Source of the DNA: Minisyncoccia bacterium
GTDB taxonomy: Bacteria; Patescibacteriota; Minisyncoccia; UBA6257; GWB1-50-10
NCBI GenBank assembly: GCA_049997815.1
Contig: JBEKVQ010000003.1
Coordinates: forward strand, 85 to 64,084
Length of the DNA: 64,000 nucleotides
Direction: 5' to 3'
Shown here: piece by piece, positions 1 through 64,000 of the stretch
Numbering within the stretch: the stretch's first letter is position 1
Layout of the letters: each line of letters begins with the position of its first letter
The notes under the pieces: model-generated
Seen by the model: the letters and a program-made list of their open reading frames with translations, nothing else
The model's database searches: none
Told to the model about the DNA's origin: nothing
Position numbers and translations under genes: made by a program

Positions 1-40
1 TGGAAAAAAATTTACAAAAACGCCGGGCTATGCGCCCGGC

Positions 41-195
41 TTGGAAGTTTCGCTTTCAGTCGGGGCTTATCCCCTTTCGTCGTATTTATCGTATATCATA
101 CCCCCATTTTTGCCAGAAGAGCAAAAATTGACCAATACCACCAAAAGGTGGTATTTTCTGGTTAGCCATCAAACAACTGAATCATTTACCGATAT
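41..195 (+). repeat. copy 1 of a duplicated ~150-nt leader / structured 5'-UTR element (copy 2 at 1921-2047)
   Basis: About 90% identity to 1921-2047. Contains the hairpin TTTTGCC-AGAAG-GGCAAAA, a TTGACC -35-like hexamer, and a second hairpin ACCACC-AAAA-GGTGGT. Confidence 0.7.
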
Positions 196-221
196 CCGAC
201 TATTTCAGAGGAGAAATCACT

Positions 222-719
222 ATGGAAGACAATCGGATTGTAAATCGCGGCGACAACAAATTTCTGAGGATGAATGTAGGATACTCAGGAGACGGAGCTG
301 GGAACATACTCGAGGAAGAGAATGGGAAACGAACGCTCTTTCTCGACTATTGCGAATTCATTGCCGGCGTGTACTGGGTAATGCCGCACTGGAGCCCCAA
401 AGATGGAGAACCGCTGGTCAAGACCATTCGTGAAAAACTGAGCGCTGTTAGATTGATAACCTTCCCTCGCACAAATCCCGATGAGCACCACAAAAAACAG
501 ATCCCAATCACGCTTAACAAGCATGCCGTGCTTATCCATCATCCGCACTTCCTCGAGATTCTCGTGCCGGTGTCGCATTTCTCTCACCAGGTCTTCAAGA
601 TTTTGAATAACAAGACCGTGAAATCAATCGACCTTCGGGTAATGGTCTACGAATTCTCTCTGGCATTCGAGAAGCGGTGGAAATCACTTGTACTCAAGGA
701 ATTGAGGGACGCTGCCTAA
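222..719 (+). CDS. hypothetical protein, preceded by the duplicated ~150-nt leader element
   Basis: 165-aa ORF; an AGGAG-like RBS (gaggag) sits just upstream of the ATG at 222; the conserved leader copy at 41-195 lies immediately upstream. No recognisable motif. Confidence 0.35.
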   Translation: MEDNRIVNRGDNKFLRMNVGYSGDGAGNILEEENGKRTLFLDYCEFIAGVYWVMPHWSPKDGEPLVKTIREKLSAVRLITFPRTNPDEHHKKQIPITLNKHAVLIHHPHFLEILVPVSHFSHQVFKILNNKTVKSIDLRVMVYEFSLAFEKRWKSLVLKELRDAA

Positions 720-937
720 ACAACCGAATTCCATGCCGCATTTGAACCCTGACCACGCAAAAGTGATCAGGGCTCTTTTTATTTATAGTGAGTTTATCCA
801 ACTATTCCCCCGCCCTCATCCCAAAAACCGAAGGTCATGAGCAGCGCCGAATGATTGACGCATACCTCTATTCGGTGGTATTTTGCTTTCAGCTCAACAA
901 GAACCAAATATCACCCAAACAACCCAAGGAGGCACCG

Positions 938-1747
938 ATGAAAGACCTTCATGCAATTTCCGAAAAAACCGGAATATCCGAATTTCTGTTCAAAGACGCG
1001 CTCGGCATTCCTTCAGAAATCTGCTCTGCGGCGACGATTGAGGAGGCGCGAACCGCTTACGAACAATCCGCCAGTTCCAGCGAGATGGAAAGAGCAGCGC
1101 TAAAGAGATGGCTTGAGCTCTGCACGACCATTGAGGGGGTACAAGAGGTTTGTGGCGTCGTTCCAAGTGGAAGCGGTATAGAAGAAGAGGCGTTTGCAAA
1201 GCTGAACGTACTTTTCAGCGAAAAGATTGATAAAGCGCAAACCCCCGAGGAGATGGCAGATATCTTCAATGACATCTCCGACGACAGCCCAATGAAAAAA
1301 ATAGCTCTCGAAAGATGGAATTCGATTTCCATGGAACGGGCCAATGCCGCGATGAACATAGCAGAGGCCAAAGACGCCTGCGAAAATGCCCCCGAAAATA
1401 GCGAGGCGGAAAGAATCGCTTTATTCAGATGGATATCTCTTTGTACAACCGTCGACGAGATACAGGAGGCCTATGAAAAAACTGCCTGCAATACCGACGC
1501 AGAGAACGTAGCCATCGAAAAATGGGACGCAATATCATCCGAACAGATCGTGGCCGCATCAACCATCACCGAAGTGCGAGAGGTCTATCGCAAAACCTAC
1601 GATCACGGGAAGGCAGAAGATATCGCGCTTGAGAAATGGTTCTCCTTCTGTACAACCATTGGCGAACTTGTGGATATCTACGATCAATTACCAGGGGGCA
1701 GAGAGATAGGGAAAAAGATCCTTCTCAAAATATACGAGCTCTCCTGA
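938..1747 (+). CDS. hypothetical protein with about five tandem ~35-40-aa repeats
   Basis: The track ORF starts at 788, but the likely start is the ATG at 938, which has a strong AAGGAGG RBS. Repeats in the translation: ALKRWLELCTTIEGVQEV, ALERWNSISMERANAA, ALFRWISLCTTVDEIQEAY, AIEKWDAISSEQIVAASTITEVREVY and ALEKWFSFCTTIGELVDIY. Confidence 0.5.
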   Translation: MKDLHAISEKTGISEFLFKDALGIPSEICSAATIEEARTAYEQSASSSEMERAALKRWLELCTTIEGVQEVCGVVPSGSGIEEEAFAKLNVLFSEKIDKAQTPEEMADIFNDISDDSPMKKIALERWNSISMERANAAMNIAEAKDACENAPENSEAERIALFRWISLCTTVDEIQEAYEKTACNTDAENVAIEKWDAISSEQIVAASTITEVREVYRKTYDHGKAEDIALEKWFSFCTTIGELVDIYDQLPGGREIGKKILLKIYELS

Positions 1748-1785
1748 TTCTTGCAGGACGGAAGGTTATAACGAACATGAAGTAA

Positions 1786-1816
1786 AAGCCGCTGTATGTA
1801 ATAGGCGGCTTTTTTG
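1786..1816 (+). terminator. rho-independent terminator of the repeat-protein gene
   Basis: agccgc...gcggct stem followed by a TTTTTT run directly downstream of the stop at 1747. Confidence 0.6.
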
Positions 1817-1920
1817 TTTTCCCTTTCCCATTCCAAAACAAAAGCCCACCAGTTCTATATATAGAACTGGTGGTTTCTAGGCCAAAAACCAAAGGCGCTA
1901 TAGTTAACTATAGCGCCTGG

Positions 1921-2047
1921 AAGTTTCGCTTTCAGTCGGGGCTCATCCCCTTTCGTCGTATTTATCGTATATCATACCCCCATTTTTGCCAGAAGGGCAA
2001 AAATTGACCGATACCGCCTTTCGGTGGTATTTTTTGGTTAGTCATCA
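1921..2047 (+). repeat. copy 2 of the duplicated leader element, upstream of ORF 2101..2304
   Basis: Same element as 41-195. The second hairpin is ACCGCC-TTTC-GGTGGT, i.e. a changed loop and a G-U wobble that preserve pairing. Confidence 0.7.
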
Positions 2048-2100
2048 AACAACTGAGTTGCTCACTTTTTGATCTGGAACATCCCAGAGAGGAGACAAGC

Positions 2101-2304
2101 ATGCTCGACATTATTAACTTCCTAATCGCTCTCTTCGGTTTCCTATGGATCGTGTCATTTATCCTCGTGGCACTGTCCGGCATAGGTCTCTTGGGGCTAG
2201 CGTTATTCTCTTACATCACGGACGCGGATTTCAGGAAAATCATGAAACAAGTACCCGTCAATCTCCGTGACTTCTGCTTCCCCATTTCTCTTGGCCGAAC
2301 CTAA
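2101..2304 (+). CDS. small hydrophobic membrane protein
   Basis: 67-aa ORF that is mostly transmembrane (LIALFGFLWIVSFILVALSGIGLLGLALF); GAGAGGAG RBS; follows leader copy 2. Confidence 0.3.
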   Translation: MLDIINFLIALFGFLWIVSFILVALSGIGLLGLALFSYITDADFRKIMKQVPVNLRDFCFPISLGRT

Positions 2305-2915
2305 ATCAGTCTCAGTCTCATTCTCTCAAAGTCCCGTTCAAGGCAAAACCTTGCGGGCTTTTTTATTTCCCCGCCCCAAACCCCCACCGGTTCTAATATT
2401 AGGACCAGTGATTTCCCGAAAAAATTCAATTCCCCCATCTCCCGGAGCGTAATATTGACAAATAGCACATTTTTGTGCTATTTTGGTTTCATTAACATCG
2501 GTTAATTCCCACCACTGGGATTCAGTGGAAACCAGCACATTGAAAGGGTTAAAAATGCTGACGACGGCATTATATATCGCGGCTGCCATCCTTGTATTTG
2601 CGGCATTATTCCAAATCCGCCTAGTCCGCGCAAGAAAAGATTTCGCGAGGTACTTCACGTCTCTTCAAACCAGCACGGAAGAAGTGTTCGCGAAACTGCT
2701 TCGACTCCGTAAGCTGGCGGAAGACAGCGACCCGCGCTTCAGTCGGCCGGGAAAACCCGCAAGCAAGCCCTACCCCGGTTGGCTTGATATCGCCGAGACG
2801 AACTGGCACGAATATCACTGCGCCAAACGCGCAGCTGCCATTTGTTCGTTTTTGTGAATCGTGATAATTGATTCGTTTCAATCGATTTCACAATCTAGGG
2901 CTCAAGGAGGCCACT

Positions 2916-3245
2916 ATGAAAAAAGATAGATTCGAAATCATATGGTTGGTGTTCATTGTCCTCGTCTACCCGATCAGTTGCGTAAGATGGTATAAACAAT
3001 GCAAGGAAGAGAGGAACGCACGTGAAAAGGACTTCATTTTTTACGGCATCCTGGGGACAGTGGGAATCTCAGCGCTTATAGCTTCCTTCTTCCTTATACA
3101 TCTCATGGGGCGGAATTCCATGTTCATAGAATTTGCCGGAGGGATCCTTTATCTCTGGGGCCTCAAATTATTCGTCGATTTGGCCCTCAAGCTAAGAAAG
3201 AACAGCTCGGCTCATGGAAAGACCGAAACCACTATTTCTTCCTAA
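2916..3245 (+). CDS. membrane protein, hypothetical
   Basis: Track ORF 2868..3245. The internal ATG at 2916 is preceded by AAGGAGG. Two or three predicted TM helices. Confidence 0.3.
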   Translation: MKKDRFEIIWLVFIVLVYPISCVRWYKQCKEERNAREKDFIFYGILGTVGISALIASFFLIHLMGRNSMFIEFAGGILYLWGLKLFVDLALKLRKNSSAHGKTETTISS

Positions 3246-3260
3246 GGAGGTACTAAGAGT

Positions 3261-3476
3261 ATGAATATCCCAAGAGACAAAACATATCCGGCTGACAGCG
3301 TCCAATGCAACGAGTGTGGTGGGAATGGATGCAGAAAGTGCGACAACAAGGGTTGGCTGACCCCCCAAGACAACCCAGGGGGACGACGATGCGCGAACGA
3401 ATCTTGCAACAAACCGATTCCTCCGTCGCATGTTGCCGTCTATTGTTCTGACGAATGCGCACTGGCTGACGCTTAG
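3261..3476 (+). CDS. small cysteine-rich (zinc-ribbon-like) protein
   Basis: 71 aa with CNECGGNGCRKC ... CANESC ... YCSDEC; TAAGGAGG RBS; followed by a hairpin terminator at 3501-3534. Confidence 0.4.
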   Translation: MNIPRDKTYPADSVQCNECGGNGCRKCDNKGWLTPQDNPGGRRCANESCNKPIPPSHVAVYCSDECALADA

Positions 3477-3667
3477 GCAGCATAAATCTACAGCGGTTAA
3501 AAGAGACCACCGCTTAAACAAAAGGTCTCTTTTTATTTCCCCCGCCCGAATTCCAAAAAACCTTGCCTACCGAAGCTTCAGCGAAGGCGGGACCCCGGGG
3601 AGCAAAAAACAAAAACGGGAGATGAATTCTCCCGTTTTTGCTTCAAGATTGGGTTTCTAAATCAAAT

Positions 3668-4462
3668 CTAGAATCCGAACAGATGGCTGAAGAAGTTGCC
3701 GATGGAACCCAAGAAACCCATGCGAGGCTTCGGGGCATTATTCTCTCCGGAAGCAGCCGACGCCGGCGCGCTCCCCTGGTCAATGACGGACGAAGCGGTT
3801 ATGGACGTACCGTTCACCGTGCCCTGCACCACCAGATTATCTCCCACCGCCACGTTGGAAATTGTTGTGCTCGTGCCCATCTTTATGATTGAGGCGTTCG
3901 TGGCGTCAACCGTATAAACGACGTTGCTCTTGTTCGTTACGGTCAGAGTATTACCGTTTACGGCGCTCACGCTGCCACCAATCACGGGCTGGCCATTTCC
4001 CTGGATAATCGGATTTTTGGGAATATTCTCCGGCTTGCCGGATTTATCTCCCTGCATCATTCTTCCGATGCCATCGCGAATCATGGTCGCCGTTACGTTC
4101 GTGCCGTTCACCGTACCCTGCACCATAATGGCGTCGCCCACTACGATACTTGATACGGAAGAGGCCGCGCCGTTTTTCGTAACCTTGGCGTTTCCGGCAT
4201 CAACCGTGTAGGTCGTTGCCGCTCCCCCCTTCGGTCCGGTCTTTCCGGCAACCGAGAGAGTCGCGCCGTTAATGGCGGAAACCGTCCCGAAAACGCCGGG
4301 GGCTCTGCGCATTTGCCCTCCCATCCTGCCCATCCAAGCACCTTGCGGAGCCGGATTCTGGGTGGTTTGAGCGAAGGCCGGAGCGACTAGGGCGAAACTT
4401 GCAACAAGGCCCGCTATGACTATTAACGAAGAATATTTCTTCATAAATTGAAGTTTAATCAA
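3668..4462 (-). CDS. secreted protein with two DUF5666-like repeats
   Basis: N-terminal signal peptide (MKKYSSLIVIAGLVASFALVAPAFA). Two ~90-aa repeats, VSAINGATLSVAGKTG...VGDAIMVQGTVNGTNVTA and VSAVNGNTLTVTNKSN...VGDNLVVQGTVNGTSITA, resemble the DUF5666 pattern. Confidence 0.5.
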   Translation of the reverse strand: MIKLQFMKKYSSLIVIAGLVASFALVAPAFAQTTQNPAPQGAWMGRMGGQMRRAPGVFGTVSAINGATLSVAGKTGPKGGAATTYTVDAGNAKVTKNGAASSVSSIVVGDAIMVQGTVNGTNVTATMIRDGIGRMMQGDKSGKPENIPKNPIIQGNGQPVIGGSVSAVNGNTLTVTNKSNVVYTVDATNASIIKMGTSTTISNVAVGDNLVVQGTVNGTSITASSVIDQGSAPASAASGENNAPKPRMGFLGSIGNFFSHLFGF

Positions 4463-4600
4463 TGTATTTACGGATCAGCTCGACCAGGCCAATCTGTATA
4501 TACTACGGATTGGCCGACAATTTTGTTGCATCCCCTACTGGTAAATAACTCCCCCGCTCCCATTCCCAAAAACCACCAGTCCTACATATAGGACTGGTGG

Positions 4601-4966
4601 TTATATATCTTCTTGACCCTCCGTTTCTCCCGATTTTTTGGATTCTTTCTGGAGAAATTCAAGAAATTGCTCGAGCCGTTTCATGGCCATCTCGAGATCT
4701 GCGCCCGCTTCGGCTTCTTGCCCAACCGAAATCCATTCTTCCAATATTTCCGGGCTAAAGCTCTCGTAGTCGTACGAGTACAAAACTCCAATGCCCTCAT
4801 CGATTTTTTGCTTAAGCGCTTCTGTCGCTTCGGGCGACAATTCTTTCGGGTCTGCTTCAAGCCCAAAAGACAATCTCCTCTTTCGTGTTATTTCCGCGGC
4901 CTCTTCGGGGGTCGTGATTTTTTTCTCCGGCTGTTCGGGCGTTTCGCCCATTTGTTCGATAGGCAT
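4601..4966 (-). CDS. acidic hypothetical protein
   Basis: 121-aa Glu-rich ORF at the 3' end of the long minus-strand gene train; a perfect palindromic terminator at 4572-4601 abuts its stop. Confidence 0.4.
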   Translation of the reverse strand: MPIEQMGETPEQPEKKITTPEEAAEITRKRRLSFGLEADPKELSPEATEALKQKIDEGIGVLYSYDYESFSPEILEEWISVGQEAEAGADLEMAMKRLEQFLEFLQKESKKSGETEGQEDI

Positions 4967-4976
4967 AGTATTTAAA

Positions 4977-6740
4977 TTACACTACTTCGGCGTTATAGCA
5001 AGATTCGCAATATACTATTTCCTTCCTCTCCGGAGCGTAGGATGTCTCAAATTCGTTGGGGCAGTGGCCATCTCCATGCTGATGTTTGACCGTGTTCGCA
5101 TAAACTCCGTTCTCGTTTTTTGCGCCGGAACACTGGCATTTACGGTGCCAAAGCTTCCGGGGATTCCGAAGCTTGAATCTGTCCGTCCGGCGGCACGGGA
5201 AACATTTCGCCGGAACCGGAATGCCCAGTTTCCTGTATAACCCGATCTCGAGCGGCATAATCCGGAACGCGGTCGTGCACCCCGGATGATCGGCTTTTTC
5301 CTTGTCGGAAAGTTGGGACGCGCATCGAATCACTTCGCCCTCCATTGAATCGGCGGTATCCGCGATTTTTTGAGGGAGAGCTTCCTGCTCCATGGTGGGG
5401 ATATAGTTCCGGGAATCTTCCCCATCATGCCATTTATAGCCCCGGCGCAACGCCTCGTCCTTCGAGAGCGGGAAATAATCCTGCGCCATGGATTCGTTGT
5501 AGGCGAAGGGCGAAACGCTCGGCGGAAAATACTCGCCCCACTCGCCTGTTTTCCGCATATGCGCGATTATTCGTTCTTTCGTCTTTGTATATTCTTCTTT
5601 CGAATATTGTTTGTTCAAAATGCAATATTCCTTGGATTTAAGACCAAAACAACCGAAACAATTACGCACGCCGAAACACATATCGCAATAACAAGAATCG
5701 GTTATGGTGTTGAAACAGCTTCGCGCAACGATAGTTCGATTCGGGGCTTCAACGCCCTGAATCTCGTAGGACAACTCGCCAATAATGACCTCCGTACAAT
5801 CCCGGCAATCCCCCATTTGTTGCCAGGCGTCCTGCATATAAGCGGTATCTTTGTTATCGCGGCAGTTAAAAGCAACTTTCGCCCGCTGACTGTTTTCCAA
5901 GTAGTCCCCCGAGGAATTTTGAATCTGAACCCCGTGGTAATGCTTCACCGGAATACTCAATCTCAACTTCATAAGCTCTGACTGCATATCCTTGATGGCA
6001 TCACGAGACCATGGAAACTCTTTCAGCTTTCTTTCATAATCCTGCTTTTCGAGTTGCGTATTGAACCAGCAATATTGTTTTTTGCGCAAACCCACGCAAC
6101 CGAAGCAATTTATGCACCCCCGGCAATCATTGGAAAAATAGACCTCGACGCAATCGGAACAATCGTAAATCCAAACGCATTTCGAACATTTTTTCAGATT
6201 GATACATTCATAACAAAGCTCGCATTGCTCAATCATGTAGCAATCCGAACATAAGAAGCATTTAAATTGATTCCAGCTTCCGTACATGCACTTTTCATTC
6301 GAACCGCTCGTCACCAACATGTAGCAATCCTTATTGTCCTGGGATTGATTCGTGTATTCCGAGTTAACGCTCCTTGAGTTTACTAAGGCGAGATGCGGCA
6401 CCAAACGGCGAAGTTCTTCATATTGGTCGAAAAACGGCCGGTTAAAATCGAGGTCTCGCCCATATTCCATCGCATCCCAAGCATCCGACCTCCAATAATC
6501 CTGTTTGTAAACCGGGAAGGGCGCATCGGGACGGTAGATCGAGATGATGCTCTCTTGCGTGGCATCGCATTTCCGCTTGCAAAAGTTATACTCGTTCCTG
6601 TCCAAAAGCCGCCGAATATAACGGCAATCTGGACACAGGGTTGGCGCCGGGACGCCGATTTTTTCGTAAAACCCAAAATCGTCGGGCTCAATGACGAAGT
6701 TTTGCTTGCAATTACGGCAATTTTTTGTTTCCGAATTCAT
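4977..6740 (-). CDS. cysteine-rich multi-zinc-ribbon protein, paralog 1 of 5 (unknown family)
   Basis: 587 aa. N-terminus MNSETKNCRNCKQNFVIEPDDFGFYEKIGVPAPTLCPDCRYIRRL. Two core CxxCxxCFGCxGLxxKxYC...NKQYSKEEY motifs, then GEWGEYFP. A second FRIMPLEIGLYRKLGIPVPAKCFPCRR module, and the C-terminus CPNEFETSYAPERKEIVYCESCYNAEVV. Overlaps paralog 2 by 4 nt. Confidence 0.8.
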   Translation of the reverse strand: MNSETKNCRNCKQNFVIEPDDFGFYEKIGVPAPTLCPDCRYIRRLLDRNEYNFCKRKCDATQESIISIYRPDAPFPVYKQDYWRSDAWDAMEYGRDLDFNRPFFDQYEELRRLVPHLALVNSRSVNSEYTNQSQDNKDCYMLVTSGSNEKCMYGSWNQFKCFLCSDCYMIEQCELCYECINLKKCSKCVWIYDCSDCVEVYFSNDCRGCINCFGCVGLRKKQYCWFNTQLEKQDYERKLKEFPWSRDAIKDMQSELMKLRLSIPVKHYHGVQIQNSSGDYLENSQRAKVAFNCRDNKDTAYMQDAWQQMGDCRDCTEVIIGELSYEIQGVEAPNRTIVARSCFNTITDSCYCDMCFGVRNCFGCFGLKSKEYCILNKQYSKEEYTKTKERIIAHMRKTGEWGEYFPPSVSPFAYNESMAQDYFPLSKDEALRRGYKWHDGEDSRNYIPTMEQEALPQKIADTADSMEGEVIRCASQLSDKEKADHPGCTTAFRIMPLEIGLYRKLGIPVPAKCFPCRRTDRFKLRNPRKLWHRKCQCSGAKNENGVYANTVKHQHGDGHCPNEFETSYAPERKEIVYCESCYNAEVV

Positions 6741-8440
6741 ACTATCTCTGAATTATAACAGCTCTCGCAGTAGATGGGCCTCCGTTCTTTTTCGGTGAAA
6801 AATGTTTCAAATTCGTTCGGGCACCGCTTGTCGTGATTATGGCCGGATTTCGCACAATCACACCGCCGGTGCATAAAGTCGAAACCTCCCCGCATTTCCT
6901 CACGCTCACTTTGTCTGCAAAAGAAGCATCTGTCCGGTATCGGAACGTGCAGTTGTTTATACAAGGCAAGTTCGCCTGGAAGAACGTTATAATTGCGTCC
7001 GCAGGATAAGCAGGCCAAAATCTCGTTTATGAACGTATCCGGCACGTCGTCTATCGAATCGGGCACTTTTTCTTGCGACAGCGTTTGTTTGCCTCTTGTC
7101 TGTTGTATATTATCAAGCCAATTATACCCGCGGAAGAGAGCATCTTCGCGGCCAATTGGCCATTGGTCGAATGCGCGAGTTTCATTGAAACCGAACGGAG
7201 AAGAACTTATCGGAAAGAATTCGCCCCATTCTCCTCTACGCTTCATATCGGCGATTATCTTTTCGCGCAAATTGAAGTACTCTCCTTTTGGATATTTTTT
7301 GTTCAATATGGAGTACTCACCCTTTTTTAAGCCAACGCAACCTAGAACATTCGAGCAAGAATGACAGTCAGAACAATAAGAAGCGTTGTTGTTCTTCCAT
7401 GAATAAACCGTGGCCATGCTCAGGTACGATTGGTCCGGAGTAATGGATTCATAAGCGAGTTCCGTTTCTCCGGCTCCGGCACAGTCGTACGATTGTTTAA
7501 ACGTGATGCCGTTATGCACGTACTTCGAATCCTCGGAAAGAGATGCAAAATTGGCACTGTGAGTATTCTTCGATCTGATCATATCCGTCCCTGAACAATT
7601 GGAGCAATTGCGTAATTCGGCATACTTGCGGGGAATATCGCGAAGAAACATTTTAAATTCTTCTTTAGCCCGACTGTAGCCAGACCTGGCACGAAGATTA
7701 TATGAATCGAGGGTTTTCTTGAATTCCTCCTGGGTAAGTTGCTGATTCTTGAAATAAAAACGTTTATTCCTAAGCCCAGCGCACATAAAACAATCGGAAC
7801 AGCCGCGGCAGTCATAGCAAAAATTGCAATCCACGCAAGAAGATACCCAATAAACGCTTTTACATCGGGAATCCTGTTCGATCATCAGTCCATCGTAGAT
7901 ATATTCGCATTCCGAGTGAACACCGAGACAATCGCATAAATATTTCCCTGCGGCTAGGTAAGAGGAGCAGAAAACGTTTTCCAATCTCCACGCGACGAAT
8001 GTCATTGCGCAATTTTTCGAAAACGCAACATCCTGAGTGTACAAACAATTTACGCTCCCGATATCGTTATCATTAACGATGCCAAGTGCTGGCGTGGTCT
8101 GAAAAAGCGAAATGAATTGATCGATAAATGACCTAGAAGGATCATATTCTGCGCCACATTCATATGGATCCCAATTATCACCCCAAAAACATTTGGGACA
8201 ATAGGCCCTAATCTTAATCTTATGGCTGGGTGAGTAGATGGAGATGAATTTTTTCTTGCAGAGATCGCATTCGCGAGGATACAGATTGTAATCATTCCGC
8301 CAGGAAAGTCTTCTCATGCGCCGGCAGAGCGGACATAATTTCGGTGCCGGGACGCCGATTTTTTCGTAAAATCCGAAGTCGTCGGGTTCGATGACGAAAT
8401 CCTGTTTACAATTTTGGCAATTCCTGGTTTCGGAGTTCAT
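6737..8440 (-). CDS. cysteine-rich multi-zinc-ribbon protein, paralog 2
   Basis: 567 aa. Same N-terminal module (MNSETRNCQNCKQDFVIEPDDFGFYEKIGVPAPKLCPLCRR), the CxxCxxC...GLRNK core motifs, GEWGEFFP, a C-terminal YNVLPGELALYKQLHVPIPDRCFFCR module, and ...CPNEFETFFTEKERRPIYCESCYNSEIV. Confidence 0.8.
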   Translation of the reverse strand: MNSETRNCQNCKQDFVIEPDDFGFYEKIGVPAPKLCPLCRRMRRLSWRNDYNLYPRECDLCKKKFISIYSPSHKIKIRAYCPKCFWGDNWDPYECGAEYDPSRSFIDQFISLFQTTPALGIVNDNDIGSVNCLYTQDVAFSKNCAMTFVAWRLENVFCSSYLAAGKYLCDCLGVHSECEYIYDGLMIEQDSRCKSVYWVSSCVDCNFCYDCRGCSDCFMCAGLRNKRFYFKNQQLTQEEFKKTLDSYNLRARSGYSRAKEEFKMFLRDIPRKYAELRNCSNCSGTDMIRSKNTHSANFASLSEDSKYVHNGITFKQSYDCAGAGETELAYESITPDQSYLSMATVYSWKNNNASYCSDCHSCSNVLGCVGLKKGEYSILNKKYPKGEYFNLREKIIADMKRRGEWGEFFPISSSPFGFNETRAFDQWPIGREDALFRGYNWLDNIQQTRGKQTLSQEKVPDSIDDVPDTFINEILACLSCGRNYNVLPGELALYKQLHVPIPDRCFFCRQSEREEMRGGFDFMHRRCDCAKSGHNHDKRCPNEFETFFTEKERRPIYCESCYNSEIV

Positions 8441-8441
8441 A

Positions 8442-10145
8442 CTAGAATATTTCCTTTAGATAGCATTCCTTGCAATAAATAACAGACGCGTCCTCCTTTC
8501 GATAATTCGTCCGGAATAATTTGCCGCACCTATCGCAATTCCGCTCTATGAGCGTCATTTGCCAGGCCCAGCGCTTAACCTTTTCTCCTATGCGACAGAA
8601 AGGACAGCGTCTCGGAAGGGGAAAATTGTACTGTCTTAGAAACCCTAGTTCTTGCGGGGTGATCTTATATCCCCTTGGGCATGTCGTGCACCTAATAGAT
8701 TCATTCAGAATATCGTCCTTCGCGTCTCGGATATGATCCGGCAAATCAGTAGCCATTTTGGTTGTCACGTGCTCGCTCGGTGAGATATCAACCCAAGCAA
8801 GACCTTCCTTTAGCGCCTCCCCTTTCTCAAGCGGATAGAACATATACGCAAAAGTGTCGTTGTAATCATGCGGAGAAAGTTGCATCGGAAAAAATTCTCC
8901 ATATCTATATTCGCGCCCGGCTGCATCCTTATACGGCATCTCGTTCATCTGGGTGATAACCTTCTCCCGCATTTTATGGAATTCTTCCTTATCGTATTTT
9001 TTGTTGAGGATGTAATAACTCTTACTCCTTAAACCCGAACATCCCAGAAGGTAGGAACTTCCCATGCAGCTCTTGGAGTATTCAATATTGTGGCTATCGT
9101 GGATATCCTGGCTGAATTTCACGTCGGCAACTTTGTTGCCTACGGTAATCCCTTCGTAGATGCGCTCCGCGCCTTCTCCCCAATCGACGTAATCGTAGCT
9201 GTCTTTCACACTCGGGGTCTTGATAAGCATCAGATATTTGGAGTCCTCACAATAGCCGCATTCATAGCATTCTTTGCAGTTCTTGGAATAAAACACGTAA
9301 TTGCCGGTGCAATTTTCTACAAAATCCTGATAGTGGGGGTATGGAATGGAGTTTTTCCAAACTTCTTCCGATTTTGTTTTCATCTCCTGATAGGTTTTAT
9401 ATGAACCGAGATCAATGTTCTTGACGTTTCGTTCATATTCATCTTTCGTTAGCTGTTTATTGAAAAATACGTGCTTTTTGTTGTGTAAATTTGCCGACCC
9501 AAAACAACTTTGGGCGTTTCTTGAATCCTTGATGAAAAAACAATCGAGCGAATTATGAACATTGCCTCGAGAACCGTGTACTCGGTGATTCCGCCAGCTG
9601 TTCATGATGTCGTAGCATTGCTCGGACTCAAACGCAACGCTGCAATCGAGCATGGATTTGTTTTTAGTTATGTAAAACCCATACTGGCAATCCTCGTCGT
9701 AGTCGGAATAAAAAATGAGGTAGCAATTCTTGGAATGGTCGCAGTGATTAGTGTAGGGAGAAAGCTCCGTAACACTCTTCGTAACGGCAATCCCCCGAAT
9801 GGGGATCTTGTGAAGATGCTCGTTAAGCTGTTCAAAGAATGGCTTTCCGAAATCATAGTCGCGGGCATAATCCTCCGGGTCCCATTTATCACTCCACCAG
9901 CATTCGGTGCAATAGACCGTATACGGCGCATCCGGCCGGTACATGGAGATTTTTTCCTTGCCACACAGATCGCACTTGCGCTTATACAAGCGAAAACCCT
10001 TGAACCACGCCAGGCGCCTCTGAAGCCGGCACCGAGGGCACCATGTCGGCAGTGGAACGTCTATCTTCTTATAAAAATTAAAATCTTCCGGCTCTATGAC
10101 AAAATTTTGACGGCAATTTTGGCAATTCCTAGTTTCGGAGTTCAT
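8442..10145 (-). CDS. cysteine-rich multi-zinc-ribbon protein, paralog 3
   Basis: 567 aa. MNSETRNCQNCRQNFVIEPEDFNFYKKIDVPLPTWCPRCRLQRRL ... YGEFFP ... YKITPQELGFLRQYNFPLPRRCPFCR ... VIYCKECYLKEIF. Separated from paralog 2 by 1 nt. Confidence 0.8.
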   Translation of the reverse strand: MNSETRNCQNCRQNFVIEPEDFNFYKKIDVPLPTWCPRCRLQRRLAWFKGFRLYKRKCDLCGKEKISMYRPDAPYTVYCTECWWSDKWDPEDYARDYDFGKPFFEQLNEHLHKIPIRGIAVTKSVTELSPYTNHCDHSKNCYLIFYSDYDEDCQYGFYITKNKSMLDCSVAFESEQCYDIMNSWRNHRVHGSRGNVHNSLDCFFIKDSRNAQSCFGSANLHNKKHVFFNKQLTKDEYERNVKNIDLGSYKTYQEMKTKSEEVWKNSIPYPHYQDFVENCTGNYVFYSKNCKECYECGYCEDSKYLMLIKTPSVKDSYDYVDWGEGAERIYEGITVGNKVADVKFSQDIHDSHNIEYSKSCMGSSYLLGCSGLRSKSYYILNKKYDKEEFHKMREKVITQMNEMPYKDAAGREYRYGEFFPMQLSPHDYNDTFAYMFYPLEKGEALKEGLAWVDISPSEHVTTKMATDLPDHIRDAKDDILNESIRCTTCPRGYKITPQELGFLRQYNFPLPRRCPFCRIGEKVKRWAWQMTLIERNCDRCGKLFRTNYRKEDASVIYCKECYLKEIF

Positions 10146-10147
10146 TT

Positions 10148-10747
10148 TTATGATTTATTGAGTGTTATCAAGCCGTTCTCGCGGCTGGCCATGAAACCGA
10201 CGTATTTTTCCAAATCGGGCACCTTAACGCCCACATCTACAACCGGTTTAGAGAAGAATATCTTGGTCTTGAATCCAAGCGGAGTTATCTCTCCGGCAAA
10301 ACCTACCCCATCCAGATCGCCCGATAATATGAGCTTATTATGGCCTTTTACGGCAGAAAAGAGCGCTTTGGTGAGGATGGATTCGATATTCTTCACGAGA
10401 ACAACCCTGTCTTTAATGTCGGGAAGCGTTCGGAACGCTTTGAGGCAAAGTTCGGAATCCCCACTCTTCACTATTACGGTGCAAAAATCCGAGGCCTTTT
10501 CGATATCTTCCTCCCGCTCCAAATAGAAAACATCTTTCTCTTTTCCGGAACCGGAAATCTGCGTCATGAATTCTTCTCTTGCCATCGGGTAAGCCGTGAA
10601 GAAGAGGAGTTTTTTGCCGGCCAGAAACATCTGAACCGCGACGGTAACGGTGAAGAACGACGCCCCGGTCTTATGGGCGCCGTGGATCAAGAGCGGCAAG
10701 TCCGCCTCCGAAAAATGAAATTCCTTTTTATCCAAAAATATCTCCAT
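10148..10747 (-). CDS. hypothetical protein nested in the paralog array
   Basis: 199-aa ORF overlapping the GNAT gene by 1 nt, with a 2-nt gap to paralog 3. No confident motif (HGAHKTGAS is not a canonical P-loop). Confidence 0.45.
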   Translation of the reverse strand: MEIFLDKKEFHFSEADLPLLIHGAHKTGASFFTVTVAVQMFLAGKKLLFFTAYPMAREEFMTQISGSGKEKDVFYLEREEDIEKASDFCTVIVKSGDSELCLKAFRTLPDIKDRVVLVKNIESILTKALFSAVKGHNKLILSGDLDGVGFAGEITPLGFKTKIFFSKPVVDVGVKVPDLEKYVGFMASRENGLITLNKS

Positions 10748-11235
10748 TACAGTTCTTTTCTAAACACCCGCATCGGCTTCGAGCGGTCTTCCCCGGCATA
10801 AACCGTTCCCACATTCTTATATCCCATTTTCTCATAAAAACCGTACGAAGTATCGCGGTACCGCTCCGCGCTTCTTGCAAGAACCTCCGCATAACCTTCT
10901 TTTCTCGCTTCGTTTTCCAGAAAATCGACGAGCTTCTTCCCTATTCCCTTCCCTCGATATGCACCATCCACGTACAAAATTTTGAACTTTCCGGGCCGAC
11001 TTGTTTTCGCGAATGGCAGAACCTGAGGCAACGGGTCGCAAAGGCCGACAATCCCCACTGGCATGCCGGAATATCTCGCCACCCAATAGTGGGTGTTGAA
11101 CTCTATCTTTCTGGTAATTTCATCTTGAATGCGCTTTACGTATTTTTCAACCTCGGGATTGTCCGTCCACTGGGCCAGTATCTTCCTTATCTCTCCCAAA
11201 TCGCCTAGCTTCGGTTTGTCTATTATAATTTCCAT
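10747..11235 (-). CDS. GNAT family N-acetyltransferase
   Basis: 162 aa; acetyl-CoA-binding motif A (ILYVDGAYRGKGIGKKLVDFLENEARKEGY); typical GNAT length. Confidence 0.75.
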   Translation of the reverse strand: MEIIIDKPKLGDLGEIRKILAQWTDNPEVEKYVKRIQDEITRKIEFNTHYWVARYSGMPVGIVGLCDPLPQVLPFAKTSRPGKFKILYVDGAYRGKGIGKKLVDFLENEARKEGYAEVLARSAERYRDTSYGFYEKMGYKNVGTVYAGEDRSKPMRVFRKEL

Positions 11236-11238
11236 AAG

Positions 11239-12981
11239 TTAAACTACTTCGGCGTTATAGCAACTTTCGCAGTAAACGGATTCGTACTCCTTGGGGTCAA
11301 AGACCGAAACGATGGCCACGCCGCACTTTTTGCAATGACGAGCGTAGGTATGGATGAGGAAATCGTATATTTCTCTGAACCTCGCCAGGCGCTGGAGCGG
11401 GTGTATTCGGGGCAAAGGAAACGAATTCCTTCTATAGAAAGCGAGTTCGTAGGGAACGATTCGGAAGTAGCGGTTGTTCACATCGTCAAATACGGCTTTC
11501 TTCAGCATGGAGTCATCAACGTCCTTGATATCTTCCGGCAGATCGGCAGCGTTGATGATTTCCCCCTCCGGTTTCTCGGAGACCGCCGCCACGTCCCGGA
11601 CGTCGTAGCCGTACCGTTCGGCTTTTTCGTAATCGCAAAAATTGTTGTAGGCGGTCATAAAAGACAGTTTGTATGGGATAGGCATCAATTTAGGCGGAAA
11701 GAATTCTCCGTACTCACCATTTTTAAGCATTGCCATCTTCAAATCATCAACTGTCCGCCAATAATCTCCCTCCGAATACTGCTTGTTTAGAACGCAGAAT
11801 GATTTGTTCTGAAGTCCAATACAGCCGAAACAATCGTGGCAATTGCGGCAGAGGTCGCAATACTCCACGTCGCGGGCTTCACCCATCTGGACCGAGAATT
11901 TAACGTTATAATTGCCCGTAGTGCTGATGCTCGTGAATTCGTAGCAAAGCTCGCCGCCCCCGCCGCCGAAACCGTCATAGCTGTCCTTGTAATAACCCAG
12001 GCCGAACGAGTAGTTGACGTTCTCGGCATCAACAAGATAATTTCCGGCGTGGCAATTTTTGGAGTTCAAAATGAAGTCGCCGGAGCAATTCACCGATTTG
12101 AAGTTGTGGTCGGGCTTGCGAATAGCTTCTTTCTGCAATTCATCGAACTGGGCGAGGTATTTAAGGAATTCCAAGTAATTTCCCAAGTTTATCTTTTTCA
12201 GTTCGGCCTCGTATTCCTCTTTGGGAAGCGGCCGGTTCATGAAGTAGTACTTCTTGTGCCTTAAATTAGAAGACATAAAACAATGGTCGCAATCCCGACA
12301 ATCAAAGAGAAAGAAGGAATTAAGGCAATTGCGGCAATCCTCGCAGACGGCGCATTTATAGCAATCGTAGACCAGCTGGCTGTGATAACAGTCGGTCGCA
12401 TTCCAGGCGCTTTCGCAATCAACGCAGTCCTTGCTTGAATCGCAACAGTCAAAATAATAGAGATTCTCGCCGCTTAAGGTGCTGAAAGTAAAGTAGCAAT
12501 CCCTTAGATTAATGGAGGTGTTAGTGTAATCGCTCCCGATGTTCGTGGAATCAGTGATGAGATTCGGGCGCGGCACCGCTTTTTGCAATTTTCCGAATTG
12601 AGCGAAGAAAGAGTCGCCGGTCGGCGCGAATCCGTAATCGAGCGGGTTCCACTTGCCCGAAAACCAGAACTTGTGCTCAAAAATCTTGTAGGGCGTGTCG
12701 GGCGGGTAAGCGGCCACAATCGGCTTTTGGGAATGGGCCGAGGAAATCTTGAAAAGATTGTAGTTATTGAGATAAGCGCCCCGGCGCCGAAGACGCTCGG
12801 CGGGCGAAAGTGTCGGCAATGGCACGCCAATTCTCTTATAGAAACCAATGTCTTCCGGCTGGACATAAAACTTTTCGCCGGAAAAACGGCAAGTCCGCCA
12901 CTGGCCGCCGTTCTCGTTCAGTTTCAATTCTCGGTAGTAATCTTCCAGGACCTTATCGAAATTCGGCGTCTTTGAGTTCAT
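11239..12981 (-). CDS. cysteine-rich protein, paralog 4 (divergent; terminal zinc-ribbon cysteines lost)
   Basis: 580 aa. The N-terminal module is present but the Cys ligands are replaced (FYVQPEDIGFYKRIGVPLPTLSPAERLRRR); the C-terminal module is FRIVPYELAFYRRNSFPLPRIHPLQR. It keeps the core CRDCDHCF / CRNCHDCFGCIGLQNK motifs, YGEFFP, and the C-terminus YCESCYNAEVV. Confidence 0.75.
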   Translation of the reverse strand: MNSKTPNFDKVLEDYYRELKLNENGGQWRTCRFSGEKFYVQPEDIGFYKRIGVPLPTLSPAERLRRRGAYLNNYNLFKISSAHSQKPIVAAYPPDTPYKIFEHKFWFSGKWNPLDYGFAPTGDSFFAQFGKLQKAVPRPNLITDSTNIGSDYTNTSINLRDCYFTFSTLSGENLYYFDCCDSSKDCVDCESAWNATDCYHSQLVYDCYKCAVCEDCRNCLNSFFLFDCRDCDHCFMSSNLRHKKYYFMNRPLPKEEYEAELKKINLGNYLEFLKYLAQFDELQKEAIRKPDHNFKSVNCSGDFILNSKNCHAGNYLVDAENVNYSFGLGYYKDSYDGFGGGGGELCYEFTSISTTGNYNVKFSVQMGEARDVEYCDLCRNCHDCFGCIGLQNKSFCVLNKQYSEGDYWRTVDDLKMAMLKNGEYGEFFPPKLMPIPYKLSFMTAYNNFCDYEKAERYGYDVRDVAAVSEKPEGEIINAADLPEDIKDVDDSMLKKAVFDDVNNRYFRIVPYELAFYRRNSFPLPRIHPLQRLARFREIYDFLIHTYARHCKKCGVAIVSVFDPKEYESVYCESCYNAEVV

Positions 12982-14765
12982 ACTACCTCTTTGTTATAAC
13001 ACTGCTCGCAGTAGACGATATCTTTGCGGTCGGGCGAATAGCTGGACTCGAATTCATTCGGGCACTCCCCCGTTCCATGGGAATGCTTCGCCGTGTTTTG
13101 ATAGACGCCGTTTTCGGATTTTCGGCCGGCGCATTGGCATTTTCTTTTAAAAAGCTTGATGGGATTCCTTTGGGCGACCCTCATGGCATAGCGGCAATTC
13201 GGACAAAGACGCGGGAGCGGAAGGCGCATTGCCTGATAAAACTGGAGCTCCTGCGGCGTGAGGCGGAATGCCGTCGTGCAATGGTCGGCACACGTTCCGG
13301 CATGCGCGCAAGAAACGACCTTATTCTCGAAATCGGCGCTTGATGCCTCTTCCGTGATATCGTCGGGAAGCTTGTCGCAAGATATGTCCACTCCGTAGTT
13401 TCTCTTGCCGGCGCTCCTCCAGACGAATCCCTTGCTGATGGCATCCACCTCGCTTAACGGAAAGAAATCCTCCGCGACCGTATCGTTGTACGGATAAAGA
13501 GACAGCTCCGGCGGGAAAAATTCTCCGTACTTATACACCCGTTTCTTATCGTCGATATACGGCATCTCGTCCATGTGTTTAATGATCTTAGGCACCAAAT
13601 CCTCGTACTCTTCTTTGGAATATTGTTTGTTCAAAATGCAGTATTGTTTGTGATGCATTCCCACGCAGCCGAACATATGCGACGAGTTGTTCACGACGAA
13701 AGAGTACTGCACGTCGCTGCAATTCTGGAACGCCTCGAAGCAGAACTTTATCCGGGAAATGTGGTTTCCGCTCGCCGTGGCTTCATAAACGAGCTCGCTG
13801 TTAAGACCGTAGCGGAAATGGTCGTAGGAATCGCGGGCGCCCTTCGAATACAGACCCTGGCAGTACTTCAGATTTTCGCCGTCATTCACGTAGTAGCTCT
13901 CGCGGACGTTCTTGGAATTCGAGATGTATTCCCCGGTGCAGCGTTCGTTCTTTTGTCCGCGCACGTAGCGGACGGGGAATTTCAGCCAAAAATCGCGCAC
14001 CTTCTTCTTTATATCTTCAAGTGAAGAGTGCGAATTCAATCTGAATTTATTCAACTCCTCTTCATACTCCTCTTTCGAGTATGGCTTGTTAAAAATGTGG
14101 TATTTTTTGTTCCTTAGCCCGACACACCCAAAACAATTTTCACAGCCGATGCAGTCGCGGCAGAAATAGATATCGTATGAGCTCTCACAGTAAGACGAGA
14201 AGAAAGCCCGGAAGCATTTCTTGTTGAAAATGGATTCATAGGATACTTCGCTGTCCGTGATATACGAGCTGTCGAACAGCTGGCGGCTCTGGGTGGAATT
14301 GCCGGAGTACGCGCTGTCCTCGATAAAAGTGCAGCCGAAGATAAGATATGAATCCTTTATGTCACTTGCGTTGTTGCAGTAATCGCTGTTTACAAGATTA
14401 ACGACGAATCTGCTTGGAATGAGAGCGTTCTTTAATAATCTTTTGAATTGAAGGAAGAATGATTCCTCCCAATCATAATCCATCCCCGGAGCGTTCTGGT
14501 CCCAATTGTCCGAGAACCAGTAATCCTTATCAACGGCCTTGGCGCCGGAAAAACCATGCGTCCCCGAAAGAATCTCCTTGCCGCTTACGGCATCTTTGAT
14601 GTGATAGAGGTTTCGCTCGTTCCACCAGATCATCCTCCGCTGCAATCGGCAATCCGGGCACCAGGTGGGCGGCGGAACGTCTATCTTCTTGTAGAAATCG
14701 AAATCTTCCGCTTCGATTGTGAAGTTTTGCTTGCAGTTCTGACAGATTTTGGTTTCGGGGTTCAT
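12978..14765 (-). CDS. cysteine-rich multi-zinc-ribbon protein, paralog 5
   Basis: 595 aa. MNPETKICQNCKQNFTIEAEDFDFYKKIDVPPPTWCPDCRLQRR ... CRDCIGCENCFGCVGLRNKKY ... YGEFFP ... FRLTPQELQFYQAMRLPLPRLCPNCR ... CPNEFESSYSPDRKDIVYCEQCYNKEVV. Its C-terminal ~75 aa are nearly identical to paralog 1. Confidence 0.8.
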   Translation of the reverse strand: MNPETKICQNCKQNFTIEAEDFDFYKKIDVPPPTWCPDCRLQRRMIWWNERNLYHIKDAVSGKEILSGTHGFSGAKAVDKDYWFSDNWDQNAPGMDYDWEESFFLQFKRLLKNALIPSRFVVNLVNSDYCNNASDIKDSYLIFGCTFIEDSAYSGNSTQSRQLFDSSYITDSEVSYESIFNKKCFRAFFSSYCESSYDIYFCRDCIGCENCFGCVGLRNKKYHIFNKPYSKEEYEEELNKFRLNSHSSLEDIKKKVRDFWLKFPVRYVRGQKNERCTGEYISNSKNVRESYYVNDGENLKYCQGLYSKGARDSYDHFRYGLNSELVYEATASGNHISRIKFCFEAFQNCSDVQYSFVVNNSSHMFGCVGMHHKQYCILNKQYSKEEYEDLVPKIIKHMDEMPYIDDKKRVYKYGEFFPPELSLYPYNDTVAEDFFPLSEVDAISKGFVWRSAGKRNYGVDISCDKLPDDITEEASSADFENKVVSCAHAGTCADHCTTAFRLTPQELQFYQAMRLPLPRLCPNCRYAMRVAQRNPIKLFKRKCQCAGRKSENGVYQNTAKHSHGTGECPNEFESSYSPDRKDIVYCEQCYNKEVV

Positions 14766-14768
14766 AAA

Positions 14769-15410
14769 TTACAGCAATTTCTCTTGTTCCTTTCTCTCGC
14801 TTTCGCTCATTGCCGCAGGATTGCTTTTTAATTTCTCCCGCCTTTCGGCCAGGAATTCATCATACTTGCCGGGCAGAAGCTTTAATTTGTGGAAATCCTT
14901 CTCCAACTCCTTTAAAACCCCCGTGGAGCGGAGCGCGGCAGCGGGATGATATAAGGGAATGACCAGCCGCTCGCCCCACCAGAAGACCCGGCCGTGGTCG
15001 TTGGAAATCTTCGCATTCGGCAGGATGTAGTTCATTGAGTACCGGCCCAAGGGAACGATGATCTTCGGGTTCAATATTTCAATTTCTTCCGCTAGATACG
15101 GCCGATAGGCATCGAGCTCTTCCGGTAGGGGGTCGCGATTTCCCGGCGGTCGGCGCTTCACGATATTCGAGATATAAACGCTCTCGCGCTTCCAGCCGAC
15201 ATCATTAAGCAGTCTGTCCAAAAGTTTCCCGGCGCGCCCGACGAATGGCCATTGCAATTTATCTTCAAAAAAACCGGGGGCTTCCCCGACGAACATCACC
15301 TCGCTCTCCGCACTGCCCTCTCCGAAGACGAAATTGGACTCCTGAAGGGGAAGCGTCCTGTCGGCCGACATTCTTTCCTTCAATTTCAAAAGCGTATCGG
15401 ACTTGGACAT
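14769..15410 (-). CDS. uracil-DNA glycosylase, family 4 (UdgA-like)
   Basis: The track ORF extends to 15659, but the likely start is MSKSD at 15410. Family-4 motif FVGEAPG(FFED); C-terminal region matches UDG-4 (YISNIVKRRPPGNRDP...LGRYS...HPAA). Confidence 0.7.
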   Translation of the reverse strand: MSKSDTLLKLKERMSADRTLPLQESNFVFGEGSAESEVMFVGEAPGFFEDKLQWPFVGRAGKLLDRLLNDVGWKRESVYISNIVKRRPPGNRDPLPEELDAYRPYLAEEIEILNPKIIVPLGRYSMNYILPNAKISNDHGRVFWWGERLVIPLYHPAAALRSTGVLKELEKDFHKLKLLPGKYDEFLAERREKLKSNPAAMSESERKEQEKLL

Positions 15411-15412
15411 TT

Positions 15413-16744
15413 TTATGGGTTCAAAAGTCCTTTTATATAACTTAGGACATCCTCTCTCGGAACGGCCTCTTGCACCCGTTCCCTCATGTTCTTTATCTGA
15501 ACTATTCTTTTCTTCCTTTCTTCTTCTCCGATTATCAATACCACCGGATAGCTCTGTTTTACGGCGTAACTCAACTGGCCCTTCAGGTTCTTTTCTTGGC
15601 CGAGATAGATCTCCGTCGAAACGCCATCCCTCCGGAGATCGGACGCCAGCTTTTCGCAAACCTCCTCCGATTCCCTGTCGAAATTAAGGAGCAAAACCTG
15701 CGCCGGCGACTTGAAATCCGGCAGTAATCCGAATTTTTTGAGCGCCACGAAGAGCCGATCCACGCCCAGCGACGCCCCGGTCACGGGAATGCTCGCGGAA
15801 CTGAAACGGGATATCAAATCGTCGTAACGACCGCCGGCGAAAACGCTGCCCAACTCCGGATAATCCGTAAGCACCGCCTCAAAAACGGGTCCGGTGTAGT
15901 ATCCCAATCCGCGCGCGACCGATAGGTCTACCATCCAATTCTTATCGGGAACGCCGAGCGCTTTTACGTTATTCGCAAGCTCCCCCAGTTCCGAGATGCC
16001 CTCTTCGGCCGTCTTGGAAGCCTCAAATAAGGCAGATGCTTCTTTCAGGATTTTTTTGCTATCACCCTTCAGTTCAACGAATTTTTTAAGCGAGCCGACA
16101 GCATTCTTATCCAATCTCGTTTCTTTGACGAGTTCCGATTCAACGTCTTTCCATTTATTCTTGTCCAGCTTGTCCAGAATCCTTAGAACAGTTTCGGTCT
16201 TGCCCTTCGGGAAATCCGCATAACCGGAAAGCACATTCAATATTTTTCTATTGTTGACCTTAATGACGAATTTCTTGAAGCCCAGAGCAGACAGGGTTTC
16301 ATAAATCAAGGAAACGATTTCTGCATCCGCCATCGTTCCCGGCGCGCCTACGATATCGGCGTCAATTTGAAGAAATTCACGGAAGCGACCGGCCTGAGCG
16401 CGTTCTCCCCGCCAAGCATTACCGGCCTGATATCGTTTCCAGGGTTTTGGCAATTCATTTTGATAGGCCGCTATGACGCGCGCCAACGGGACTGTCAAAT
16501 CAAAACGCAGGGCAGTTTTTTCATCCTGACCGCTTAAATTCAACTTGAAAATTTGTTTTTTGAAGTTCGGGTCACCGCCCGTAAGGATCTCTTCCCGCTC
16601 CACGCCGGGCGTTTCGAGCGGCGCAAAACCGAACCGCTTGAAAACGGTCTTTATCGTCTCCACCATCCATTCCCGGGCCGCCGCGTCAGACGGCAGATAA
16701 TCCCTGAAACCGGAGGCCAAATTGGGCTCAATATAGTTCTTCAT
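15413..16744 (-). CDS. hisS: histidine--tRNA ligase
   Basis: 443 aa with GFRDYLP, the class II motifs, GGRYDDL and a C-terminal anticodon-binding domain. Confidence 0.85.
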   Translation of the reverse strand: MKNYIEPNLASGFRDYLPSDAAAREWMVETIKTVFKRFGFAPLETPGVEREEILTGGDPNFKKQIFKLNLSGQDEKTALRFDLTVPLARVIAAYQNELPKPWKRYQAGNAWRGERAQAGRFREFLQIDADIVGAPGTMADAEIVSLIYETLSALGFKKFVIKVNNRKILNVLSGYADFPKGKTETVLRILDKLDKNKWKDVESELVKETRLDKNAVGSLKKFVELKGDSKKILKEASALFEASKTAEEGISELGELANNVKALGVPDKNWMVDLSVARGLGYYTGPVFEAVLTDYPELGSVFAGGRYDDLISRFSSASIPVTGASLGVDRLFVALKKFGLLPDFKSPAQVLLLNFDRESEEVCEKLASDLRRDGVSTEIYLGQEKNLKGQLSYAVKQSYPVVLIIGEEERKKRIVQIKNMRERVQEAVPREDVLSYIKGLLNP

Positions 16745-17008
16745 ATTGGCTTTTTCATTTTATCAGCTTTTTCTCATAAAAACACCTTTAGCTCCGCCCA
16801 CGTTTCCTAGAGCACCGGACGTCGCGGTGCTCCGGCGGCACCGCACATCCTACGCTCTCGGCGAAAAATCCGCCCATGGGGCGGAACCAAGCTTTTTCGC
16901 CTCCGAGAGTTGCTTACGGAAACATGGGCGAAGCTATTATCCTAAACATTTCGGAAAATCGGCAAACCCCAGCCAATATTCATTCAATAGAATTTTCGCT
17001 GGGGTTAA

Positions 17009-18271
17009 TTACAAAACGAAAATCAGGCATGCCACGGCGGCCGCAAGCGTGAAGACGAAGGTAAGCCAGCCGAAAACGTTCGAGATGCCCGAATTCGTCC
17101 TACCCCGCATTATCTTCTTGTTGTTGGCCATGCGGATGATGAGATATACGAGAGGGGGCGTGATGAAAGTGTACAAAACCGCCGCATATATCAGGAGCTG
17201 AATGGGGTCAATATTCAAAAAATTCATCGCCGCACCCAGAAAGGTGGCAAAAATTATGACGAGATAAAAACCCTTGGCCTCGCGGAATGTCTTGTTTATC
17301 CCCTCTTTCCAATTGAAAACCTCGGCCAAAACATAACCCACGCTTCCGGCAAGGACCGGCACGGCCAGAAGCCCCGTACCAATGATTCCCAGTCCGAAGA
17401 TGAGGAAAGCAAAATTGCCCAAAAGCGGTTTCAGAACCAGGGAGGCTTCGTCAAAGTTCGAAGCCGCCGCGATACCGTAAATTCCGGCCACCTGGCCGGC
17501 AGCCGCAATGATAAACCAGGTAATGAACTGCGAGAAGAACATTCCGAGAAGCGTATCTTTTCTCAAGTGCTTTAACTCGTTCTTCGTCACCAGAAATTTT
17601 TTCAGGCGCTTTTCCTTTTTCTCCTCGTCGCGCTCTTCCACCTCCTCATCGGCCTGCCAGAAAAAAAGATAGGGCGATATGGTCGTGCCCAAAAACGCCG
17701 CAAAAAGCAGAACGTAATCCTTGGTGAAACTGATGGAAGGAATGATCGTTGACTTCAGCGCGCTGATCCAATCCACGTGAAGATACAGCGCCGTCGCCAC
17801 GTAAAACAGGAGCGAGAGCGTGAGCCATTTCAGGACGCCCGCGAACTTCGGATAGGAAAGAAAAATGGTGAAGAAGAGGATAAAAACCGAGATAGCCGGG
17901 AGCCAAAAGAACCTCGAAACGAGCGTAAACTTTTCGGCAATGACGCCGATAGCCGAGAGGTCGGCACCGATATTCACGGTAATGACGACGACGGAGACGA
18001 ACCCCACGGCATAAAGGATCCACTTGGCGTAGTGCTCTTTTATAACCTTGATAAGCCCCTTGTCGGTCACATAGCCTATCCGCCCGGACATCTCCTGAAT
18101 GGCGTACATGAGTGGCAAGCAGAAAAGCGTGAGCCAAAGCGTACGGAAACCGAATGAAAAGCCGGACTGGAGATAGGTCAGAATCCCCGAGGGATCGTCG
18201 TCGGAGGCGCCCGTGATAATTCCGGGCCCGGCGCTTTTACCAAGCGCCTTTATCTTTTCCCAAAGTACCAT
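17009..18271 (-). CDS. Nramp-family divalent metal transporter (MntH-like)
   Basis: 420-aa polytopic membrane protein with the GPGIITGASDDDPSG...LQSG Nramp signature near the N-terminus. Confidence 0.65.
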   Translation of the reverse strand: MVLWEKIKALGKSAGPGIITGASDDDPSGILTYLQSGFSFGFRTLWLTLFCLPLMYAIQEMSGRIGYVTDKGLIKVIKEHYAKWILYAVGFVSVVVITVNIGADLSAIGVIAEKFTLVSRFFWLPAISVFILFFTIFLSYPKFAGVLKWLTLSLLFYVATALYLHVDWISALKSTIIPSISFTKDYVLLFAAFLGTTISPYLFFWQADEEVEERDEEKKEKRLKKFLVTKNELKHLRKDTLLGMFFSQFITWFIIAAAGQVAGIYGIAAASNFDEASLVLKPLLGNFAFLIFGLGIIGTGLLAVPVLAGSVGYVLAEVFNWKEGINKTFREAKGFYLVIIFATFLGAAMNFLNIDPIQLLIYAAVLYTFITPPLVYLIIRMANNKKIMRGRTNSGISNVFGWLTFVFTLAAAVACLIFVL

Positions 18272-18329
18272 TCATTTAATTATGCCACAAACAAAAACGC
18301 CCCCTAAGGGGCGTTTTCTTAAACAAACC

Positions 18330-18548
18330 CTAATGAGCAACGGAGCAACACTTGCAATTGCCGCCCATGAGCTTAGTCAATCCGCCGATGATAACGAGGA
18401 TCGGCCAAATAATGCCTACCACGTCCGCCGTGAAGACATTTAGGGCGCCCAGCAAGAAAACGAGGCCGAAGACCGTAACGAGAACGGGCATCACCTTGTG
18501 ATGAGAGCAGGTGCACTTTCCGCCACCCATATTCATATTTCCTTCCAT
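18330..18548 (-). CDS. small cysteine-rich membrane protein
   Basis: 72 aa: GGGKCTCSHHK, one TM helix, and a C-terminal GGNCKCC; flanked by terminator hairpins. Confidence 0.3.
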   Translation of the reverse strand: MEGNMNMGGGKCTCSHHKVMPVLVTVFGLVFLLGALNVFTADVVGIIWPILVIIGGLTKLMGGNCKCCSVAH

Positions 18549-18603
18549 AAATTTGTAAAATCTAAAACCGACCTTTACCCTTAACTTAATTATAGCAAAA
18601 GCA

Positions 18604-19221
18604 TCAAAATCCCAGTTTTTCCCTCACGATTATCATAGTCGTCCTGCTGGGGACGTCTTTGTTTACGATGAGAATTTTATTGATGCTACTTTCCCGGCCG
18701 TAGGTCTTCTTCGCGCGCTCGTTTTCGAGCGGAAAGACGTATTCCTGAATGCGATCCATCCCCTCATTGAGGTCCTTCACGAACTTCTGGGCCCCAACCA
18801 CCCAAATCACGTTCCCCGCTCCATAGGCATAGGCCGGCAATTGGCTGCCAGTTGCCGAAACAGAGATAATTCTCCCGTCTTCCGTAACGGCATTAGCGCT
18901 CCCGACGGCCCAATCCGGCGCGGCTCCCATCATTTTCATTTTCTTTCCGTCGGTCTTGGCATCCATAGACATGAATTTTTTGCGGACGGAATCGTATCGG
19001 CCGGATTCCGTTATCTCTTTCACGGCGCCGATGGCTTCAAGCGTCATCGAGGTCATGTTCATCACTTCCGCCCCCGGAGGAATGAGTTCCAATAATTTCT
19101 TTTCCGCTTCAGCGGCATCCCGGACGATAAAAGTTTTTATTCCGTTATTTTCGAGCGCGAGAGCGACTTTATTCACAACCTCATCGCTCGGCAATACGCC
19201 GTATTTTTGATTTGGTTCCAT
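18604..19221 (-). CDS. LUD-domain (LutC/YkgG-like) protein
   Basis: 205 aa; overall resemblance to LUD/DUF162 proteins. Low-specificity call. Confidence 0.4.
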   Translation of the reverse strand: MEPNQKYGVLPSDEVVNKVALALENNGIKTFIVRDAAEAEKKLLELIPPGAEVMNMTSMTLEAIGAVKEITESGRYDSVRKKFMSMDAKTDGKKMKMMGAAPDWAVGSANAVTEDGRIISVSATGSQLPAYAYGAGNVIWVVGAQKFVKDLNEGMDRIQEYVFPLENERAKKTYGRESSINKILIVNKDVPSRTTMIIVREKLGF

Positions 19222-19229
19222 GTCTATAA

Positions 19230-20024
19230 CTATAGCGAAAAATCCAGTATTAAGGGAAGGTGGTCGGAGACCTCGACTTCCGGCAATTGAAACGAGCCGA
19301 CCTCAATATCCGGCGAGACGAACATATAATCCGAGATGCTATCCGGCACGGCTTCCCCTTTGTATCCTTCATAGTGGATCCGGCTACGCGTGGTTCTCAC
19401 ATTAAAATCCTTAATGAGATTTTTCATGGTGTGGCCCAGAACAGCGATGCTCTTTGTATCCGGATAAAGATTGAAATCGCCACAAAGAATTTTATGGCCG
19501 TCAACGCCATTAAGAAATTCTAAAATCTTTTTCGACTGCTCAAGGCGGGCCGCATTATCGTTCTTGGGCCAAGTTGCTATTCCATGGAAATCGCAGACGG
19601 TGAGGGATGCGCCTCCGACATCGAACGTCTTATATTGCAAGAGGCCAATTTTATGCGTCTCATCGCTTTTTATCTTGTAAAGGGAGCCATAAGCGAAAAA
19701 ACTTCCTTCTTCCTTAAGGCGAAGATTCTTTCTGTGGAAAATCGCGGTACCCAAAACGACTCCCGAAGCAGCCCCCCCGGTGAGCTTATCGAGAGAGACC
19801 ATCGGAGCAAAAGAACCGCTGAAATCCGGCAGTAATTCTTCCAACTCTCTCAGTAAAAAAAACCGAACACCAATTCCATCGTTATATACCTCTTCGGCCT
19901 TAAGCGCCTCTTGAAAGCAAAAGATGTCGGTCTCTGGTGACATATCTTCTATGAATTTTTTCAGAGCTTCAAACCTTTTTCCACACCAAATGTTCAGACA
20001 AATTAACTTCATTTGTGCCCCCAC
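19230..20024 (-). CDS. endonuclease/exonuclease/phosphatase (EEP) family protein
   Basis: 264 aa: LICLNIWCG N-terminus, FCFQEA, a C-terminal EVSDHLPLILDF catalytic motif. Confidence 0.75.
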   Translation of the reverse strand: MGAQMKLICLNIWCGKRFEALKKFIEDMSPETDIFCFQEALKAEEVYNDGIGVRFFLLRELEELLPDFSGSFAPMVSLDKLTGGAASGVVLGTAIFHRKNLRLKEEGSFFAYGSLYKIKSDETHKIGLLQYKTFDVGGASLTVCDFHGIATWPKNDNAARLEQSKKILEFLNGVDGHKILCGDFNLYPDTKSIAVLGHTMKNLIKDFNVRTTRSRIHYEGYKGEAVPDSISDYMFVSPDIEVGSFQLPEVEVSDHLPLILDFSL

Positions 20025-20097
20025 TAGGGATCGAACCTAGGACCCACTCCTTAAAAGGGAGGTGCTCTACCAACTGAGCTATGGGGGCAATTTATTT
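20025..20097 (-). tRNA. tRNA-Lys (anticodon UUU)
   Basis: Reverse complement: GCCCCCATAGCTCAGTTGGTAGAGCACCTCCCTTTTAAGGAGTGGGTCCTAGGTTCGATCCCTAGTGGGGGCA. Cloverleaf with anticodon loop CTTTTAA; CCA not encoded. Confidence 0.8.
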
Positions 20098-20098
20098 T

Positions 20099-20464
20099 TT
20101 AAGATTTGCGATCTTTCTGGATGATCTTCCAGTGATATATGAACAGCGGCGTTCCGATGATTATCATTGCGAGGGCATTTGAGGCGGTGCGCTCCCGGTC
20201 GCTCTCCCTTTGTTTTTCCTGGGCCGCCGCTTGGTCCGCGTTGTACTTCTCCTGGTCCACCGGGGTCATAACACTGCCTTTAACGTCGGCAGGCGCGACC
20301 AGAACGGGATAGGAGGGATACATTATCATTTGGTCGGCGTTCTTAAACACGAAGGCCTTCAACCCCAAGTCAACTAAGTTCACGAGTCCGATGACCACGA
20401 TCACCAACCCCACGAGCGAGAACAGATACAGATAGATTGTACGGATTAATTCCTTGCGTTCCAT
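20099..20464 (-). CDS. membrane protein, hypothetical
   Basis: 121 aa with N- and C-terminal TM helices. Confidence 0.35.
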   Translation of the reverse strand: MERKELIRTIYLYLFSLVGLVIVVIGLVNLVDLGLKAFVFKNADQMIMYPSYPVLVAPADVKGSVMTPVDQEKYNADQAAAQEKQRESDRERTASNALAMIIIGTPLFIYHWKIIQKDRKS

Positions 20465-20539
20465 GCATTATTAATATACACATAGACGCTTTAATTTTCA
20501 ACCTGATCCACCTTAACACAAGGTGTTATAATTAGATTA

Positions 20540-20899
20540 ATGAATAAGATCTGTAAGAAGCACGGGCTTACAAAACACTTTAAAAGAAACGATGGGTCTT
20601 GGCGTTGTAACAGGTGTGCTTCCCTATGGGTAGTGGATAGTCGGATACATAAGAAGGAAAAATTAGTAAAGATGTTTGGCGGTAAGTGCAGTAGGTGTGG
20701 ATATAATCGCTATATTGGTGCATTGGATTTTCACCATATTAACCCGGCAAATAAGTCTTTCTCTTTAAGCGTAAAGGGTCTCTGTTATGCCTGGGACACT
20801 ATACTTGCTGAGGCTAAGAAATGCATATTGTTGTGTAAAAACTGTCATATGGAGGTTGAAAAAGAATCGGCTATGATACATAATAAACGGGCACATTAA
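20540..20899 (+). CDS. HNH endonuclease (free-standing, possibly intron/homing-associated)
   Basis: 119 aa: CxxC ... CSRCGYN ... DFHHINPANKS ... CKNCH, i.e. an HNH zinc-finger nuclease pattern. Ends 10 nt before the intron-containing tRNA. Confidence 0.55.
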   Translation: MNKICKKHGLTKHFKRNDGSWRCNRCASLWVVDSRIHKKEKLVKMFGGKCSRCGYNRYIGALDFHHINPANKSFSLSVKGLCYAWDTILAEAKKCILLCKNCHMEVEKESAMIHNKRAH

Positions 20900-20908
20900 G
20901 AGATTGAT

Positions 20909-21181
20909 TCCTCGGTAGCTCAGTGGTAGAGCGGCTCCCTGTCAGAAGGCAGCTTTCCGCCGAGAGGCGGTTTGAAAAATTTCGGGATAACGGTGAAGGC
21001 TAAATCTTAAAAAGATATGCGAACACCGTGGGAACCCGCCAAGATTCTTAAATTTAGGCGGGGCACCGTAGAGACTAGATACCGAAACACCTTTAATATG
21101 GTGATGATATAGTCCACCCCTTCAGGAAACTTTAGGATACGTGTAAGGAGATGGTCGTAGGTTCGAATCCTACCCGAGGAG
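20909..21181 (+). tRNA. tRNA-Asn (GUU) interrupted by a ~200-nt group I intron in the anticodon loop
   Basis: 5' exon TCCTCGGTAGCTCAGTGGTAGAGCGGCTCCCTGT; 3' exon TAAGGAGATGGTCGTAGGTTCGAATCCTACCCGAGGAG. U1:A72 and the G73 discriminator are typical of tRNA-Asn. The intron carries the P7-region motif GTAGAGACTAGA and follows a U at the 5' splice site, with a G before the 3' exon. Confidence 0.7.
20943..21143 (+). ncRNA. group I intron (self-splicing ribozyme candidate) within tRNA-Asn
   Basis: Inserted after anticodon position 35. Contains CACCGTAGAGACTAGATACCG, resembling the conserved core of tRNA-embedded (Azoarcus-type) group I introns; the last intron nucleotide is G. Confidence 0.6.
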
Positions 21182-21203
21182 CATAGGGGGTAAAATTGCC
21201 CAA

Positions 21204-21638
21204 ATGCGCAAATTTACCACACTTGCGATTCTAACATCGTCCCAAACGGAAATGTTTAGAAATACATTTTTTAGAAAAAGAAATAGACTAGGGATTGGAA
21301 AAGAATCATACTCTACACCAGAAGCGCGTGAATTGGGGAGGTTACTAAAAAATTATGGCTGGAAGGTAGAGCTAGAAAAATGGGATGGGCATAAACATAT
21401 TGATATAGCAATTACAGAAGCGAAAGTTAATATCGAGGTTGACGGCAAACAGCATAATCTTAGTCCAAAACAAGCACTTGCAGATTTAGAGCGAACTTAC
21501 TACTCCTTCAAGAAGGGTTATGTAACTTTAAGAATTCCTAATGTTTTGGTTCGGGACGCCGCAACAATTGAAGATACAGCGCGGTTTATTGATAAATTCT
21601 TAAGAGAAAGCGATTGGCAGTTAGACCATTCAGGCTGA
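21204..21638 (+). CDS. DUF559-like (Vsr/PD-(D/E)xK-fold) endonuclease-domain protein
   Basis: 144 aa: TPEARELGRLLKNYGW...HIDIAI...KVNIEVDGKQHN...D..R...L...G..VLRI matches the DUF559 pattern. Confidence 0.5.
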   Translation: MRKFTTLAILTSSQTEMFRNTFFRKRNRLGIGKESYSTPEARELGRLLKNYGWKVELEKWDGHKHIDIAITEAKVNIEVDGKQHNLSPKQALADLERTYYSFKKGYVTLRIPNVLVRDAATIEDTARFIDKFLRESDWQLDHSG

Positions 21639-21644
21639 TGCTTA

Positions 21645-21986
21645 TTGGTGGTGTCAAACAGTTATGATTTGTATGTTAAAATGACATTGATGGGCAACGA
21701 CGTGCAAACAAAAGTTGTTGATGAAACTCCAAAGGTTTCGAGGGGGCAGCGATGGTTTGCTGGATATATTATCGCAGGCATCATTTGGTATTTGGGGCAG
21801 AGTTTCAATAGAACTTCATATGATGGAATTATTATTCTGGCGATCGCTATTCTTTGTGGTATATTTTACCATCGGCTTAAAGAAAAGATAAAAATCAAGC
21901 AGGAAGGTGTGAGAGTTGTGGTCACGTTTTTAGTTCTTGAAGTGATTGCTGGTGCATTAGTAGGATTTTTCACGGCGTTATTTTAA
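21645..21986 (+). CDS. membrane protein, hypothetical
   Basis: 113 aa, two or three TM helices; in the low-GC region. Confidence 0.3.
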   Translation: MVVSNSYDLYVKMTLMGNDVQTKVVDETPKVSRGQRWFAGYIIAGIIWYLGQSFNRTSYDGIIILAIAILCGIFYHRLKEKIKIKQEGVRVVVTFLVLEVIAGALVGFFTALF

Positions 21987-22160
21987 TTCATACCTGGTTC
22001 TAGACCTACCCACTCCGCAGACAAGGCATAACTATCGCACCAACCTCGTAAGCCGGGATTCTAGTGTAACCGAGGAATCCTATAAAAAGTACGGGTCTTA
22101 AGATGACGACGGCCTTCTAGACCTACTTGACATAATTGGCATATAGACTACCATAGAGTC

Positions 22161-22544
22161 ATGGCCAAAACAAAAGCGAAAATGACTCTTCCCAGCGGTA
22201 CCCAGGTTGTGATTGAAGGCACCCCTTCTGAGGTTGCTGCGATTGTACATCAGCTTGGCTTCAGATCTGAAAAGATTTCATCAAGTGAACGAGTGAATGT
22301 GCCCACTGGTCGGAAAACTGCAAAGGAAAAGAAAATAAGAACTTCCCCGACAGATTTAATTCTTTCTCTTGCGGACGGAGGATTTTTTAAGTCCCCCAAA
22401 GACCTTGCTTCCATAAAGGAGGGACTTGCAGAAATAGGTCATATCTATCCGATCCAAACCCTATCTTCCATAGTGTTCAAAATGGTTCGACGGCGATATT
22501 TACGCCGAGTTAAAGAGGACGGACGCTGGGTTTATATAAGATAA
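22161..22544 (+). CDS. hypothetical protein (low-GC island)
   Basis: 127-aa ORF in the AT-rich island; no recognisable motif. Confidence 0.35.
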   Translation: MAKTKAKMTLPSGTQVVIEGTPSEVAAIVHQLGFRSEKISSSERVNVPTGRKTAKEKKIRTSPTDLILSLADGGFFKSPKDLASIKEGLAEIGHIYPIQTLSSIVFKMVRRRYLRRVKEDGRWVYIR

Positions 22545-22549
22545 CTATT

Positions 22550-22765
22550 ATGAAAAAGAAGAAACAAAAAGCGAGCGTTGCAGAAAAAGTTATAAAAGTA
22601 CTCGACAAACAACCAAAGACTGCTCAGGAAATTAAAAAAGAATTAAAAGACAAGTTTGGGCATAACGAAAAACTTGACAATATCAGGGTTAATTTACTCT
22701 ATTTACTAAGGCGAGAGAAAATCAAGCGTAGAAAAGAAGAGAAGATATACAAATATTATATTTAG
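22550..22765 (+). CDS. small lysine-rich protein, possible DNA-binding
   Basis: 71 aa, very basic, 6 nt after the previous gene. Confidence 0.3.
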   Translation: MKKKKQKASVAEKVIKVLDKQPKTAQEIKKELKDKFGHNEKLDNIRVNLLYLLRREKIKRRKEEKIYKYYI

Positions 22766-22771
22766 CTTCTC

Positions 22772-23257
22772 ATGGATCAACAAAAAATAAATAAAAAGGT
22801 TATTACGCAACTTATCGATCATGAAAGGCGGATTCGTGCACTCGAAACTGACGCACGGTCCGCAGAGGAAAAAGGAGTTGAAAAGCAGACCAGAACCGAT
22901 GATTCGGACAATTTAATTTTGGCCATAGTCAATAAAATCGGTGAGTGCGATGAGAGCGAGGAAATACAGAACAAAGTTCTCGATCAAAGGAGTACAGAGG
23001 GGAAAATTTTGCTCTGCTTCTATATTTCGCATAAATATTTTAAAAACACTTGGTTGACAACGGGCGATATAGAAAAAATTACATCTGGTTTAGGGACTAA
23101 AATAGCTATAGGTAATGTTTCAAACAAAATAAAGGGAGAACTGAGACAATACCTTGAAAGTGGGGCAGTGAGAAAGCAAGGACAACCAACCCCATATCGC
23201 CTTAATCGTAAAGGGGTGAAAAGATTTGAGGAAATGCTCCGCGCTGAAAAAGATTAA
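22772..23257 (+). CDS. hypothetical protein (low-GC island)
   Basis: 161 aa; tightly spaced with its neighbours on the same strand. Confidence 0.35.
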   Translation: MDQQKINKKVITQLIDHERRIRALETDARSAEEKGVEKQTRTDDSDNLILAIVNKIGECDESEEIQNKVLDQRSTEGKILLCFYISHKYFKNTWLTTGDIEKITSGLGTKIAIGNVSNKIKGELRQYLESGAVRKQGQPTPYRLNRKGVKRFEEMLRAEKD

Positions 23258-23265
23258 CCCAAACC

Positions 23266-24015
23266 ATGCTGGAAACCATTAAACAGGAACTAAAAAAGAA
23301 GGTAAACGATGATGATCTCATCGATAATTTATTTTCTAGTTTTCAGAAAATTTCCGAAGAGTTTGTAGCGCAGAAACCAGTGGATCTCTTGCAGAACACC
23401 GGTTTATTCGTTGAGTCTGCTCTAAGGGTGGCGGAACATTTTGTCCTGGGCGTACATACTCCCCTCGGGAAGAAATTCAATATTGATACCTGCATTCAAA
23501 AATTAGAGGGGGCTTCTGGCTCCGACGGTTTAAAGATCCATACGGCGCGCTTAAGCCGAGCGATTTATGACTTTCGATCTCGGAAAAAGTCAGTGCATCT
23601 TAAAGCAATCGATCCACAAGCTATTGATGCAAGCTTGGTTTTTAATATCAGTAACTGGATTCTTATAGAAATTTTGAAAGAAAGTAATGTTGAAAATCCA
23701 GAGAATGCAATCAAAATCCTATTTACGAGAAAAATCCCCCTGGTTCAGAGTGTCGGGGGCATACTGCGCACAACAAATCCTGAACTATCTGGACCACAAA
23801 GAATTCTGCTTCTTCTTTATTCTGCCCCGGAGGGTTTAACCGAGGGTCAGCTATATGAAAGTACACGACAGAAAATTAGGGACAGCAATCATCTTAGGAC
23901 AAACCTTAGGAATATGGATGCCGCCGACCTTGTTCACAAGCTTCCAGATGGCCGATGGACTCTTTTCGGCCAAGGTTTCTCCGAAGCAGAAATGCTTATT
24001 CAAAAATTCAGCTAA
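23266..24015 (+). CDS. hypothetical protein (low-GC island)
   Basis: 249 aa; last gene of a four-gene same-strand cluster. Confidence 0.35.
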   Translation: MLETIKQELKKKVNDDDLIDNLFSSFQKISEEFVAQKPVDLLQNTGLFVESALRVAEHFVLGVHTPLGKKFNIDTCIQKLEGASGSDGLKIHTARLSRAIYDFRSRKKSVHLKAIDPQAIDASLVFNISNWILIEILKESNVENPENAIKILFTRKIPLVQSVGGILRTTNPELSGPQRILLLLYSAPEGLTEGQLYESTRQKIRDSNHLRTNLRNMDAADLVHKLPDGRWTLFGQGFSEAEMLIQKFS

Positions 24016-24570
24016 AGAGGCTGGAGTCGATTGGGTGTATGAGACCGAGACGCCCAAATAGGCCACCACAAGAAGTTTTAAGAAAGCTCTGTAACGCCTC
24101 ACATTAAAAAGTCCGAATTCTGGTACGCCACACTAGAGCAACAGATCAACCCTATCATCACCCCCGTTCTTTCTCTTCGCATCCCAGAGTGCCTGTCTCA
24201 CAAATAACCAGGCCAGCTGTTCTGCCGCCTTCTCAATCCGTTCTTCTTTAGTGAGTGATGGATACCATGGTATCCCCTCTTCCCGGAGCTTCTTCATTCT
24301 CCTTTCCCGTTCCTTTTTCCCTTGTGGCATGTTCGGTAACGTACCACTGTAGCGTACCGTAGGCCCATTCTACAAGTAAGGAGGGTAGGAATGCCGGAAA
24401 GAACAACTTAAGCCGCGAGCGATACCGGTTTCTCCCCAGAGAGTTCTTTAATCATCCTCACTTTTTCTCGCACGCTGGCCATATATGCTCTATCAAGCAA
24501 TAATATGGAAAGCGCTGGACTGGGGAGCAACGGTTTTTAGTTAGCATTACTTGGGGTATAATCTGACGAC

Positions 24571-24975
24571 ATGGATTACGAATTACTTGCCAACGTGGTG
24601 ATGGTCCTTCATGCTTTATTGATCGTTTCCATATTTTTGGGAATTCTTTTCAGCATTAAGATTCGTTGGTTTAGGCCCGTTGAATCCTTCGCGTTACTGA
24701 CGGCTATCGTCATCTGGTCCATATTCGGGGGATGCCCGCTAACCTTCGTCGAAAATTACTTGCGACTGCACACTTCTCATCCCATCCCTTTATCAACCAC
24801 CGGTTTTATACCCTACTACCTCTATAATTGGTTCGGTCTTCAGTTGTCCAACTCAGCATTTGTGCTTGGAACATACTTAATCGCATTACTATTCTTTTTT
24901 ATCGACTTGGAATGGCTCTCCTCTTTTTTGAAGCGGATATTTCTGAAAAAAACTGGCAGACATACTAGACCCTAA
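24571..24975 (+). CDS. membrane protein, hypothetical
   Basis: 134 aa with about four TM helices. Confidence 0.35.
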   Translation: MDYELLANVVMVLHALLIVSIFLGILFSIKIRWFRPVESFALLTAIVIWSIFGGCPLTFVENYLRLHTSHPIPLSTTGFIPYYLYNWFGLQLSNSAFVLGTYLIALLFFFIDLEWLSSFLKRIFLKKTGRHTRP

Positions 24976-25433
24976 GGAGAATTTGTTCACGGTCTAACTA
25001 AAACCGTTCCAACATCGTCCCACTCGGAGAGCAAATAAGCCCTGAAATTTTCCAGGGCTTACTGATTTTCGCTTTTACTATCCTTTTTCTTATCTTCTTC
25101 CTCCTTCTCCATTCTAGCTTTAAGAATATGCCTCGCAGCAAAGCCCTCGGGACCGCCATTTTCAATGTAATATATTTCTGCTTCTTTATCGGTCGGAGGG
25201 TGACCAAGTTTCTCTCCGGCAAACCATTTATTCTCCGGACTGTGCATTTCTTCTTTCTCTAGCTCCAGATATTCCCTTAGGGGAAGAGGTTTTTCTTTTG
25301 GTTCTTTTTCCATATTTAGACCTCCTCTACGGGATAGGACTTTATTGAGTATAACACTCTGGCGTTTTTATTCCCCTCCATTAAAAAGAAAATCCCCATC
25401 GAGTGATGGAGAATTTTCCGGATTGCACCTAGG

Positions 25434-25868
25434 TTAATTTCCCGAGGCCTCTAAAGACGAATTTGAGCCGTCTCCCGTACCGTCTGGCGCTTTGCACGCC
25501 ACTGCCACCGTCCTGTACTTGGACCAGGCAGCATCGCGAGCGGATTGCCACGCTTTGCGGGCTGACTTAACCGAAGAATTGAATGTTGACCACGCAGTCT
25601 TAACCGCCGTCCTTAACGCGCTGAGAGTCGTTAGACCGTACGCTTGTTGGAGGGCGGTAGCTCGTGCCGAATACGCCGCGTTAGACGCTCCGGTAAATGC
25701 AGTCATGGCCGTATCGATGGCTTGTTCGCGCGCATTCACTGCCGCTCCCACGCACGCAATTTTAGCGGCAACCGAAGAGGTCACGACGGCAGTAGTTTGC
25801 GCAATGGCTGGTGTTACTGCCGCCAACATGAGAAGAGCCGCTGAAACCGCAATTGTGTTCTTGAGCAT
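25434..25868 (-). CDS. secreted alanine-rich hypothetical protein
   Basis: Signal peptide MLKNTIAVSAALLMLAAVTPAIA, followed by an Ala-rich, helix-prone sequence. Confidence 0.4.
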   Translation of the reverse strand: MLKNTIAVSAALLMLAAVTPAIAQTTAVVTSSVAAKIACVGAAVNAREQAIDTAMTAFTGASNAAYSARATALQQAYGLTTLSALRTAVKTAWSTFNSSVKSARKAWQSARDAAWSKYRTVAVACKAPDGTGDGSNSSLEASGN

Positions 25869-25938
25869 GGTTTGTTTTTTTGGTTTGCTTTAATAACTCG
25901 ACCTTTCGGTAATTATAATAATTCTTTCGGGGCCGTGT

Positions 25939-26223
25939 CTAAACCCCGATTAAAATGTATATGGCGCACTTCCCTATTTCCGGAAGCATTCCTCCTTCTA
26001 TGCTCTCGTTTATTTTATCAACCGAGACCTTGCTGGTTGAACTGCTTTCGGAATGGAGATAACCGCCCTCAATGTAGGCCTGTTTATGCCCATCCGCGCC
26101 GTAGACGAAATCCCCATCAAAGTAGCCGAGTCTCTTGCCGTCGTGGGCGCGAATGTGATAACCGTCAATCCAGCCCACCCTCTGCCCCTCTCGCCATATA
26201 TCATGGCCGATTATTTTAAGCAT
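25939..26223 (-). CDS. small hypothetical protein with reiterated G[YW]xDG motifs
   Basis: 94 aa: GWIDGYHIRAHDGKRLGYFDGDFVYGADGHKQAYIEGGYL. Confidence 0.3.
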   Translation of the reverse strand: MLKIIGHDIWREGQRVGWIDGYHIRAHDGKRLGYFDGDFVYGADGHKQAYIEGGYLHSESSSTSKVSVDKINESIEGGMLPEIGKCAIYILIGV

Positions 26224-26448
26224 ATTTCCATTATACCAGAAACTCTTTTACCATTGTTTTATGAGCAGAAAAACACTTGTCTGGCTGGGGCTTTTCATCG
26301 GTTCTACGATCGGGAGCTTTATTCCGGAGCTTTGGGGCTCCGACGTTCTGTCTTTTTCTTCAATCATCCTTAGCGCCTTGGGCGGATTAGCCGGCATTTG
26401 GATTGGTTTCAAATTTGGCGAATAGACCATATATTTGATTTAAGCTAT

Positions 26449-27156
26449 TTAATACTTTTCCACCCTGAAACTGTTCTCCAGAAAAACGAACCTATCCTGT
26501 TTCAATACCCCGAGAATTTCCGGCACATCATCGTAGATATCCGGCAGTTTGAGGATCTTTTTCTCGTCTATCCATTCATTCTTACCGCCCACAAATCTTT
26601 CGGTAAGTTCCCCTTTCACCTCTTCTCCGCGAAAGATAAAGAAATACTTATCCTCCAAGAGATTCCCGTCCTTGTCGTGGTCCATTTTATGTTCGATTCC
26701 CGCAAAGAAAAGCTTGGCACTTAGACCAGTTTCTTCCTTCAATTCCCTCTCGGCCGTCTCTTTGGGTATCTCGCCCCACCTCAACTTTCCCGTGACGAAG
26801 CCGTGAAAACCGTAGTAGGGCTGTTTCAGACGCTCCTGAACCAGATACTGCGTCACTCCCTTTTCTTCCCTAGCGCAGCCGACAAGCACGCCCAATTTCG
26901 CCTGGCGTTCCAGAACAACCTTCCGGGTATCGGTATCGAAACGATTGATGAACTCCTTGCCCTTAGCGGTAAGCCGGTAAAGGTTGTTTTCGGTCTTCTC
27001 CACGAGCTCCAATTCCAAAAGCTTTTTAAGATGAAAGGTAAATTGGTCGCTCGAAATTCCATCCACATTCAACTCCGAGAATCTCGCCTCGGGAACATAT
27101 TGAAGGGTTCTCAAGATACTCGTTTGGATGGGATGGACCTCGGAATTTATACTCAT
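26449..27156 (-). CDS. NUDIX hydrolase with N-terminal winged-helix domain
   Basis: The N-terminal ~90 aa are wHTH-like. Nudix box GKLRWGEIPKETAERELKEETGL (Gx5Ex7REUxEExGU). Confidence 0.75.
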   Translation of the reverse strand: MSINSEVHPIQTSILRTLQYVPEARFSELNVDGISSDQFTFHLKKLLELELVEKTENNLYRLTAKGKEFINRFDTDTRKVVLERQAKLGVLVGCAREEKGVTQYLVQERLKQPYYGFHGFVTGKLRWGEIPKETAERELKEETGLSAKLFFAGIEHKMDHDKDGNLLEDKYFFIFRGEEVKGELTERFVGGKNEWIDEKKILKLPDIYDDVPEILGVLKQDRFVFLENSFRVEKY

Positions 27157-27272
27157 GCCTCAAGTTTATAGCCAAGCCCCAAAAAGTGTCTAGTGAAGTC
27201 CGCTTCACCGAAAAATTGCTTCAGTGGCCGCGCTTTCTGCCTTTTGCCTTTCCCATTTTCCGGATGTAGGAT

Positions 27273-28442
27273 TTGGACATGGAGCCACTCGCTTCCAAAA
27301 TCAGGCCAAAGAACCTCTCCGAATTCGTGGGACAGGAACATTTGGTCGGAATTGGAAAACCTTTGCGGATCGCGATAGAAAAAAAGCATCTTTTCTCTTT
27401 CATTCTTTGGGGGCCGCCCGGCTGCGGAAAAACGACGCTGGCCAAGATTTACGCCAAAAATTTGGACGCTCAATTGTACGAGCTTTCCGCCGTTTCGGCG
27501 GGAAAGGACGACGTGAAACGCATAGTGGATGAGGGCGCCGCCGAGGGCAAACTCTTCGAAAAAACGGAGAGCCGCCCGAAGGTCCTATTCCTGGACGAGA
27601 TCCACCGCTTTAACAAAGCCCAGCAGGACTTTCTTCTGCCGTACGTCGAGAAGGGAACGATAACGCTCATCGGCGCCACGACCGAAAATCCTTCGTTCGA
27701 GATAATCGCGCCGCTCCTTTCGCGCTGCCGCGTCTTCGTTCTGAACGAACTCTCCGAAAAAGAGATGAGAATCATCGTCCGCCGCACCAAGGTGAAAATG
27801 GAGAGCGAGGCGGAGGATTGGCTCGTGGCGATGGCGAACGGCGATGCCCGGCAAGCCATCACGATGATAGAGAATGCCCAAAAATTTTACGGCGAAGTGA
27901 CGCCGGAATCTTTGAAAGACACGCTCCAGTCGAAATTCCTGCGCTACGATAAGAAAGGTGAGGAACATTACAACACGATAAGTGCCTTCATTAAGAGCAT
28001 GCGGGCAAGCCAGCCCGATGCGGCGCTCTACTATCTGGCGCGGATGGTGGAATCCGGCGAGGACCCGAAATTCATTGCGCGGCGGATGGTGATATTTGCT
28101 TCGGAGGACGTTGGAATGGCGAATCCGACCGCACTTGTCGTCGCAAACGAGGTTTTCCGGGCAGTCGAGGAGATCGGCCTTCCCGAGTGCGGGATAAATC
28201 TCTCGCACGGCGTCGTATATCTCGCACTCGCCAAAAAAGACCGAAGCGCTTATAACGCCTACATAAAGGCCACGAAAGATGCGAAAGAACAGGGTAACCT
28301 GCCGATACCCCTCAAGATTCGGAATCCGGTCACGAAACTGATGAAGGAACTGGATTACGGAAAAGGGTACGAGAGATACACGAAAGACGACCTGCTTCCC
28401 GAAAAATTAAAAGGAAGGAAATATTACGAGCCCAAAGAATGA
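27273..28442 (+). CDS. rarA: replication-associated recombination protein A (AAA+ ATPase RarA/MgsA)
   Basis: 389 aa; Walker A GPPGCGKTTLA; Walker B LFLDEIHRF; C-terminal MgsA-type helical domain. Confidence 0.85.
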   Translation: MDMEPLASKIRPKNLSEFVGQEHLVGIGKPLRIAIEKKHLFSFILWGPPGCGKTTLAKIYAKNLDAQLYELSAVSAGKDDVKRIVDEGAAEGKLFEKTESRPKVLFLDEIHRFNKAQQDFLLPYVEKGTITLIGATTENPSFEIIAPLLSRCRVFVLNELSEKEMRIIVRRTKVKMESEAEDWLVAMANGDARQAITMIENAQKFYGEVTPESLKDTLQSKFLRYDKKGEEHYNTISAFIKSMRASQPDAALYYLARMVESGEDPKFIARRMVIFASEDVGMANPTALVVANEVFRAVEEIGLPECGINLSHGVVYLALAKKDRSAYNAYIKATKDAKEQGNLPIPLKIRNPVTKLMKELDYGKGYERYTKDDLLPEKLKGRKYYEPKE

Positions 28443-28448
28443 GAGGGA

Positions 28449-29432
28449 CTATCTTCGGGACCAATGGGAACGCGTATAGGCCTCAACTTCGCTGAATTTC
28501 AGGTCCGTGGTGATGTTTCCAGTCCTCACGTAGAAACGTTCACTGTCGTTCAGTTTCAAGTAAACCGGGCGCGAGCTCGGCGCGACCTGAACGACGCAGA
28601 CATCTAAACCTTCCATTTCATAGAACCACAGCTTCACGAGGTGCCGGAACTCCGGACCGATCATGGCGTTGAAAGTTTGGGTAAAGTGATTCTCTAAACC
28701 GTCGCCATCCTTGCGCTGAAGGGTTTCGTAATCGTCCCGGAGCCCCAGTGGTTTTTTGGAATCATCCATCCCTATAACCAAGTAGCCGCCCTTGGAATTC
28801 AGAAAGGCGGCAACGGTCTTCATAGCCGCTTTCTCAAGTTCCCGATTCAATTGATTCATCCGGCGGTCGAAACGGAGCGATGATTTGAATTCGAGCTGCT
28901 CATGCTCTTCCTGGGAAGCTAATTGGGAGATGTCCGGCTTCTCGACGAAACTCTGCATATTCGGGTCTATATTCTTCTCGATTATTCTGAGATAACCCTG
29001 CGGGCGCGATATGGTAGCCAAGACGATGGAACTGTAATGGCGGCTTTCGAGATGAATGGAACCATAGTGAAGCGACTTCCCGACCGGCCCCGAAGAGAAC
29101 GTTACGGTCATGGATTTTTCGAGCGGAAAATTCTTCTTCCTTTTCCAAAACACTCCCCGCGAATGGGACACCATTCCCGGGCGTATTTCGTAAAGCTCGT
29201 AGTACCAGCTGAAGAAAGCGTAGATGGTTATCAAGAGCTGGGCGCCGGACAAGAAAAACAACTTAGCCGTATCGTAAGAAATAAAGTCCGAGAGAAAGAG
29301 CTGATTGTAAAATTCGGACTTGTAACTGCCGTGGCCCGTTACGAGAAAATACAAGAGAAAGGCGAGAACTTCTATAAAGATGAAATTCCTGATGAGTACT
29401 ATCGGACTGCGCCTAATGGTAGCCGTATTCAT
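28449..29432 (-). CDS. membrane protein with a bPH_2-like domain and a C-terminal AlbA_2 (Schlafen-like) domain
   Basis: 327 aa. N-terminal TM helices, then a bacterial-PH-like segment, then FKSSLRFD...KTVAAFLNSKGGYLVIGMDDSKKPLG, which matches the AlbA_2 pattern. Confidence 0.5.
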   Translation of the reverse strand: MNTATIRRSPIVLIRNFIFIEVLAFLLYFLVTGHGSYKSEFYNQLFLSDFISYDTAKLFFLSGAQLLITIYAFFSWYYELYEIRPGMVSHSRGVFWKRKKNFPLEKSMTVTFSSGPVGKSLHYGSIHLESRHYSSIVLATISRPQGYLRIIEKNIDPNMQSFVEKPDISQLASQEEHEQLEFKSSLRFDRRMNQLNRELEKAAMKTVAAFLNSKGGYLVIGMDDSKKPLGLRDDYETLQRKDGDGLENHFTQTFNAMIGPEFRHLVKLWFYEMEGLDVCVVQVAPSSRPVYLKLNDSERFYVRTGNITTDLKFSEVEAYTRSHWSRR

Positions 29433-29590
29433 GGGAGGGGGTGTACTTAAATGCTAAACTCCCCTATTTATAAGGGCAAGCCCGCCGGGAACCGGCGGTT
29501 GCCGTTATTGACATATGATGGCCGGTCTGCTACTCTGAAAACCGGATAAATTAGAGATGTGGTCGGGTTTCTAAAAATCAAAACGCAACA

Positions 29591-29788
29591 ATGAACGGAA
29601 AAATCAAAACCTTAACGGATCGGGGATTCGGTTTCATCGCTCGCGAAGGCGAAGCGAAGGACCTTTTCTTCCATTCCAAGGACTTGAACGGCGTGACATT
29701 CGACGAGCTCAAGGTTGGCGATGAAGTCACCTTTGAGGTCGTGCAGGGCGAAAAGGGCCCGAGCGCCAAGAACGTCAGCCGAGTCTAA
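29591..29788 (+). CDS. cspA: cold-shock protein
   Basis: 65 aa; MNGKIKTLTDRGFGFIAREGEAKDLFFH with RNP1/RNP2 motifs. Confidence 0.9.
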   Translation: MNGKIKTLTDRGFGFIAREGEAKDLFFHSKDLNGVTFDELKVGDEVTFEVVQGEKGPSAKNVSRV

Positions 29789-29855
29789 AAAGGTAAAGAA
29801 AACCGTCGCCCAAAAGGCGACGGTTTTCTTTTTCCGGCAACAGCAAACCATCCAT

Positions 29856-31073
29856 CTAAAATACAAACTCGCCGCCCTCGTAAATCAACTTCTCACGCCC
29901 GTTCTTTAGATGGGCCACGACTCTTCTTGGGGAGGTGGAAACGATATCTTGATGCACCGACGAATCGTTGAAGCCGAGTCTATCCCAATCGCGCTTCTTC
30001 AATTTATTCGGGTCACCGGCATAACATCCGTGAAAAGACCTACCGATAGCGATATGAGTATTCCCGTTCGGACCGCCCAAGTTTTCATCATAAAGCGTTT
30101 CGGCCATGAATTTATTGATGTTGGAAAAACGCCGGTCGGTGAGTGAAAACTCCCCTACTTTATTCCCGCCGGGAATTTTTGTTTTTTGGAGAAGGAGCGC
30201 ACGGTTTTTCTTGGCTCTGACCTCAGTGACAACACCCCTTCTGAATTTCAAACTTACGCCACTTATGATTTGGCCATCGGCATAGACCGGATTATTGAAT
30301 CGTATCCAGCCCTCCGTACCCCGCCAATCGGGCGACGTGAATATCTCGAAGCTCGGTATGTTCCGGCCTCCTCCGCCATCCCACAGCCTTTTCCTGCCAA
30401 GAGACATCCATAGATCGGCATCCGGTCCACTTACGTGCAGTTTTTCTATTTTCAACCCATTGATGCGCTTCACGTAGGCGCGGACCTTCTTGTCCACACC
30501 TCTCCATTTTTCTATCGGATGGGAGTTGTCCAAAAAGCAGGCTCTCACGATCTGGCCCCAGTATTCCTTTTCGCTTAGGCCAGCCTCCTTGGCCATCGCT
30601 TGGGTACCGTAGAGAGCTAACGTCCAATCGAATTTACCCCGGTTCTCTTTTTCGTCCCGCCAATCCCGGAACGGTTTCATCGCCTCGCCTCTCCGCATTA
30701 TCTTCTTGGGGTCGATCCCTTTGAGCGCCTCCATATCCGTTTCGCTCAAAATGAAGAGGTATTGATCGACCTGATCAATCAGCCCGCGAAGGTATTTACC
30801 CGGGAAAAAATCTATCTGGTGTTGTTTCGCATTCACGTAAAAGTCGCGCGGTATGTTGAACTCACGGTCTTCATTCGGAAGATACTGCGAAATGGAGTGA
30901 CCACCCGCTTTCGTAACGGCGTTCAATATCTCTGCGTAAAGCGGCTTAGCATATTCGTAAGCGACAACGTAGACCACATCGCCTTTTTTCATGCCTCGGC
31001 CGTTCCTGAACGCGAAGTTCACGAGAACGTCGGCATATTTTTTAAGAACATTTTGATTTGGTCTGTAGTGCAT
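29856..31073 (-). CDS. aminopeptidase, M29 family (AmpS/aminopeptidase T-like)
   Basis: 405 aa, M29-like N-terminus (LKKYADVLVNFAFRNGRGMKKGDVVYVVA), typical M29 length. Confidence 0.65.
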   Translation of the reverse strand: MHYRPNQNVLKKYADVLVNFAFRNGRGMKKGDVVYVVAYEYAKPLYAEILNAVTKAGGHSISQYLPNEDREFNIPRDFYVNAKQHQIDFFPGKYLRGLIDQVDQYLFILSETDMEALKGIDPKKIMRRGEAMKPFRDWRDEKENRGKFDWTLALYGTQAMAKEAGLSEKEYWGQIVRACFLDNSHPIEKWRGVDKKVRAYVKRINGLKIEKLHVSGPDADLWMSLGRKRLWDGGGGRNIPSFEIFTSPDWRGTEGWIRFNNPVYADGQIISGVSLKFRRGVVTEVRAKKNRALLLQKTKIPGGNKVGEFSLTDRRFSNINKFMAETLYDENLGGPNGNTHIAIGRSFHGCYAGDPNKLKKRDWDRLGFNDSSVHQDIVSTSPRRVVAHLKNGREKLIYEGGEFVF

Positions 31074-31116
31074 TCTGATATCTTATCACAACCGCCGTAA
31101 GCGACGGTCTGGACCG

Positions 31117-33006
31117 TTAGAGCTTCAAATGAAGATTGAAGAGCCGGAGTGAGTTTATGAGCGGTAGGAAATCCGTGACGAAGTTGTAGGCCGCCGAACC
31201 ATTCGGACCGATGATTCTCGCAAAAACGAGAATTAGACCCAGAGCATTAACAACGCCCCAAATCCAGAAATCCTGCCGAGCCACCCTCCGCGTGTAAAGG
31301 CCCAACTCCATCGTTTCGGGAATTTCCCGGAGATCGTCCCTCATTAGAGCGATATCGGCCGCTTCGATCGCGGCATCGGAACCTATCGCCCCCATCGCTA
31401 TGCCCACGTCCGCAAGCGCTAGTGATGCCGCGTCGTTCACACCGTCCCCCACCATCGCCACCTTAGAATCGGGGCTCAGATACCTTTTCACGTACTCAAT
31501 CTTATTCTCCGGAAGAAGGTTCGCGTGGAAGTGCGTTATCCCCGCCTCGCTGGCGATTCGTTTCGCCACCTTTTCATTGTCGCCCGTGAGCATGACCACC
31601 TTTTCTACGCCGAATTTCTTCATCTTTTCGATGATTTCTTTGACGTGGGGGCGAATCTCATCAGCACAGTTCAGAATACCCACCAGTTTCCCTTCATAGC
31701 CGACAAGCGTTACAGAGTAACCTTCATCTTGCATCCGAGTTATATCTTCCCTTTCTTTAGGAGTGATTTTGATTCCCGACTCCTCCAAAAATTTCACCTT
31801 GCCGGAATATATAGTTTTGCCCTTATAAACGGAAGCAATTCCCTTACCCGGCTTTTCTTCGAAATCGAGCGGTTTTTCGAATTTTATTTTTTTATCCTTA
31901 ACGTAATCCGCAATCGCCCTGGCCACCGGATGATCCGAGAAGAACTCCGTCATGCCGGCAAAGGCCAGGAGTTCGTTCTCCGAATAGCCGTTGTAAATCA
32001 AGAAGCCCTCTACCTTCATTTTCCCCCGCGTAATGGTACCGGTCTTGTCCATAATGAAGGTTTTCACTTTAGTAAGACCCTCGAGATAATTTCCTCCCTT
32101 GATAATCACTCCTCGCCGCGCCGCATAACCCACGGCCGCGAGAAAGGCCATCGGGATCGCGATTGCGATGTCGTCGGCGCAGGCGACGAGAAGTAGGGAC
32201 AGAAGCAAATTCATATCCTGAAAAACAATATAGATGACGAGAGACGCCGCCAAAGTTAAAACTATGTACCAAGCAGCGAACTTATCGGCGGTGGTCCGGA
32301 TCGAGGCCTTTTCATTTTGGGAACTCTCGACCAGAGAGATGATCTTTTCGAGCGTGGTATTCTCGCCAACCTTGTCCGCTCTTATCGTGAGCGAACCGGA
32401 AACGGCCAAGGTGGAACTGAAAACCTTATCGCCTTTCGATTTCCCCACGGGAACCGATTCGCCGGTCAAAGACGACTGGTCTATGCTCGCTTCTCCTTCT
32501 AAAACGCTCCCGTCCACCGGAATACGCTCGCCGGACTCCACCACGACCATGTCCCCGACCCTGACTTCGCGAACGGATATGTCCAATATCTTCCCCTCGC
32601 GCTTCACTTTCACCTTATCCGGCCGAAGTTTCAGCAAACTTTTTATGGCTGCTTTGGCTTTCGCCTCCGTATAATCGCCGAAGATTCTCGCGGAAGTGAG
32701 CATTAAATTGATGAATACGGCCGAGGCCCATTCCCCGGTCAGGAGCGAGGCGATAAGCGCGATTGAGGCCAAGAGGTCCACCGATATCCTCTTTTCTTTA
32801 ATGGACCTGAAGGCGCTCAATAATACGGGCAGGGTACCGATTATGGAAACGGCGGCTAGTAGGACATTTCCTAACCCGGATGGAACCAACCGGCTGTAAA
32901 AAACTACGAGAAGGGCACCCAATAGGATAAGAAGAAGCTTATCCCAATTCAGAAACTTCGAATTTCCCATTTGCTTCATTCTACCATTAAAAAATGGCAT
33001 CGCCAC
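31117..33006 (-). CDS. P-type cation-transporting ATPase
   Basis: 629 aa with DKTGTIT phosphorylation motif, GDGVNDAASLALADVGIAMG hinge, TGD...; no N-terminal HMA domain and no CPC motif. Confidence 0.85.
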   Translation of the reverse strand: MAMPFFNGRMKQMGNSKFLNWDKLLLILLGALLVVFYSRLVPSGLGNVLLAAVSIIGTLPVLLSAFRSIKEKRISVDLLASIALIASLLTGEWASAVFINLMLTSARIFGDYTEAKAKAAIKSLLKLRPDKVKVKREGKILDISVREVRVGDMVVVESGERIPVDGSVLEGEASIDQSSLTGESVPVGKSKGDKVFSSTLAVSGSLTIRADKVGENTTLEKIISLVESSQNEKASIRTTADKFAAWYIVLTLAASLVIYIVFQDMNLLLSLLLVACADDIAIAIPMAFLAAVGYAARRGVIIKGGNYLEGLTKVKTFIMDKTGTITRGKMKVEGFLIYNGYSENELLAFAGMTEFFSDHPVARAIADYVKDKKIKFEKPLDFEEKPGKGIASVYKGKTIYSGKVKFLEESGIKITPKEREDITRMQDEGYSVTLVGYEGKLVGILNCADEIRPHVKEIIEKMKKFGVEKVVMLTGDNEKVAKRIASEAGITHFHANLLPENKIEYVKRYLSPDSKVAMVGDGVNDAASLALADVGIAMGAIGSDAAIEAADIALMRDDLREIPETMELGLYTRRVARQDFWIWGVVNALGLILVFARIIGPNGSAAYNFVTDFLPLINSLRLFNLHLKL

Positions 33007-33045
33007 TCTGTGGAGTGACGAGGCAAAAGAAATTTATCTTAACCT

Positions 33046-35823
33046 TTAGGAGCAGCCGCCGGATGAATCCCCGCACTGGAGGCAAGTCATGCAGGTGCCG
33101 GTGCGCACCATCATACCGCCGCATTTCCGGCAAACCGTTTCGCCCGGTACCGAGTTTACGTTATTTTTATGGGTCGAGCCGCCGTTATCGTTTTCCGTTT
33201 TAACCGCCGCCGCTACCGTTACTCTTACCGATTCCTTAGAACCGTCCGTCGAATGGTCCGCAATCGCATGGCGTTCCATTCCGAACTCGGCTAGTTCGGC
33301 GTCGGAGAGGAAAGCCAAGGCCAAATACCGAAAGATGTAGTCGATGATGCTCGTCGCTATCCGAATATCGGGGTTCTCGGTGAAGCCCGCCGGTTCGAAA
33401 CGGCTGTAGACGAATTTGTGGGCCAGGGCCTTCAAGGGCACGCCGTACTGAAGCGCCATAGATACCGAGATCGCGAAGGCATCGAGAAGCCCGGAAAGGG
33501 TGCTCCCCTGTTTCGCCATCCGGATGAAGATCTCCGCCGGCATTCCATCCCCGTAGATGCTGTAAGTGAGATAACCGTCGTGGCCGGCAATCGAGAACTT
33601 GTGGGTCTTCGAAACGCGGGTAGCCGGCAATCTTTTCCGGATAACTTCCCCGACAGTTTTTATTTCTTTACCGCCCTTCGACTTGGTCGCCGAGGTGCTA
33701 AGGGGTTGAGTGGCCTTGGAACCGTCGCGATAAACCGCGAAGGCCTTGATGCCGCTCTTCCAAGCCATCACATAGGCCTCTTCGATCTCTTCTTTCGATA
33801 TCTCACTCGACATATTGAAGGTTTTAGAGATTGCGCCGGACATGAAGGGCTGGACGGCCGCCACCATTTTCACGTGGCCGCGCCAGGAAATGGTGCGCGT
33901 TCCCTTCACCGGCTTTACGGCGCAATCAAATATCGGCAAGTGCTCGCTTTTGAAACCGGGCGCACCTTCCACCATGCCGTTCTCAAAAATATAATCCACT
34001 ATCTTTTTCGCGTCCGCGCCGGAATAGCCGAGCTTCAGAAGCGCGTTCTCCGCCCCTGCATTCACGATCTTCATCCAGCCGCCGCCGACGAGCTGTTTCA
34101 TTTTGACGAGCGAAAACTCCGGTTCAATACCCGTCGTATCAAAATCCATCATAAAGGAGATCGTACCGGTGGGAGCGATGACCGTTACCTGCGAATTCCG
34201 GAAGCCGAATTCACTTCCGAGAGCCAAAGCCTCGTCCCAAATCCTGACCGCCTCCAGCCCCAGTTTCTTATCGTCCAGATATTCCCTTCTTATCTTCTTG
34301 GATTCCAGACCGTGATTCTTTATGACGTTGAGCATAGGTTCGCGATTTATGGCATAACCCTCGAAGGGCCTCATCCGCTCAGCAATCTCGGCTGAATAAC
34401 GGTAGGCTTCGCCGGACATGAGCGAAGCGATGGCTCCGCCCCAGGCGCAGGCCTCATCGGAATCGTAGGGGATACCCTTAGTCATCAAAAGCTCGCCCAG
34501 ATTGCCGAACCCTAGGCCCAGTTCTCTGAACTTGCGCGCGTTTTCGCCAATCTTCTCGGTCGGATAACTGGAACCGCTGACGATTATCTCCTGGGCCAAG
34601 ATAAAAACATCCACCGCATGTTTGAACTCACTCACCGCAAAAGTCCCGTCTTCGCGCAGGAACTTCATAAGATTGATGGACGCCAAGTTGCAGGCCGAAT
34701 CGTCCAGGTGCATGTACTCCGAGCAGGGATTCGAGGCGTTGATCCGGCCGGAATTCGGACAGGTATGCCACTTGTTTATAATTGTATCGAACTGAACGCC
34801 CGGATCTCCGCACTCCCAGGCCGCTTTCGCGATCTCGGAGAGCAGTTCCCGCGCTTTGTAAACCTTCGCGGTCTTGCCGCCCGTGATGAATTTCGTTTCC
34901 CAATCACCGTCGCGCTCCACCGCTTCCATGAATTCATCCGTAAGCCGGACGGAATTATTGGCATTCTGGTACTGAATGGAATTCCAGGCGTCGTTGTTCA
35001 GGTCGGCCATGTTATAGCCGGCATCAATCAAGGCCCGCACCTTATTTTCTTCTTCCGCCTTGGAACGGATGAAATCCATCACATCGGGATGGTCAATGTT
35101 CAAAACCACCATCTTCGCCGCGCGCCGCGTCGCACCGCCGGACTTTATCATTCCCGCCACCGAATCCGCGCCGCGCATAAATGAAACAGGACCGGAAGCA
35201 TAACCGCCGTGCGAGAGATGTTCGGTCTTGGAACGTAAGGTGGAGAGATTCACGCCCGCGCCGGAACCATGCTTGAAAATCATTCCTTCGGTTTTTATCC
35301 AATCCAGAATGTCACGCATGTCATCCCGGACGGAAAGAATGAAACAGGCCGAACATTGAGGGTGCTCTTTCGCTCCGACATTGAACCACACCGGAGAATT
35401 GAACGAGCCCTTCTGATGCAAGATGATGTGCACGAGCTCGTCCTCGAATATCTGTGCTTGATTCGCCGTCGCAAAATAGCCGAACCTTTCTCCCCACTCA
35501 CGGATCGTGTGAGCGACCCGCGTTATCATTTGCTTCAAGCTCGTCTCGCGTTCGGGCGAACCGAGTTTACCACGAAAATATTTAGAGACGGTGATGTTCA
35601 CCGCATTTTGGGACCAGAAGTCGGGAAACTCCGTTTCCTTCTGTTCGAAGATTATCTTCCCCGCTCCGCCCACGACCGCATCGCACTTGACCCACTCCAC
35701 TTCGCTCAAGGGACTCACGCCGGTCTTCGTGAACAATCTCTTTATCGGCAGAGAAATTTTTTCTTTACCCTCCTTCCGAAATTTTGAGACGCTCGTTTTG
35801 GAAATTGTTTTTTTTGCACTCAT
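33046..35823 (-). CDS. nrdJ: ribonucleotide reductase, class II (adenosylcobalamin-dependent, NrdJ-like) with C-terminal zinc ribbon
   Basis: The track ORF extends to 35982, but the likely start is MSAKK at 35823. About 925 aa of RNR catalytic core (ASINLMKF, NPCSEY active-site region), a C-terminal CRKCGG...CMTCLQCG zinc ribbon, and no NrdB-type small subunit nearby. Confidence 0.75.
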   Translation of the reverse strand: MSAKKTISKTSVSKFRKEGKEKISLPIKRLFTKTGVSPLSEVEWVKCDAVVGGAGKIIFEQKETEFPDFWSQNAVNITVSKYFRGKLGSPERETSLKQMITRVAHTIREWGERFGYFATANQAQIFEDELVHIILHQKGSFNSPVWFNVGAKEHPQCSACFILSVRDDMRDILDWIKTEGMIFKHGSGAGVNLSTLRSKTEHLSHGGYASGPVSFMRGADSVAGMIKSGGATRRAAKMVVLNIDHPDVMDFIRSKAEEENKVRALIDAGYNMADLNNDAWNSIQYQNANNSVRLTDEFMEAVERDGDWETKFITGGKTAKVYKARELLSEIAKAAWECGDPGVQFDTIINKWHTCPNSGRINASNPCSEYMHLDDSACNLASINLMKFLREDGTFAVSEFKHAVDVFILAQEIIVSGSSYPTEKIGENARKFRELGLGFGNLGELLMTKGIPYDSDEACAWGGAIASLMSGEAYRYSAEIAERMRPFEGYAINREPMLNVIKNHGLESKKIRREYLDDKKLGLEAVRIWDEALALGSEFGFRNSQVTVIAPTGTISFMMDFDTTGIEPEFSLVKMKQLVGGGWMKIVNAGAENALLKLGYSGADAKKIVDYIFENGMVEGAPGFKSEHLPIFDCAVKPVKGTRTISWRGHVKMVAAVQPFMSGAISKTFNMSSEISKEEIEEAYVMAWKSGIKAFAVYRDGSKATQPLSTSATKSKGGKEIKTVGEVIRKRLPATRVSKTHKFSIAGHDGYLTYSIYGDGMPAEIFIRMAKQGSTLSGLLDAFAISVSMALQYGVPLKALAHKFVYSRFEPAGFTENPDIRIATSIIDYIFRYLALAFLSDAELAEFGMERHAIADHSTDGSKESVRVTVAAAVKTENDNGGSTHKNNVNSVPGETVCRKCGGMMVRTGTCMTCLQCGDSSGGCS

Positions 35824-36076
35824 TTTTTTGAACCTGTTCGACTGGCTATTTAGACGTGAACTAATTCTAAGGCGGCGGGGCAAACATGCAACGGTGGATA
35901 ACTCGCTAAAAAACAAAAAAACCGGACTTTTGTCCACCCCTCGCCCTTCGGAAATCACAAATCCATGGAAATCCCATGTCATACAATTCCGGCTTACCTA
36001 AGTCAACAAAAATCCCCGCATTATTGCGAGGAAATGTGTAACGTTACATTATTCCCAAAGGGTGATAGGTTGACAT

Positions 36077-37294
36077 TTATTTCTTTTTCTTTCTTAGAAA
36101 CGTCGGAATCTCCCAGGGCTCGTTCTTATCAAGCTTTGGCGGGTTGAATTTGGATCCCCTTTCTTTCTCTTCGACGCCTTCCTCCGCCCTTTCTTGCTTC
36201 TCCTCTTGACTTAATCCGGTCTTCGTATCTTTCTTAGCCGATTCACTCGTTACGAAGAGCGAGGGCATCATGGAACGCTGGGGGAAAACCCCGTTAAAAC
36301 CCGTCGCTATCACCGTCACCTTCAGGGCCTTGTCCTTTAATCCGCGATCGTGATAGGCGCCGAAGATGACGCGGGCGTTGGCATCCAAATTAGCCGAGAT
36401 GGCCTTCGCGATCTCGTTTATCTCTGACATTTTCAGATCTTTCGTGCCGGCGATACTGAAAACGATCCCCTTCGCTCCGTCCAAAGACACTTCGAGAAGC
36501 GGCGAGTTGATTGCCGAGTTCACCGCTTTTATGCTCCGATCCTGACCCGAGGCCGTCCCGATACCGATTAGGGTCGTTCCGGCATCTTTCAAAACGGTTT
36601 TCACGTCCGCAAAATCAACATTGATGATTCCCGGCATGTTCACGAGTTCGGTGATCGCCTGCACCGCCTGCTTCAAAACGTCATCGATGAAAGAGAAGGC
36701 CTTCAAAATCGGCGTATCCTTGTCAATCAGAGAAAAAATTCTGTCGTTCGGAATGATAACGAGGGCATCAACTTTTTCTTTGAGCCGGCTTAATCCTTCC
36801 TGCGCGATACTCATGCGCTGCGCGCCCTCAAAAGCAAATGGCTTCGTAACGACCGCAACCGTAAGAATTCCTTTTTCCTTCGCGATCTCCGCGATGACCG
36901 CGGAACCGGAGGTTCCCGTACCGCCACCCATGCCCGCGGTGATGAAAACAATATCCGCTCCTTCAAGCGCCTCGCCAATCTCGGAACGATTTTCTTCCGC
37001 CGCCTGCTTTCCGATCTCGGGATTCATGCCCGCACCTAAACCCCGCGTAAGCGCCTTTCCGATGTAAATCTTTTTATGGGCTACCGTATAATCCAAATCC
37101 TGGGCATCGGTATTCACCGCAATGAACTCGACGCCCCGCGGTCGTTCGCCCGCCATCATGCGCGATACCGCGTTCCCGCCGCCGCCGCCAATGCCCACAA
37201 CCTTAATGCGCGTGAGTCCCTTTCTAGAATCACCCGATTTTTTTGTTTTGGAAACCGCCGGTCTCTTATTCGTTTTTCTCTTTTTCTTACTCAT
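36077..37294 (-). CDS. ftsZ: cell division protein FtsZ
   Basis: GIGGGGGNAV tubulin signature; NTDAQ; 405 aa. Confidence 0.95.
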   Translation of the reverse strand: MSKKKRKTNKRPAVSKTKKSGDSRKGLTRIKVVGIGGGGGNAVSRMMAGERPRGVEFIAVNTDAQDLDYTVAHKKIYIGKALTRGLGAGMNPEIGKQAAEENRSEIGEALEGADIVFITAGMGGGTGTSGSAVIAEIAKEKGILTVAVVTKPFAFEGAQRMSIAQEGLSRLKEKVDALVIIPNDRIFSLIDKDTPILKAFSFIDDVLKQAVQAITELVNMPGIINVDFADVKTVLKDAGTTLIGIGTASGQDRSIKAVNSAINSPLLEVSLDGAKGIVFSIAGTKDLKMSEINEIAKAISANLDANARVIFGAYHDRGLKDKALKVTVIATGFNGVFPQRSMMPSLFVTSESAKKDTKTGLSQEEKQERAEEGVEEKERGSKFNPPKLDKNEPWEIPTFLRKKKK

Positions 37295-37330
37295 ATTTTC
37301 GATATGGATAAATTGTAACCAAAATAGAAA

Positions 37331-38548
37331 TTAAGGCAATAAATTCCGGAAGAAATTCTTGACCGCCTGGCCGCCCGAAACGGGCTCGCTTCCCTCCAAC
37401 TGGCCCGAAATAACCAAGCCGGTCGCCACCGCGAACTCCGGATCATCCATCATCTCCCGATGAGCGGGATTCAGGACGTCAAAACCGCTCAAGTTCGGGA
37501 AGCCCGTCTGAACCGGCAATTTCAATTCCTGCTTTATCAAATCGGTCATGCCCGCCAGTTTTACTCCCCCGCCCGTCGCGACGACACCAGCCGGCAATTG
37601 AAAGTCCTTCCCCAAAACCTTTAATTCATCTTTGATGAGTCCCAAAATTTCAGCAATCCTAATCTCGATTATCTCGGCCAAGAAGTGCCTGGATATCTCA
37701 CCCTCGCTCTTGCCGTCCACTTCCTTGAGATTAATCATCTCCCGGCGGTTAATGTCCTTCGCCAGGGCGCAACCATAAGATGTCTTCAGCTTCTCCGCCA
37801 TTTCGATGGACGTTTTGAGCCCGATTGCGATGTCGTTAGTGACGTAACTCGAGCCCACCGGCAAACTGCGTACGTGAAGCACTTTGCTCTCTTCATAAAC
37901 GGCCATGCTCGTCGTACCCGCTCCGAAATCGATGAGGAGAACTCCCAATTCTTTCTGTTTCTTAGAAATTACCGAGCGCGCGGCGGCCAGCGGATTGAAA
38001 ATCACCCCGGCAACGCCGACATTCAATCGCTCCAACGTTTTTAGGACGAGATTTACTTGGGGGGCGAAACCCTCCACGATGAGCGTCACCACCTCGAGCC
38101 GGCTGCCATTCATGCCCAGCGGATCCGAAATGTCGCCCACGTCATCCACGAAAAATTCCCTGACGATGTTGTGGAGCACCATTGAATTCGGCATCATTTT
38201 CACCGCCCGCGAGGCCTGGATCACCCGGTCTACGTCCTCCGTTTGGATCTCACGGTCACCCCGCGCAACCGCCGCCACCCCCCTCGATGCCCTCGCTTTC
38301 ACCTGCTCGCTCTGAACGCTTATAAAAACATTCTGGACGGATTTTTTGGATATCTTTTTTAGGTCGGCAACGAGCACGTGGAGTGACTGCGTCGCTTCTT
38401 CCACATCAACCAGAACGCCGCGTCGGAAACCGCTCATCGGCTGCTTGAAAACAGAGATAACGGAAAGAATTCCGTCTTTTTTCACTTCCGCAACGACGCC
38501 TTTTACCTGCGACGTGCCGATATCCAGTCCGGTAATGATGTTAGACAT
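37331..38548 (-). CDS. ftsA: cell division protein FtsA
   Basis: LDIGTSQVKGVVAEV actin-like ATPase N-terminus; 405 aa; directly upstream of ftsZ. Confidence 0.9.
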   Translation of the reverse strand: MSNIITGLDIGTSQVKGVVAEVKKDGILSVISVFKQPMSGFRRGVLVDVEEATQSLHVLVADLKKISKKSVQNVFISVQSEQVKARASRGVAAVARGDREIQTEDVDRVIQASRAVKMMPNSMVLHNIVREFFVDDVGDISDPLGMNGSRLEVVTLIVEGFAPQVNLVLKTLERLNVGVAGVIFNPLAAARSVISKKQKELGVLLIDFGAGTTSMAVYEESKVLHVRSLPVGSSYVTNDIAIGLKTSIEMAEKLKTSYGCALAKDINRREMINLKEVDGKSEGEISRHFLAEIIEIRIAEILGLIKDELKVLGKDFQLPAGVVATGGGVKLAGMTDLIKQELKLPVQTGFPNLSGFDVLNPAHREMMDDPEFAVATGLVISGQLEGSEPVSGGQAVKNFFRNLLP

Positions 38549-38981
38549 AGGTCGGTCGAATTTTTAGTTCTTTGCACAATCGTTCCTCCAGCCTTTCCAT
38601 CTTCATCCTATCACGCTTCCTCTTGTGTGTATATCTCAAAAGGTGCAAAAAACCATGGACGAAGAGGAATTTCGGATCATCTCCCCGAGCATTCGCGCAA
38701 TCCGGCGCCAAAAAAATTTCACCCAAATAACGGGTGTTTCTCTTCAGGTCCGGCCGGACCGAGCCCGTTTCGGCTTCAAAACTCAGGATGTTTGCCACCT
38801 GATTCTTCCCTCGGAATTTACGATTCAGAGCTTTCATTTCGGAGTCGGATATCAGGTGAACCTCCAAGCCGATGTTGTTCTTCTTTAGGAGCCCAGGCAA
38901 CTTCCGACCGATACTTTTAATACCGCTCGCATCTCGTTTATATTTGCCGCGAGAAATGAAAACCGATATAGAATTCGCCAT
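38541..38981 (-). CDS. ybeY: rRNA maturation RNase YbeY
   Basis: 146 aa with HGFLHLLRYTH (HxxxHxxxxxH) metal-binding motif. Confidence 0.75.
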   Translation of the reverse strand: MANSISVFISRGKYKRDASGIKSIGRKLPGLLKKNNIGLEVHLISDSEMKALNRKFRGKNQVANILSFEAETGSVRPDLKRNTRYLGEIFLAPDCANARGDDPKFLFVHGFLHLLRYTHKRKRDRMKMERLEERLCKELKIRPTYV

Positions 38982-38990
38982 ATTGAACCG

Positions 38991-39452
38991 CTAAACCAAT
39001 TTCTCCTTAATGAGTTTGGTCACCAGGGCAGGGTCGGCAACGCCCTTTAGTTTTTTCATCGCTTCCCCCATGACCCTGCCGAAGTCCTTTGCGCCGGCGG
39101 GCTTTGTCATCCGTATGGTTTCATCCACGATCTTTAGAACCGCGGCGGCATCAAGCTGAGCCGGCAAATAACCTTCGAGGATCCTCAGCTCGCCGGCTTC
39201 TTTCTCCGCCAGTTCCGGACGCCCGCCCTTCACGTAAATTTCCATGGCCTCCTTCCTTTTTTTGGCCTCTTTCCCCAAAATATCCAAAAGTTCTTCGTCG
39301 CTCAGCTCGGGATTTTCTCCCTTGCCTTTCTTTTCAATCTCCCGATTGTGAGCGCTCGCCAAAAAAAGGCGCAGAGTACCGACCTTAACGTCATTTCTTT
39401 GCTTAAGGGCCTGGATCAGTTCGCTGTTTATTCGTTCTTTGAGTCCCGCCAT
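38991..39452 (-). CDS. GatB/YqeY domain protein
   Basis: 153 aa: INSELIQALKQRNDVKVGTLRLFLASAHN ... EGYLPAQLD, the typical YqeY pattern. Confidence 0.8.
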   Translation of the reverse strand: MAGLKERINSELIQALKQRNDVKVGTLRLFLASAHNREIEKKGKGENPELSDEELLDILGKEAKKRKEAMEIYVKGGRPELAEKEAGELRILEGYLPAQLDAAAVLKIVDETIRMTKPAGAKDFGRVMGEAMKKLKGVADPALVTKLIKEKLV

Positions 39453-39461
39453 TTTTTAAAT

Positions 39462-39677
39462 CTAACGATAGCCGTATTTTTTGAGCCGGGAAATTTCCGC
39501 CTTCTTGTTCTGGCGATAAAGCGCGCTCAAGCGGCGTTTCCTTTTGTTTTCCGGGCGGGTGTGAGCACGGCGCTTTTTGACCTCTTTCAAGACCCCGCTC
39601 TGCTGGATCCGCTTCGAAAAGCGGTAAAGAAAAGAGCCGACGTTCTCATTCTTCCTTCTTTTGACTTCCATTGGCAT
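39462..39677 (-). CDS. rpsU: 30S ribosomal protein S21
   Basis: 71 aa, basic, MPMEVKRRKNENVGSFLYRFSKRIQQSGVLKEVKKRRAHTRPENKRKRR. Confidence 0.85.
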   Translation of the reverse strand: MPMEVKRRKNENVGSFLYRFSKRIQQSGVLKEVKKRRAHTRPENKRKRRLSALYRQNKKAEISRLKKYGYR

Positions 39678-39720
39678 AATTTTTAATTTGTTTTTTAGGA
39701 TTCTATTGTAATTCGACCGT

Positions 39721-40131
39721 TTAGCTCGCTTTCAGTATTTTTTCTTTGATCGATTCAAGGTCTTCTTTCGGGGGATTCTCCACCAGCGACTGAACGGCAC
39801 TGCCGCCGTCGTTCTGCCATCGCGGAATGATATGAATGTGCAGATGTTCAATCACCTGGCCAGCCGTTTTACCGTGATTGATGCCAATCGTGAATCCGTC
39901 CGGACTCAGGGATTTTTTCAACCTGGCGGTCATATCTTTGACCGCTCCAAACAGAGGGCCCGCCAATTTCGCATCCAAATCCAAAATATTTTCGACATGA
40001 ACCTTGGGAATTATGACCGTATGGCCCGGCGCCCGAGCGCCAACATCCAAAAAGCCAAGTGTATCCTCGTCCTCATAGACGATATAAGCCGGGGCTTTTC
40101 TCGATGCTATGTTACAGAACAAACAATCCAT
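39721..40131 (-). CDS. HIT family hydrolase
   Basis: Start taken at the internal ATG (MDCLFCNI...). Histidine triad EHLHIHIIPR; N-terminal CxxC typical of HIT. Confidence 0.8.
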   Translation of the reverse strand: MDCLFCNIASRKAPAYIVYEDEDTLGFLDVGARAPGHTVIIPKVHVENILDLDAKLAGPLFGAVKDMTARLKKSLSPDGFTIGINHGKTAGQVIEHLHIHIIPRWQNDGGSAVQSLVENPPKEDLESIKEKILKAS

Positions 40132-40135
40132 AAAT

Positions 40136-41440
40136 TTAATGAAGCCGTTTTTTAACTTCTTCAACCAATTTTTCCGTAAGGACCGTTTCCTGAACACCCG
40201 AGACCATATCCCGAATCATCACCGTCCCTTCAAAAACTTCCTTCTGACCCAATAAAAGCGCCAGGGTGATATTCATCCGCTCCGCAATCTTGAGCTGAGC
40301 CTTTAGGGTTTTCTTGCCGACCACCTCGACGACTGCAACGCCGCTCGAGCGCAACTGATTCATCAATTTCAAAGCCGACTTCTTGGCCTGGTCACCGATC
40401 ACAACGAAGAAAACCTTGGGTTTGGACTTGGCGTGCGGCACGATTTCCTGCCGCTTCATCGCTTCTATCACTCTCTCGATCCCCAAAGCGCCACCCACCG
40501 AGGGCGTCACCCGCCCGCCCAGAGCCTCCGCCAGATAGTCGTAGCGACTGCCCGTTGCGACCGGTAATTCAAAAGGCGGAGCGAAAATTTCGAAGACCGT
40601 CCGATTCATGAAATTATCCGTCGGAAGGAGATACGGGTTCGGTTCGTAAGCTATACCATTGTCCTCCACTAATTCTAAAACAGCCTTAAGGTGATTATTA
40701 CAACTTTGGCAGAGATAATCAAGAATAATCGGCGCTTTCTCTTTCACCGGGCGACACTTTTCTTCCGGGCACGCCGCAAGGAGCATGGGGTTCCCATCCA
40801 GGTTCTTCACGCAATTCCTGCATATTTCATCTTTATGGTTACGGTAATAATTCCGGAGCTTCTGCGCGAAGCCCGGCCGGCAAACCCGGCAACCTGCGGT
40901 ACCTATCTTCAAGACCAGGTTCTTCAACTTCAGCGCCTTCAAAAAATCGATTATCGCGAGGATAACCTCGCCATCGTAGATAGAATCAGCCTCGCCAATC
41001 ACTTCGAACCCCCAAACGCGGAACTGCCGGTTGAATCCGGGCTTTATCTTTATTTGCCGCAAAAAGGAACCGGTGTGATACACCTTGAGCGGAGAGGCAA
41101 AATAAGCCAAACGATGCTCGAGATAACTTCTCAGAATCGGGACATATGAATTGAAACGCAAGGCCAATCTTCCTCCCTCCCGGTTTTTTATGACATAAAG
41201 CTGCTTTCCAAAATCTTCTTTGAGCGAGCCTGCGGCCGACTCGAAGAGTTCGGCCTGTTCCAGAAGCGGAGTTTCCATAAAATAAAAATCGTGAAGCTCG
41301 CTCACCATCTGGCCGGTCTGCCAGATCACTTTTCGCCACTCCTGGTCCTTCGGCAATATTTCACTCACGCCGTTCGGCCGCTCAAAAAGCGTTTCCCGCG
41401 GAATCTTCACATTCTTCCTCACTTTGGATTTGTTCGCCAT
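40136..41440 (-). CDS. histidyl-tRNA synthetase paralog with cysteine-rich insertion
   Basis: 434 aa with GGRLALRFN (motif 2 region), SRYDYLAEALGGR (motif 3), a C-terminal anticodon-binding-like domain, and a Cys-rich insert (CRVCRP...CRNC...CPEEKC...CQSC). This is a second HisRS-like gene in the window. Confidence 0.65.
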   Translation of the reverse strand: MANKSKVRKNVKIPRETLFERPNGVSEILPKDQEWRKVIWQTGQMVSELHDFYFMETPLLEQAELFESAAGSLKEDFGKQLYVIKNREGGRLALRFNSYVPILRSYLEHRLAYFASPLKVYHTGSFLRQIKIKPGFNRQFRVWGFEVIGEADSIYDGEVILAIIDFLKALKLKNLVLKIGTAGCRVCRPGFAQKLRNYYRNHKDEICRNCVKNLDGNPMLLAACPEEKCRPVKEKAPIILDYLCQSCNNHLKAVLELVEDNGIAYEPNPYLLPTDNFMNRTVFEIFAPPFELPVATGSRYDYLAEALGGRVTPSVGGALGIERVIEAMKRQEIVPHAKSKPKVFFVVIGDQAKKSALKLMNQLRSSGVAVVEVVGKKTLKAQLKIAERMNITLALLLGQKEVFEGTVMIRDMVSGVQETVLTEKLVEEVKKRLH

Positions 41441-41442
41441 CT

Positions 41443-41982
41443 TTAATAAGCGGGGGGGGTGAAGGCCATTGCCTCACTCACCGGCCAGAGCCGGAAACGC
41501 ACAACTCCAACCAAATCGTCTTTGGGAAGCGGACCCCAACTCCGGGAATCAAAACTAAAGTTCCGATTGTCGCCCATCACAAAGTATTCGTCGGGGCCAA
41601 GTTTTTTCGTGAAATCGGCCACATCCATTTTTTGAAGGATGTATGGCTCGCGCAAAATCTGCGGCGAACCGCCGCTCATAATCTCGACCTGGCCATTATT
41701 TACTTCCACCGTTTCACCCGGCAGGCCGATAATGCGCTTAATGAAATAGGAACTGGGGTCCTTAGGATATTTGAAAACAACCACCTCACCACGCTCGGGA
41801 TTTCGAAAATGATAGGTTAACTCGTCAACCAGGAGATAGTTCCCGTTCGAGAAGCCCGGTTCCATGCTGGAACCGCTTACCAAAAAGGGCTGGGCAATGA
41901 AGGAGCGCACGATGAAGACCGCCGCGACGGCAATGATTATCGTCTCAACGACCTCAAAAACGGACCAAAGGAACTTTTTCAT
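41443..41982 (-). CDS. lepB: signal peptidase I
   Basis: 179 aa with VSGSSMEP (catalytic Ser), RIIGLPGE, GDNRNFSFDSR. Confidence 0.85.
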   Translation of the reverse strand: MKKFLWSVFEVVETIIIAVAAVFIVRSFIAQPFLVSGSSMEPGFSNGNYLLVDELTYHFRNPERGEVVVFKYPKDPSSYFIKRIIGLPGETVEVNNGQVEIMSGGSPQILREPYILQKMDVADFTKKLGPDEYFVMGDNRNFSFDSRSWGPLPKDDLVGVVRFRLWPVSEAMAFTPPAY

Positions 41983-42010
41983 ATATAATATAGTTGTATA
42001 TTAGAGAATA

Positions 42011-42592
42011 ATGACGAAAAATTCAAATTCCACGGCCAGCCGAAAGGAAAAAGAAAAAATCAGCCCAGTACGGGAGTTCGATCCTAGCCGGATAAAAATT
42101 GTGGCTGGGCTCGGGAACCCCGGAGCGACTTACCGCGCCACCTATCACAATGTCGGCTTTGCAGCCCTGGACCGAATCCTCAAGGAGAATGCCGAGAGAT
42201 GGAAAGAGGCAAAGAATTTTTTCTACATAAAATCCGGCAATTTCGTATTCCTGAAACCGAACGTTTTCATGAACGATTCCGGCGAGGCGCTCAAGGAGGC
42301 TCTCCGCTACTTCAAATCCAAGCCGGAGAATATGCTCTTGATCCATGACGACTCCGACTTAGAGATCGGCAAGTATAAGATCGAGTTCGGCCGAGGCGCC
42401 GCCGGCCACAAAGGCATCGCTTCCGCCATTAACCGGCTGAAAACGAAAGACTTCTGGCGGGCACGAATCGGCGTAAGGAGCGGGCGAGGTAAGGCCGGCG
42501 ACTTCATTCTAAAAAACATGAATCGAGAGGACGAAAAAATCCTAAGCTCGACTTTCGAGGACGTCGGGCGGATTCTCTTTCCTAATGGTTGA
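42011..42592 (+). CDS. pth: peptidyl-tRNA hydrolase
   Basis: KIVAGLGNPGATYRATYHNVGF N-terminal signature; 193 aa. Confidence 0.9.
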   Translation: MTKNSNSTASRKEKEKISPVREFDPSRIKIVAGLGNPGATYRATYHNVGFAALDRILKENAERWKEAKNFFYIKSGNFVFLKPNVFMNDSGEALKEALRYFKSKPENMLLIHDDSDLEIGKYKIEFGRGAAGHKGIASAINRLKTKDFWRARIGVRSGRGKAGDFILKNMNREDEKILSSTFEDVGRILFPNG

Positions 42593-44120
42593 CCTTGAAC
42601 TGCAGAGAGAGACTGAATGAGGCGGTGCCGTTGGTGCCAATGGAAATCTGAGTGATCGGCAAATTGACGTTCGTGAATTCCGAATCGGAAGCCAGGGCAT
42701 TTTTGAAATCAAAAGCGGTGTCATAGCTATCTGCCGTACCATAGAGATCAATCGGCGAACTGATCGAAGAAATGCCCAAGCTCTTTATCTTCACATTATT
42801 CGAATCGGCCACTTTCCCCAGATGGCTCAGCAACTCATACCAAGGCGAGGCGGTTCCCCGGACGCTTCGGATGGTTGACACCAGGCCATTGAACTCCGTC
42901 ATCTTCGCACTTAAATCCGAAAGCTCTTTTTGACTGCCGGAATAAGAAAAAGCGGCTAATTGATTCTCCAGTCCTCTCGATTGACTTATTAAGAAGCTGT
43001 CCGCAAAAATGAAGCTTATCATCAACACCAGAAAAATCCCGGCCGTGACGTCACGCCACAGGGATATAAAACCGAAAATCTGTTCTTCATAAATGGCCCT
43101 CGTCAGGCTCTCTCCACCCAGATTTATCGCTTCAAAATCACCTTCCTCCGATTCCTTTCTGCCTCTCATTGCAGCTCCCAGCGCGGTGTAAAATGCTGGG
43201 GTGGCATCATTCAGGACCAGAGGCACGGCTTTAATGTTGAAGTTTTTCTCCAAAAGTCCTATCACCTCGGATTCAAAACCCGGTGCGATAACGATGGTCC
43301 CGTCGGGCGCTTCGTTGAAACGGCTCATGGAAAAATCCATAACTCTCTTAACCTCATCGATAACCACCCCATCGAAAGCCTCGCGGGAGATCGTTCGTGC
43401 ATCTCCCTGAATCGAGCGCCACGAATGGAAATAATTAAAATAGAGGCGTCCCTCTCTTAAAATGAAAATATCCAAACCGTCGCTCGATATTTGAAATACC
43501 AGAGTTGACCGCTGATTCAGCTTTACCGAACGGCGAATCAGCCTCGTAAGCGAAAGGGCCGGAAACTCGAAAGCAATGGGGGTAAAATGAGCCTGGGTTA
43601 TCAAATCTTTCAATTGGTTGACCGTATTCCTGTCAGCGAAAGCGCCAAGCAGATCGTAACGATCCGGCGTCTCTCTTATTATTTGAGCGCTCATATTCGC
43701 ATCGGCCACCGGCATGGGCGATATCATTTGGAGATTCAGGGTAACCGTTTCCTTCATCCTCTCCTCCCCAACATTCGGAATATTGAAACTCTGCGTGTAA
43801 ACGGAACCGGGCGGCAAGACGAGCGTTACTTTCTGTATCCGCTCCGGATCATCGGGCGCGACAAGTTTGTGCAATCTATTCAATGATTCCAGAAGTTGAT
43901 TCGGTTCCTGAAGCTTATTATCCTTAAAAATCCCCGGCGGCAGGCGCAAGGACACCATTTTCGGCTTATCAAACTCCATGAAAACGTACTTCAGTGCGGA
44001 CTCGTTTATTTCCAAGCCGTCAAACTTGGGGCGAGAACTCAATTTTTCAAGAAGAAATTTAATTTTTCCGAGAATATTATTCATAGAATCAATATCTAAT
44101 TTATTGCAAGGATTGGTCAA
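42582..44120 (-). CDS. PilM-like (actin-fold) protein fused to a PilN-like TM/periplasmic segment
   Basis: 512 aa. The N-terminal ~330 aa have PilM-like spacing; a single TM helix (IFLVLMISFIFADSFLI) follows, then a C-terminal extracytoplasmic region. Weak call. Confidence 0.35.
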   Translation of the reverse strand: MTNPCNKLDIDSMNNILGKIKFLLEKLSSRPKFDGLEINESALKYVFMEFDKPKMVSLRLPPGIFKDNKLQEPNQLLESLNRLHKLVAPDDPERIQKVTLVLPPGSVYTQSFNIPNVGEERMKETVTLNLQMISPMPVADANMSAQIIRETPDRYDLLGAFADRNTVNQLKDLITQAHFTPIAFEFPALSLTRLIRRSVKLNQRSTLVFQISSDGLDIFILREGRLYFNYFHSWRSIQGDARTISREAFDGVVIDEVKRVMDFSMSRFNEAPDGTIVIAPGFESEVIGLLEKNFNIKAVPLVLNDATPAFYTALGAAMRGRKESEEGDFEAINLGGESLTRAIYEEQIFGFISLWRDVTAGIFLVLMISFIFADSFLISQSRGLENQLAAFSYSGSQKELSDLSAKMTEFNGLVSTIRSVRGTASPWYELLSHLGKVADSNNVKIKSLGISSISSPIDLYGTADSYDTAFDFKNALASDSEFTNVNLPITQISIGTNGTASFSLSLQFKVNH

Positions 44121-44544
44121 CCACCGACTGAAGCTGGATTTGTCCCGTGGTTTGGTTCACGACCGCGGTTGCCACTATATTTTTCTCCCTTGTACCCGCC
44201 ATGCCCAAAGAGGTAATGGTGTAAACGTAAACGCCAGCGCTATCATTTAAGGTTCGGGAGACGCCTATGGTGTCACTGTCGCTGCCGACCGTAAGCCCGT
44301 AATTTTGAGTAGAGGCGCCAAAATCCCGATTGCGGGATATCTTCACCAGGGCATCCGAAACGCCTGAGTAAGCGGCGCTCGCCGCCCGGGACTGCAAACG
44401 TTCTCCCAAGCCGGAACTGCTAAGAAAGTATGTTACGAAAGAACCGGCGATCACGACCTCAATGATAACGCCGCTCACTAAAAGAATGAATGAAAGTGCG
44501 ACTTGGCCGTTCCGAGAAGTCATGCTCAATAATAATGATACCAA
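44101..44544 (-). CDS. membrane-anchored protein, possible pseudopilin/pilus-assembly component
   Basis: 147 aa with an N-terminal hydrophobic helix after RNGQ; no canonical Glu5, so the pilin call is weak. Confidence 0.3.
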   Translation of the reverse strand: MVSLLLSMTSRNGQVALSFILLVSGVIIEVVIAGSFVTYFLSSSGLGERLQSRAASAAYSGVSDALVKISRNRDFGASTQNYGLTVGSDSDTIGVSRTLNDSAGVYVYTITSLGMAGTREKNIVATAVVNQTTGQIQLQSVVDQSLQ

Positions 44545-44593
44545 AATCCCCCGGCTTTGAAAGCCGAGGGATTCTTACGACAGAGAGCGGGGA

Positions 44594-45058
44594 TTATTTT
44601 GTGTTCGAACCGGATGAACCGCCGTTAGATTTGGGCGCGGGCTCATTTGAGGGGTTCGTTCCCGAGGGCTGGGACGGCTGCGGGCTTGCCTGGGAAGGCG
44701 CCAGTTCCGGATTAGATTCGATCAAGCGCACCAGTTGACTATCGTTCCTCAGCTTGGAATACCACACCACCTCTTCCCGATTTATTTTAATGAAGTCCTC
44801 CGGACCCCAGAAAACATTCGAGAACTTCTGGACATTCACTGGATTCTGCTGATTCTGGGAATTCACCTGCAAAAGATAAACATGGCTTAAACCAAACGAA
44901 GGAAAACGGCTCAGTTGGCCGAAGTAAAGATCGCCGGTCTTCAGATAAACCGCATAGTAGGAGGGGGTTCCTCCCCACATCTTCCAGGCGACTATCCCGA
45001 CCAAGGCAACAAGGAGAACAATGATAACGACCAAAAGTATTTTATTGATGTTTCGCAT
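44594..45058 (-). CDS. membrane-anchored hypothetical protein
   Basis: 154 aa; N-terminal TM helix and a Pro/Ser-rich C-terminus. Confidence 0.35.
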   Translation of the reverse strand: MRNINKILLVVIIVLLVALVGIVAWKMWGGTPSYYAVYLKTGDLYFGQLSRFPSFGLSHVYLLQVNSQNQQNPVNVQKFSNVFWGPEDFIKINREEVVWYSKLRNDSQLVRLIESNPELAPSQASPQPSQPSGTNPSNEPAPKSNGGSSGSNTK

Positions 45059-45245
45059 AGAACGAATTGGATTTTAAGAACAAAAACGTAAATTTCAGAG
45101 CGACCTTTTGTACAAGATTCATTATAACATAAGGAGCGAGGTTCCATCGCCATCCATCGATGTTTCCGCCCCAAGGAACGCGCGGGATTTACGAGCCAAT
45201 GAACGCGCCGATAAGAAAATGCGATTATTTGATATAATTTAAGGG

Positions 45246-46220
45246 ATGAAGGCAATCAAGATAATTTTCTGGATAGCGGTAATCGGGGTAATCATCATCG
45301 CCCTCTTAATGACACTAAGGTCTTCGCCCGCGAGAGCCATCGGTACCAATATTAATTCATCTGTCTCCAGTTCGGCGGCTTGGAGCGACGCAAGCAAGTG
45401 GTGGGATTTTTACGCCCCAGGGAACGTTTTGGTCCAAGGAACAAGACTTCAGGGATATGCCAGCTCTTCCTTGGGAGATATATCGCTAGACTGCGCCACA
45501 ACCAGGATCGGAAATGTCTGCGGTACGTCCAACTACGGGGTCTGCAATGGGCCCGGACCCCATAACGCCGACGGAACCTGCCCGAACGGGGATGCGAGCG
45601 GGAATCTCACGGGTTGGGGATGGAATGATATCGTCGGATGGATAAGTTTCAATTGCGACCAGAGTTCCCAGGGCGGAACCAATAATTGTGCCAGCTCTCC
45701 TTATAAGGTAAGTATCGTTCAGAACACCGGCGATTTCAGCGGCTGGGCCTGGAATGATTTGGATGGATGGATCAGCTTCAACTGCGCCAACCACGGCGGT
45801 TGCGGAACGAGTAATTACAATGTAAATACGCTGTGGCGGGCCACAAGTACGGCGGGATATCTTGTGTCCTCTGTTTTTGATACTCTGGACACGAGCGGGG
45901 CGACCATGAGCAGTCTAATTTGGGAAGGAAATTCTCCGGCGGGCACCTGCGTCGGTTTCCAAATTGCGACCTCGAGTGCCCCGGGCGGCCCATGGAATTA
46001 TGTGGGACCTTCCGGCGACAACAACACATATTACGGTGCGCCGTGCTCGCAGAATATAACCGGCGGTATGGGTTGCGCTCCCCTCGATACGCCCGTCTGC
46101 GTAAATGCGAGCCAACTCAACAATGCCCGATACTTCCGCTATAAAGCCCAACTCCAAAGTAATCTGGTTCAAACCCTTTCTCCAAGGGTGGATGATGTAA
46201 TTTTAAATTTCAGCCAATGA
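45246..46220 (+). CDS. secreted protein with GW-rich repeats
   Basis: Signal/anchor MKAIKIIFWIAVIGVIIIALLM; repeats GWGWNDIVGWISFNCD and GWAWNDLDGWISFNCA; many Cys/Gly. Confidence 0.45.
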   Translation: MKAIKIIFWIAVIGVIIIALLMTLRSSPARAIGTNINSSVSSSAAWSDASKWWDFYAPGNVLVQGTRLQGYASSSLGDISLDCATTRIGNVCGTSNYGVCNGPGPHNADGTCPNGDASGNLTGWGWNDIVGWISFNCDQSSQGGTNNCASSPYKVSIVQNTGDFSGWAWNDLDGWISFNCANHGGCGTSNYNVNTLWRATSTAGYLVSSVFDTLDTSGATMSSLIWEGNSPAGTCVGFQIATSSAPGGPWNYVGPSGDNNTYYGAPCSQNITGGMGCAPLDTPVCVNASQLNNARYFRYKAQLQSNLVQTLSPRVDDVILNFSQ

Positions 46221-47125
46221 TAAAAAAGACGAAGATAAACAGAATAACCTGGTTCCAACTCCAAAGCCCGAAGGAAAGGGATGTAAAAGAGCTTGAGGGC
46301 CTTTTTGAAATTCATCCGATAATTCAGGAGGAAATCTATCGCCCGTCCGACCGAAGCAAGGTGGAAAATTACGGTGATTACGTATTCGCGGTGTACCATC
46401 TGCCAATCTACAACGAAAAAGAAAGGACCTCTAGGCGGGCCGAGTTGGACTTTATCGCCACCAAAGACACGGTTATCACCGTGAGTTATGAGAAGATCGA
46501 TCCGCTCGCGGAGTTCGCGAGAGAGGTTGGAAAAAATGTCGGGCTCAAAAACAATATCCAAAACCCAGCCCAGCTCATTTACTACGTACTCCAGGAAGTG
46601 AATGTCTTCTCGTTGCGCCAGTTGCGTCACGTGGAAAAGAAAGTGAACGTGGTCGGCGCAAAGATATTCAAACAGCCCGACCAAAAACTCCTTGAGGAGA
46701 TATCCTATATCAAGCGGGATCTGCTGGACTTCGGAATCATCGCCGCCGCCCAAAAAACCACATTGGAATCGCTGCTCCGCGTCGGCACCAGTTTCTGGGG
46801 CAAGGAAGTGGAGATTTATCTCTCCGACCTGCTCGGCGACTTTCTGAAGGTCCACTATCTTTTGGAGAACCTCCGGGCCACGATAGTTTCTTACAGCGAA
46901 ACGGTCTCACAGATATTCCAGTTCCATACCTCGAATATCGTCCGGCGCTTTTCCATCCTGGGATTCCTGAGCTTCCCTCTTCTTCTTTACGCAACCATTA
47001 CTCTCCAACCGCAGATCGCGCCGACCTTGTTTGCCGACCCGCGGGAATTCTGGCTCATCTTCATCCTTATAATCGCAATCCTCATCGGACTGCTGATAAT
47101 TTTCAGGAAGAAGGGCTGGTTTTAG
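46217..47125 (+). CDS. CorA-like divalent cation transporter (divergent, no GMN motif)
   Basis: 302 aa: a soluble N-terminal domain plus two C-terminal TM helices, resembling the CorA/ZntB topology; overlaps the previous gene by 4 nt. Confidence 0.4.
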   Translation: MIKKTKINRITWFQLQSPKERDVKELEGLFEIHPIIQEEIYRPSDRSKVENYGDYVFAVYHLPIYNEKERTSRRAELDFIATKDTVITVSYEKIDPLAEFAREVGKNVGLKNNIQNPAQLIYYVLQEVNVFSLRQLRHVEKKVNVVGAKIFKQPDQKLLEEISYIKRDLLDFGIIAAAQKTTLESLLRVGTSFWGKEVEIYLSDLLGDFLKVHYLLENLRATIVSYSETVSQIFQFHTSNIVRRFSILGFLSFPLLLYATITLQPQIAPTLFADPREFWLIFILIIAILIGLLIIFRKKGWF

Positions 47126-47311
47126 GGGCTCGGAACCATTCTCTTCAAAAACACGCTATCAAATTTCCCAGCGTGGAATTTGCGCTTGCTCTCGGCCTCA
47201 CTCTCCCGCTTTCGCTCAAACCTTGCCTGTTCGGCCTGCGAGACGGTTTTTGAAGAGGCTGGTTACTCATTTTTGTTTGATTGAAATACTACAAACCTAT
47301 AAAATGACAAC

Positions 47312-48748
47312 ATGCGGATCTGGAACACTCTTTCCGGAAAGAAAGAGGAACTCATAAAACCCGAGGGACGGTCGCTCCATTTGTTTGTCTGCGGACCGAC
47401 CGTCTACGATTACTCCCACATCGGGCACGCCCGAACCTACATCGCTTACGACGCTTTCGTTCGCTACGTTCGGGAAAAGAATTGGGAGGTATTCTATCTT
47501 CAGAACATCACCGACGTTGACGATAAGATAATTAACCGCGCCAAATCCGAGAATAAAAAACCCGGAACGGTGGCCAAATTTTTCACTCAGGCTCACTTAG
47601 ACGACATGCGCGCCTTGGGAATCGACACCGTCGACAAATACGCGCCCGCCAGTCATTTTATTCCCCAAATCGTAAAGCAGGTGGAAACGCTCAAGAAAAA
47701 GGGGTTCGCTTATGAAATACCGGGCGACGGAATCTATTACGACATCACGAAATTCCAGGACTACGGAAAACTTTCGCATCGCACCACTCTTCAAGCCGAG
47801 GATGCAGTTTCCCGCATCGATGAGAGCGTAAAAAAACGCAATAAGGGGGACTTCGTCTTATGGAAATTCCCCAAGACCCCGATAGCGGAAAAATTGTTCA
47901 GTTCTCTGCGCCGATTCACCCATACTAGGGATGGCGAACCGGCCTGGAAAACTCCGCTCGGTTGGGGGCGTCCCGGCTGGCATATCGAGGACACGGCGAT
48001 TACCGAATCGTTCTTCGGGCCCCAGTACGACATTCACGGAGGAGCCGTCGAACTAAAATTCCCCCACCATGAAGCCGAAATCGCCCAGCAGGAAGCGGCC
48101 TCCGGCATAAGCCCACTCGTAAAGGTATGGATGCACACCGGGCTTCTAACGATAAACGGCCAAAAAATGTCGAAAAGCCTGAAAAATTTCATTTCTATCC
48201 GCGACGCGCTAGAAAAACATTCACCGGCCGTATTAAGGTGGTTCTTCCTGAACCATCACTATCGCATGCCGATGAATTATTCGCCCGAGGATATCGGACA
48301 AACGAAAGCTGTATATAATAAAACGAGAATCTTTCTCGATAAGATGGATTTTGTTTCGAAAGGGAGCGAAGGGAAAAAACTGGGCATGGATAAATTCATT
48401 TTGGAGAGCCGAAAAAAATTCGAGGGGGCGCTCGAGGACGATTTTAACACACCGCTCGCCATATCCGTCCTTCTGGGCACAATGGGAGAATTCCAAGAGA
48501 GGATCTGGAGCATGGAGCCAAGCGAGGCGCGGGAGATGGAGAAACACCTCGCGGATTCATTTAAAACCTTAGGTATCGACATAAAAACTGAGGAAGTGCC
48601 CCAGAACGTGAAGAAACTGGCCATCGAACGGGAGTTATCCCGTACTAATAAACAGTTTGTCCAATCCGACGCCTTGAGGGAGAAAATCCGCGTGCTAGGA
48701 TATGGTATAGAAGACACGCCTCACGGCCCCTTCGTTTACAAGGAATAA
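47312..48748 (+). CDS. cysS: cysteine--tRNA ligase
   Basis: HIGHARTY (HIGH motif), KMSKS, the CGPTVYD zinc ligand; 478 aa. Confidence 0.95.
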   Translation: MRIWNTLSGKKEELIKPEGRSLHLFVCGPTVYDYSHIGHARTYIAYDAFVRYVREKNWEVFYLQNITDVDDKIINRAKSENKKPGTVAKFFTQAHLDDMRALGIDTVDKYAPASHFIPQIVKQVETLKKKGFAYEIPGDGIYYDITKFQDYGKLSHRTTLQAEDAVSRIDESVKKRNKGDFVLWKFPKTPIAEKLFSSLRRFTHTRDGEPAWKTPLGWGRPGWHIEDTAITESFFGPQYDIHGGAVELKFPHHEAEIAQQEAASGISPLVKVWMHTGLLTINGQKMSKSLKNFISIRDALEKHSPAVLRWFFLNHHYRMPMNYSPEDIGQTKAVYNKTRIFLDKMDFVSKGSEGKKLGMDKFILESRKKFEGALEDDFNTPLAISVLLGTMGEFQERIWSMEPSEAREMEKHLADSFKTLGIDIKTEEVPQNVKKLAIERELSRTNKQFVQSDALREKIRVLGYGIEDTPHGPFVYKE

Positions 48749-48752
48749 AAAA

Positions 48753-50126
48753 ATGCCCCCGGAAAAGAAAACAAAAAAAGCGTCGGAACTGAAACTGCCG
48801 CCGCAGGATCTGGAATCCGAGCGCTCGGTTCTGGGCGCACTCATGTTGGATAAGAATGCCGTCATTCAGGTGGCGGATTTTCTGGCGCCAACCGATTTCT
48901 ACGAAACCAAGAACCAGAGAATATACCAGGTGATAATGGAACTCTTCACGGGCGGCGAACCCGTGGATATCCTTACCGTCTCACACATCTTGAAGGAAAA
49001 GAAGGAATTGAACTCGGTGGGTGGCGTAGATTATCTGACCGAGCTCGTTTCCGCCACGCCCACCTCGGCCCACGTGGCTCACTACGCCAACATCGTAAAG
49101 GAACAGCGGGTGCGCCGGGACCTCATCCAAGCCGCCTCCGAGATAAACGAGAAGACGTTCGACGAACGTAATTTCGAGGAACTCTTGGAATCGGTTGAAC
49201 AAAGGATTTTCAGCATATCCCAGCGCTCCCGGCCGCAAAAATTCGTCCAGTTGAAAGACGAGCTTCCCGGGGCATACGAGCGATTGGAAAAACTTCATCG
49301 CGGGGAAAAAGGCGCGCTTCGCGGCGTTGCAACCCACTTCCACGCCCTGGATGATAAGCTCTCGGGGCTCCAGGCATCGGACCTCATCATCGTGGGTGCC
49401 CGACCCTCTTACGGAAAAACGTCCCTAGTGCTCGATATTGCGCGCCAAGCCGCCACCCTGGGCAAGAAATCCATCGGAATATTCTCGATAGAAATGTCCC
49501 GAGAACAGGTAATCGACCGCCTCATCTCCGGCCAGGCCCAAATCCCGCTCTGGCGCCTCCGCACCGGCCGCCTGAACGACGAGATGGAGTTTGCCCTGGT
49601 TCAGCAGGCCCTGGACGAACTTTCTAAATCCAAAATTTTCATCGACGACACGGCCTCCCCCACCCTGCTCCAGATGCGTTCGATGGCCCGCCGGCTCCAA
49701 CTTGAGCATGGCGTAGATCTTTTGATAATCGACTATCTCCAGCTCATCCAGCCGCGGACGGGAAGCGATAACATGGTCCAGCAGGTCACGGAGATCTCGC
49801 GCGGTTTGAAGGCGCTCGCCCGGGAATTGAACGTGCCGGTCCTAGCCGTCTCCCAACTTTCCCGAGCTGTCGACCAAAGAGAATCGAAGATTCCACGCCT
49901 TTCGGACCTGCGCGAATCGGGAAGTTTGGAACAGGATGCCGACGTCGTACTATTCATTTACCGGAAGGATAGAGATCGATTGGATGCGCCCGAGAACGAA
50001 AAGAACATCACTGAAATAATCATCGCTAAACACCGGAACGGGCCTGTGGGCAGCGTGAAATTGATGTTCGACCCGGAGAATGTCGGCTTCAAGAATTTGG
50101 ATACTCAGCACGTCCCCGAAGAATGA
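48753..50126 (+). CDS. dnaB: replicative DNA helicase
   Basis: 457 aa with a DnaB N-terminal domain, Walker A GARPSYGKTS, and the RecA-like C-terminal motifs. Confidence 0.9.
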   Translation: MPPEKKTKKASELKLPPQDLESERSVLGALMLDKNAVIQVADFLAPTDFYETKNQRIYQVIMELFTGGEPVDILTVSHILKEKKELNSVGGVDYLTELVSATPTSAHVAHYANIVKEQRVRRDLIQAASEINEKTFDERNFEELLESVEQRIFSISQRSRPQKFVQLKDELPGAYERLEKLHRGEKGALRGVATHFHALDDKLSGLQASDLIIVGARPSYGKTSLVLDIARQAATLGKKSIGIFSIEMSREQVIDRLISGQAQIPLWRLRTGRLNDEMEFALVQQALDELSKSKIFIDDTASPTLLQMRSMARRLQLEHGVDLLIIDYLQLIQPRTGSDNMVQQVTEISRGLKALARELNVPVLAVSQLSRAVDQRESKIPRLSDLRESGSLEQDADVVLFIYRKDRDRLDAPENEKNITEIIIAKHRNGPVGSVKLMFDPENVGFKNLDTQHVPEE

Positions 50127-50719
50127 TCCCTAAACCCATCAAAAGGTTCATCGACGCTTTTTCCCAGTTGCCCGCCTTGGGTCCGCGTCAAGCTACCCGG
50201 CTGGCTTTTTATCTCTCGTCGCTCCCGAAAGCGACATTGGATGAATTGGAAAAATCGCTCAAAGAACTTAAAAACCTTGAGAAATGCGAGCGGTGTTTTT
50301 TTCTCAAGGAGACCGGCTCCAAATTCTGCCAGATTTGTTCCGACCCAAAGCGCGACGCCGGAGTCGTCGCCATAGTAGAGAAAGAAACCGACCTGATCTC
50401 GCTCGAGAGGGCCGGCAACTACAGCGGCCAATATTTCATCTTGGGAAAACTGGCCGATAAGGGGACACTTGAAACCGCCCAAAAACTGAGATTGGAGAAC
50501 CTGAAATCAAGGATAAAAAGCGAAGGCGGCAAGCTCAAAGAGCTTATTATCGCCCTGAATCCGACCGCACTCGGCGACTTCACCGCCGACCTGATAAAGA
50601 GGGATTTCAAGGATTTGGCCGAAAAAATCAGCCGCTTGAGCCGCGGTCTTCCCACCGGGGGAGAAGTGGAATTCGCCGACGAAGCAACTCTTTCAAGCGC
50701 CTTGGAGAGAAGATACTGA
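50123..50719 (+). CDS. recR: recombination protein RecR
   Basis: LPALGPRQATRLAFYL HhH; C4 zinc finger CERCFFLKETGSKFCQIC; Toprim domain. Overlaps dnaB by 4 nt. Confidence 0.9.
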   Translation: MIPKPIKRFIDAFSQLPALGPRQATRLAFYLSSLPKATLDELEKSLKELKNLEKCERCFFLKETGSKFCQICSDPKRDAGVVAIVEKETDLISLERAGNYSGQYFILGKLADKGTLETAQKLRLENLKSRIKSEGGKLKELIIALNPTALGDFTADLIKRDFKDLAEKISRLSRGLPTGGEVEFADEATLSSALERRY

Positions 50720-50748
50720 AAATGAAGCCCGGCACTGCCGGGCTTCAT

Positions 50749-51069
50749 TTATTTTATGGATTTTATCCTTACTTCGGTCTTGGACTGGCGGTGGCCCTTG
50801 AATTTGCGATATCTGGTTTTGGAGTGATAGCGGAAGACGATCTTCTTGTCTTCCCGCGCCTGTTTCAAAACCTCCGCCTCAACATGGGCGCCTTTAACGT
50901 GAGGTGTGCCCACCTCAACCTTGTCTCCCTCCATTTTCAGGAGAACCTCGCTGAATTTAAGGGCTTGACCCGGTTCACCGGAAAGTTTTTCTATACTCAA
51001 CTTGTCACCGATTCCGACCTTATATTGCTTCCCGCCGGTCGAGATGACGGCAAAATTATCCTTAGGCAT
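50749..51069 (-). CDS. rplU: 50S ribosomal protein L21
   Basis: Start taken at the internal ATG (MPKDNFAVISTGGKQYKV...). Confidence 0.8.
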   Translation of the reverse strand: MPKDNFAVISTGGKQYKVGIGDKLSIEKLSGEPGQALKFSEVLLKMEGDKVEVGTPHVKGAHVEAEVLKQAREDKKIVFRYHSKTRYRKFKGHRQSKTEVRIKSIK

Positions 51070-51169
51070 AACCCAGTAAAGATAACAGAAGCCGAATTTA
51101 TTTTCAACCCCAAACGAAAATCCCGCCGGTTCATGTGGGCGGGATAATCGTTTCTCCAATTAATAGAGA

Positions 51170-51859
51170 TTAGTGTTCAGTGTGCTCCCGAAGCTTGCTG
51201 ATAAGATATTCCGCGTAACTCCTGCCGCCCAAACCGAAGGCTAAGCCGAAGGCTAAAGCGAGCATTGCAATCAATCCCGTTATCAGCGCATTCACGACCG
51301 CTACCGCCACACTCAATTGCGAGAGGGCCGCGAGAAGTCCAAAGATCACTACTGCCCACCACGTCAAAGACGCGAGGAAACCGGCGCCGTGAAGATGAGC
51401 GCTTTTTACAGAGGCGCGCACCGTTCCGCGCAGGAAATGTGCAATCATGAAGGCGGCGAGCATAATAAGGATCGCCACGATCACGTTAGGCACGTACAGA
51501 AGTACACTTCTGAGGAAATCGGAAAGCGAGTAGAAACCCAGAATATCGGTAGCCGCCAATAAGAAGACGACGACCAGGAACCAGTAGACCAATTTGCGGA
51601 AGAATTTTCCGCTGTTGATTTTCAAATTGGCCCTGTCAAAGTACTCCTGGAGCCCGACATTAACGAGCAACTTATCCAACTTAATGAAGTTGATGAGTTT
51701 TTCGACGAGCGCTCCTATTCCGGACGCCACAATCAACCCGATAAGAAGGATTATCAAGGCGCCGACTATCTCCGCTAGAGTGCCGATGAAGCCAATCCAC
51801 AGGTTCTGCAAGGAATTTACCACCACCGAAGCCCAATCTTGAATAAACATAATTTGCAT
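51170..51859 (-). CDS. membrane protein with repeated TM-helix motifs
   Basis: 229 aa, 5-6 TM helices, loosely resembling the TM_helix repeats of mechanosensitive-channel-associated proteins. Confidence 0.35.
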   Translation of the reverse strand: MQIMFIQDWASVVVNSLQNLWIGFIGTLAEIVGALIILLIGLIVASGIGALVEKLINFIKLDKLLVNVGLQEYFDRANLKINSGKFFRKLVYWFLVVVFLLAATDILGFYSLSDFLRSVLLYVPNVIVAILIMLAAFMIAHFLRGTVRASVKSAHLHGAGFLASLTWWAVVIFGLLAALSQLSVAVAVVNALITGLIAMLALAFGLAFGLGGRSYAEYLISKLREHTEH

Positions 51860-52028
51860 CCCGTAAATTACTCGACCTTTATTATTAACGTGACTTTATT
51901 ATAGCAAAAACGGATTAAAACTGAAAGAATCGGGCTGGGGGGAAGCGAACGTCGCTCGCTTACGCTCGCTCTTTAAAAACCCTCGGTTTCTAAACGCTTC
52001 GACCCCGGCGTCGGAGCTATTTCCGACA

Positions 52029-52052
52029 CCCCTGCCTGTCGGCAGGCAGGGG
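52029..52052. repeat. GC-rich perfect hairpin CCCCTGCCTG-TCGG-CAGGCAGGGG (copy 1; related copy at 62523-62542)
   Basis: 10-bp perfect stem. The motif extends to ~47 nt of ~80% identity with 62521-62567 (...GGGGAAA...CGTT.TCCCGACCCC). Confidence 0.6.
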
Positions 52053-52099
52053 AAACCAAACGTTCTCCCGACCCCACACTCCAGTTTGCTTCCCTGGAC

Positions 52100-52450
52100 A
52101 CAAATTAAAACTGCCCAGCGTTATGTCGGGTAGTTTTAGTTTGTGGACCCTAGTAGACGACGTTAGAACTTTCTTCAAGGACAAACCCCTGGAGGACCTT
52201 CAGAAGTTCCTTCGTGCTCATGGTTTTCCGGAGGTTCGTGACGAGGAGGATAAAGAATCACCCGAAGGACATCGGCGAGCCGCGTGAACTGCTTCCGGGC
52301 CTCCTCCCGACTGATCTCTTCCCCGAATTCTTGCTTATAGAGCTCGATGTACCTATCGAGCGTCTTGTCACTAAGCTCCATAGTACCGCATGGTAACGTA
52401 CCGGTACAGGAAAGGAAGGTGGGAGAAAATGCCCTTCGAGGTAACTATTT
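52100..52450. repeat. direct repeat A (~330 bp, carries 68-aa gene A), left boundary of the defence cassette
   Basis: Aligns with 56085-56400 (repeat B) over its full length, and with 62630-62760 (repeat C) at both ends. Shared end motifs are CTAGT.CAGGATGTTCGAACTTTCTTCAAGG and CCGCATGGTA.CGTACCGGTAC.AGAAAGGAAGGTGGG. Confidence 0.7.
52175..52381 (-). CDS. 68-aa hypothetical protein, copy A (paralog at 56130-56336)
   Basis: MELSDKTLDRYIELYKQEFGEEISREEARKQFTRLADVLRVILYPPRHE...; its start codon lies 27 nt downstream, on the minus strand, of the GTACCGGTAC palindrome. Confidence 0.45.
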   Translation of the reverse strand: MELSDKTLDRYIELYKQEFGEEISREEARKQFTRLADVLRVILYPPRHEPPENHEHEGTSEGPPGVCP

Positions 52451-53567
52451 AGGCGATGGCTTCGCTTCTCGAAAACAAGATGTTCGCGTCAAACTCCATG
52501 CTTCCCTTGTGAGATTCATCAACCTCTCTGATGGTCTTGTATCCCAGGTAGTGTGTCACTTCATTCATCCTCAGTGCGACACCAGAAAATGACGGCCGCT
52601 TGAGTTCCTCGAATACCTTCCTCTTTTTGTCCTCCGGGGCCACGATAAACAAGGGGTAATTCGAATTCGGATTCTCGGCCCGCAGATCGGCCAAGCGAAG
52701 GATGCCAGAGTACACGGATGTGGTATTCTCGATTTCGAAGGCGGACTTGATTGAGTATGGTCCGAACTTCCAGACTACATCGATGTTTTTGATTGTCGGT
52801 GGAACATCCACCGTCTCGTGAAATTCAGGCAATACGAAATCTCTGAAGATATGCCCATCAAACTGTTTTCCTTGATCGTTCCGGGGCACCCAGATATCTA
52901 GGCGCGCCAGCTTGCCGAGCCGTATTAACCGCCACTGCATTTCGGTATGCTCGGTCGGAGCTCTTTCGATTTGGTCGTTGATATGCGCATGTTCAATTTC
53001 CCTTCTTTCAACAACCCGCATAAGTGGCTCTCCCTTCTCCAGGGTTTTCAAAACACCCAAGAGGTCGCCATAGTGACGAGCGAAGTCTACCACCGCATTC
53101 TCATTGATCATTGAAAAACCACGCGGAGCATAGGTCTCAGAGTAACCGAAGTAAGGATTGAGCTTGCTGAGCGGTACACTCACCTGCTCCTCATTCACAA
53201 TGAAATACATGAGTTCCCAGGTTTCTCCTTCCGGCGTCTCACGCCAGAAGTGTTTGGCGAGATCTTTACTTCTCACCTTCGCTGCTACTTCACCAACAAA
53301 TCGGATCCGGCTACGGTTGTAAATAAGTACAATATCGCCCGACTCCATCCTGTTCCACCGAGTCTCATTGAGAGGCCCGGGCACAGCGCCCCAAACAATG
53401 AAGGGTGAATCATGATAGATTTCCTCTAGATTCTTAATCTCTGAGACTGGAAGAAACTGGCGCACCTCATTCAGGTGTCGTTTGTGCTGGATTGTATCCT
53501 CAAAGTGTCGTTCTGCGGCGGTGTTTCCACCAGCGACAACAATGAAAACCTTTCGGACTCTATCCAT
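52449..53567 (-). CDS. putative modification-dependent restriction endonuclease (EVE/PUA-like N-domain fused to PD-(D/E)xK-like nuclease)
   Basis: Start taken at the internal ATG (MDRVRKVF). The N-terminal part (SPFIVWGAVPG...GDIVLIYNRSRIRFVGEVAAKV) resembles PUA-like/EVE modified-base readers. The C-terminal part (ARLDIWV...SIKSAFEIENTT) resembles a PD-(D/E)xK core. Overlaps the Mrr-like gene. Confidence 0.45.
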   Translation of the reverse strand: MDRVRKVFIVVAGGNTAAERHFEDTIQHKRHLNEVRQFLPVSEIKNLEEIYHDSPFIVWGAVPGPLNETRWNRMESGDIVLIYNRSRIRFVGEVAAKVRSKDLAKHFWRETPEGETWELMYFIVNEEQVSVPLSKLNPYFGYSETYAPRGFSMINENAVVDFARHYGDLLGVLKTLEKGEPLMRVVERREIEHAHINDQIERAPTEHTEMQWRLIRLGKLARLDIWVPRNDQGKQFDGHIFRDFVLPEFHETVDVPPTIKNIDVVWKFGPYSIKSAFEIENTTSVYSGILRLADLRAENPNSNYPLFIVAPEDKKRKVFEELKRPSFSGVALRMNEVTHYLGYKTIREVDESHKGSMEFDANILFSRSEAIA

Positions 53568-53572
53568 AGTTG

Positions 53573-54442
53573 CTATCCCCAGCTCTCGCCGAGGTATTTC
53601 AGGAGCATCCCACACAGTTCGTCTTTCGAAATCAAATCGGTATTGTTGGCCTGCGCCAAGGCGTGGGCTTCCGGCGTGAAAGTCATTGAGGTTGTGATAA
53701 CCATCGTCTTGCTACAATCATAGAATTTCATAGCTCCGACCACCTGCTGAACAGCCTCGTTGCCGACAGACCAGTCACGATAGCATTTAGCTTGAATGAG
53801 GATTCGCTCCCCTTCTCTGTTCGCGATCAAATCTCCTCCTTGGTCGCCGGAACGACCGATGTGCTCAACTTTGTAGCCCATCGCTTCAAAGAGCCGGTAC
53901 AGCAATTTCTCAAAATCGGTTCCGGACAGATACGCGAACCTCTGTGGCTCTTTCTTTATACTCTCCCGGGTGAGACTCTCCTCCTTCCCTTGAACATAAT
54001 ATTGAAGCAGGTCAAAAACGTCCCTATCGTCCGAGGTGACGCCGGCCTCTCCCAATATCTTCTTCAGGTCGTTTATTCTGTCCCAGTCAAAGTAGTGGTT
54101 CCGCACGTGATACCTGTCGGCGCTGGCTTTCTCCAGACCCCAGCGGCTGATGAAGTTCTTAAGATAATCCTCCCTTCCTGATTTCTTTAGATTTTCGAGC
54201 ACCCATTCGAAATGTCTCCCTGCTTTCTGGCGCCTGGCTATTTTCAAGAAGATGACTAAGGCCGCAATCACGACGATCGCTACCACCATATAAATCATGA
54301 TGCGCCAAAATCCTGCACGGTCTGTGAACCACAATCCGAAAAGATAGAGAAAACCAATCACAAGGATGAGCGTGAGGAGACGTTCGACGATATCCTCTAA
54401 AGAATCGCTTTTTCTGTAGTATCTCCGATGACGTTTAGCCAT
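53573..54442 (-). CDS. membrane-anchored Mrr-type restriction endonuclease domain protein
   Basis: Two N-terminal TM helices. C-terminal Mrr_cat pattern FEKLLYRLFEAMGYKVEHIGRSGDQGGDLIANREGERILIQAKCYRD...QQVVGAMKFYDCSKTMVITTSMTFTPEA. Confidence 0.65.
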   Translation of the reverse strand: MAKRHRRYYRKSDSLEDIVERLLTLILVIGFLYLFGLWFTDRAGFWRIMIYMVVAIVVIAALVIFLKIARRQKAGRHFEWVLENLKKSGREDYLKNFISRWGLEKASADRYHVRNHYFDWDRINDLKKILGEAGVTSDDRDVFDLLQYYVQGKEESLTRESIKKEPQRFAYLSGTDFEKLLYRLFEAMGYKVEHIGRSGDQGGDLIANREGERILIQAKCYRDWSVGNEAVQQVVGAMKFYDCSKTMVITTSMTFTPEAHALAQANNTDLISKDELCGMLLKYLGESWG

Positions 54443-54545
54443 GATTTGATTTTAGCACCTTTGTTGAGAATTGCCCTCGAAAGAGAATGCACAGAGGGAG
54501 TGGGGAAAGTTGCTTAGACGGCGCTCCACCTAATTTGAGTGTCCA

Positions 54546-55067
54546 CTATTGAATATCTCTCATCAATCGAGGTAATTCACTCGGAAAGGATTTGGCACGA
54601 TCGGATAAAAAGTAGATCTGTTTGTAATATTTTATTACCCGGTCCCGCATCTCTTTGTCACACGTCAATATTTTCGCATTTAGACTTAGTCCCTCTGTCG
54701 CAATATAGAAATCTGCACCCTTGAGTTGACTTATTCTCAGCCTTGAAAAGCTCTTGTGCTTTTCGATTAACTTCTTAGTCGTTAGCTTCTTCTCCTCGAA
54801 ATAATGAATTGTCTCTAAAAACGAATTTAGGATTTTGTAGCATTTGCTGAAAGCGATTCTCTGTCTCCGCAAAGCAGACAAGGTCTCCATATAAACCAGA
54901 ATTGGGATATAGAACGCTGGTCGGTATGGTAATATTGCCCCTAGCGATGATTCAACAGAAACATGATTTCTGTCCTTACTATTCAGTTTTGCTAGCAACC
55001 AAGAGGAATCTGGAACAACCCTGAGTTCTTCTTTCTTCTTTTTAATCTTTTTCTTCGTGTTAGCCAT
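54546..55067 (-). CDS. PIN-domain nuclease
   Basis: 173 aa with the four acidic residues in PIN order (VVPDSS, YMETLS, GADFYIA, TCDKEM); overlaps the ClpP-like gene by 8 nt. Confidence 0.5.
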   Translation of the reverse strand: MANTKKKIKKKKEELRVVPDSSWLLAKLNSKDRNHVSVESSLGAILPYRPAFYIPILVYMETLSALRRQRIAFSKCYKILNSFLETIHYFEEKKLTTKKLIEKHKSFSRLRISQLKGADFYIATEGLSLNAKILTCDKEMRDRVIKYYKQIYFLSDRAKSFPSELPRLMRDIQ

Positions 55068-55638
55068 TACCTATGCTGATTATATCGGCGCCAGCTGGAA
55101 TGTTTGGCTCTACTATGTCAGAAATAAACTTCTTGTCCCTTGCCTGCTCGGCATTCAGTATCACACCCCCATCAATCATCAAACTCTCAACTTCTTTAAA
55201 GGCCATCCCTGAGTAAGTACTTATGGCTTTTGCTATGTTTTCTTTTGACCTTACAGATCCCTCATAAAATTCTTTTAGTTGCGATTCAACATAGTTTGCG
55301 GACTGCAACATCGTTGCGATGCCGTGGAACATAAATGAGGCGTCTCTGCTTCCGATTCTCTCTTTGCCGCTCGCGAAGATTGCAGTCGCGACTGAATCAA
55401 CCTGTCCTATGTTGTGCATAATCGTTTTCATAGGGAGAGCGTTGATGTAAGCCGCCAGGTTTAATCCCTCAAAAACATTGCCACCACCCGAAGAAATAAG
55501 AAAGTAAAGTTCCTCATACTTCTCGTTTATGCATGTGGTAATTACCTGCCTTAACTTAGCTGACTGTGCAGTTTGAACATCAGCGGTGAAAACAATGTAT
55601 TTGATCTTCGCCATATATTTTTTACCTGCAAAAATCAT
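55060..55638 (-). CDS. ClpP-like (S14/crotonase-fold) serine peptidase
   Basis: 192 aa. LYFLISSGGGNVFEGLNLAAYINALPMKTIMHNIGQVDSVATAIFASG parallels the ClpP segment IYLYINSPGGSV..GLAIYDTMQ...GQAASMG. Confidence 0.5.
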   Translation of the reverse strand: MIFAGKKYMAKIKYIVFTADVQTAQSAKLRQVITTCINEKYEELYFLISSGGGNVFEGLNLAAYINALPMKTIMHNIGQVDSVATAIFASGKERIGSRDASFMFHGIATMLQSANYVESQLKEFYEGSVRSKENIAKAISTYSGMAFKEVESLMIDGGVILNAEQARDKKFISDIVEPNIPAGADIISIGNG

Positions 55639-55667
55639 ACAACAAAAACGCCTCTCCAGTAAGGGGG

Positions 55668-55946
55668 TTAGATTACCTCCTCTTGGATGGCCTTTGATAA
55701 ATCAGCGAATAGGACTTCGATCGGGGTTTGATAAAGGGCCGAGAGGCGGATGATGCTCACAAGATTCGGCAATGCGTCTCCATTTTCCCAGTGAGAGATC
55801 CATGTCTTATCTTTGAAACCAAGAGCTCTGGCAACCTGCAGTTGGGTCAGCCCTCTCTCCTTCCGATATCGCTTGAGAGCGTTCGGGATCTTCTTATAGC
55901 GGTCGTACTCCATGATTGGATGGTAGCCAGGGAATCTCCTTGCCAT
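55668..55946 (-). CDS. XRE-family helix-turn-helix transcriptional regulator
   Basis: 92 aa; LKRYRKERGLTQLQVARALGFKDKTWISHWENG is a classic Cro/C1-type HTH. Confidence 0.75.
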   Translation of the reverse strand: MARRFPGYHPIMEYDRYKKIPNALKRYRKERGLTQLQVARALGFKDKTWISHWENGDALPNLVSIIRLSALYQTPIEVLFADLSKAIQEEVI

Positions 55947-56084
55947 AAGGAGGGTAAAATTGCCACAAAGGGAAACTTTTTACAGTAGTTGGGGATAGTT
56001 ACCGCGGGGATCCCTAGACCACAAGAGGTTCGATTCTCCTTGGGTCGGCAAAATCAAGAACCCTCATGTTCTCAGGGTTGTGGG

Positions 56085-56400
56085 AGTACTCAACGTTGTG
56101 GAGGCTAGTCCAGGATGTTCGAACTTTCTTCAAGGACAAGCCTCTGAAGGATCTCCAGAAGTTCCTTCGTGCTCATGGTCTTCCGGAGATTCGTGACGAT
56201 GAGGATACAGAATCACCTGAAGAACATCGGCGAGTCGCGTGATCTGCTTCCGGGCCTCATCCCTACTTATCTCCTCCTTGAACTCCTCTTTGTAGAGCCT
56301 GATGTATTCATCAAGCTTCTCGTCGCTCAGCTCCATAGTACCGCATGGTAGCGTACCGGTACCAGAAAGGAAGGTGGGGAAAATTGCCCTTAGGGGGAAG
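56085..56400. repeat. direct repeat B (carries 68-aa gene B)
   Basis: See repeat A; about 80% nucleotide identity. Confidence 0.7.
56130..56336 (-). CDS. 68-aa hypothetical protein, copy B
   Basis: MELSDEKLDEYIRLYKEEFKEEISRDEARKQITRLADVLQVILYPHRHE..., about 80% identical to copy A; the same GTACCGGTAC palindrome lies upstream. Confidence 0.45.
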   Translation of the reverse strand: MELSDEKLDEYIRLYKEEFKEEISRDEARKQITRLADVLQVILYPHRHESPEDHEHEGTSGDPSEACP

Positions 56401-56454
56401 CTAACCCATCTACGCTCTTGAAGGAGCTTATGTTTAAGGTATAGTTTTCATGCG

Positions 56455-57081
56455 ATGAGTAAAGAAGAATACGAGAAATTACTTAAAGAAGTTGACACAC
56501 GACTTGCTGAAATTGTGGACGAAATGTCCGCGGCAATTGGAACCCTTAAAAATGATGAGCGTTTTGTCAGAACAAGACTGCTCATAGCGTTTTCGTTTTC
56601 GGAAATAGTCTGCAATCTATACAACGCATACTTCAATCTCGGCCTAGCCAACCGTCAACTAATGGAAAAATGGTTCAAAGAATATTGTTTAACAGACAAA
56701 AACCCTACCTACAAAAAACACCATTACTTGGGAATGGTGGACGAGGCGTTTATGTATAAATTTAGGTGTGCAATCGTTCATACTTTCGGTCTGCCTGAGC
56801 CGGAAAACGGAGTTTCAATCACCGTACCGAATGGTATAGAAACTAGCGAGGTAATAAAGAAAATGGACGAAGGGTTTTCAAAACGCGGTCACAAGGTAGC
56901 TTTTATATCCGCTGATAGCTTGACCCAACTTTTCATAGACGGATTTACTCTTATGCATCCAGAGGTATTTAAGAAAGTCGAGGTGGCTACCCAGCCTGAT
57001 TTCGACGGACTAGAAAGAATCTCCAAGGAGTTTGAGAGACGTGGCGCGAGAGGCGTCCCACTCGATGGCCGTTCGGCCTAA
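56455..57081 (+). CDS. hypothetical protein
   Basis: 208-aa ORF divergent from 68-aa copy B; no recognisable motif. Confidence 0.4.
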   Translation: MSKEEYEKLLKEVDTRLAEIVDEMSAAIGTLKNDERFVRTRLLIAFSFSEIVCNLYNAYFNLGLANRQLMEKWFKEYCLTDKNPTYKKHHYLGMVDEAFMYKFRCAIVHTFGLPEPENGVSITVPNGIETSEVIKKMDEGFSKRGHKVAFISADSLTQLFIDGFTLMHPEVFKKVEVATQPDFDGLERISKEFERRGARGVPLDGRSA

Positions 57082-57500
57082 AGGAGTGAAAGTCCAAATA
57101 GCACTACACCTATAACGAGAGTTACATACAAAATTTCTGGCCACCAGTCGGCCTCAAAATCTTTTCCTTCAGAACGACTACTCCAATCTAACGATGGGAG
57201 GTCTTTTATCTTTTGAGTAATAGCAGCTATGTCGTCTCGCAGTAGAAAAAGATGGCGACCGAGGCTAACGAGAGCGGTAGAAGCTAAGAGCAAAAACGAT
57301 AGTAAAGCCAAGTGTTCGTTCTTGATAAGTTCACTCCTAACAGCAAGAGACACACCGACGACAGCGAAACTAATAGAACTGATTGTAGTTAGGGATTGAT
57401 ATCTAAGAAGTATAAGTTGATATAAGACGTCAATCTTTTTCCCAAGGGAAAATTTTTTTGCCCCGTTTATATTATCCAAACTATCGTCAAGGTTTTTCAT
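57078..57500 (-). CDS. membrane protein, hypothetical
   Basis: 140 aa with about three TM helices. Confidence 0.35.
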   Translation of the reverse strand: MKNLDDSLDNINGAKKFSLGKKIDVLYQLILLRYQSLTTISSISFAVVGVSLAVRSELIKNEHLALLSFLLLASTALVSLGRHLFLLRDDIAAITQKIKDLPSLDWSSRSEGKDFEADWWPEILYVTLVIGVVLFGLSLL

Positions 57501-57515
57501 TCAAAAAATCTTTCG

Positions 57516-58382
57516 CTAAAGAAATACAGAAATTGCGACATGCCACATTCCTCTTTGGATACCGTTCGTCCCCATCGTCCAGATACTGTAATCAACAACA
57601 CACCATCTCAACATATGAAGCTGCTGCCATTCCACGAGTGCCTTTTTTAGTTTCTGTGCCGTTTCTTTATTCATATTTTTTTCAGAGAGCAAATCAATGA
57701 AGAAGGTAATTATTGCTGATTGTGCCAGTTTTAAATCATCGAGAAAACCGACCTGTTTATTACCAGTTGAGTCATATTCAAAATCGTGTGTCCCATCCTC
57801 AATCTTCTTTAGTATTTCCCATATAGCGACCCCGCTTATTTCATTTTTTGTGAGTGAATCTACGGTTCCTCGAATAAAGTTATCGTAATTGTTTGAGATG
57901 CTTCCAAGGAGGTAATCATATCGTTCTTCAAATTCTTCAAATTTCGTGTGGATTTCTTTTTCGGGGAACTGAATCGGGGTTTTCTCTAAATGTTCACTTA
58001 TGATTTTCTCCCTATCTTTTATAGCAAGATTCAATGAATTAACTATTTCAATTTCATCATTTTTAGTGATAGTTTTCTTGTCTAAATCGTTTGGGTCAGG
58101 TTCGTATTTAGAGATGAAATTATCCATCATGCAATCTCCGACCGTAATTTGTCGCCTCTGATTTCGAGTGCCTACATATACACTGAAAACACGCCCTACG
58201 TTAATATCTTGCTTCATTAGATACCAAAAACTCCTTTCGTTTCTGATACTATCGATAATGTTTTGGACTCTCTCTCGCCAGATTCTATCAAAAAGACCAC
58301 GAGCAATAAAACGGGCGAGAATAAAAATTAGGATAAGAATAATTATGTCCATGATTTTTGATTGTACAACAAAAACGCCCAT
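57516..58382 (-). CDS. membrane-anchored hypothetical protein
   Basis: 288 aa: N-terminal TM helix and an acidic helical body; followed by a terminator hairpin at 58368-58400. Confidence 0.4.
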   Translation of the reverse strand: MGVFVVQSKIMDIIILILIFILARFIARGLFDRIWRERVQNIIDSIRNERSFWYLMKQDINVGRVFSVYVGTRNQRRQITVGDCMMDNFISKYEPDPNDLDKKTITKNDEIEIVNSLNLAIKDREKIISEHLEKTPIQFPEKEIHTKFEEFEERYDYLLGSISNNYDNFIRGTVDSLTKNEISGVAIWEILKKIEDGTHDFEYDSTGNKQVGFLDDLKLAQSAIITFFIDLLSEKNMNKETAQKLKKALVEWQQLHMLRWCVVDYSIWTMGTNGIQRGMWHVAISVFL

Positions 58383-58410
58383 CTAGTAATGTGGGCGTTT
58401 TAGCCTGGCA

Positions 58411-58530
58411 GTTCCTAAAGGTTCGATTTCCCTTAGGGTGGATTGACGAAAAATAAAAATCCCACTGTTATAGTGGTGATTTTTATTTCTCTACCTACAG
58501 ATTCGAGATGTAGCGTATATGAACATCTTG
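58411..58530. repeat. conserved ~120-bp tRNA-downstream element, copy 1 (copy 2 at 63810-63923)
   Basis: Near-identical to 63810-63923: GGTTCGATTTC.C.TAG.GTG.ATTGACGAAAAATAAAAATCCCACTGTT.TAGTGGTGATTTTTATTTCT.TACCTAC.GATTCGAGATGTAGCGTATATGAACATCT. Includes a T-loop-like start and a bidirectional terminator hairpin. Confidence 0.65.
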
Positions 58531-58601
58531 TGGACCTGGGGGGAATCGAACCCCCGCCTCAGCAATGCGAATGCCGTGTAATGCCACTTTACTACAGGCC
58601 C
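58531..58601 (-). tRNA. tRNA-Ala (anticodon CGC)
   Basis: Reverse complement GGGCCTGTAGTAAAGTGGCATTACACGGCATTCGCATTGCTGAGGCGGGGGTTCGATTCCCCCCAGGTCCA; G3-U70 pair; anticodon loop TTCGCAT. Confidence 0.75.
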
Positions 58602-58610
58602 ATTTGATAT

Positions 58611-59285
58611 TTAAACTTTCAAAATCCTGGCGATTTCCTTGGATTTCCTAACAATCACCTCATTCCCCTCCTTCAACTCGATACTTTCCAGTTGGTTATC
58701 AGCATACACAAGAGCCGGGCCGCGCGCAATTTTTATCCTTATCTCCGAATTTTCACTCAATACCAAATGGTCCGACTGCTCGGTGCTGTTATTGAACGCC
58801 ACGCCGATGCCCACCTCAAAAAAGCTGTCTGTGATCGAGCGATAATATCCTGTTGAGCCGAGTGGCGTTGCAATCACCACACCGTCCCCTATAATCTCAC
58901 CCCCAACCTGGCGACCGTTTATAAGGATCTCGTAGCGGATGGCGTGCCGCGGGTCGCCGTTATGGACAACGATATCGTTCAATCCGCGCAATTTTTTTCC
59001 TTTGGCGCTTGATTCCAATTTCGTCAGCTCTTCAATTTTATACCGGCCGGATTTTACTCTGGTTAGAATCTCATCGTTCGGCAAGTCGGCACATAGTTTA
59101 CAGATGCGACTTCCCTTCAGAACCAGTTTCGGAATACCCGGATATTCAAACTCGGCGTGCATCAGCGTACCGTCACCTCCGTAACTTACAACAACGTCGG
59201 GATTGCTCGCGACGATCTCAAAACCCAACTTCCCAAGAAGCTCGCCGATGCCTTCGGTTTCCTTTCCGAAAATAAGGGCTTTCAT
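58611..59285 (-). CDS. nadK: NAD kinase
   Basis: 224 aa with GGDGT motif (VVVSYGGDGTLMHA). Confidence 0.85.
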   Translation of the reverse strand: MKALIFGKETEGIGELLGKLGFEIVASNPDVVVSYGGDGTLMHAEFEYPGIPKLVLKGSRICKLCADLPNDEILTRVKSGRYKIEELTKLESSAKGKKLRGLNDIVVHNGDPRHAIRYEILINGRQVGGEIIGDGVVIATPLGSTGYYRSITDSFFEVGIGVAFNNSTEQSDHLVLSENSEIRIKIARGPALVYADNQLESIELKEGNEVIVRKSKEIARILKV

Positions 59286-59359
59286 TTGGTCGGGGCGCCG
59301 AGAATCGAACTCGGTCTACACGCACCCGAAGCGTGCGTACTACCGGCATACTCCGCCCC
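59286..59359 (-). tRNA. tRNA-Pro (anticodon CGG), CCA encoded
   Basis: Reverse complement CGGGGCGGAGTATGCCGGTAGTACGCACGCTTCGGGTGCGTGTAGACCGAGTTCGATTCTCGGCGCCCCGACCA; anticodon loop TTCGGGT. Confidence 0.8.
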
Positions 59360-59413
59360 GATGGTGTTTATAGATTACCGCAAACCACAGCGGGGGTAAA
59401 TCCCCCATCCTGC

Positions 59414-59842
59414 CTATTGCTTACCGGCACTCTTCTTCCGTTGGTGCATTTTTTTGGACTTCTGCGTTAGGGCAAAAATCGAGAGCACCATAATATAATC
59501 TGCGATGGCTTCGGAAGAAACCTTGTGGCTGCCATTCATGATAGCGGAGAGGATTATAAGACCGAAGATTACAACAGTCCAAGCGATCACGAAAATCTCG
59601 CCAGGGTGGCGACTTTCGTGAATATCGTACCAGCGGTCGAATTCCTTAGTCCCGACGTAAAGCCCTAGAATACCAACGTAAATCACGCTCGCGGGAGCGA
59701 TCAAAAAATCGAACCGATTGTCCATGAAAAAATTCATTATCAGGAAAGCTATGAACATCACGGTCCAGAAATTGGTCAGCACCCGCCAGATCTTTTCGTC
59801 CCTGAAAGAAAATAAATCTTTCATAAAGACATTATGACACAT
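59414..59842 (-). CDS. membrane protein, hypothetical
   Basis: 142 aa with four TM helices. Confidence 0.4.
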   Translation of the reverse strand: MCHNVFMKDLFSFRDEKIWRVLTNFWTVMFIAFLIMNFFMDNRFDFLIAPASVIYVGILGLYVGTKEFDRWYDIHESRHPGEIFVIAWTVVIFGLIILSAIMNGSHKVSSEAIADYIMVLSIFALTQKSKKMHQRKKSAGKQ

Positions 59843-59941
59843 AATACTTTTTCTTTCACCCCGTTAAAAATCTCGCCCGCGCGCAAGCGCGCCCCGCGAG
59901 GGGCCTGGGGGCGGGCTATTTCTGACGGGGTCAATTTCTTC

Positions 59942-61405
59942 TTACTTAACGAAGTATTTCTTTTTCATGCTCTCCTCCGCATCTGATTCAAATTCCTCCT
60001 TGGTCTCCCTCGCCTTCTCGGCCAATTCCCCCAAAACCTTATCTGAAAGCCCGCCCAAATCTTTCACCCGCTTTTCGAGATAAAATCTCTCGTTCTTTTT
60101 CGGGTCATCCAGCACTTCTTCTAAAAGGACTCCAAGAATTTTTCCGATTTTCGGCCCCGGCTTCAACTTCAGAATATCCATCACGTCCTCGCCGCGCACC
60201 TTGAGCATTTTCGGATGAATCGGGTCGTGCTTCACCTTTTCTATCATGAAAAGCAGATGGCGAAGCTTATAGGGGAAGGCTTTCGGCACGTTGGAACCGA
60301 TGCGGTCCGCTTCGCGAACTTTCATTATATCGTCAACGTACTCCAGTCCCACCCGCGCAAGGAAACGCCGTACCCCCGCCGGGCTCACCTCGCCGACGCT
60401 GTAATAAAACATATGGTAGCGAATGAGGCGAATAACCCGTTCAGCGACCTCCTTTGAAAACCGGAGACGGTCAAGAATTTTGACCACCATCCGCGCGCCA
60501 GCCACCTCGTGACCATGAAAAGTTGAATCGGGTCCTTCTCCGCGTTTCGCCCGCGGCTTCCCGATATCGTGGAAAAGGGAGGCTAGACGGACCTCGAGAG
60601 AATAATTTTTCTCCGCCGCGTAATTCAAGGCCCGGACGTTATGGTCGAAAACCGTGTAGATGTGATGCCTATTTTGAGTGCAACCGATGCCCTCCCGCAA
60701 TTCGGGGACGACGTATTTCAGAAGTCCCGTATCCTCGAGAAGGATTATTCCCTCCGCCGCCCGCGGCGCCATGATTATCTTCATGAATTCGTCCCGAATG
60801 CGCTCTTTGGCGATAACTTCAAGCAATCCCGCTCGGTCTTTTATCGCCTCAAGCGTGGGGTGGTCTATCTCAAATCCCAATTCCACCGCAAATCGCACGG
60901 CGCGCATCAGCCGGAGTGCGTCTTCTTTGAAGCGCTTCCCGGGCTCCCCCACCGTCCGGATAATTTTCGTCTTCAGATCCACTTGGCCACCATAAGGGTC
61001 GATTATCTCTTTTTTCTTTTGGCCAAGGTCGAGCGCGAGGGCATTCACCGTGAAATCCCGGCGGGCCAGGTCGTCTTCTATCGTCTTCGCGAACTTCACA
61101 CTGTCGGGATGGCGCTTGTCGCTATATCTCCCCTCCAGACGGAATGTGGTTATCTCGACTATTTTCAGCTTCTCATCCTTGGAATCGGTTTTCACGCCCA
61201 CCGTCCCGAACTCGTTTTCGTAAACGCTCTCGGGGAAAATCTTTTGGATATCCGCCGGCTTTGCGTCCGTCGCGATGTCCCAGTCCTTCGGCTCCCGCTT
61301 CAGAAAGAGGTCACGCACGCAGCCGCCCACCAAATATGCTTGATGGCTATTTTCGAGAAGTGCTTTGGCGATTTGTTTTATCTCTTTCGGTACCTTGAGT
61401 TCCAT
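59942..61405 (-). CDS. cca: CCA-adding tRNA nucleotidyltransferase with HD domain
   Basis: 487 aa; GGCVRDLFL polymerase-beta-type NTase motif; HD phosphohydrolase domain (HDIGK). Confidence 0.9.
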   Translation of the reverse strand: MELKVPKEIKQIAKALLENSHQAYLVGGCVRDLFLKREPKDWDIATDAKPADIQKIFPESVYENEFGTVGVKTDSKDEKLKIVEITTFRLEGRYSDKRHPDSVKFAKTIEDDLARRDFTVNALALDLGQKKKEIIDPYGGQVDLKTKIIRTVGEPGKRFKEDALRLMRAVRFAVELGFEIDHPTLEAIKDRAGLLEVIAKERIRDEFMKIIMAPRAAEGIILLEDTGLLKYVVPELREGIGCTQNRHHIYTVFDHNVRALNYAAEKNYSLEVRLASLFHDIGKPRAKRGEGPDSTFHGHEVAGARMVVKILDRLRFSKEVAERVIRLIRYHMFYYSVGEVSPAGVRRFLARVGLEYVDDIMKVREADRIGSNVPKAFPYKLRHLLFMIEKVKHDPIHPKMLKVRGEDVMDILKLKPGPKIGKILGVLLEEVLDDPKKNERFYLEKRVKDLGGLSDKVLGELAEKARETKEEFESDAEESMKKKYFVK

Positions 61406-61464
61406 ATTCCTATTCTATCGTCATTTTGAAAATAACGAAAATAGTTCTAGAATCAGATGGAAAT

Positions 61465-61541
61465 GCCCCTGTAGCTCAATTGGATAGAGCGCTTGGCTTC
61501 GAACCAAGAGGTTGTGGGTTCAATTCCTGCCGGGGGCACCA
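61465..61541 (+). tRNA. tRNA-Arg (anticodon UCG), CCA encoded
   Basis: GCCCCTGTAGCTCAATTGGATAGAGCGCTTGGCTTCGAACCAAGAGGTTGTGGGTTCAATTCCTGCCGGGGGCACCA; anticodon loop CTTCGAA. Confidence 0.8.
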
Positions 61542-62407
61542 TGCATACTATTGGCGTTCTCTGCGCACTCGGCGCCCTCGCTTCATGGGGGGTGGGGGAT
61601 TTTTTGATACAGCGGAGCGCGCGCAAATTCGGCGACACCATAGCGCTTTTCTACATCACGGCTTTCGGCGCCGTCATCCTTTTACCGTTCATATGGAATG
61701 AGATCATCGCAACCGTTTCGAACGCCTACTCACTTTCCATTCTCCTCATTACAAGCGGCGTTATCCTTTTTGCCGCGCTTTTCGATTTTGAGGCGCTCCG
61801 CGTCGGGAAGATTTCCGTAATTGAGCCCGTTTATGCGTTCGAGGTATTAATTACAACTATGCTCGCTTCATTCATCATCCGGGAAGAGCCTAGTTTAATT
61901 CAATTCATTCTTATTGCGGGACTACTCGCCGGCATCTTCCTCGTCTCAACGAGGTCGTTTCACCACCTGAAATTACTCCATCTTGAGAGAGGGGTGCCGC
62001 AAGCCATACTTGCAACCGCAGGCATGGGATTCGTGAACTTCCTGTTCGGCGTGGGCGCGCGCGAGACGAACCCGATAATGATAAACTGGTTCACGAACCT
62101 GTTCCTTGCTGTCGTCATGCTCGGCTACATTCTCTTCCGCTCAAAGTGGAAGGAGATGGTTGAGGATTGGAAAAAGAACAAGGAACTCATCACGAGCGTG
62201 AGCTTTTTCGACAACCTCGCCTGGGTTTTCTACGCCTACGGCACCACCTACATTCCCATCGCCATCACGACCACCATCAGCGAGGGATACATCGCGTTCG
62301 CGGCGGCATTAGGGCTAGTGTTCAATAAAGAAAAACTTCAGTCCCACCAGTATTTCGGAATGGTGCTGGCGATAGGGAGCGTCATCATCCTTTCGGCGAT
62401 AACATAA
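61541..62407 (+). CDS. EamA/DMT-family transporter
   Basis: Start taken at the ATG overlapping the tRNA CCA end (MHTIGVL...); ten TM helices in an EamA-like duplicated arrangement; terminator hairpin at 62411-62440. Confidence 0.55.
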   Translation: MHTIGVLCALGALASWGVGDFLIQRSARKFGDTIALFYITAFGAVILLPFIWNEIIATVSNAYSLSILLITSGVILFAALFDFEALRVGKISVIEPVYAFEVLITTMLASFIIREEPSLIQFILIAGLLAGIFLVSTRSFHHLKLLHLERGVPQAILATAGMGFVNFLFGVGARETNPIMINWFTNLFLAVVMLGYILFRSKWKEMVEDWKKNKELITSVSFFDNLAWVFYAYGTTYIPIAITTTISEGYIAFAAALGLVFNKEKLQSHQYFGMVLAIGSVIILSAIT

Positions 62408-62629
62408 AAACAAAAAAACCGGGCGGATCCGGTTTTTTCGTTATTGTGCCCCCAGAGGAATCGAACGTCGCTTCGCTCCCTGACACCTTGCGGTTTCAGT
62501 GCTTCCACCACGCCTGCCTGCCGGCAGGCAGGGGAAAACTCCCGTTTTCCCGACCCCTTTCCCGTTCGAATCCTGAATACAAAAATAAAAACAACCAAGG
62601 TAAACTCGGTTGTTTTTATTTTGTGCACT

Positions 62630-62760
62630 CTAGTACAGGATGTTCGAACTTTTTTTAGGGAGAAGGCCCAGGGAGAGAACCTCGAACTCATCTGTCATGC
62701 TGCTTAGTATAGAGGATGGGATTCCGCAGGGGAAGGTGGGAGAAAATGACGGAAAGGACA
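62630..62760. repeat. repeat C: internally deleted solo copy of repeats A/B (no 68-aa gene)
   Basis: Keeps the left end CTAGTACAGGATGTTCGAACTTTTTTTAGGG and the right end CCGCAGGGGAAGGTGGGAGAAAATG, but lacks the ~200 bp in between. Confidence 0.55.
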
Positions 62761-62858
62761 AAAAAATAAATGGGTTCACAGAAATGTGAACCCATTGTTT
62801 CTCAATGATATTTTACAGATTACTGAATGAACTGTCTGTATGCCTCAGACCCACGCAG

Positions 62859-63620
62859 TCAGTAAGGACAAACGATGTGAAGCGGCGCTTGGCCGAGTTC
62901 TTCAACGTAACTAAGGGATTCCTCGGAAAATGGGACAATAAGATCAGCTATTATTTTCAGATCGTTCTCATCTGATTGTTCCAAGTTGGCGATAAGGAAT
63001 CTATTATGCGACTTGAACAAGAAATAGGTAAAACCGGGATGTGGCCGAAGTTTGTGACGATACTTCTTCGCAAAATTTATTATCTGATGTTGGGTAAAGC
63101 AAAGTTCGTCCAGATTCGGGTTTATTGACCTTAAAATCTGCTCAATCGTACCAGCTTTCACTTGTTCACAAACGATAACCGGCCTCTCTCCCGTCGGTTT
63201 ACCAGGTTCGTTGGCACCCAGCTCAGGATCTTCCAGTGTTCCGACATGAGGAGGATCAAAGAAGAATCGAGGACTAACGGAAGCAAATAGTTTGTCCATA
63301 TGGTCCATATTTGCGAACGTTTGCGAACCATCGACACCGTCGATTACCATTTTACCCTCTTTCCAAAGAGGTTTCGCATATTCATTGGATTTAGGATTTG
63401 GTGGTCCTAACTTGGGCGCGTAATTCACCATATCGGAAAGCATTATTGACACCAAATTGGTGATACCTTGACCGTTATTCTTCACGGCATTAATAACGCT
63501 TTCTGGTGAGAGATTGGTTTTTTCAACCGCGTCCGGTATTGCTTTGACGAACACAGACTGGATCTGCGCTACTTGCTGGTGTGTCCATTCTTCTTTTCGG
63601 GGTGTTCCATGATTTTTCAT
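62859..63620 (-). CDS. hypothetical protein
   Basis: 253-aa ORF; no recognisable motif. Confidence 0.4.
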   Translation of the reverse strand: MKNHGTPRKEEWTHQQVAQIQSVFVKAIPDAVEKTNLSPESVINAVKNNGQGITNLVSIMLSDMVNYAPKLGPPNPKSNEYAKPLWKEGKMVIDGVDGSQTFANMDHMDKLFASVSPRFFFDPPHVGTLEDPELGANEPGKPTGERPVIVCEQVKAGTIEQILRSINPNLDELCFTQHQIINFAKKYRHKLRPHPGFTYFLFKSHNRFLIANLEQSDENDLKIIADLIVPFSEESLSYVEELGQAPLHIVCPY

Positions 63621-63923
63621 GGGGGTTCCCTTTCATTTCTAGTTAGTGATGGGTTTTGAGTTTGTTAAGATGCTATTCCTGATTTTCAGGAACGCTGCGA
63701 TTTTACCACATCGTAAATTGTATGTCAATAATGGTGATCTAAACCTGTAGGCGCTTATCACACAACAAGAATATCCACTTAGTAAGGTGGTCGTTTTAAC
63801 CTGGAAGTTACCGAAGGTTCGATTTCTCCTAGAGTGTATTGACGAAAAATAAAAATCCCACTGTTGTAGTGGTGATTTTTATTTCTATACCTACGGATTC
63901 GAGATGTAGCGTATATGAACATC

Positions 63924-63999
63924 TGGTGCCCCCAGTAGGATTCGAACCTACGACCTTCTCCTTAAGAGGGAGCAGCTCTACCAACTGAGCTATAGGGGC
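63924..63999 (-). tRNA. tRNA-Lys (anticodon CUU), CCA encoded
   Basis: Reverse complement GCCCCTATAGCTCAGTTGGTAGAGCTGCTCCCTCTTAAGGAGAAGGTCGTAGGTTCGAATCCTACTGGGGGCACCA; its body is nearly identical to the 3' half of the intron-containing tRNA-Asn. Confidence 0.75.
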
Positions 64000-64000
64000 T

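Follow-up and report, generated by a model that had tools for sequence, protein, structure and literature searches.

The window, a 64-kb stretch of DNA from a tiny-genome (CPR) bacterium, contains three related repeats, which we call A, B and C. Repeats A (52141-52444) and B (56096-56399) lie in direct orientation and align without gaps over 304 nt with 83.6% identity (BLAST within the window, E 6.6e-91). The preliminary description had put them at about 80% identity and located them correctly, although its limits, 52100-52450 and 56085-56400, were slightly too wide. The resemblance of C (62621-62761, + strand) to A and B is confined to its two ends: 62621-62665 is 82% identical to A and 82% to B, and 62731-62748 matches A in 18/18 positions, with similarity extending over 62733-62761. 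C had been seen before to keep only the two ends of the repeat, but it is not a private deletion derivative: a module of ~140 nt that, like C, lacks the small gene described below is kept at loci L030 (89.6%), L033 (84.6%), L029, L010 and L017. All three repeats contain a conserved + strand ORF (LW/LC-TLV(D/Q)DVRTFF...). A also holds the purine-rich motif GGAAAGGAAGGTGGGAGAAAATGCCC (52409-52444, + strand; repeat family D7), which is found in B, C, L010, L029, L033 and L022 as well. As described before, A and B each carry an ORF of 68 codons; both lie on the - strand, at 52175-52381 and at 56130-56336, the latter encoding protein P0001. The JGI gene caller picked the + strand ORF in A and the - strand ORF in B. 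Directly 3' of tRNA-Ala and tRNA-Lys is a second repeat pair, 165 nt long and 85% identical (58366-58529 and 63762-63923).

Five genes, all on the - strand, occupy the interval between A and B (52449-55946). They encode an NmeDI_C-like restriction endonuclease (52449-53615), a membrane-anchored Mrr_cat nuclease (53573-54442), a PIN protein (54546-55067), a ClpP-like protein (55060-55638) and an XRE helix-turn-helix (HTH) protein (55668-55946); the HTH gene has a homologue in the element at L022 and resembles a gene in L017. B is followed by three ORFs (56455-58382) of 208 aa (+ strand), 140 aa (- strand) and 288 aa (- strand), none of which has a Pfam match.

Comparison with sister strains defines the unit that varies. 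Contigs L039, L036 and L041 are 100% identical to the window from 64000 down to 58528 and from 52149 down to 44224; the flanks are 99.7-99.8% identical in L042, and in L040 they are 100% identical over 58528-64000 and 98.0% identical on the other side. All five contigs lack window positions 52150-58536. The missing 6,387 bp are bracketed by perfect 9-bp repeats, TTGTGGACC. The left copy (52141-52149) is the antisense of the tRNA-Ala 3' end, and the right copy (58528-58536, - strand) overlaps the 3' end of tRNA-Ala(cgc) (58530-58601). The empty site in L039 reads ...gtagttttagt TTGTGGACC tgggggg..., so that the window and the empty-site contigs together provide a full attB/attL/attR triad with the 9-bp sequence as its core. 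Just outside the island, host DNA folds into a hairpin (52100-52140, - strand), which in the empty strains directly follows tRNA-Ala as its native downstream sequence. Flank identity between occupied and empty strains is 100% across 13.4 kb, and the G+C content is 44.6% in the insert and 50.4% in the flank. The target tRNA genes are whole after insertion, tRNA-Ala and tRNA-Lys (63924-63999) both being called complete. Precise presence or absence, the att triad and the intact target tRNA identify the insert as a site-specific integrative element, and the earlier proposal that the repeats mark recombination-mediated insertion holds. Because the sister strains have identical flanks and no island, the island must have moved recently, even though it has no recombinase of its own.

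The preliminary description had taken A and B for the two ends of a 3.6-kb defence cassette, gained, lost or swapped by recombination between the repeats, with the 68-aa protein perhaps binding the palindrome GTACCGGTAC, and B and C for the borders of a further cassette. The direct orientation and similarity of the two 304-nt repeats, the perfect conservation of the palindrome between them and the linkage of the small-protein family to recombinases would suit such an arrangement. We nevertheless regard it as highly improbable. Five further population samples (six counting the window's own) include four without the full 6,387 bp and none from which the A-B interval alone is missing; the variable unit ends at the 9-bp core in A and at the tRNA-Ala core, not at B; the small protein is predicted to be a two-helix hairpin without an HTH; and the palindrome is missing upstream of homologous genes. 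The variable unit between strains is A-to-tRNA-Ala, with B inside it. Since the insert is bounded by the 9-bp repeats at A and at tRNA-Ala, A is its left end and B an older, internal junction, where a degenerate core, TTGTGGAGG (56096-56104), retains 7/9 matches to the tRNA-Ala core. Nor do B and C flank a cassette: the stretch 58528-64000, with nadK, cca and the tRNAs in it, is shared at 100% identity by strains without the insert and is backbone, not cargo.

The + strand ORF of the repeats connects them to large serine recombinases (LSRs). Following the attL core, A contains a P' arm and an orphan LSR C-terminal tail (TLVDDVRTFFKDKPLE...AA*; 52150-52287, + strand), and B has a corresponding tail (RLVQDVRTFFKDKPLK...; 56105-56242, + strand). 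In the intact LSR genes of L013, L022, L027, L056 and L005, the same tail is joined to the recombinase, and LV-DVRTFF is the native C-terminus; nucleotide identity to the L013 gene is 91.8% over 49 nt. The same motif ends LSR gene fragments in L024 (truncated by the contig end) and L011 (a pseudogene). Across the P' arm and tail, identity to intact LSR 3' ends and to the orphan tail of L004 is 82-92%, and the tail frame has a dN/dS of 0.32. By this homology, the site appears to be of the same type as the attachment sites of LSR-encoding elements. L004 is a complete integrated element, in which an orphan tail (at 3234) is followed by a small gene and an LSR gene that abuts tRNA-Tyr; when its ends are joined, a 535-aa LSR ending in ...ILC-RLVDDVRTFFLENIDKYDKE is restored. 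Among metagenome loci matching the tail DNA pattern, ~19/23 have orphan tails. At all nine loci with a - strand tRNA gene downstream, and in L004, the 5-9 nt 5' of CTAGT match the antisense of the tRNA 3' end exactly or nearly so. Arrays of tails and small genes recur at other loci: L017 carries, upstream of tRNA-Leu, three small genes along with five tail-like (DVRTFF) motifs, and in L022 an intact LSR, tail included, is accompanied by a convergent small gene and by the homologue of the window's HTH gene.

These relationships suggest how the modules arise. In autonomous relatives, attP would be located in the final 25-45 codons of the LSR gene, with a right arm that mimics the antisense tRNA acceptor/T-arm while encoding ...W(C)-TLV-DVRTFF.... 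Integration would place the LSR body beside the tRNA, whereas the orphan tail would land at the far end of the element, fused to the displaced tRNA 3' end, and the gene for the small helical-hairpin protein would frequently be convergent on that tail. A, B and C are thus very probably the attL-side (left-end) modules of LSR-type integrative elements that target tRNA 3' ends. At the right end of the tRNA-Ala island, a module (58366-58527; repeat D2) includes a putative P arm in its last 30 nt (58498-58527), and the frame beside the right core is open for just 16 codons upstream (...YMNILW), consistent with a residual LSR 3' end.

C belongs to another element, 1.3 kb in length (62621-63923) and fixed at tRNA-Lys(ctt) (63924-63999, - strand), of which it forms the attL end. 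The module holds a core, TTGTGCACT, a tail, TLVQDVRTFFREKAQGENLELICHAA*, and the purine-rich motif, and has no small gene; the remainder of the element (62859-63923, - strand) comprises a 253-aa ORF (62859-63620) and a second right-end module (63762-63923). The 30 nt next to the core are identical between the tRNA-Ala and tRNA-Lys right ends, and the rest of the module is ~85% identical. A second polymorphic site is tRNA-Lys(ttt) (about 20014-20088, - strand), unoccupied in this strain. There, L030 carries an LSR-less insert of 2.63 kb, which has a left end of the C type and shows a 9-nt repeat, within flanks that are 99.2% identical to window positions 19896-20022 and 100% identical to 20014-20125.

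We consider it highly likely that these islands are LSR-type elements at tRNA 3' ends, that the one at tRNA-Ala is composite, and that they are moved by an LSR acting in trans. The composite island (52141-58536) would consist of an outer element, formed by A and the five defence-like genes, and an inner element, formed by B and the three unknown genes, fused at the internal core, a junction that would have arisen in a previous round of integration or accretion. The reconstructed junction of the attP circle would read ...GTATATGAACATC TTGTGGACC CTAGTAGACGACG.... The island is bounded by attachment sites and has no recombination or transfer genes, as in cis-mobilisable elements (CIMEs) formed by accretion; it is not an autonomous LSR element, which would have its own gene for an LSR with Resolvase, Recombinase and Zn_ribbon_recom domains, although its relatives L004, L022 and L056 do encode an LSR. 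The elements carry both attachment arms, but neither the insert nor the 64-kb window contains a recombinase; we therefore infer mobilisation in trans, with an LSR as the probable catalyst of insertion or excision. Within ~66 kb of the 258-kb contig we found no LSR able to act on these sites. Some features fit the model less well. The host-side flanks of A and C have in common a 55-nt palindromic repeat (52021-52075 and 62503-62557), which the model does not predict, and, to our knowledge, canonical LSRs do not recombine attR-like sites, which leaves tandem junctions such as B unaccounted for.

Alternatively, the islands may be dead remnants that arrived autonomously and later lost the LSR gene by deletion, with the insert-free strains ancestral and nothing moving today. 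The high proportion of tail loci without an LSR body (~19/23) and the mere ~16 codons of LSR-like frame left by the core would be expected in that case, as would the right ends of LSR-less elements elsewhere, which are heterogeneous and have no common P-arm motif, so that many of these elements may be decayed and immobile. We think this unlikely for the islands described here, since 13.4 kb of 100% flank identity would require both the insertion and the loss of the LSR to be extremely recent. Moreover, the LSR-less right end, including its 30 identical nt, is also present in the fixed tRNA-Lys element and therefore predates the insertion at tRNA-Ala, and a second LSR-less element is polymorphic at tRNA-Lys(ttt).

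The two small proteins are 75% identical. In A, the conserved domain corresponds to codons 1-46 (52244-52381), and the remaining 22 codons lie antisense to the LSR tail. Between A and B, codons 1-46 have a dN/dS of 0.17, and 184 cluster representatives match the protein at E<=1e-3, over residues 1-47 only. The ORF is thus under purifying selection and, as the preliminary description had expected, conserved as a protein. An LSR lies within 5 kb of the small gene at 6/7 GTDB loci and 2/5 further loci (~8/11 distinct loci). The small gene is directly upstream of the LSR gene in L004, L005, L022 and L056, with a 4-nt overlap in L022 and a 6-nt gap in L005, and sequences akin to the purine-rich motif precede this operon in L022 and L005. 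In L006, L022 and L060 a small gene is convergent on the LSR gene and overlaps its 3' end. The family, an uncharacterised one, is real and linked to LSRs. AlphaFold2 predicts helices at residues 5-19 and 25-43 and a disordered tail (mean pLDDT 84). The protein has no match in Pfam, the PDB or Foldseek, and the HTH that the preliminary description had considered is absent from both the predicted fold and the profile matches. Neither small gene is preceded by a recognisable sigma-70 promoter or an obvious ribosome-binding site.

The palindrome reported near both start codons does occur there: the 64 kb contain GTACCGGTAC at two positions only, 52398-52407 and 56353-56362, and in both cases its distal edge is 26 nt upstream of the ATG. 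Both copies lie within one duplicated segment, so the two occurrences are not independent. Conservation of the palindrome does not extend to the sequence upstream of homologous small genes, which disfavours the suggested role of the 68-aa protein as a regulator or directionality factor acting on it. A directionality role as such is possible given the link to recombinases. Serine integrases have small recombination directionality factors (RDFs), for example TP901-1 Orf7, SPbeta SprB and phiRv1 Xis; like these, the protein is small (~45-90 aa) and its family is encoded in the LSR's own element, but we detected no similarity in sequence or fold to these three or to any other known directionality factor. 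Most likely it is an LSR accessory factor for directionality or expression, which is the weakest step of our model. It may instead serve the accompanying XRE HTH protein as partner or anti-repressor, or be small regulatory or antitoxin-like cargo, with no action on the recombinase. P0116, a family member in which an N-terminal XRE HTH is fused to the small-protein domain, and the XRE HTH genes that adjoin small genes in L017, L022 and the window point in that direction. The tight coupling, however, is to the LSR gene (the overlap in L022, the gap in L005 and the convergent overlaps in L006 and L060), and in L004, L005 and L056 an LSR accompanies the small gene, next to which no HTH gene was seen. 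We therefore find a role apart from the recombinase rather doubtful.

Island accretion at tRNA and tmRNA genes is already known, and the islands described here are a variant of it. Integron gene cassettes, which are marked by an attC hairpin, the tyrosine recombinase IntI and an attI site with a Pc promoter, were rejected as an identity, because there is no tyrosine recombinase here and the sites are tRNA-like linear sequences encoding an LSR tail. An attP within a gene is found in SSV1-type archaeal integrases and in the integration-dependent immunity of mycobacteriophages, which use tyrosine recombinases; in the mycobacteriophages, the split gene is the repressor. Here too a coding sequence holds the attachment site, and integration splits the gene or alters its 3' end, but the exchange would be limited to the final 25-45 codons of a serine recombinase gene. 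SCCmec and psi-SCC composite islands at rlmH use CcrAB serine recombinases. They resemble our islands in serial serine-recombinase integration at the 3' end of a conserved gene and in forming arrays in which some elements lack recombinase genes and short repeats of the integration site separate the elements. They differ from our islands in target gene, host phylum and recombinase subfamily, and we know of no SCC attachment site inside a recombinase gene.

Tycheposons of Prochlorococcus likewise form islands beside tRNA genes, where repeated integrations push older elements inward, old junctions are marked by partial tRNAs, and adaptive or defensive cargo varies between strains. However, 910/937 of them use tyrosine recombinases (Hackl et al., bioRxiv 10.1101/2020.12.28.424599), whereas our islands belong to the serine-recombinase type, are far smaller, at 1.3-6.4 kb, and in most cases have no integrase. 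The ssrA islands of Dehalococcoides have the CcrB-like serine recombinase DsiB as integrase, and those without an integration module were read as cis-mobilisable elements formed by accretion (McMurdie et al., 2011, PMC3146451; SCC elements are also treated in its discussion). Both systems have tandem islands at a tRNA-like 3' end, short direct repeats of that end, an insertion point in the T-loop/acceptor region, a large serine recombinase as integrase (probably so here) and some islands without an integration module. The islands here, in Patescibacteria, by contrast use ordinary tRNA genes (Ala, Lys and others) as targets instead of ssrA, and their core measures 9 bp, compared with 20 bp in Dehalococcoides. 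They have no counterpart of the second, small serine recombinase DsiA, their companion gene encodes an unrelated 46-residue helical-hairpin domain, and their attachment site is embedded in the 3' coding end of the LSR gene.

The window derives from a Minisyncoccia (Patescibacteria/CPR) metagenome-assembled genome, contig Ga0427963_0000070 (258.5 kb) of JGI sample 3300038451. Repeat copies A (52141-52444) and B (56096-56399) align without gaps over 304 nt with 83.6% identity (E 6.6e-91, within-window comparison), and the - strand of each contains an ORF of 68 codons (52175-52381 in A and 56130-56336 in B), the encoded proteins being 75% identical. The palindrome GTACCGGTAC occurs twice in the 64 kb, once in A and once in B, and the similarity of the third copy, C, is restricted to 62621-62665 and 62731-62761. 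The repeats with their ORF and palindrome, and the retention of only the two ends in C, are as stated in the preliminary description, which overlooked two further features. The + strand of A, B and C encodes the sequence LW/LC-TLV(D/Q)DVRTFF..., and a second repeat of 165 nt is present at 58366-58529 and 63762-63923 (85% identical), one copy beginning precisely at the 3' end of tRNA-Ala and the other at that of tRNA-Lys. Public gene calls at 52123-52396 are inconsistent: JGI annotates a pair of + strand ORFs, of 54 and 58 aa, in A, but in B the ORF of 68 aa on the - strand. Plain paralogous duplication of the module was rejected, because both module ends have homologues among the element ends of unrelated contigs.

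The stretch 52150-58536 is absent from contigs of four other samples, L036/L039 (JGI 3300038425), L040 (ENA ERZ27250144), L041 (SRR13021855) and L042 (JGI 3300018005). L039, L036 and L041 are 100% identical to the window from 64000 to 58528 and from 52149 to 44224, the flanks of L042 are 99.7-99.8% identical, and for L040 the identity is 100% on the 58528-64000 side and 98.0% on the other. The empty site, attB, reads gtagttttagt TTGTGGACC tggggggaatcgaac; attL, at A, reads gtagttttagt TTGTGGACC ctagtagacgacgttagaac; and attR, at tRNA-Ala(cgc), reads gtatatgaacatc TTGTGGACC tggggggaatcgaac. This triad, obtained from empty versus occupied contigs, identifies A as the left end of the island, which is a 6,387-bp insert with 44.6% G+C (50.4% in the flank). 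The junction of an excised circle is predicted to be GTATATGAACATC-TTGTGGACC-CTAGTAGACGACG; that of the empty attB is GTAGTTTTAGT-TTGTGGACC-TGGGGGGAATCG. The recombination-mediated insertion that had been proposed from the repeat geometry is borne out by the empty sites, with other boundaries than those envisaged. The mobile unit is not the interval between A and B but 52150-58536, with B internal, and B and C do not bracket a second one, as nadK, cca and the tRNAs belong to the backbone.

B is an internal junction that dates from a previous accretion, and its core, TTGTGGAGG, matches at 7/9 positions. The right end of the island is the 165-nt repeat at tRNA-Ala. The 30 nt adjoining the core are identical between this right end and its tRNA-Lys counterpart, and the frame is open for 16 codons only (...YMNILW). 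Such a right end has the look to be expected of a P arm retained from a deleted gene for a large serine recombinase (LSR); among the LSR-less right ends of other loci, no common motif (shared P arm) was found. The contig L040/L046 (ENA ERZ27250144 k141_98660) is a perfect inverted duplication whose centre is the MscS-like gene beside the empty tRNA-Ala site, most likely an assembly artefact.

The + strand ORF of A, B and C is, on the basis of its similarity to complete genes, an orphan LSR tail. In five related loci (L005, L013, L022, L027 and L056), intact LSRs have LV-DVRTFF as their native C-terminus, and two fragments of LSR genes, that of L024 (contig-truncated) and that of L011 (a pseudogene), end in it as well. 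The tail of A is 91.8% identical to that of L013 over 49 nt. Word-indexed protein searches with the tail returned almost nothing; a scan of metagenomes for its DNA pattern gave 23 loci, ~19 of them with the tail and without an LSR body. A tRNA gene on the - strand lies downstream of the tail in nine loci (at 0.4-2.7 kb in six), and in these nine and L004 the 5-9 nt located 5' of CTAGT match the antisense tRNA 3' end exactly or nearly. Locus L004 is a complete integrated element, composed of tail, cargo, small gene and LSR abutting tRNA-Tyr, and joining its ends restores a 535-aa LSR ending in ...ILC-RLVDDVRTFFLENIDKYDKE. The orphan tails at antisense tRNA ends and the restoration in L004 therefore indicate that attP lies inside the LSR C-terminal coding region as a mimic of the tRNA 3' end. 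Integration parts the LSR tail from the LSR body, and the 3' end of the cognate LSR gene is predicted to encode ...ILW/LWC-TLVDDVRTFF, preceded by sequence resembling GATGTAGCGTATATGAACATC.

A larger version of the array in the window was observed in L017 (VFSW01008432.1, ~1366-14250), where five tail-like (DVRTFF) motifs lie on one strand, leading to tRNA-Leu, with three small-protein genes that are all on the opposite strand and a cargo that includes an HTH regulator and an NYN-like protein. At 5001-5511 of L062, a small-protein gene is convergent on a 116-aa orphan ORF that is homologous to the LSR C-terminus of L060 (ALDR(F/I)RTLYN...DDLP..A), the same orphan-tail/small-gene arrangement with a different LSR subfamily.

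The 68-codon ORF on the - strand is a real gene, of an uncharacterised family. Conservation at the protein level is found both between the copies (dN/dS 0.17 over codons 1-46) and in exhaustive HMMER searches, which yielded 184 cluster representatives at E<=1e-3; word-indexed searches were nearly empty. The family members are ~45-130 aa long and match residues 1-47 only, with the consensus M.lSDE.IdEFi.iYKeEFGEEISr.EA....RLvnLlrvI..P followed by variable tails. Codons 47-68 differ between A and B by seven non-synonymous and no synonymous changes, and opposite them the + strand frame is better conserved (dN/dS 0.32-0.37). In the AlphaFold2 model (mean pLDDT 84), residues 5-19 and 25-43 are the two helices of a hairpin, and the tail is disordered. 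The expected helix-turn-helix is not present, and there was no match in Pfam, PHROG, PDB (profile search) or Foldseek; a scan of viral contigs for the small protein gave no hit. One family member, P0116, is a fusion with an XRE HTH domain. The view of the palindrome as an operator also loses ground: it is private to the A/B duplicate, and no sigma-70-like promoter was found upstream of the small genes in A and B.

A role of the small protein related to recombination, as earlier suggested, is plausible, since the family gene neighbours LSR genes, recognised by their Resolvase, Recombinase and Zn_ribbon_recom domains. An LSR lies within 4.5 kb in 6 of 7 GTDB loci that encode a family member, and is also present in 2 of 5 further contexts. 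The small gene is either directly upstream of the LSR in the same direction (L004, L005, L022, L056) or convergent on it, overlapping its 3' end (L006, L022, L060); in L004, L007 and L008 the 3' end of the LSR overlaps an oppositely oriented tRNA gene. The family is thus a candidate LSR accessory or directionality factor.

All of the long contigs sampled have element C, which lies at tRNA-Lys(ctt) (62621-63923), and no empty site for it was found among them. The copy had been considered a solo or deleted repeat. Conservation of the same gene-less module in L030, L033, L029, L010 and L017 identifies it instead as a natural variant without the small gene. The flanks of L030 are 99-100% identical to 19896-20125 of the window, yet in L030 the tRNA-Lys(ttt) site, which is empty in the window, is occupied by an LSR-less element of 2.63 kb; the left end of this element is C-type and 89.6% identical to C. 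Contigs L041, L042 and L048-L050 end near 62556-62664, inside or just before module C.

No recombinase was detected in the insert or the 64-kb window with Pfam, PADLOC, the precomputed JGI Pfam annotation or tblastn with six LSRs, a scope of ~66 kb of the 258.5-kb contig. The LSR-less architecture of the right end is common to the fixed tRNA-Lys element and hence predates the insertion at tRNA-Ala. The alternative is that the island once carried an LSR and lost it extremely recently, and the right end does have the look of a remnant of such a gene; the age of the LSR-less architecture, together with the lack of a local LSR, leads us to infer mobilisation in trans, by an LSR encoded elsewhere. 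The outer element (A plus five genes) carries genes for XRE HTH, ClpP-like, PIN, membrane-anchored Mrr_cat nuclease and NmeDI_C-like restriction endonuclease proteins, a cargo that is defence-type by domain-level matches only, with no named system assigned. A homologue of the HTH gene lies beside the LSR and small gene of L022, and a similar one is found in the L017 array.

The closest described system is the ssrA island family of Dehalococcoides, in which a CcrB-like serine recombinase is associated with tandem islands bounded by ssrA 3'-end repeats; those islands that lack an integration module have been interpreted as cis-mobilisable (PMC3146451). SCCmec/psi-SCC arrays and the tycheposons of Prochlorococcus follow the same logic of accretion at the 3' end of a conserved gene. 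The elements described here differ in their CPR host, their extremely small size, their uncharacterised companion protein family and the position of the attachment site, as a tRNA mimic, within the C-terminal codons of the recombinase itself. An attachment site inside a recombinase gene has its closest counterpart in SSV1-type integration, which partitions the gene of a tyrosine integrase. A full-text literature search found no description of such elements in CPR/Patescibacteria.

The feature is real and largely explained. We speculate, with some doubt, that Patescibacteria may hold an undescribed system of three parts. In the LSR, the attachment site in the C-terminal codons would mimic a tRNA 3' end, so that integration swaps the tail of the enzyme and the integrated or non-integrated state sets a switch. 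The directionality factor would be the new helical-hairpin protein of 46 residues, whose gene lies across the site. Recombinase-less cassettes, with only the two site arms and defence-type cargo, would be moved in trans from one tRNA gene to another, similar to an integron but with a serine recombinase.

CPR/Patescibacteria genomes are very small, and here recombinase-less islands of 1.3-6.4 kb vary between strains with 100% identical flanks, one of them with nuclease, PIN and protease genes. The analysis yields fully reconstructed attB, attP, attL and attR sites and cognate-type serine recombinases from related loci. Because serine integrases and their directionality factors serve as genome-engineering tools, a new set of integrase, sites and factor would be of practical value. 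On the practical side as well, metagenome assemblies appear to break at the repeated end modules.

A 55-nt repeat (52021-52075 and 62503-62557, 84% identical), centred on the palindrome CCCCTGCCTG(C/T)CGGCAGGCAGGGG, has no further copies in the window. Both copies belong to the host DNA that immediately adjoins the A and C islands on their left, downstream of the pre-insertion positions of tRNA-Ala and tRNA-Lys, and are not predicted by the integration model. Rfam at permissive thresholds gave only noise in the A and C flanks and no match for the repeat, and a tRNA or tmRNA gene was dropped as a candidate for it and its surroundings, as relaxed ARAGORN runs gave only low-score, intron-containing calls. 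Two mutually similar T-arm-like hairpins, with GGTTCGATTC between stems of 7-8 bp that include an A-C mismatch, are located on the + strand, one at the outer element's right end (55985-56055) and one within the 165-nt right-end module (58437-58470); neither was called a tRNA by ARAGORN. A group I intron match in Rfam (20929-21136, + strand; 50.8 bits, gathering score 50) sits between two short ORFs and is ~840 nt away from tRNA-Lys(ttt), the empty site.
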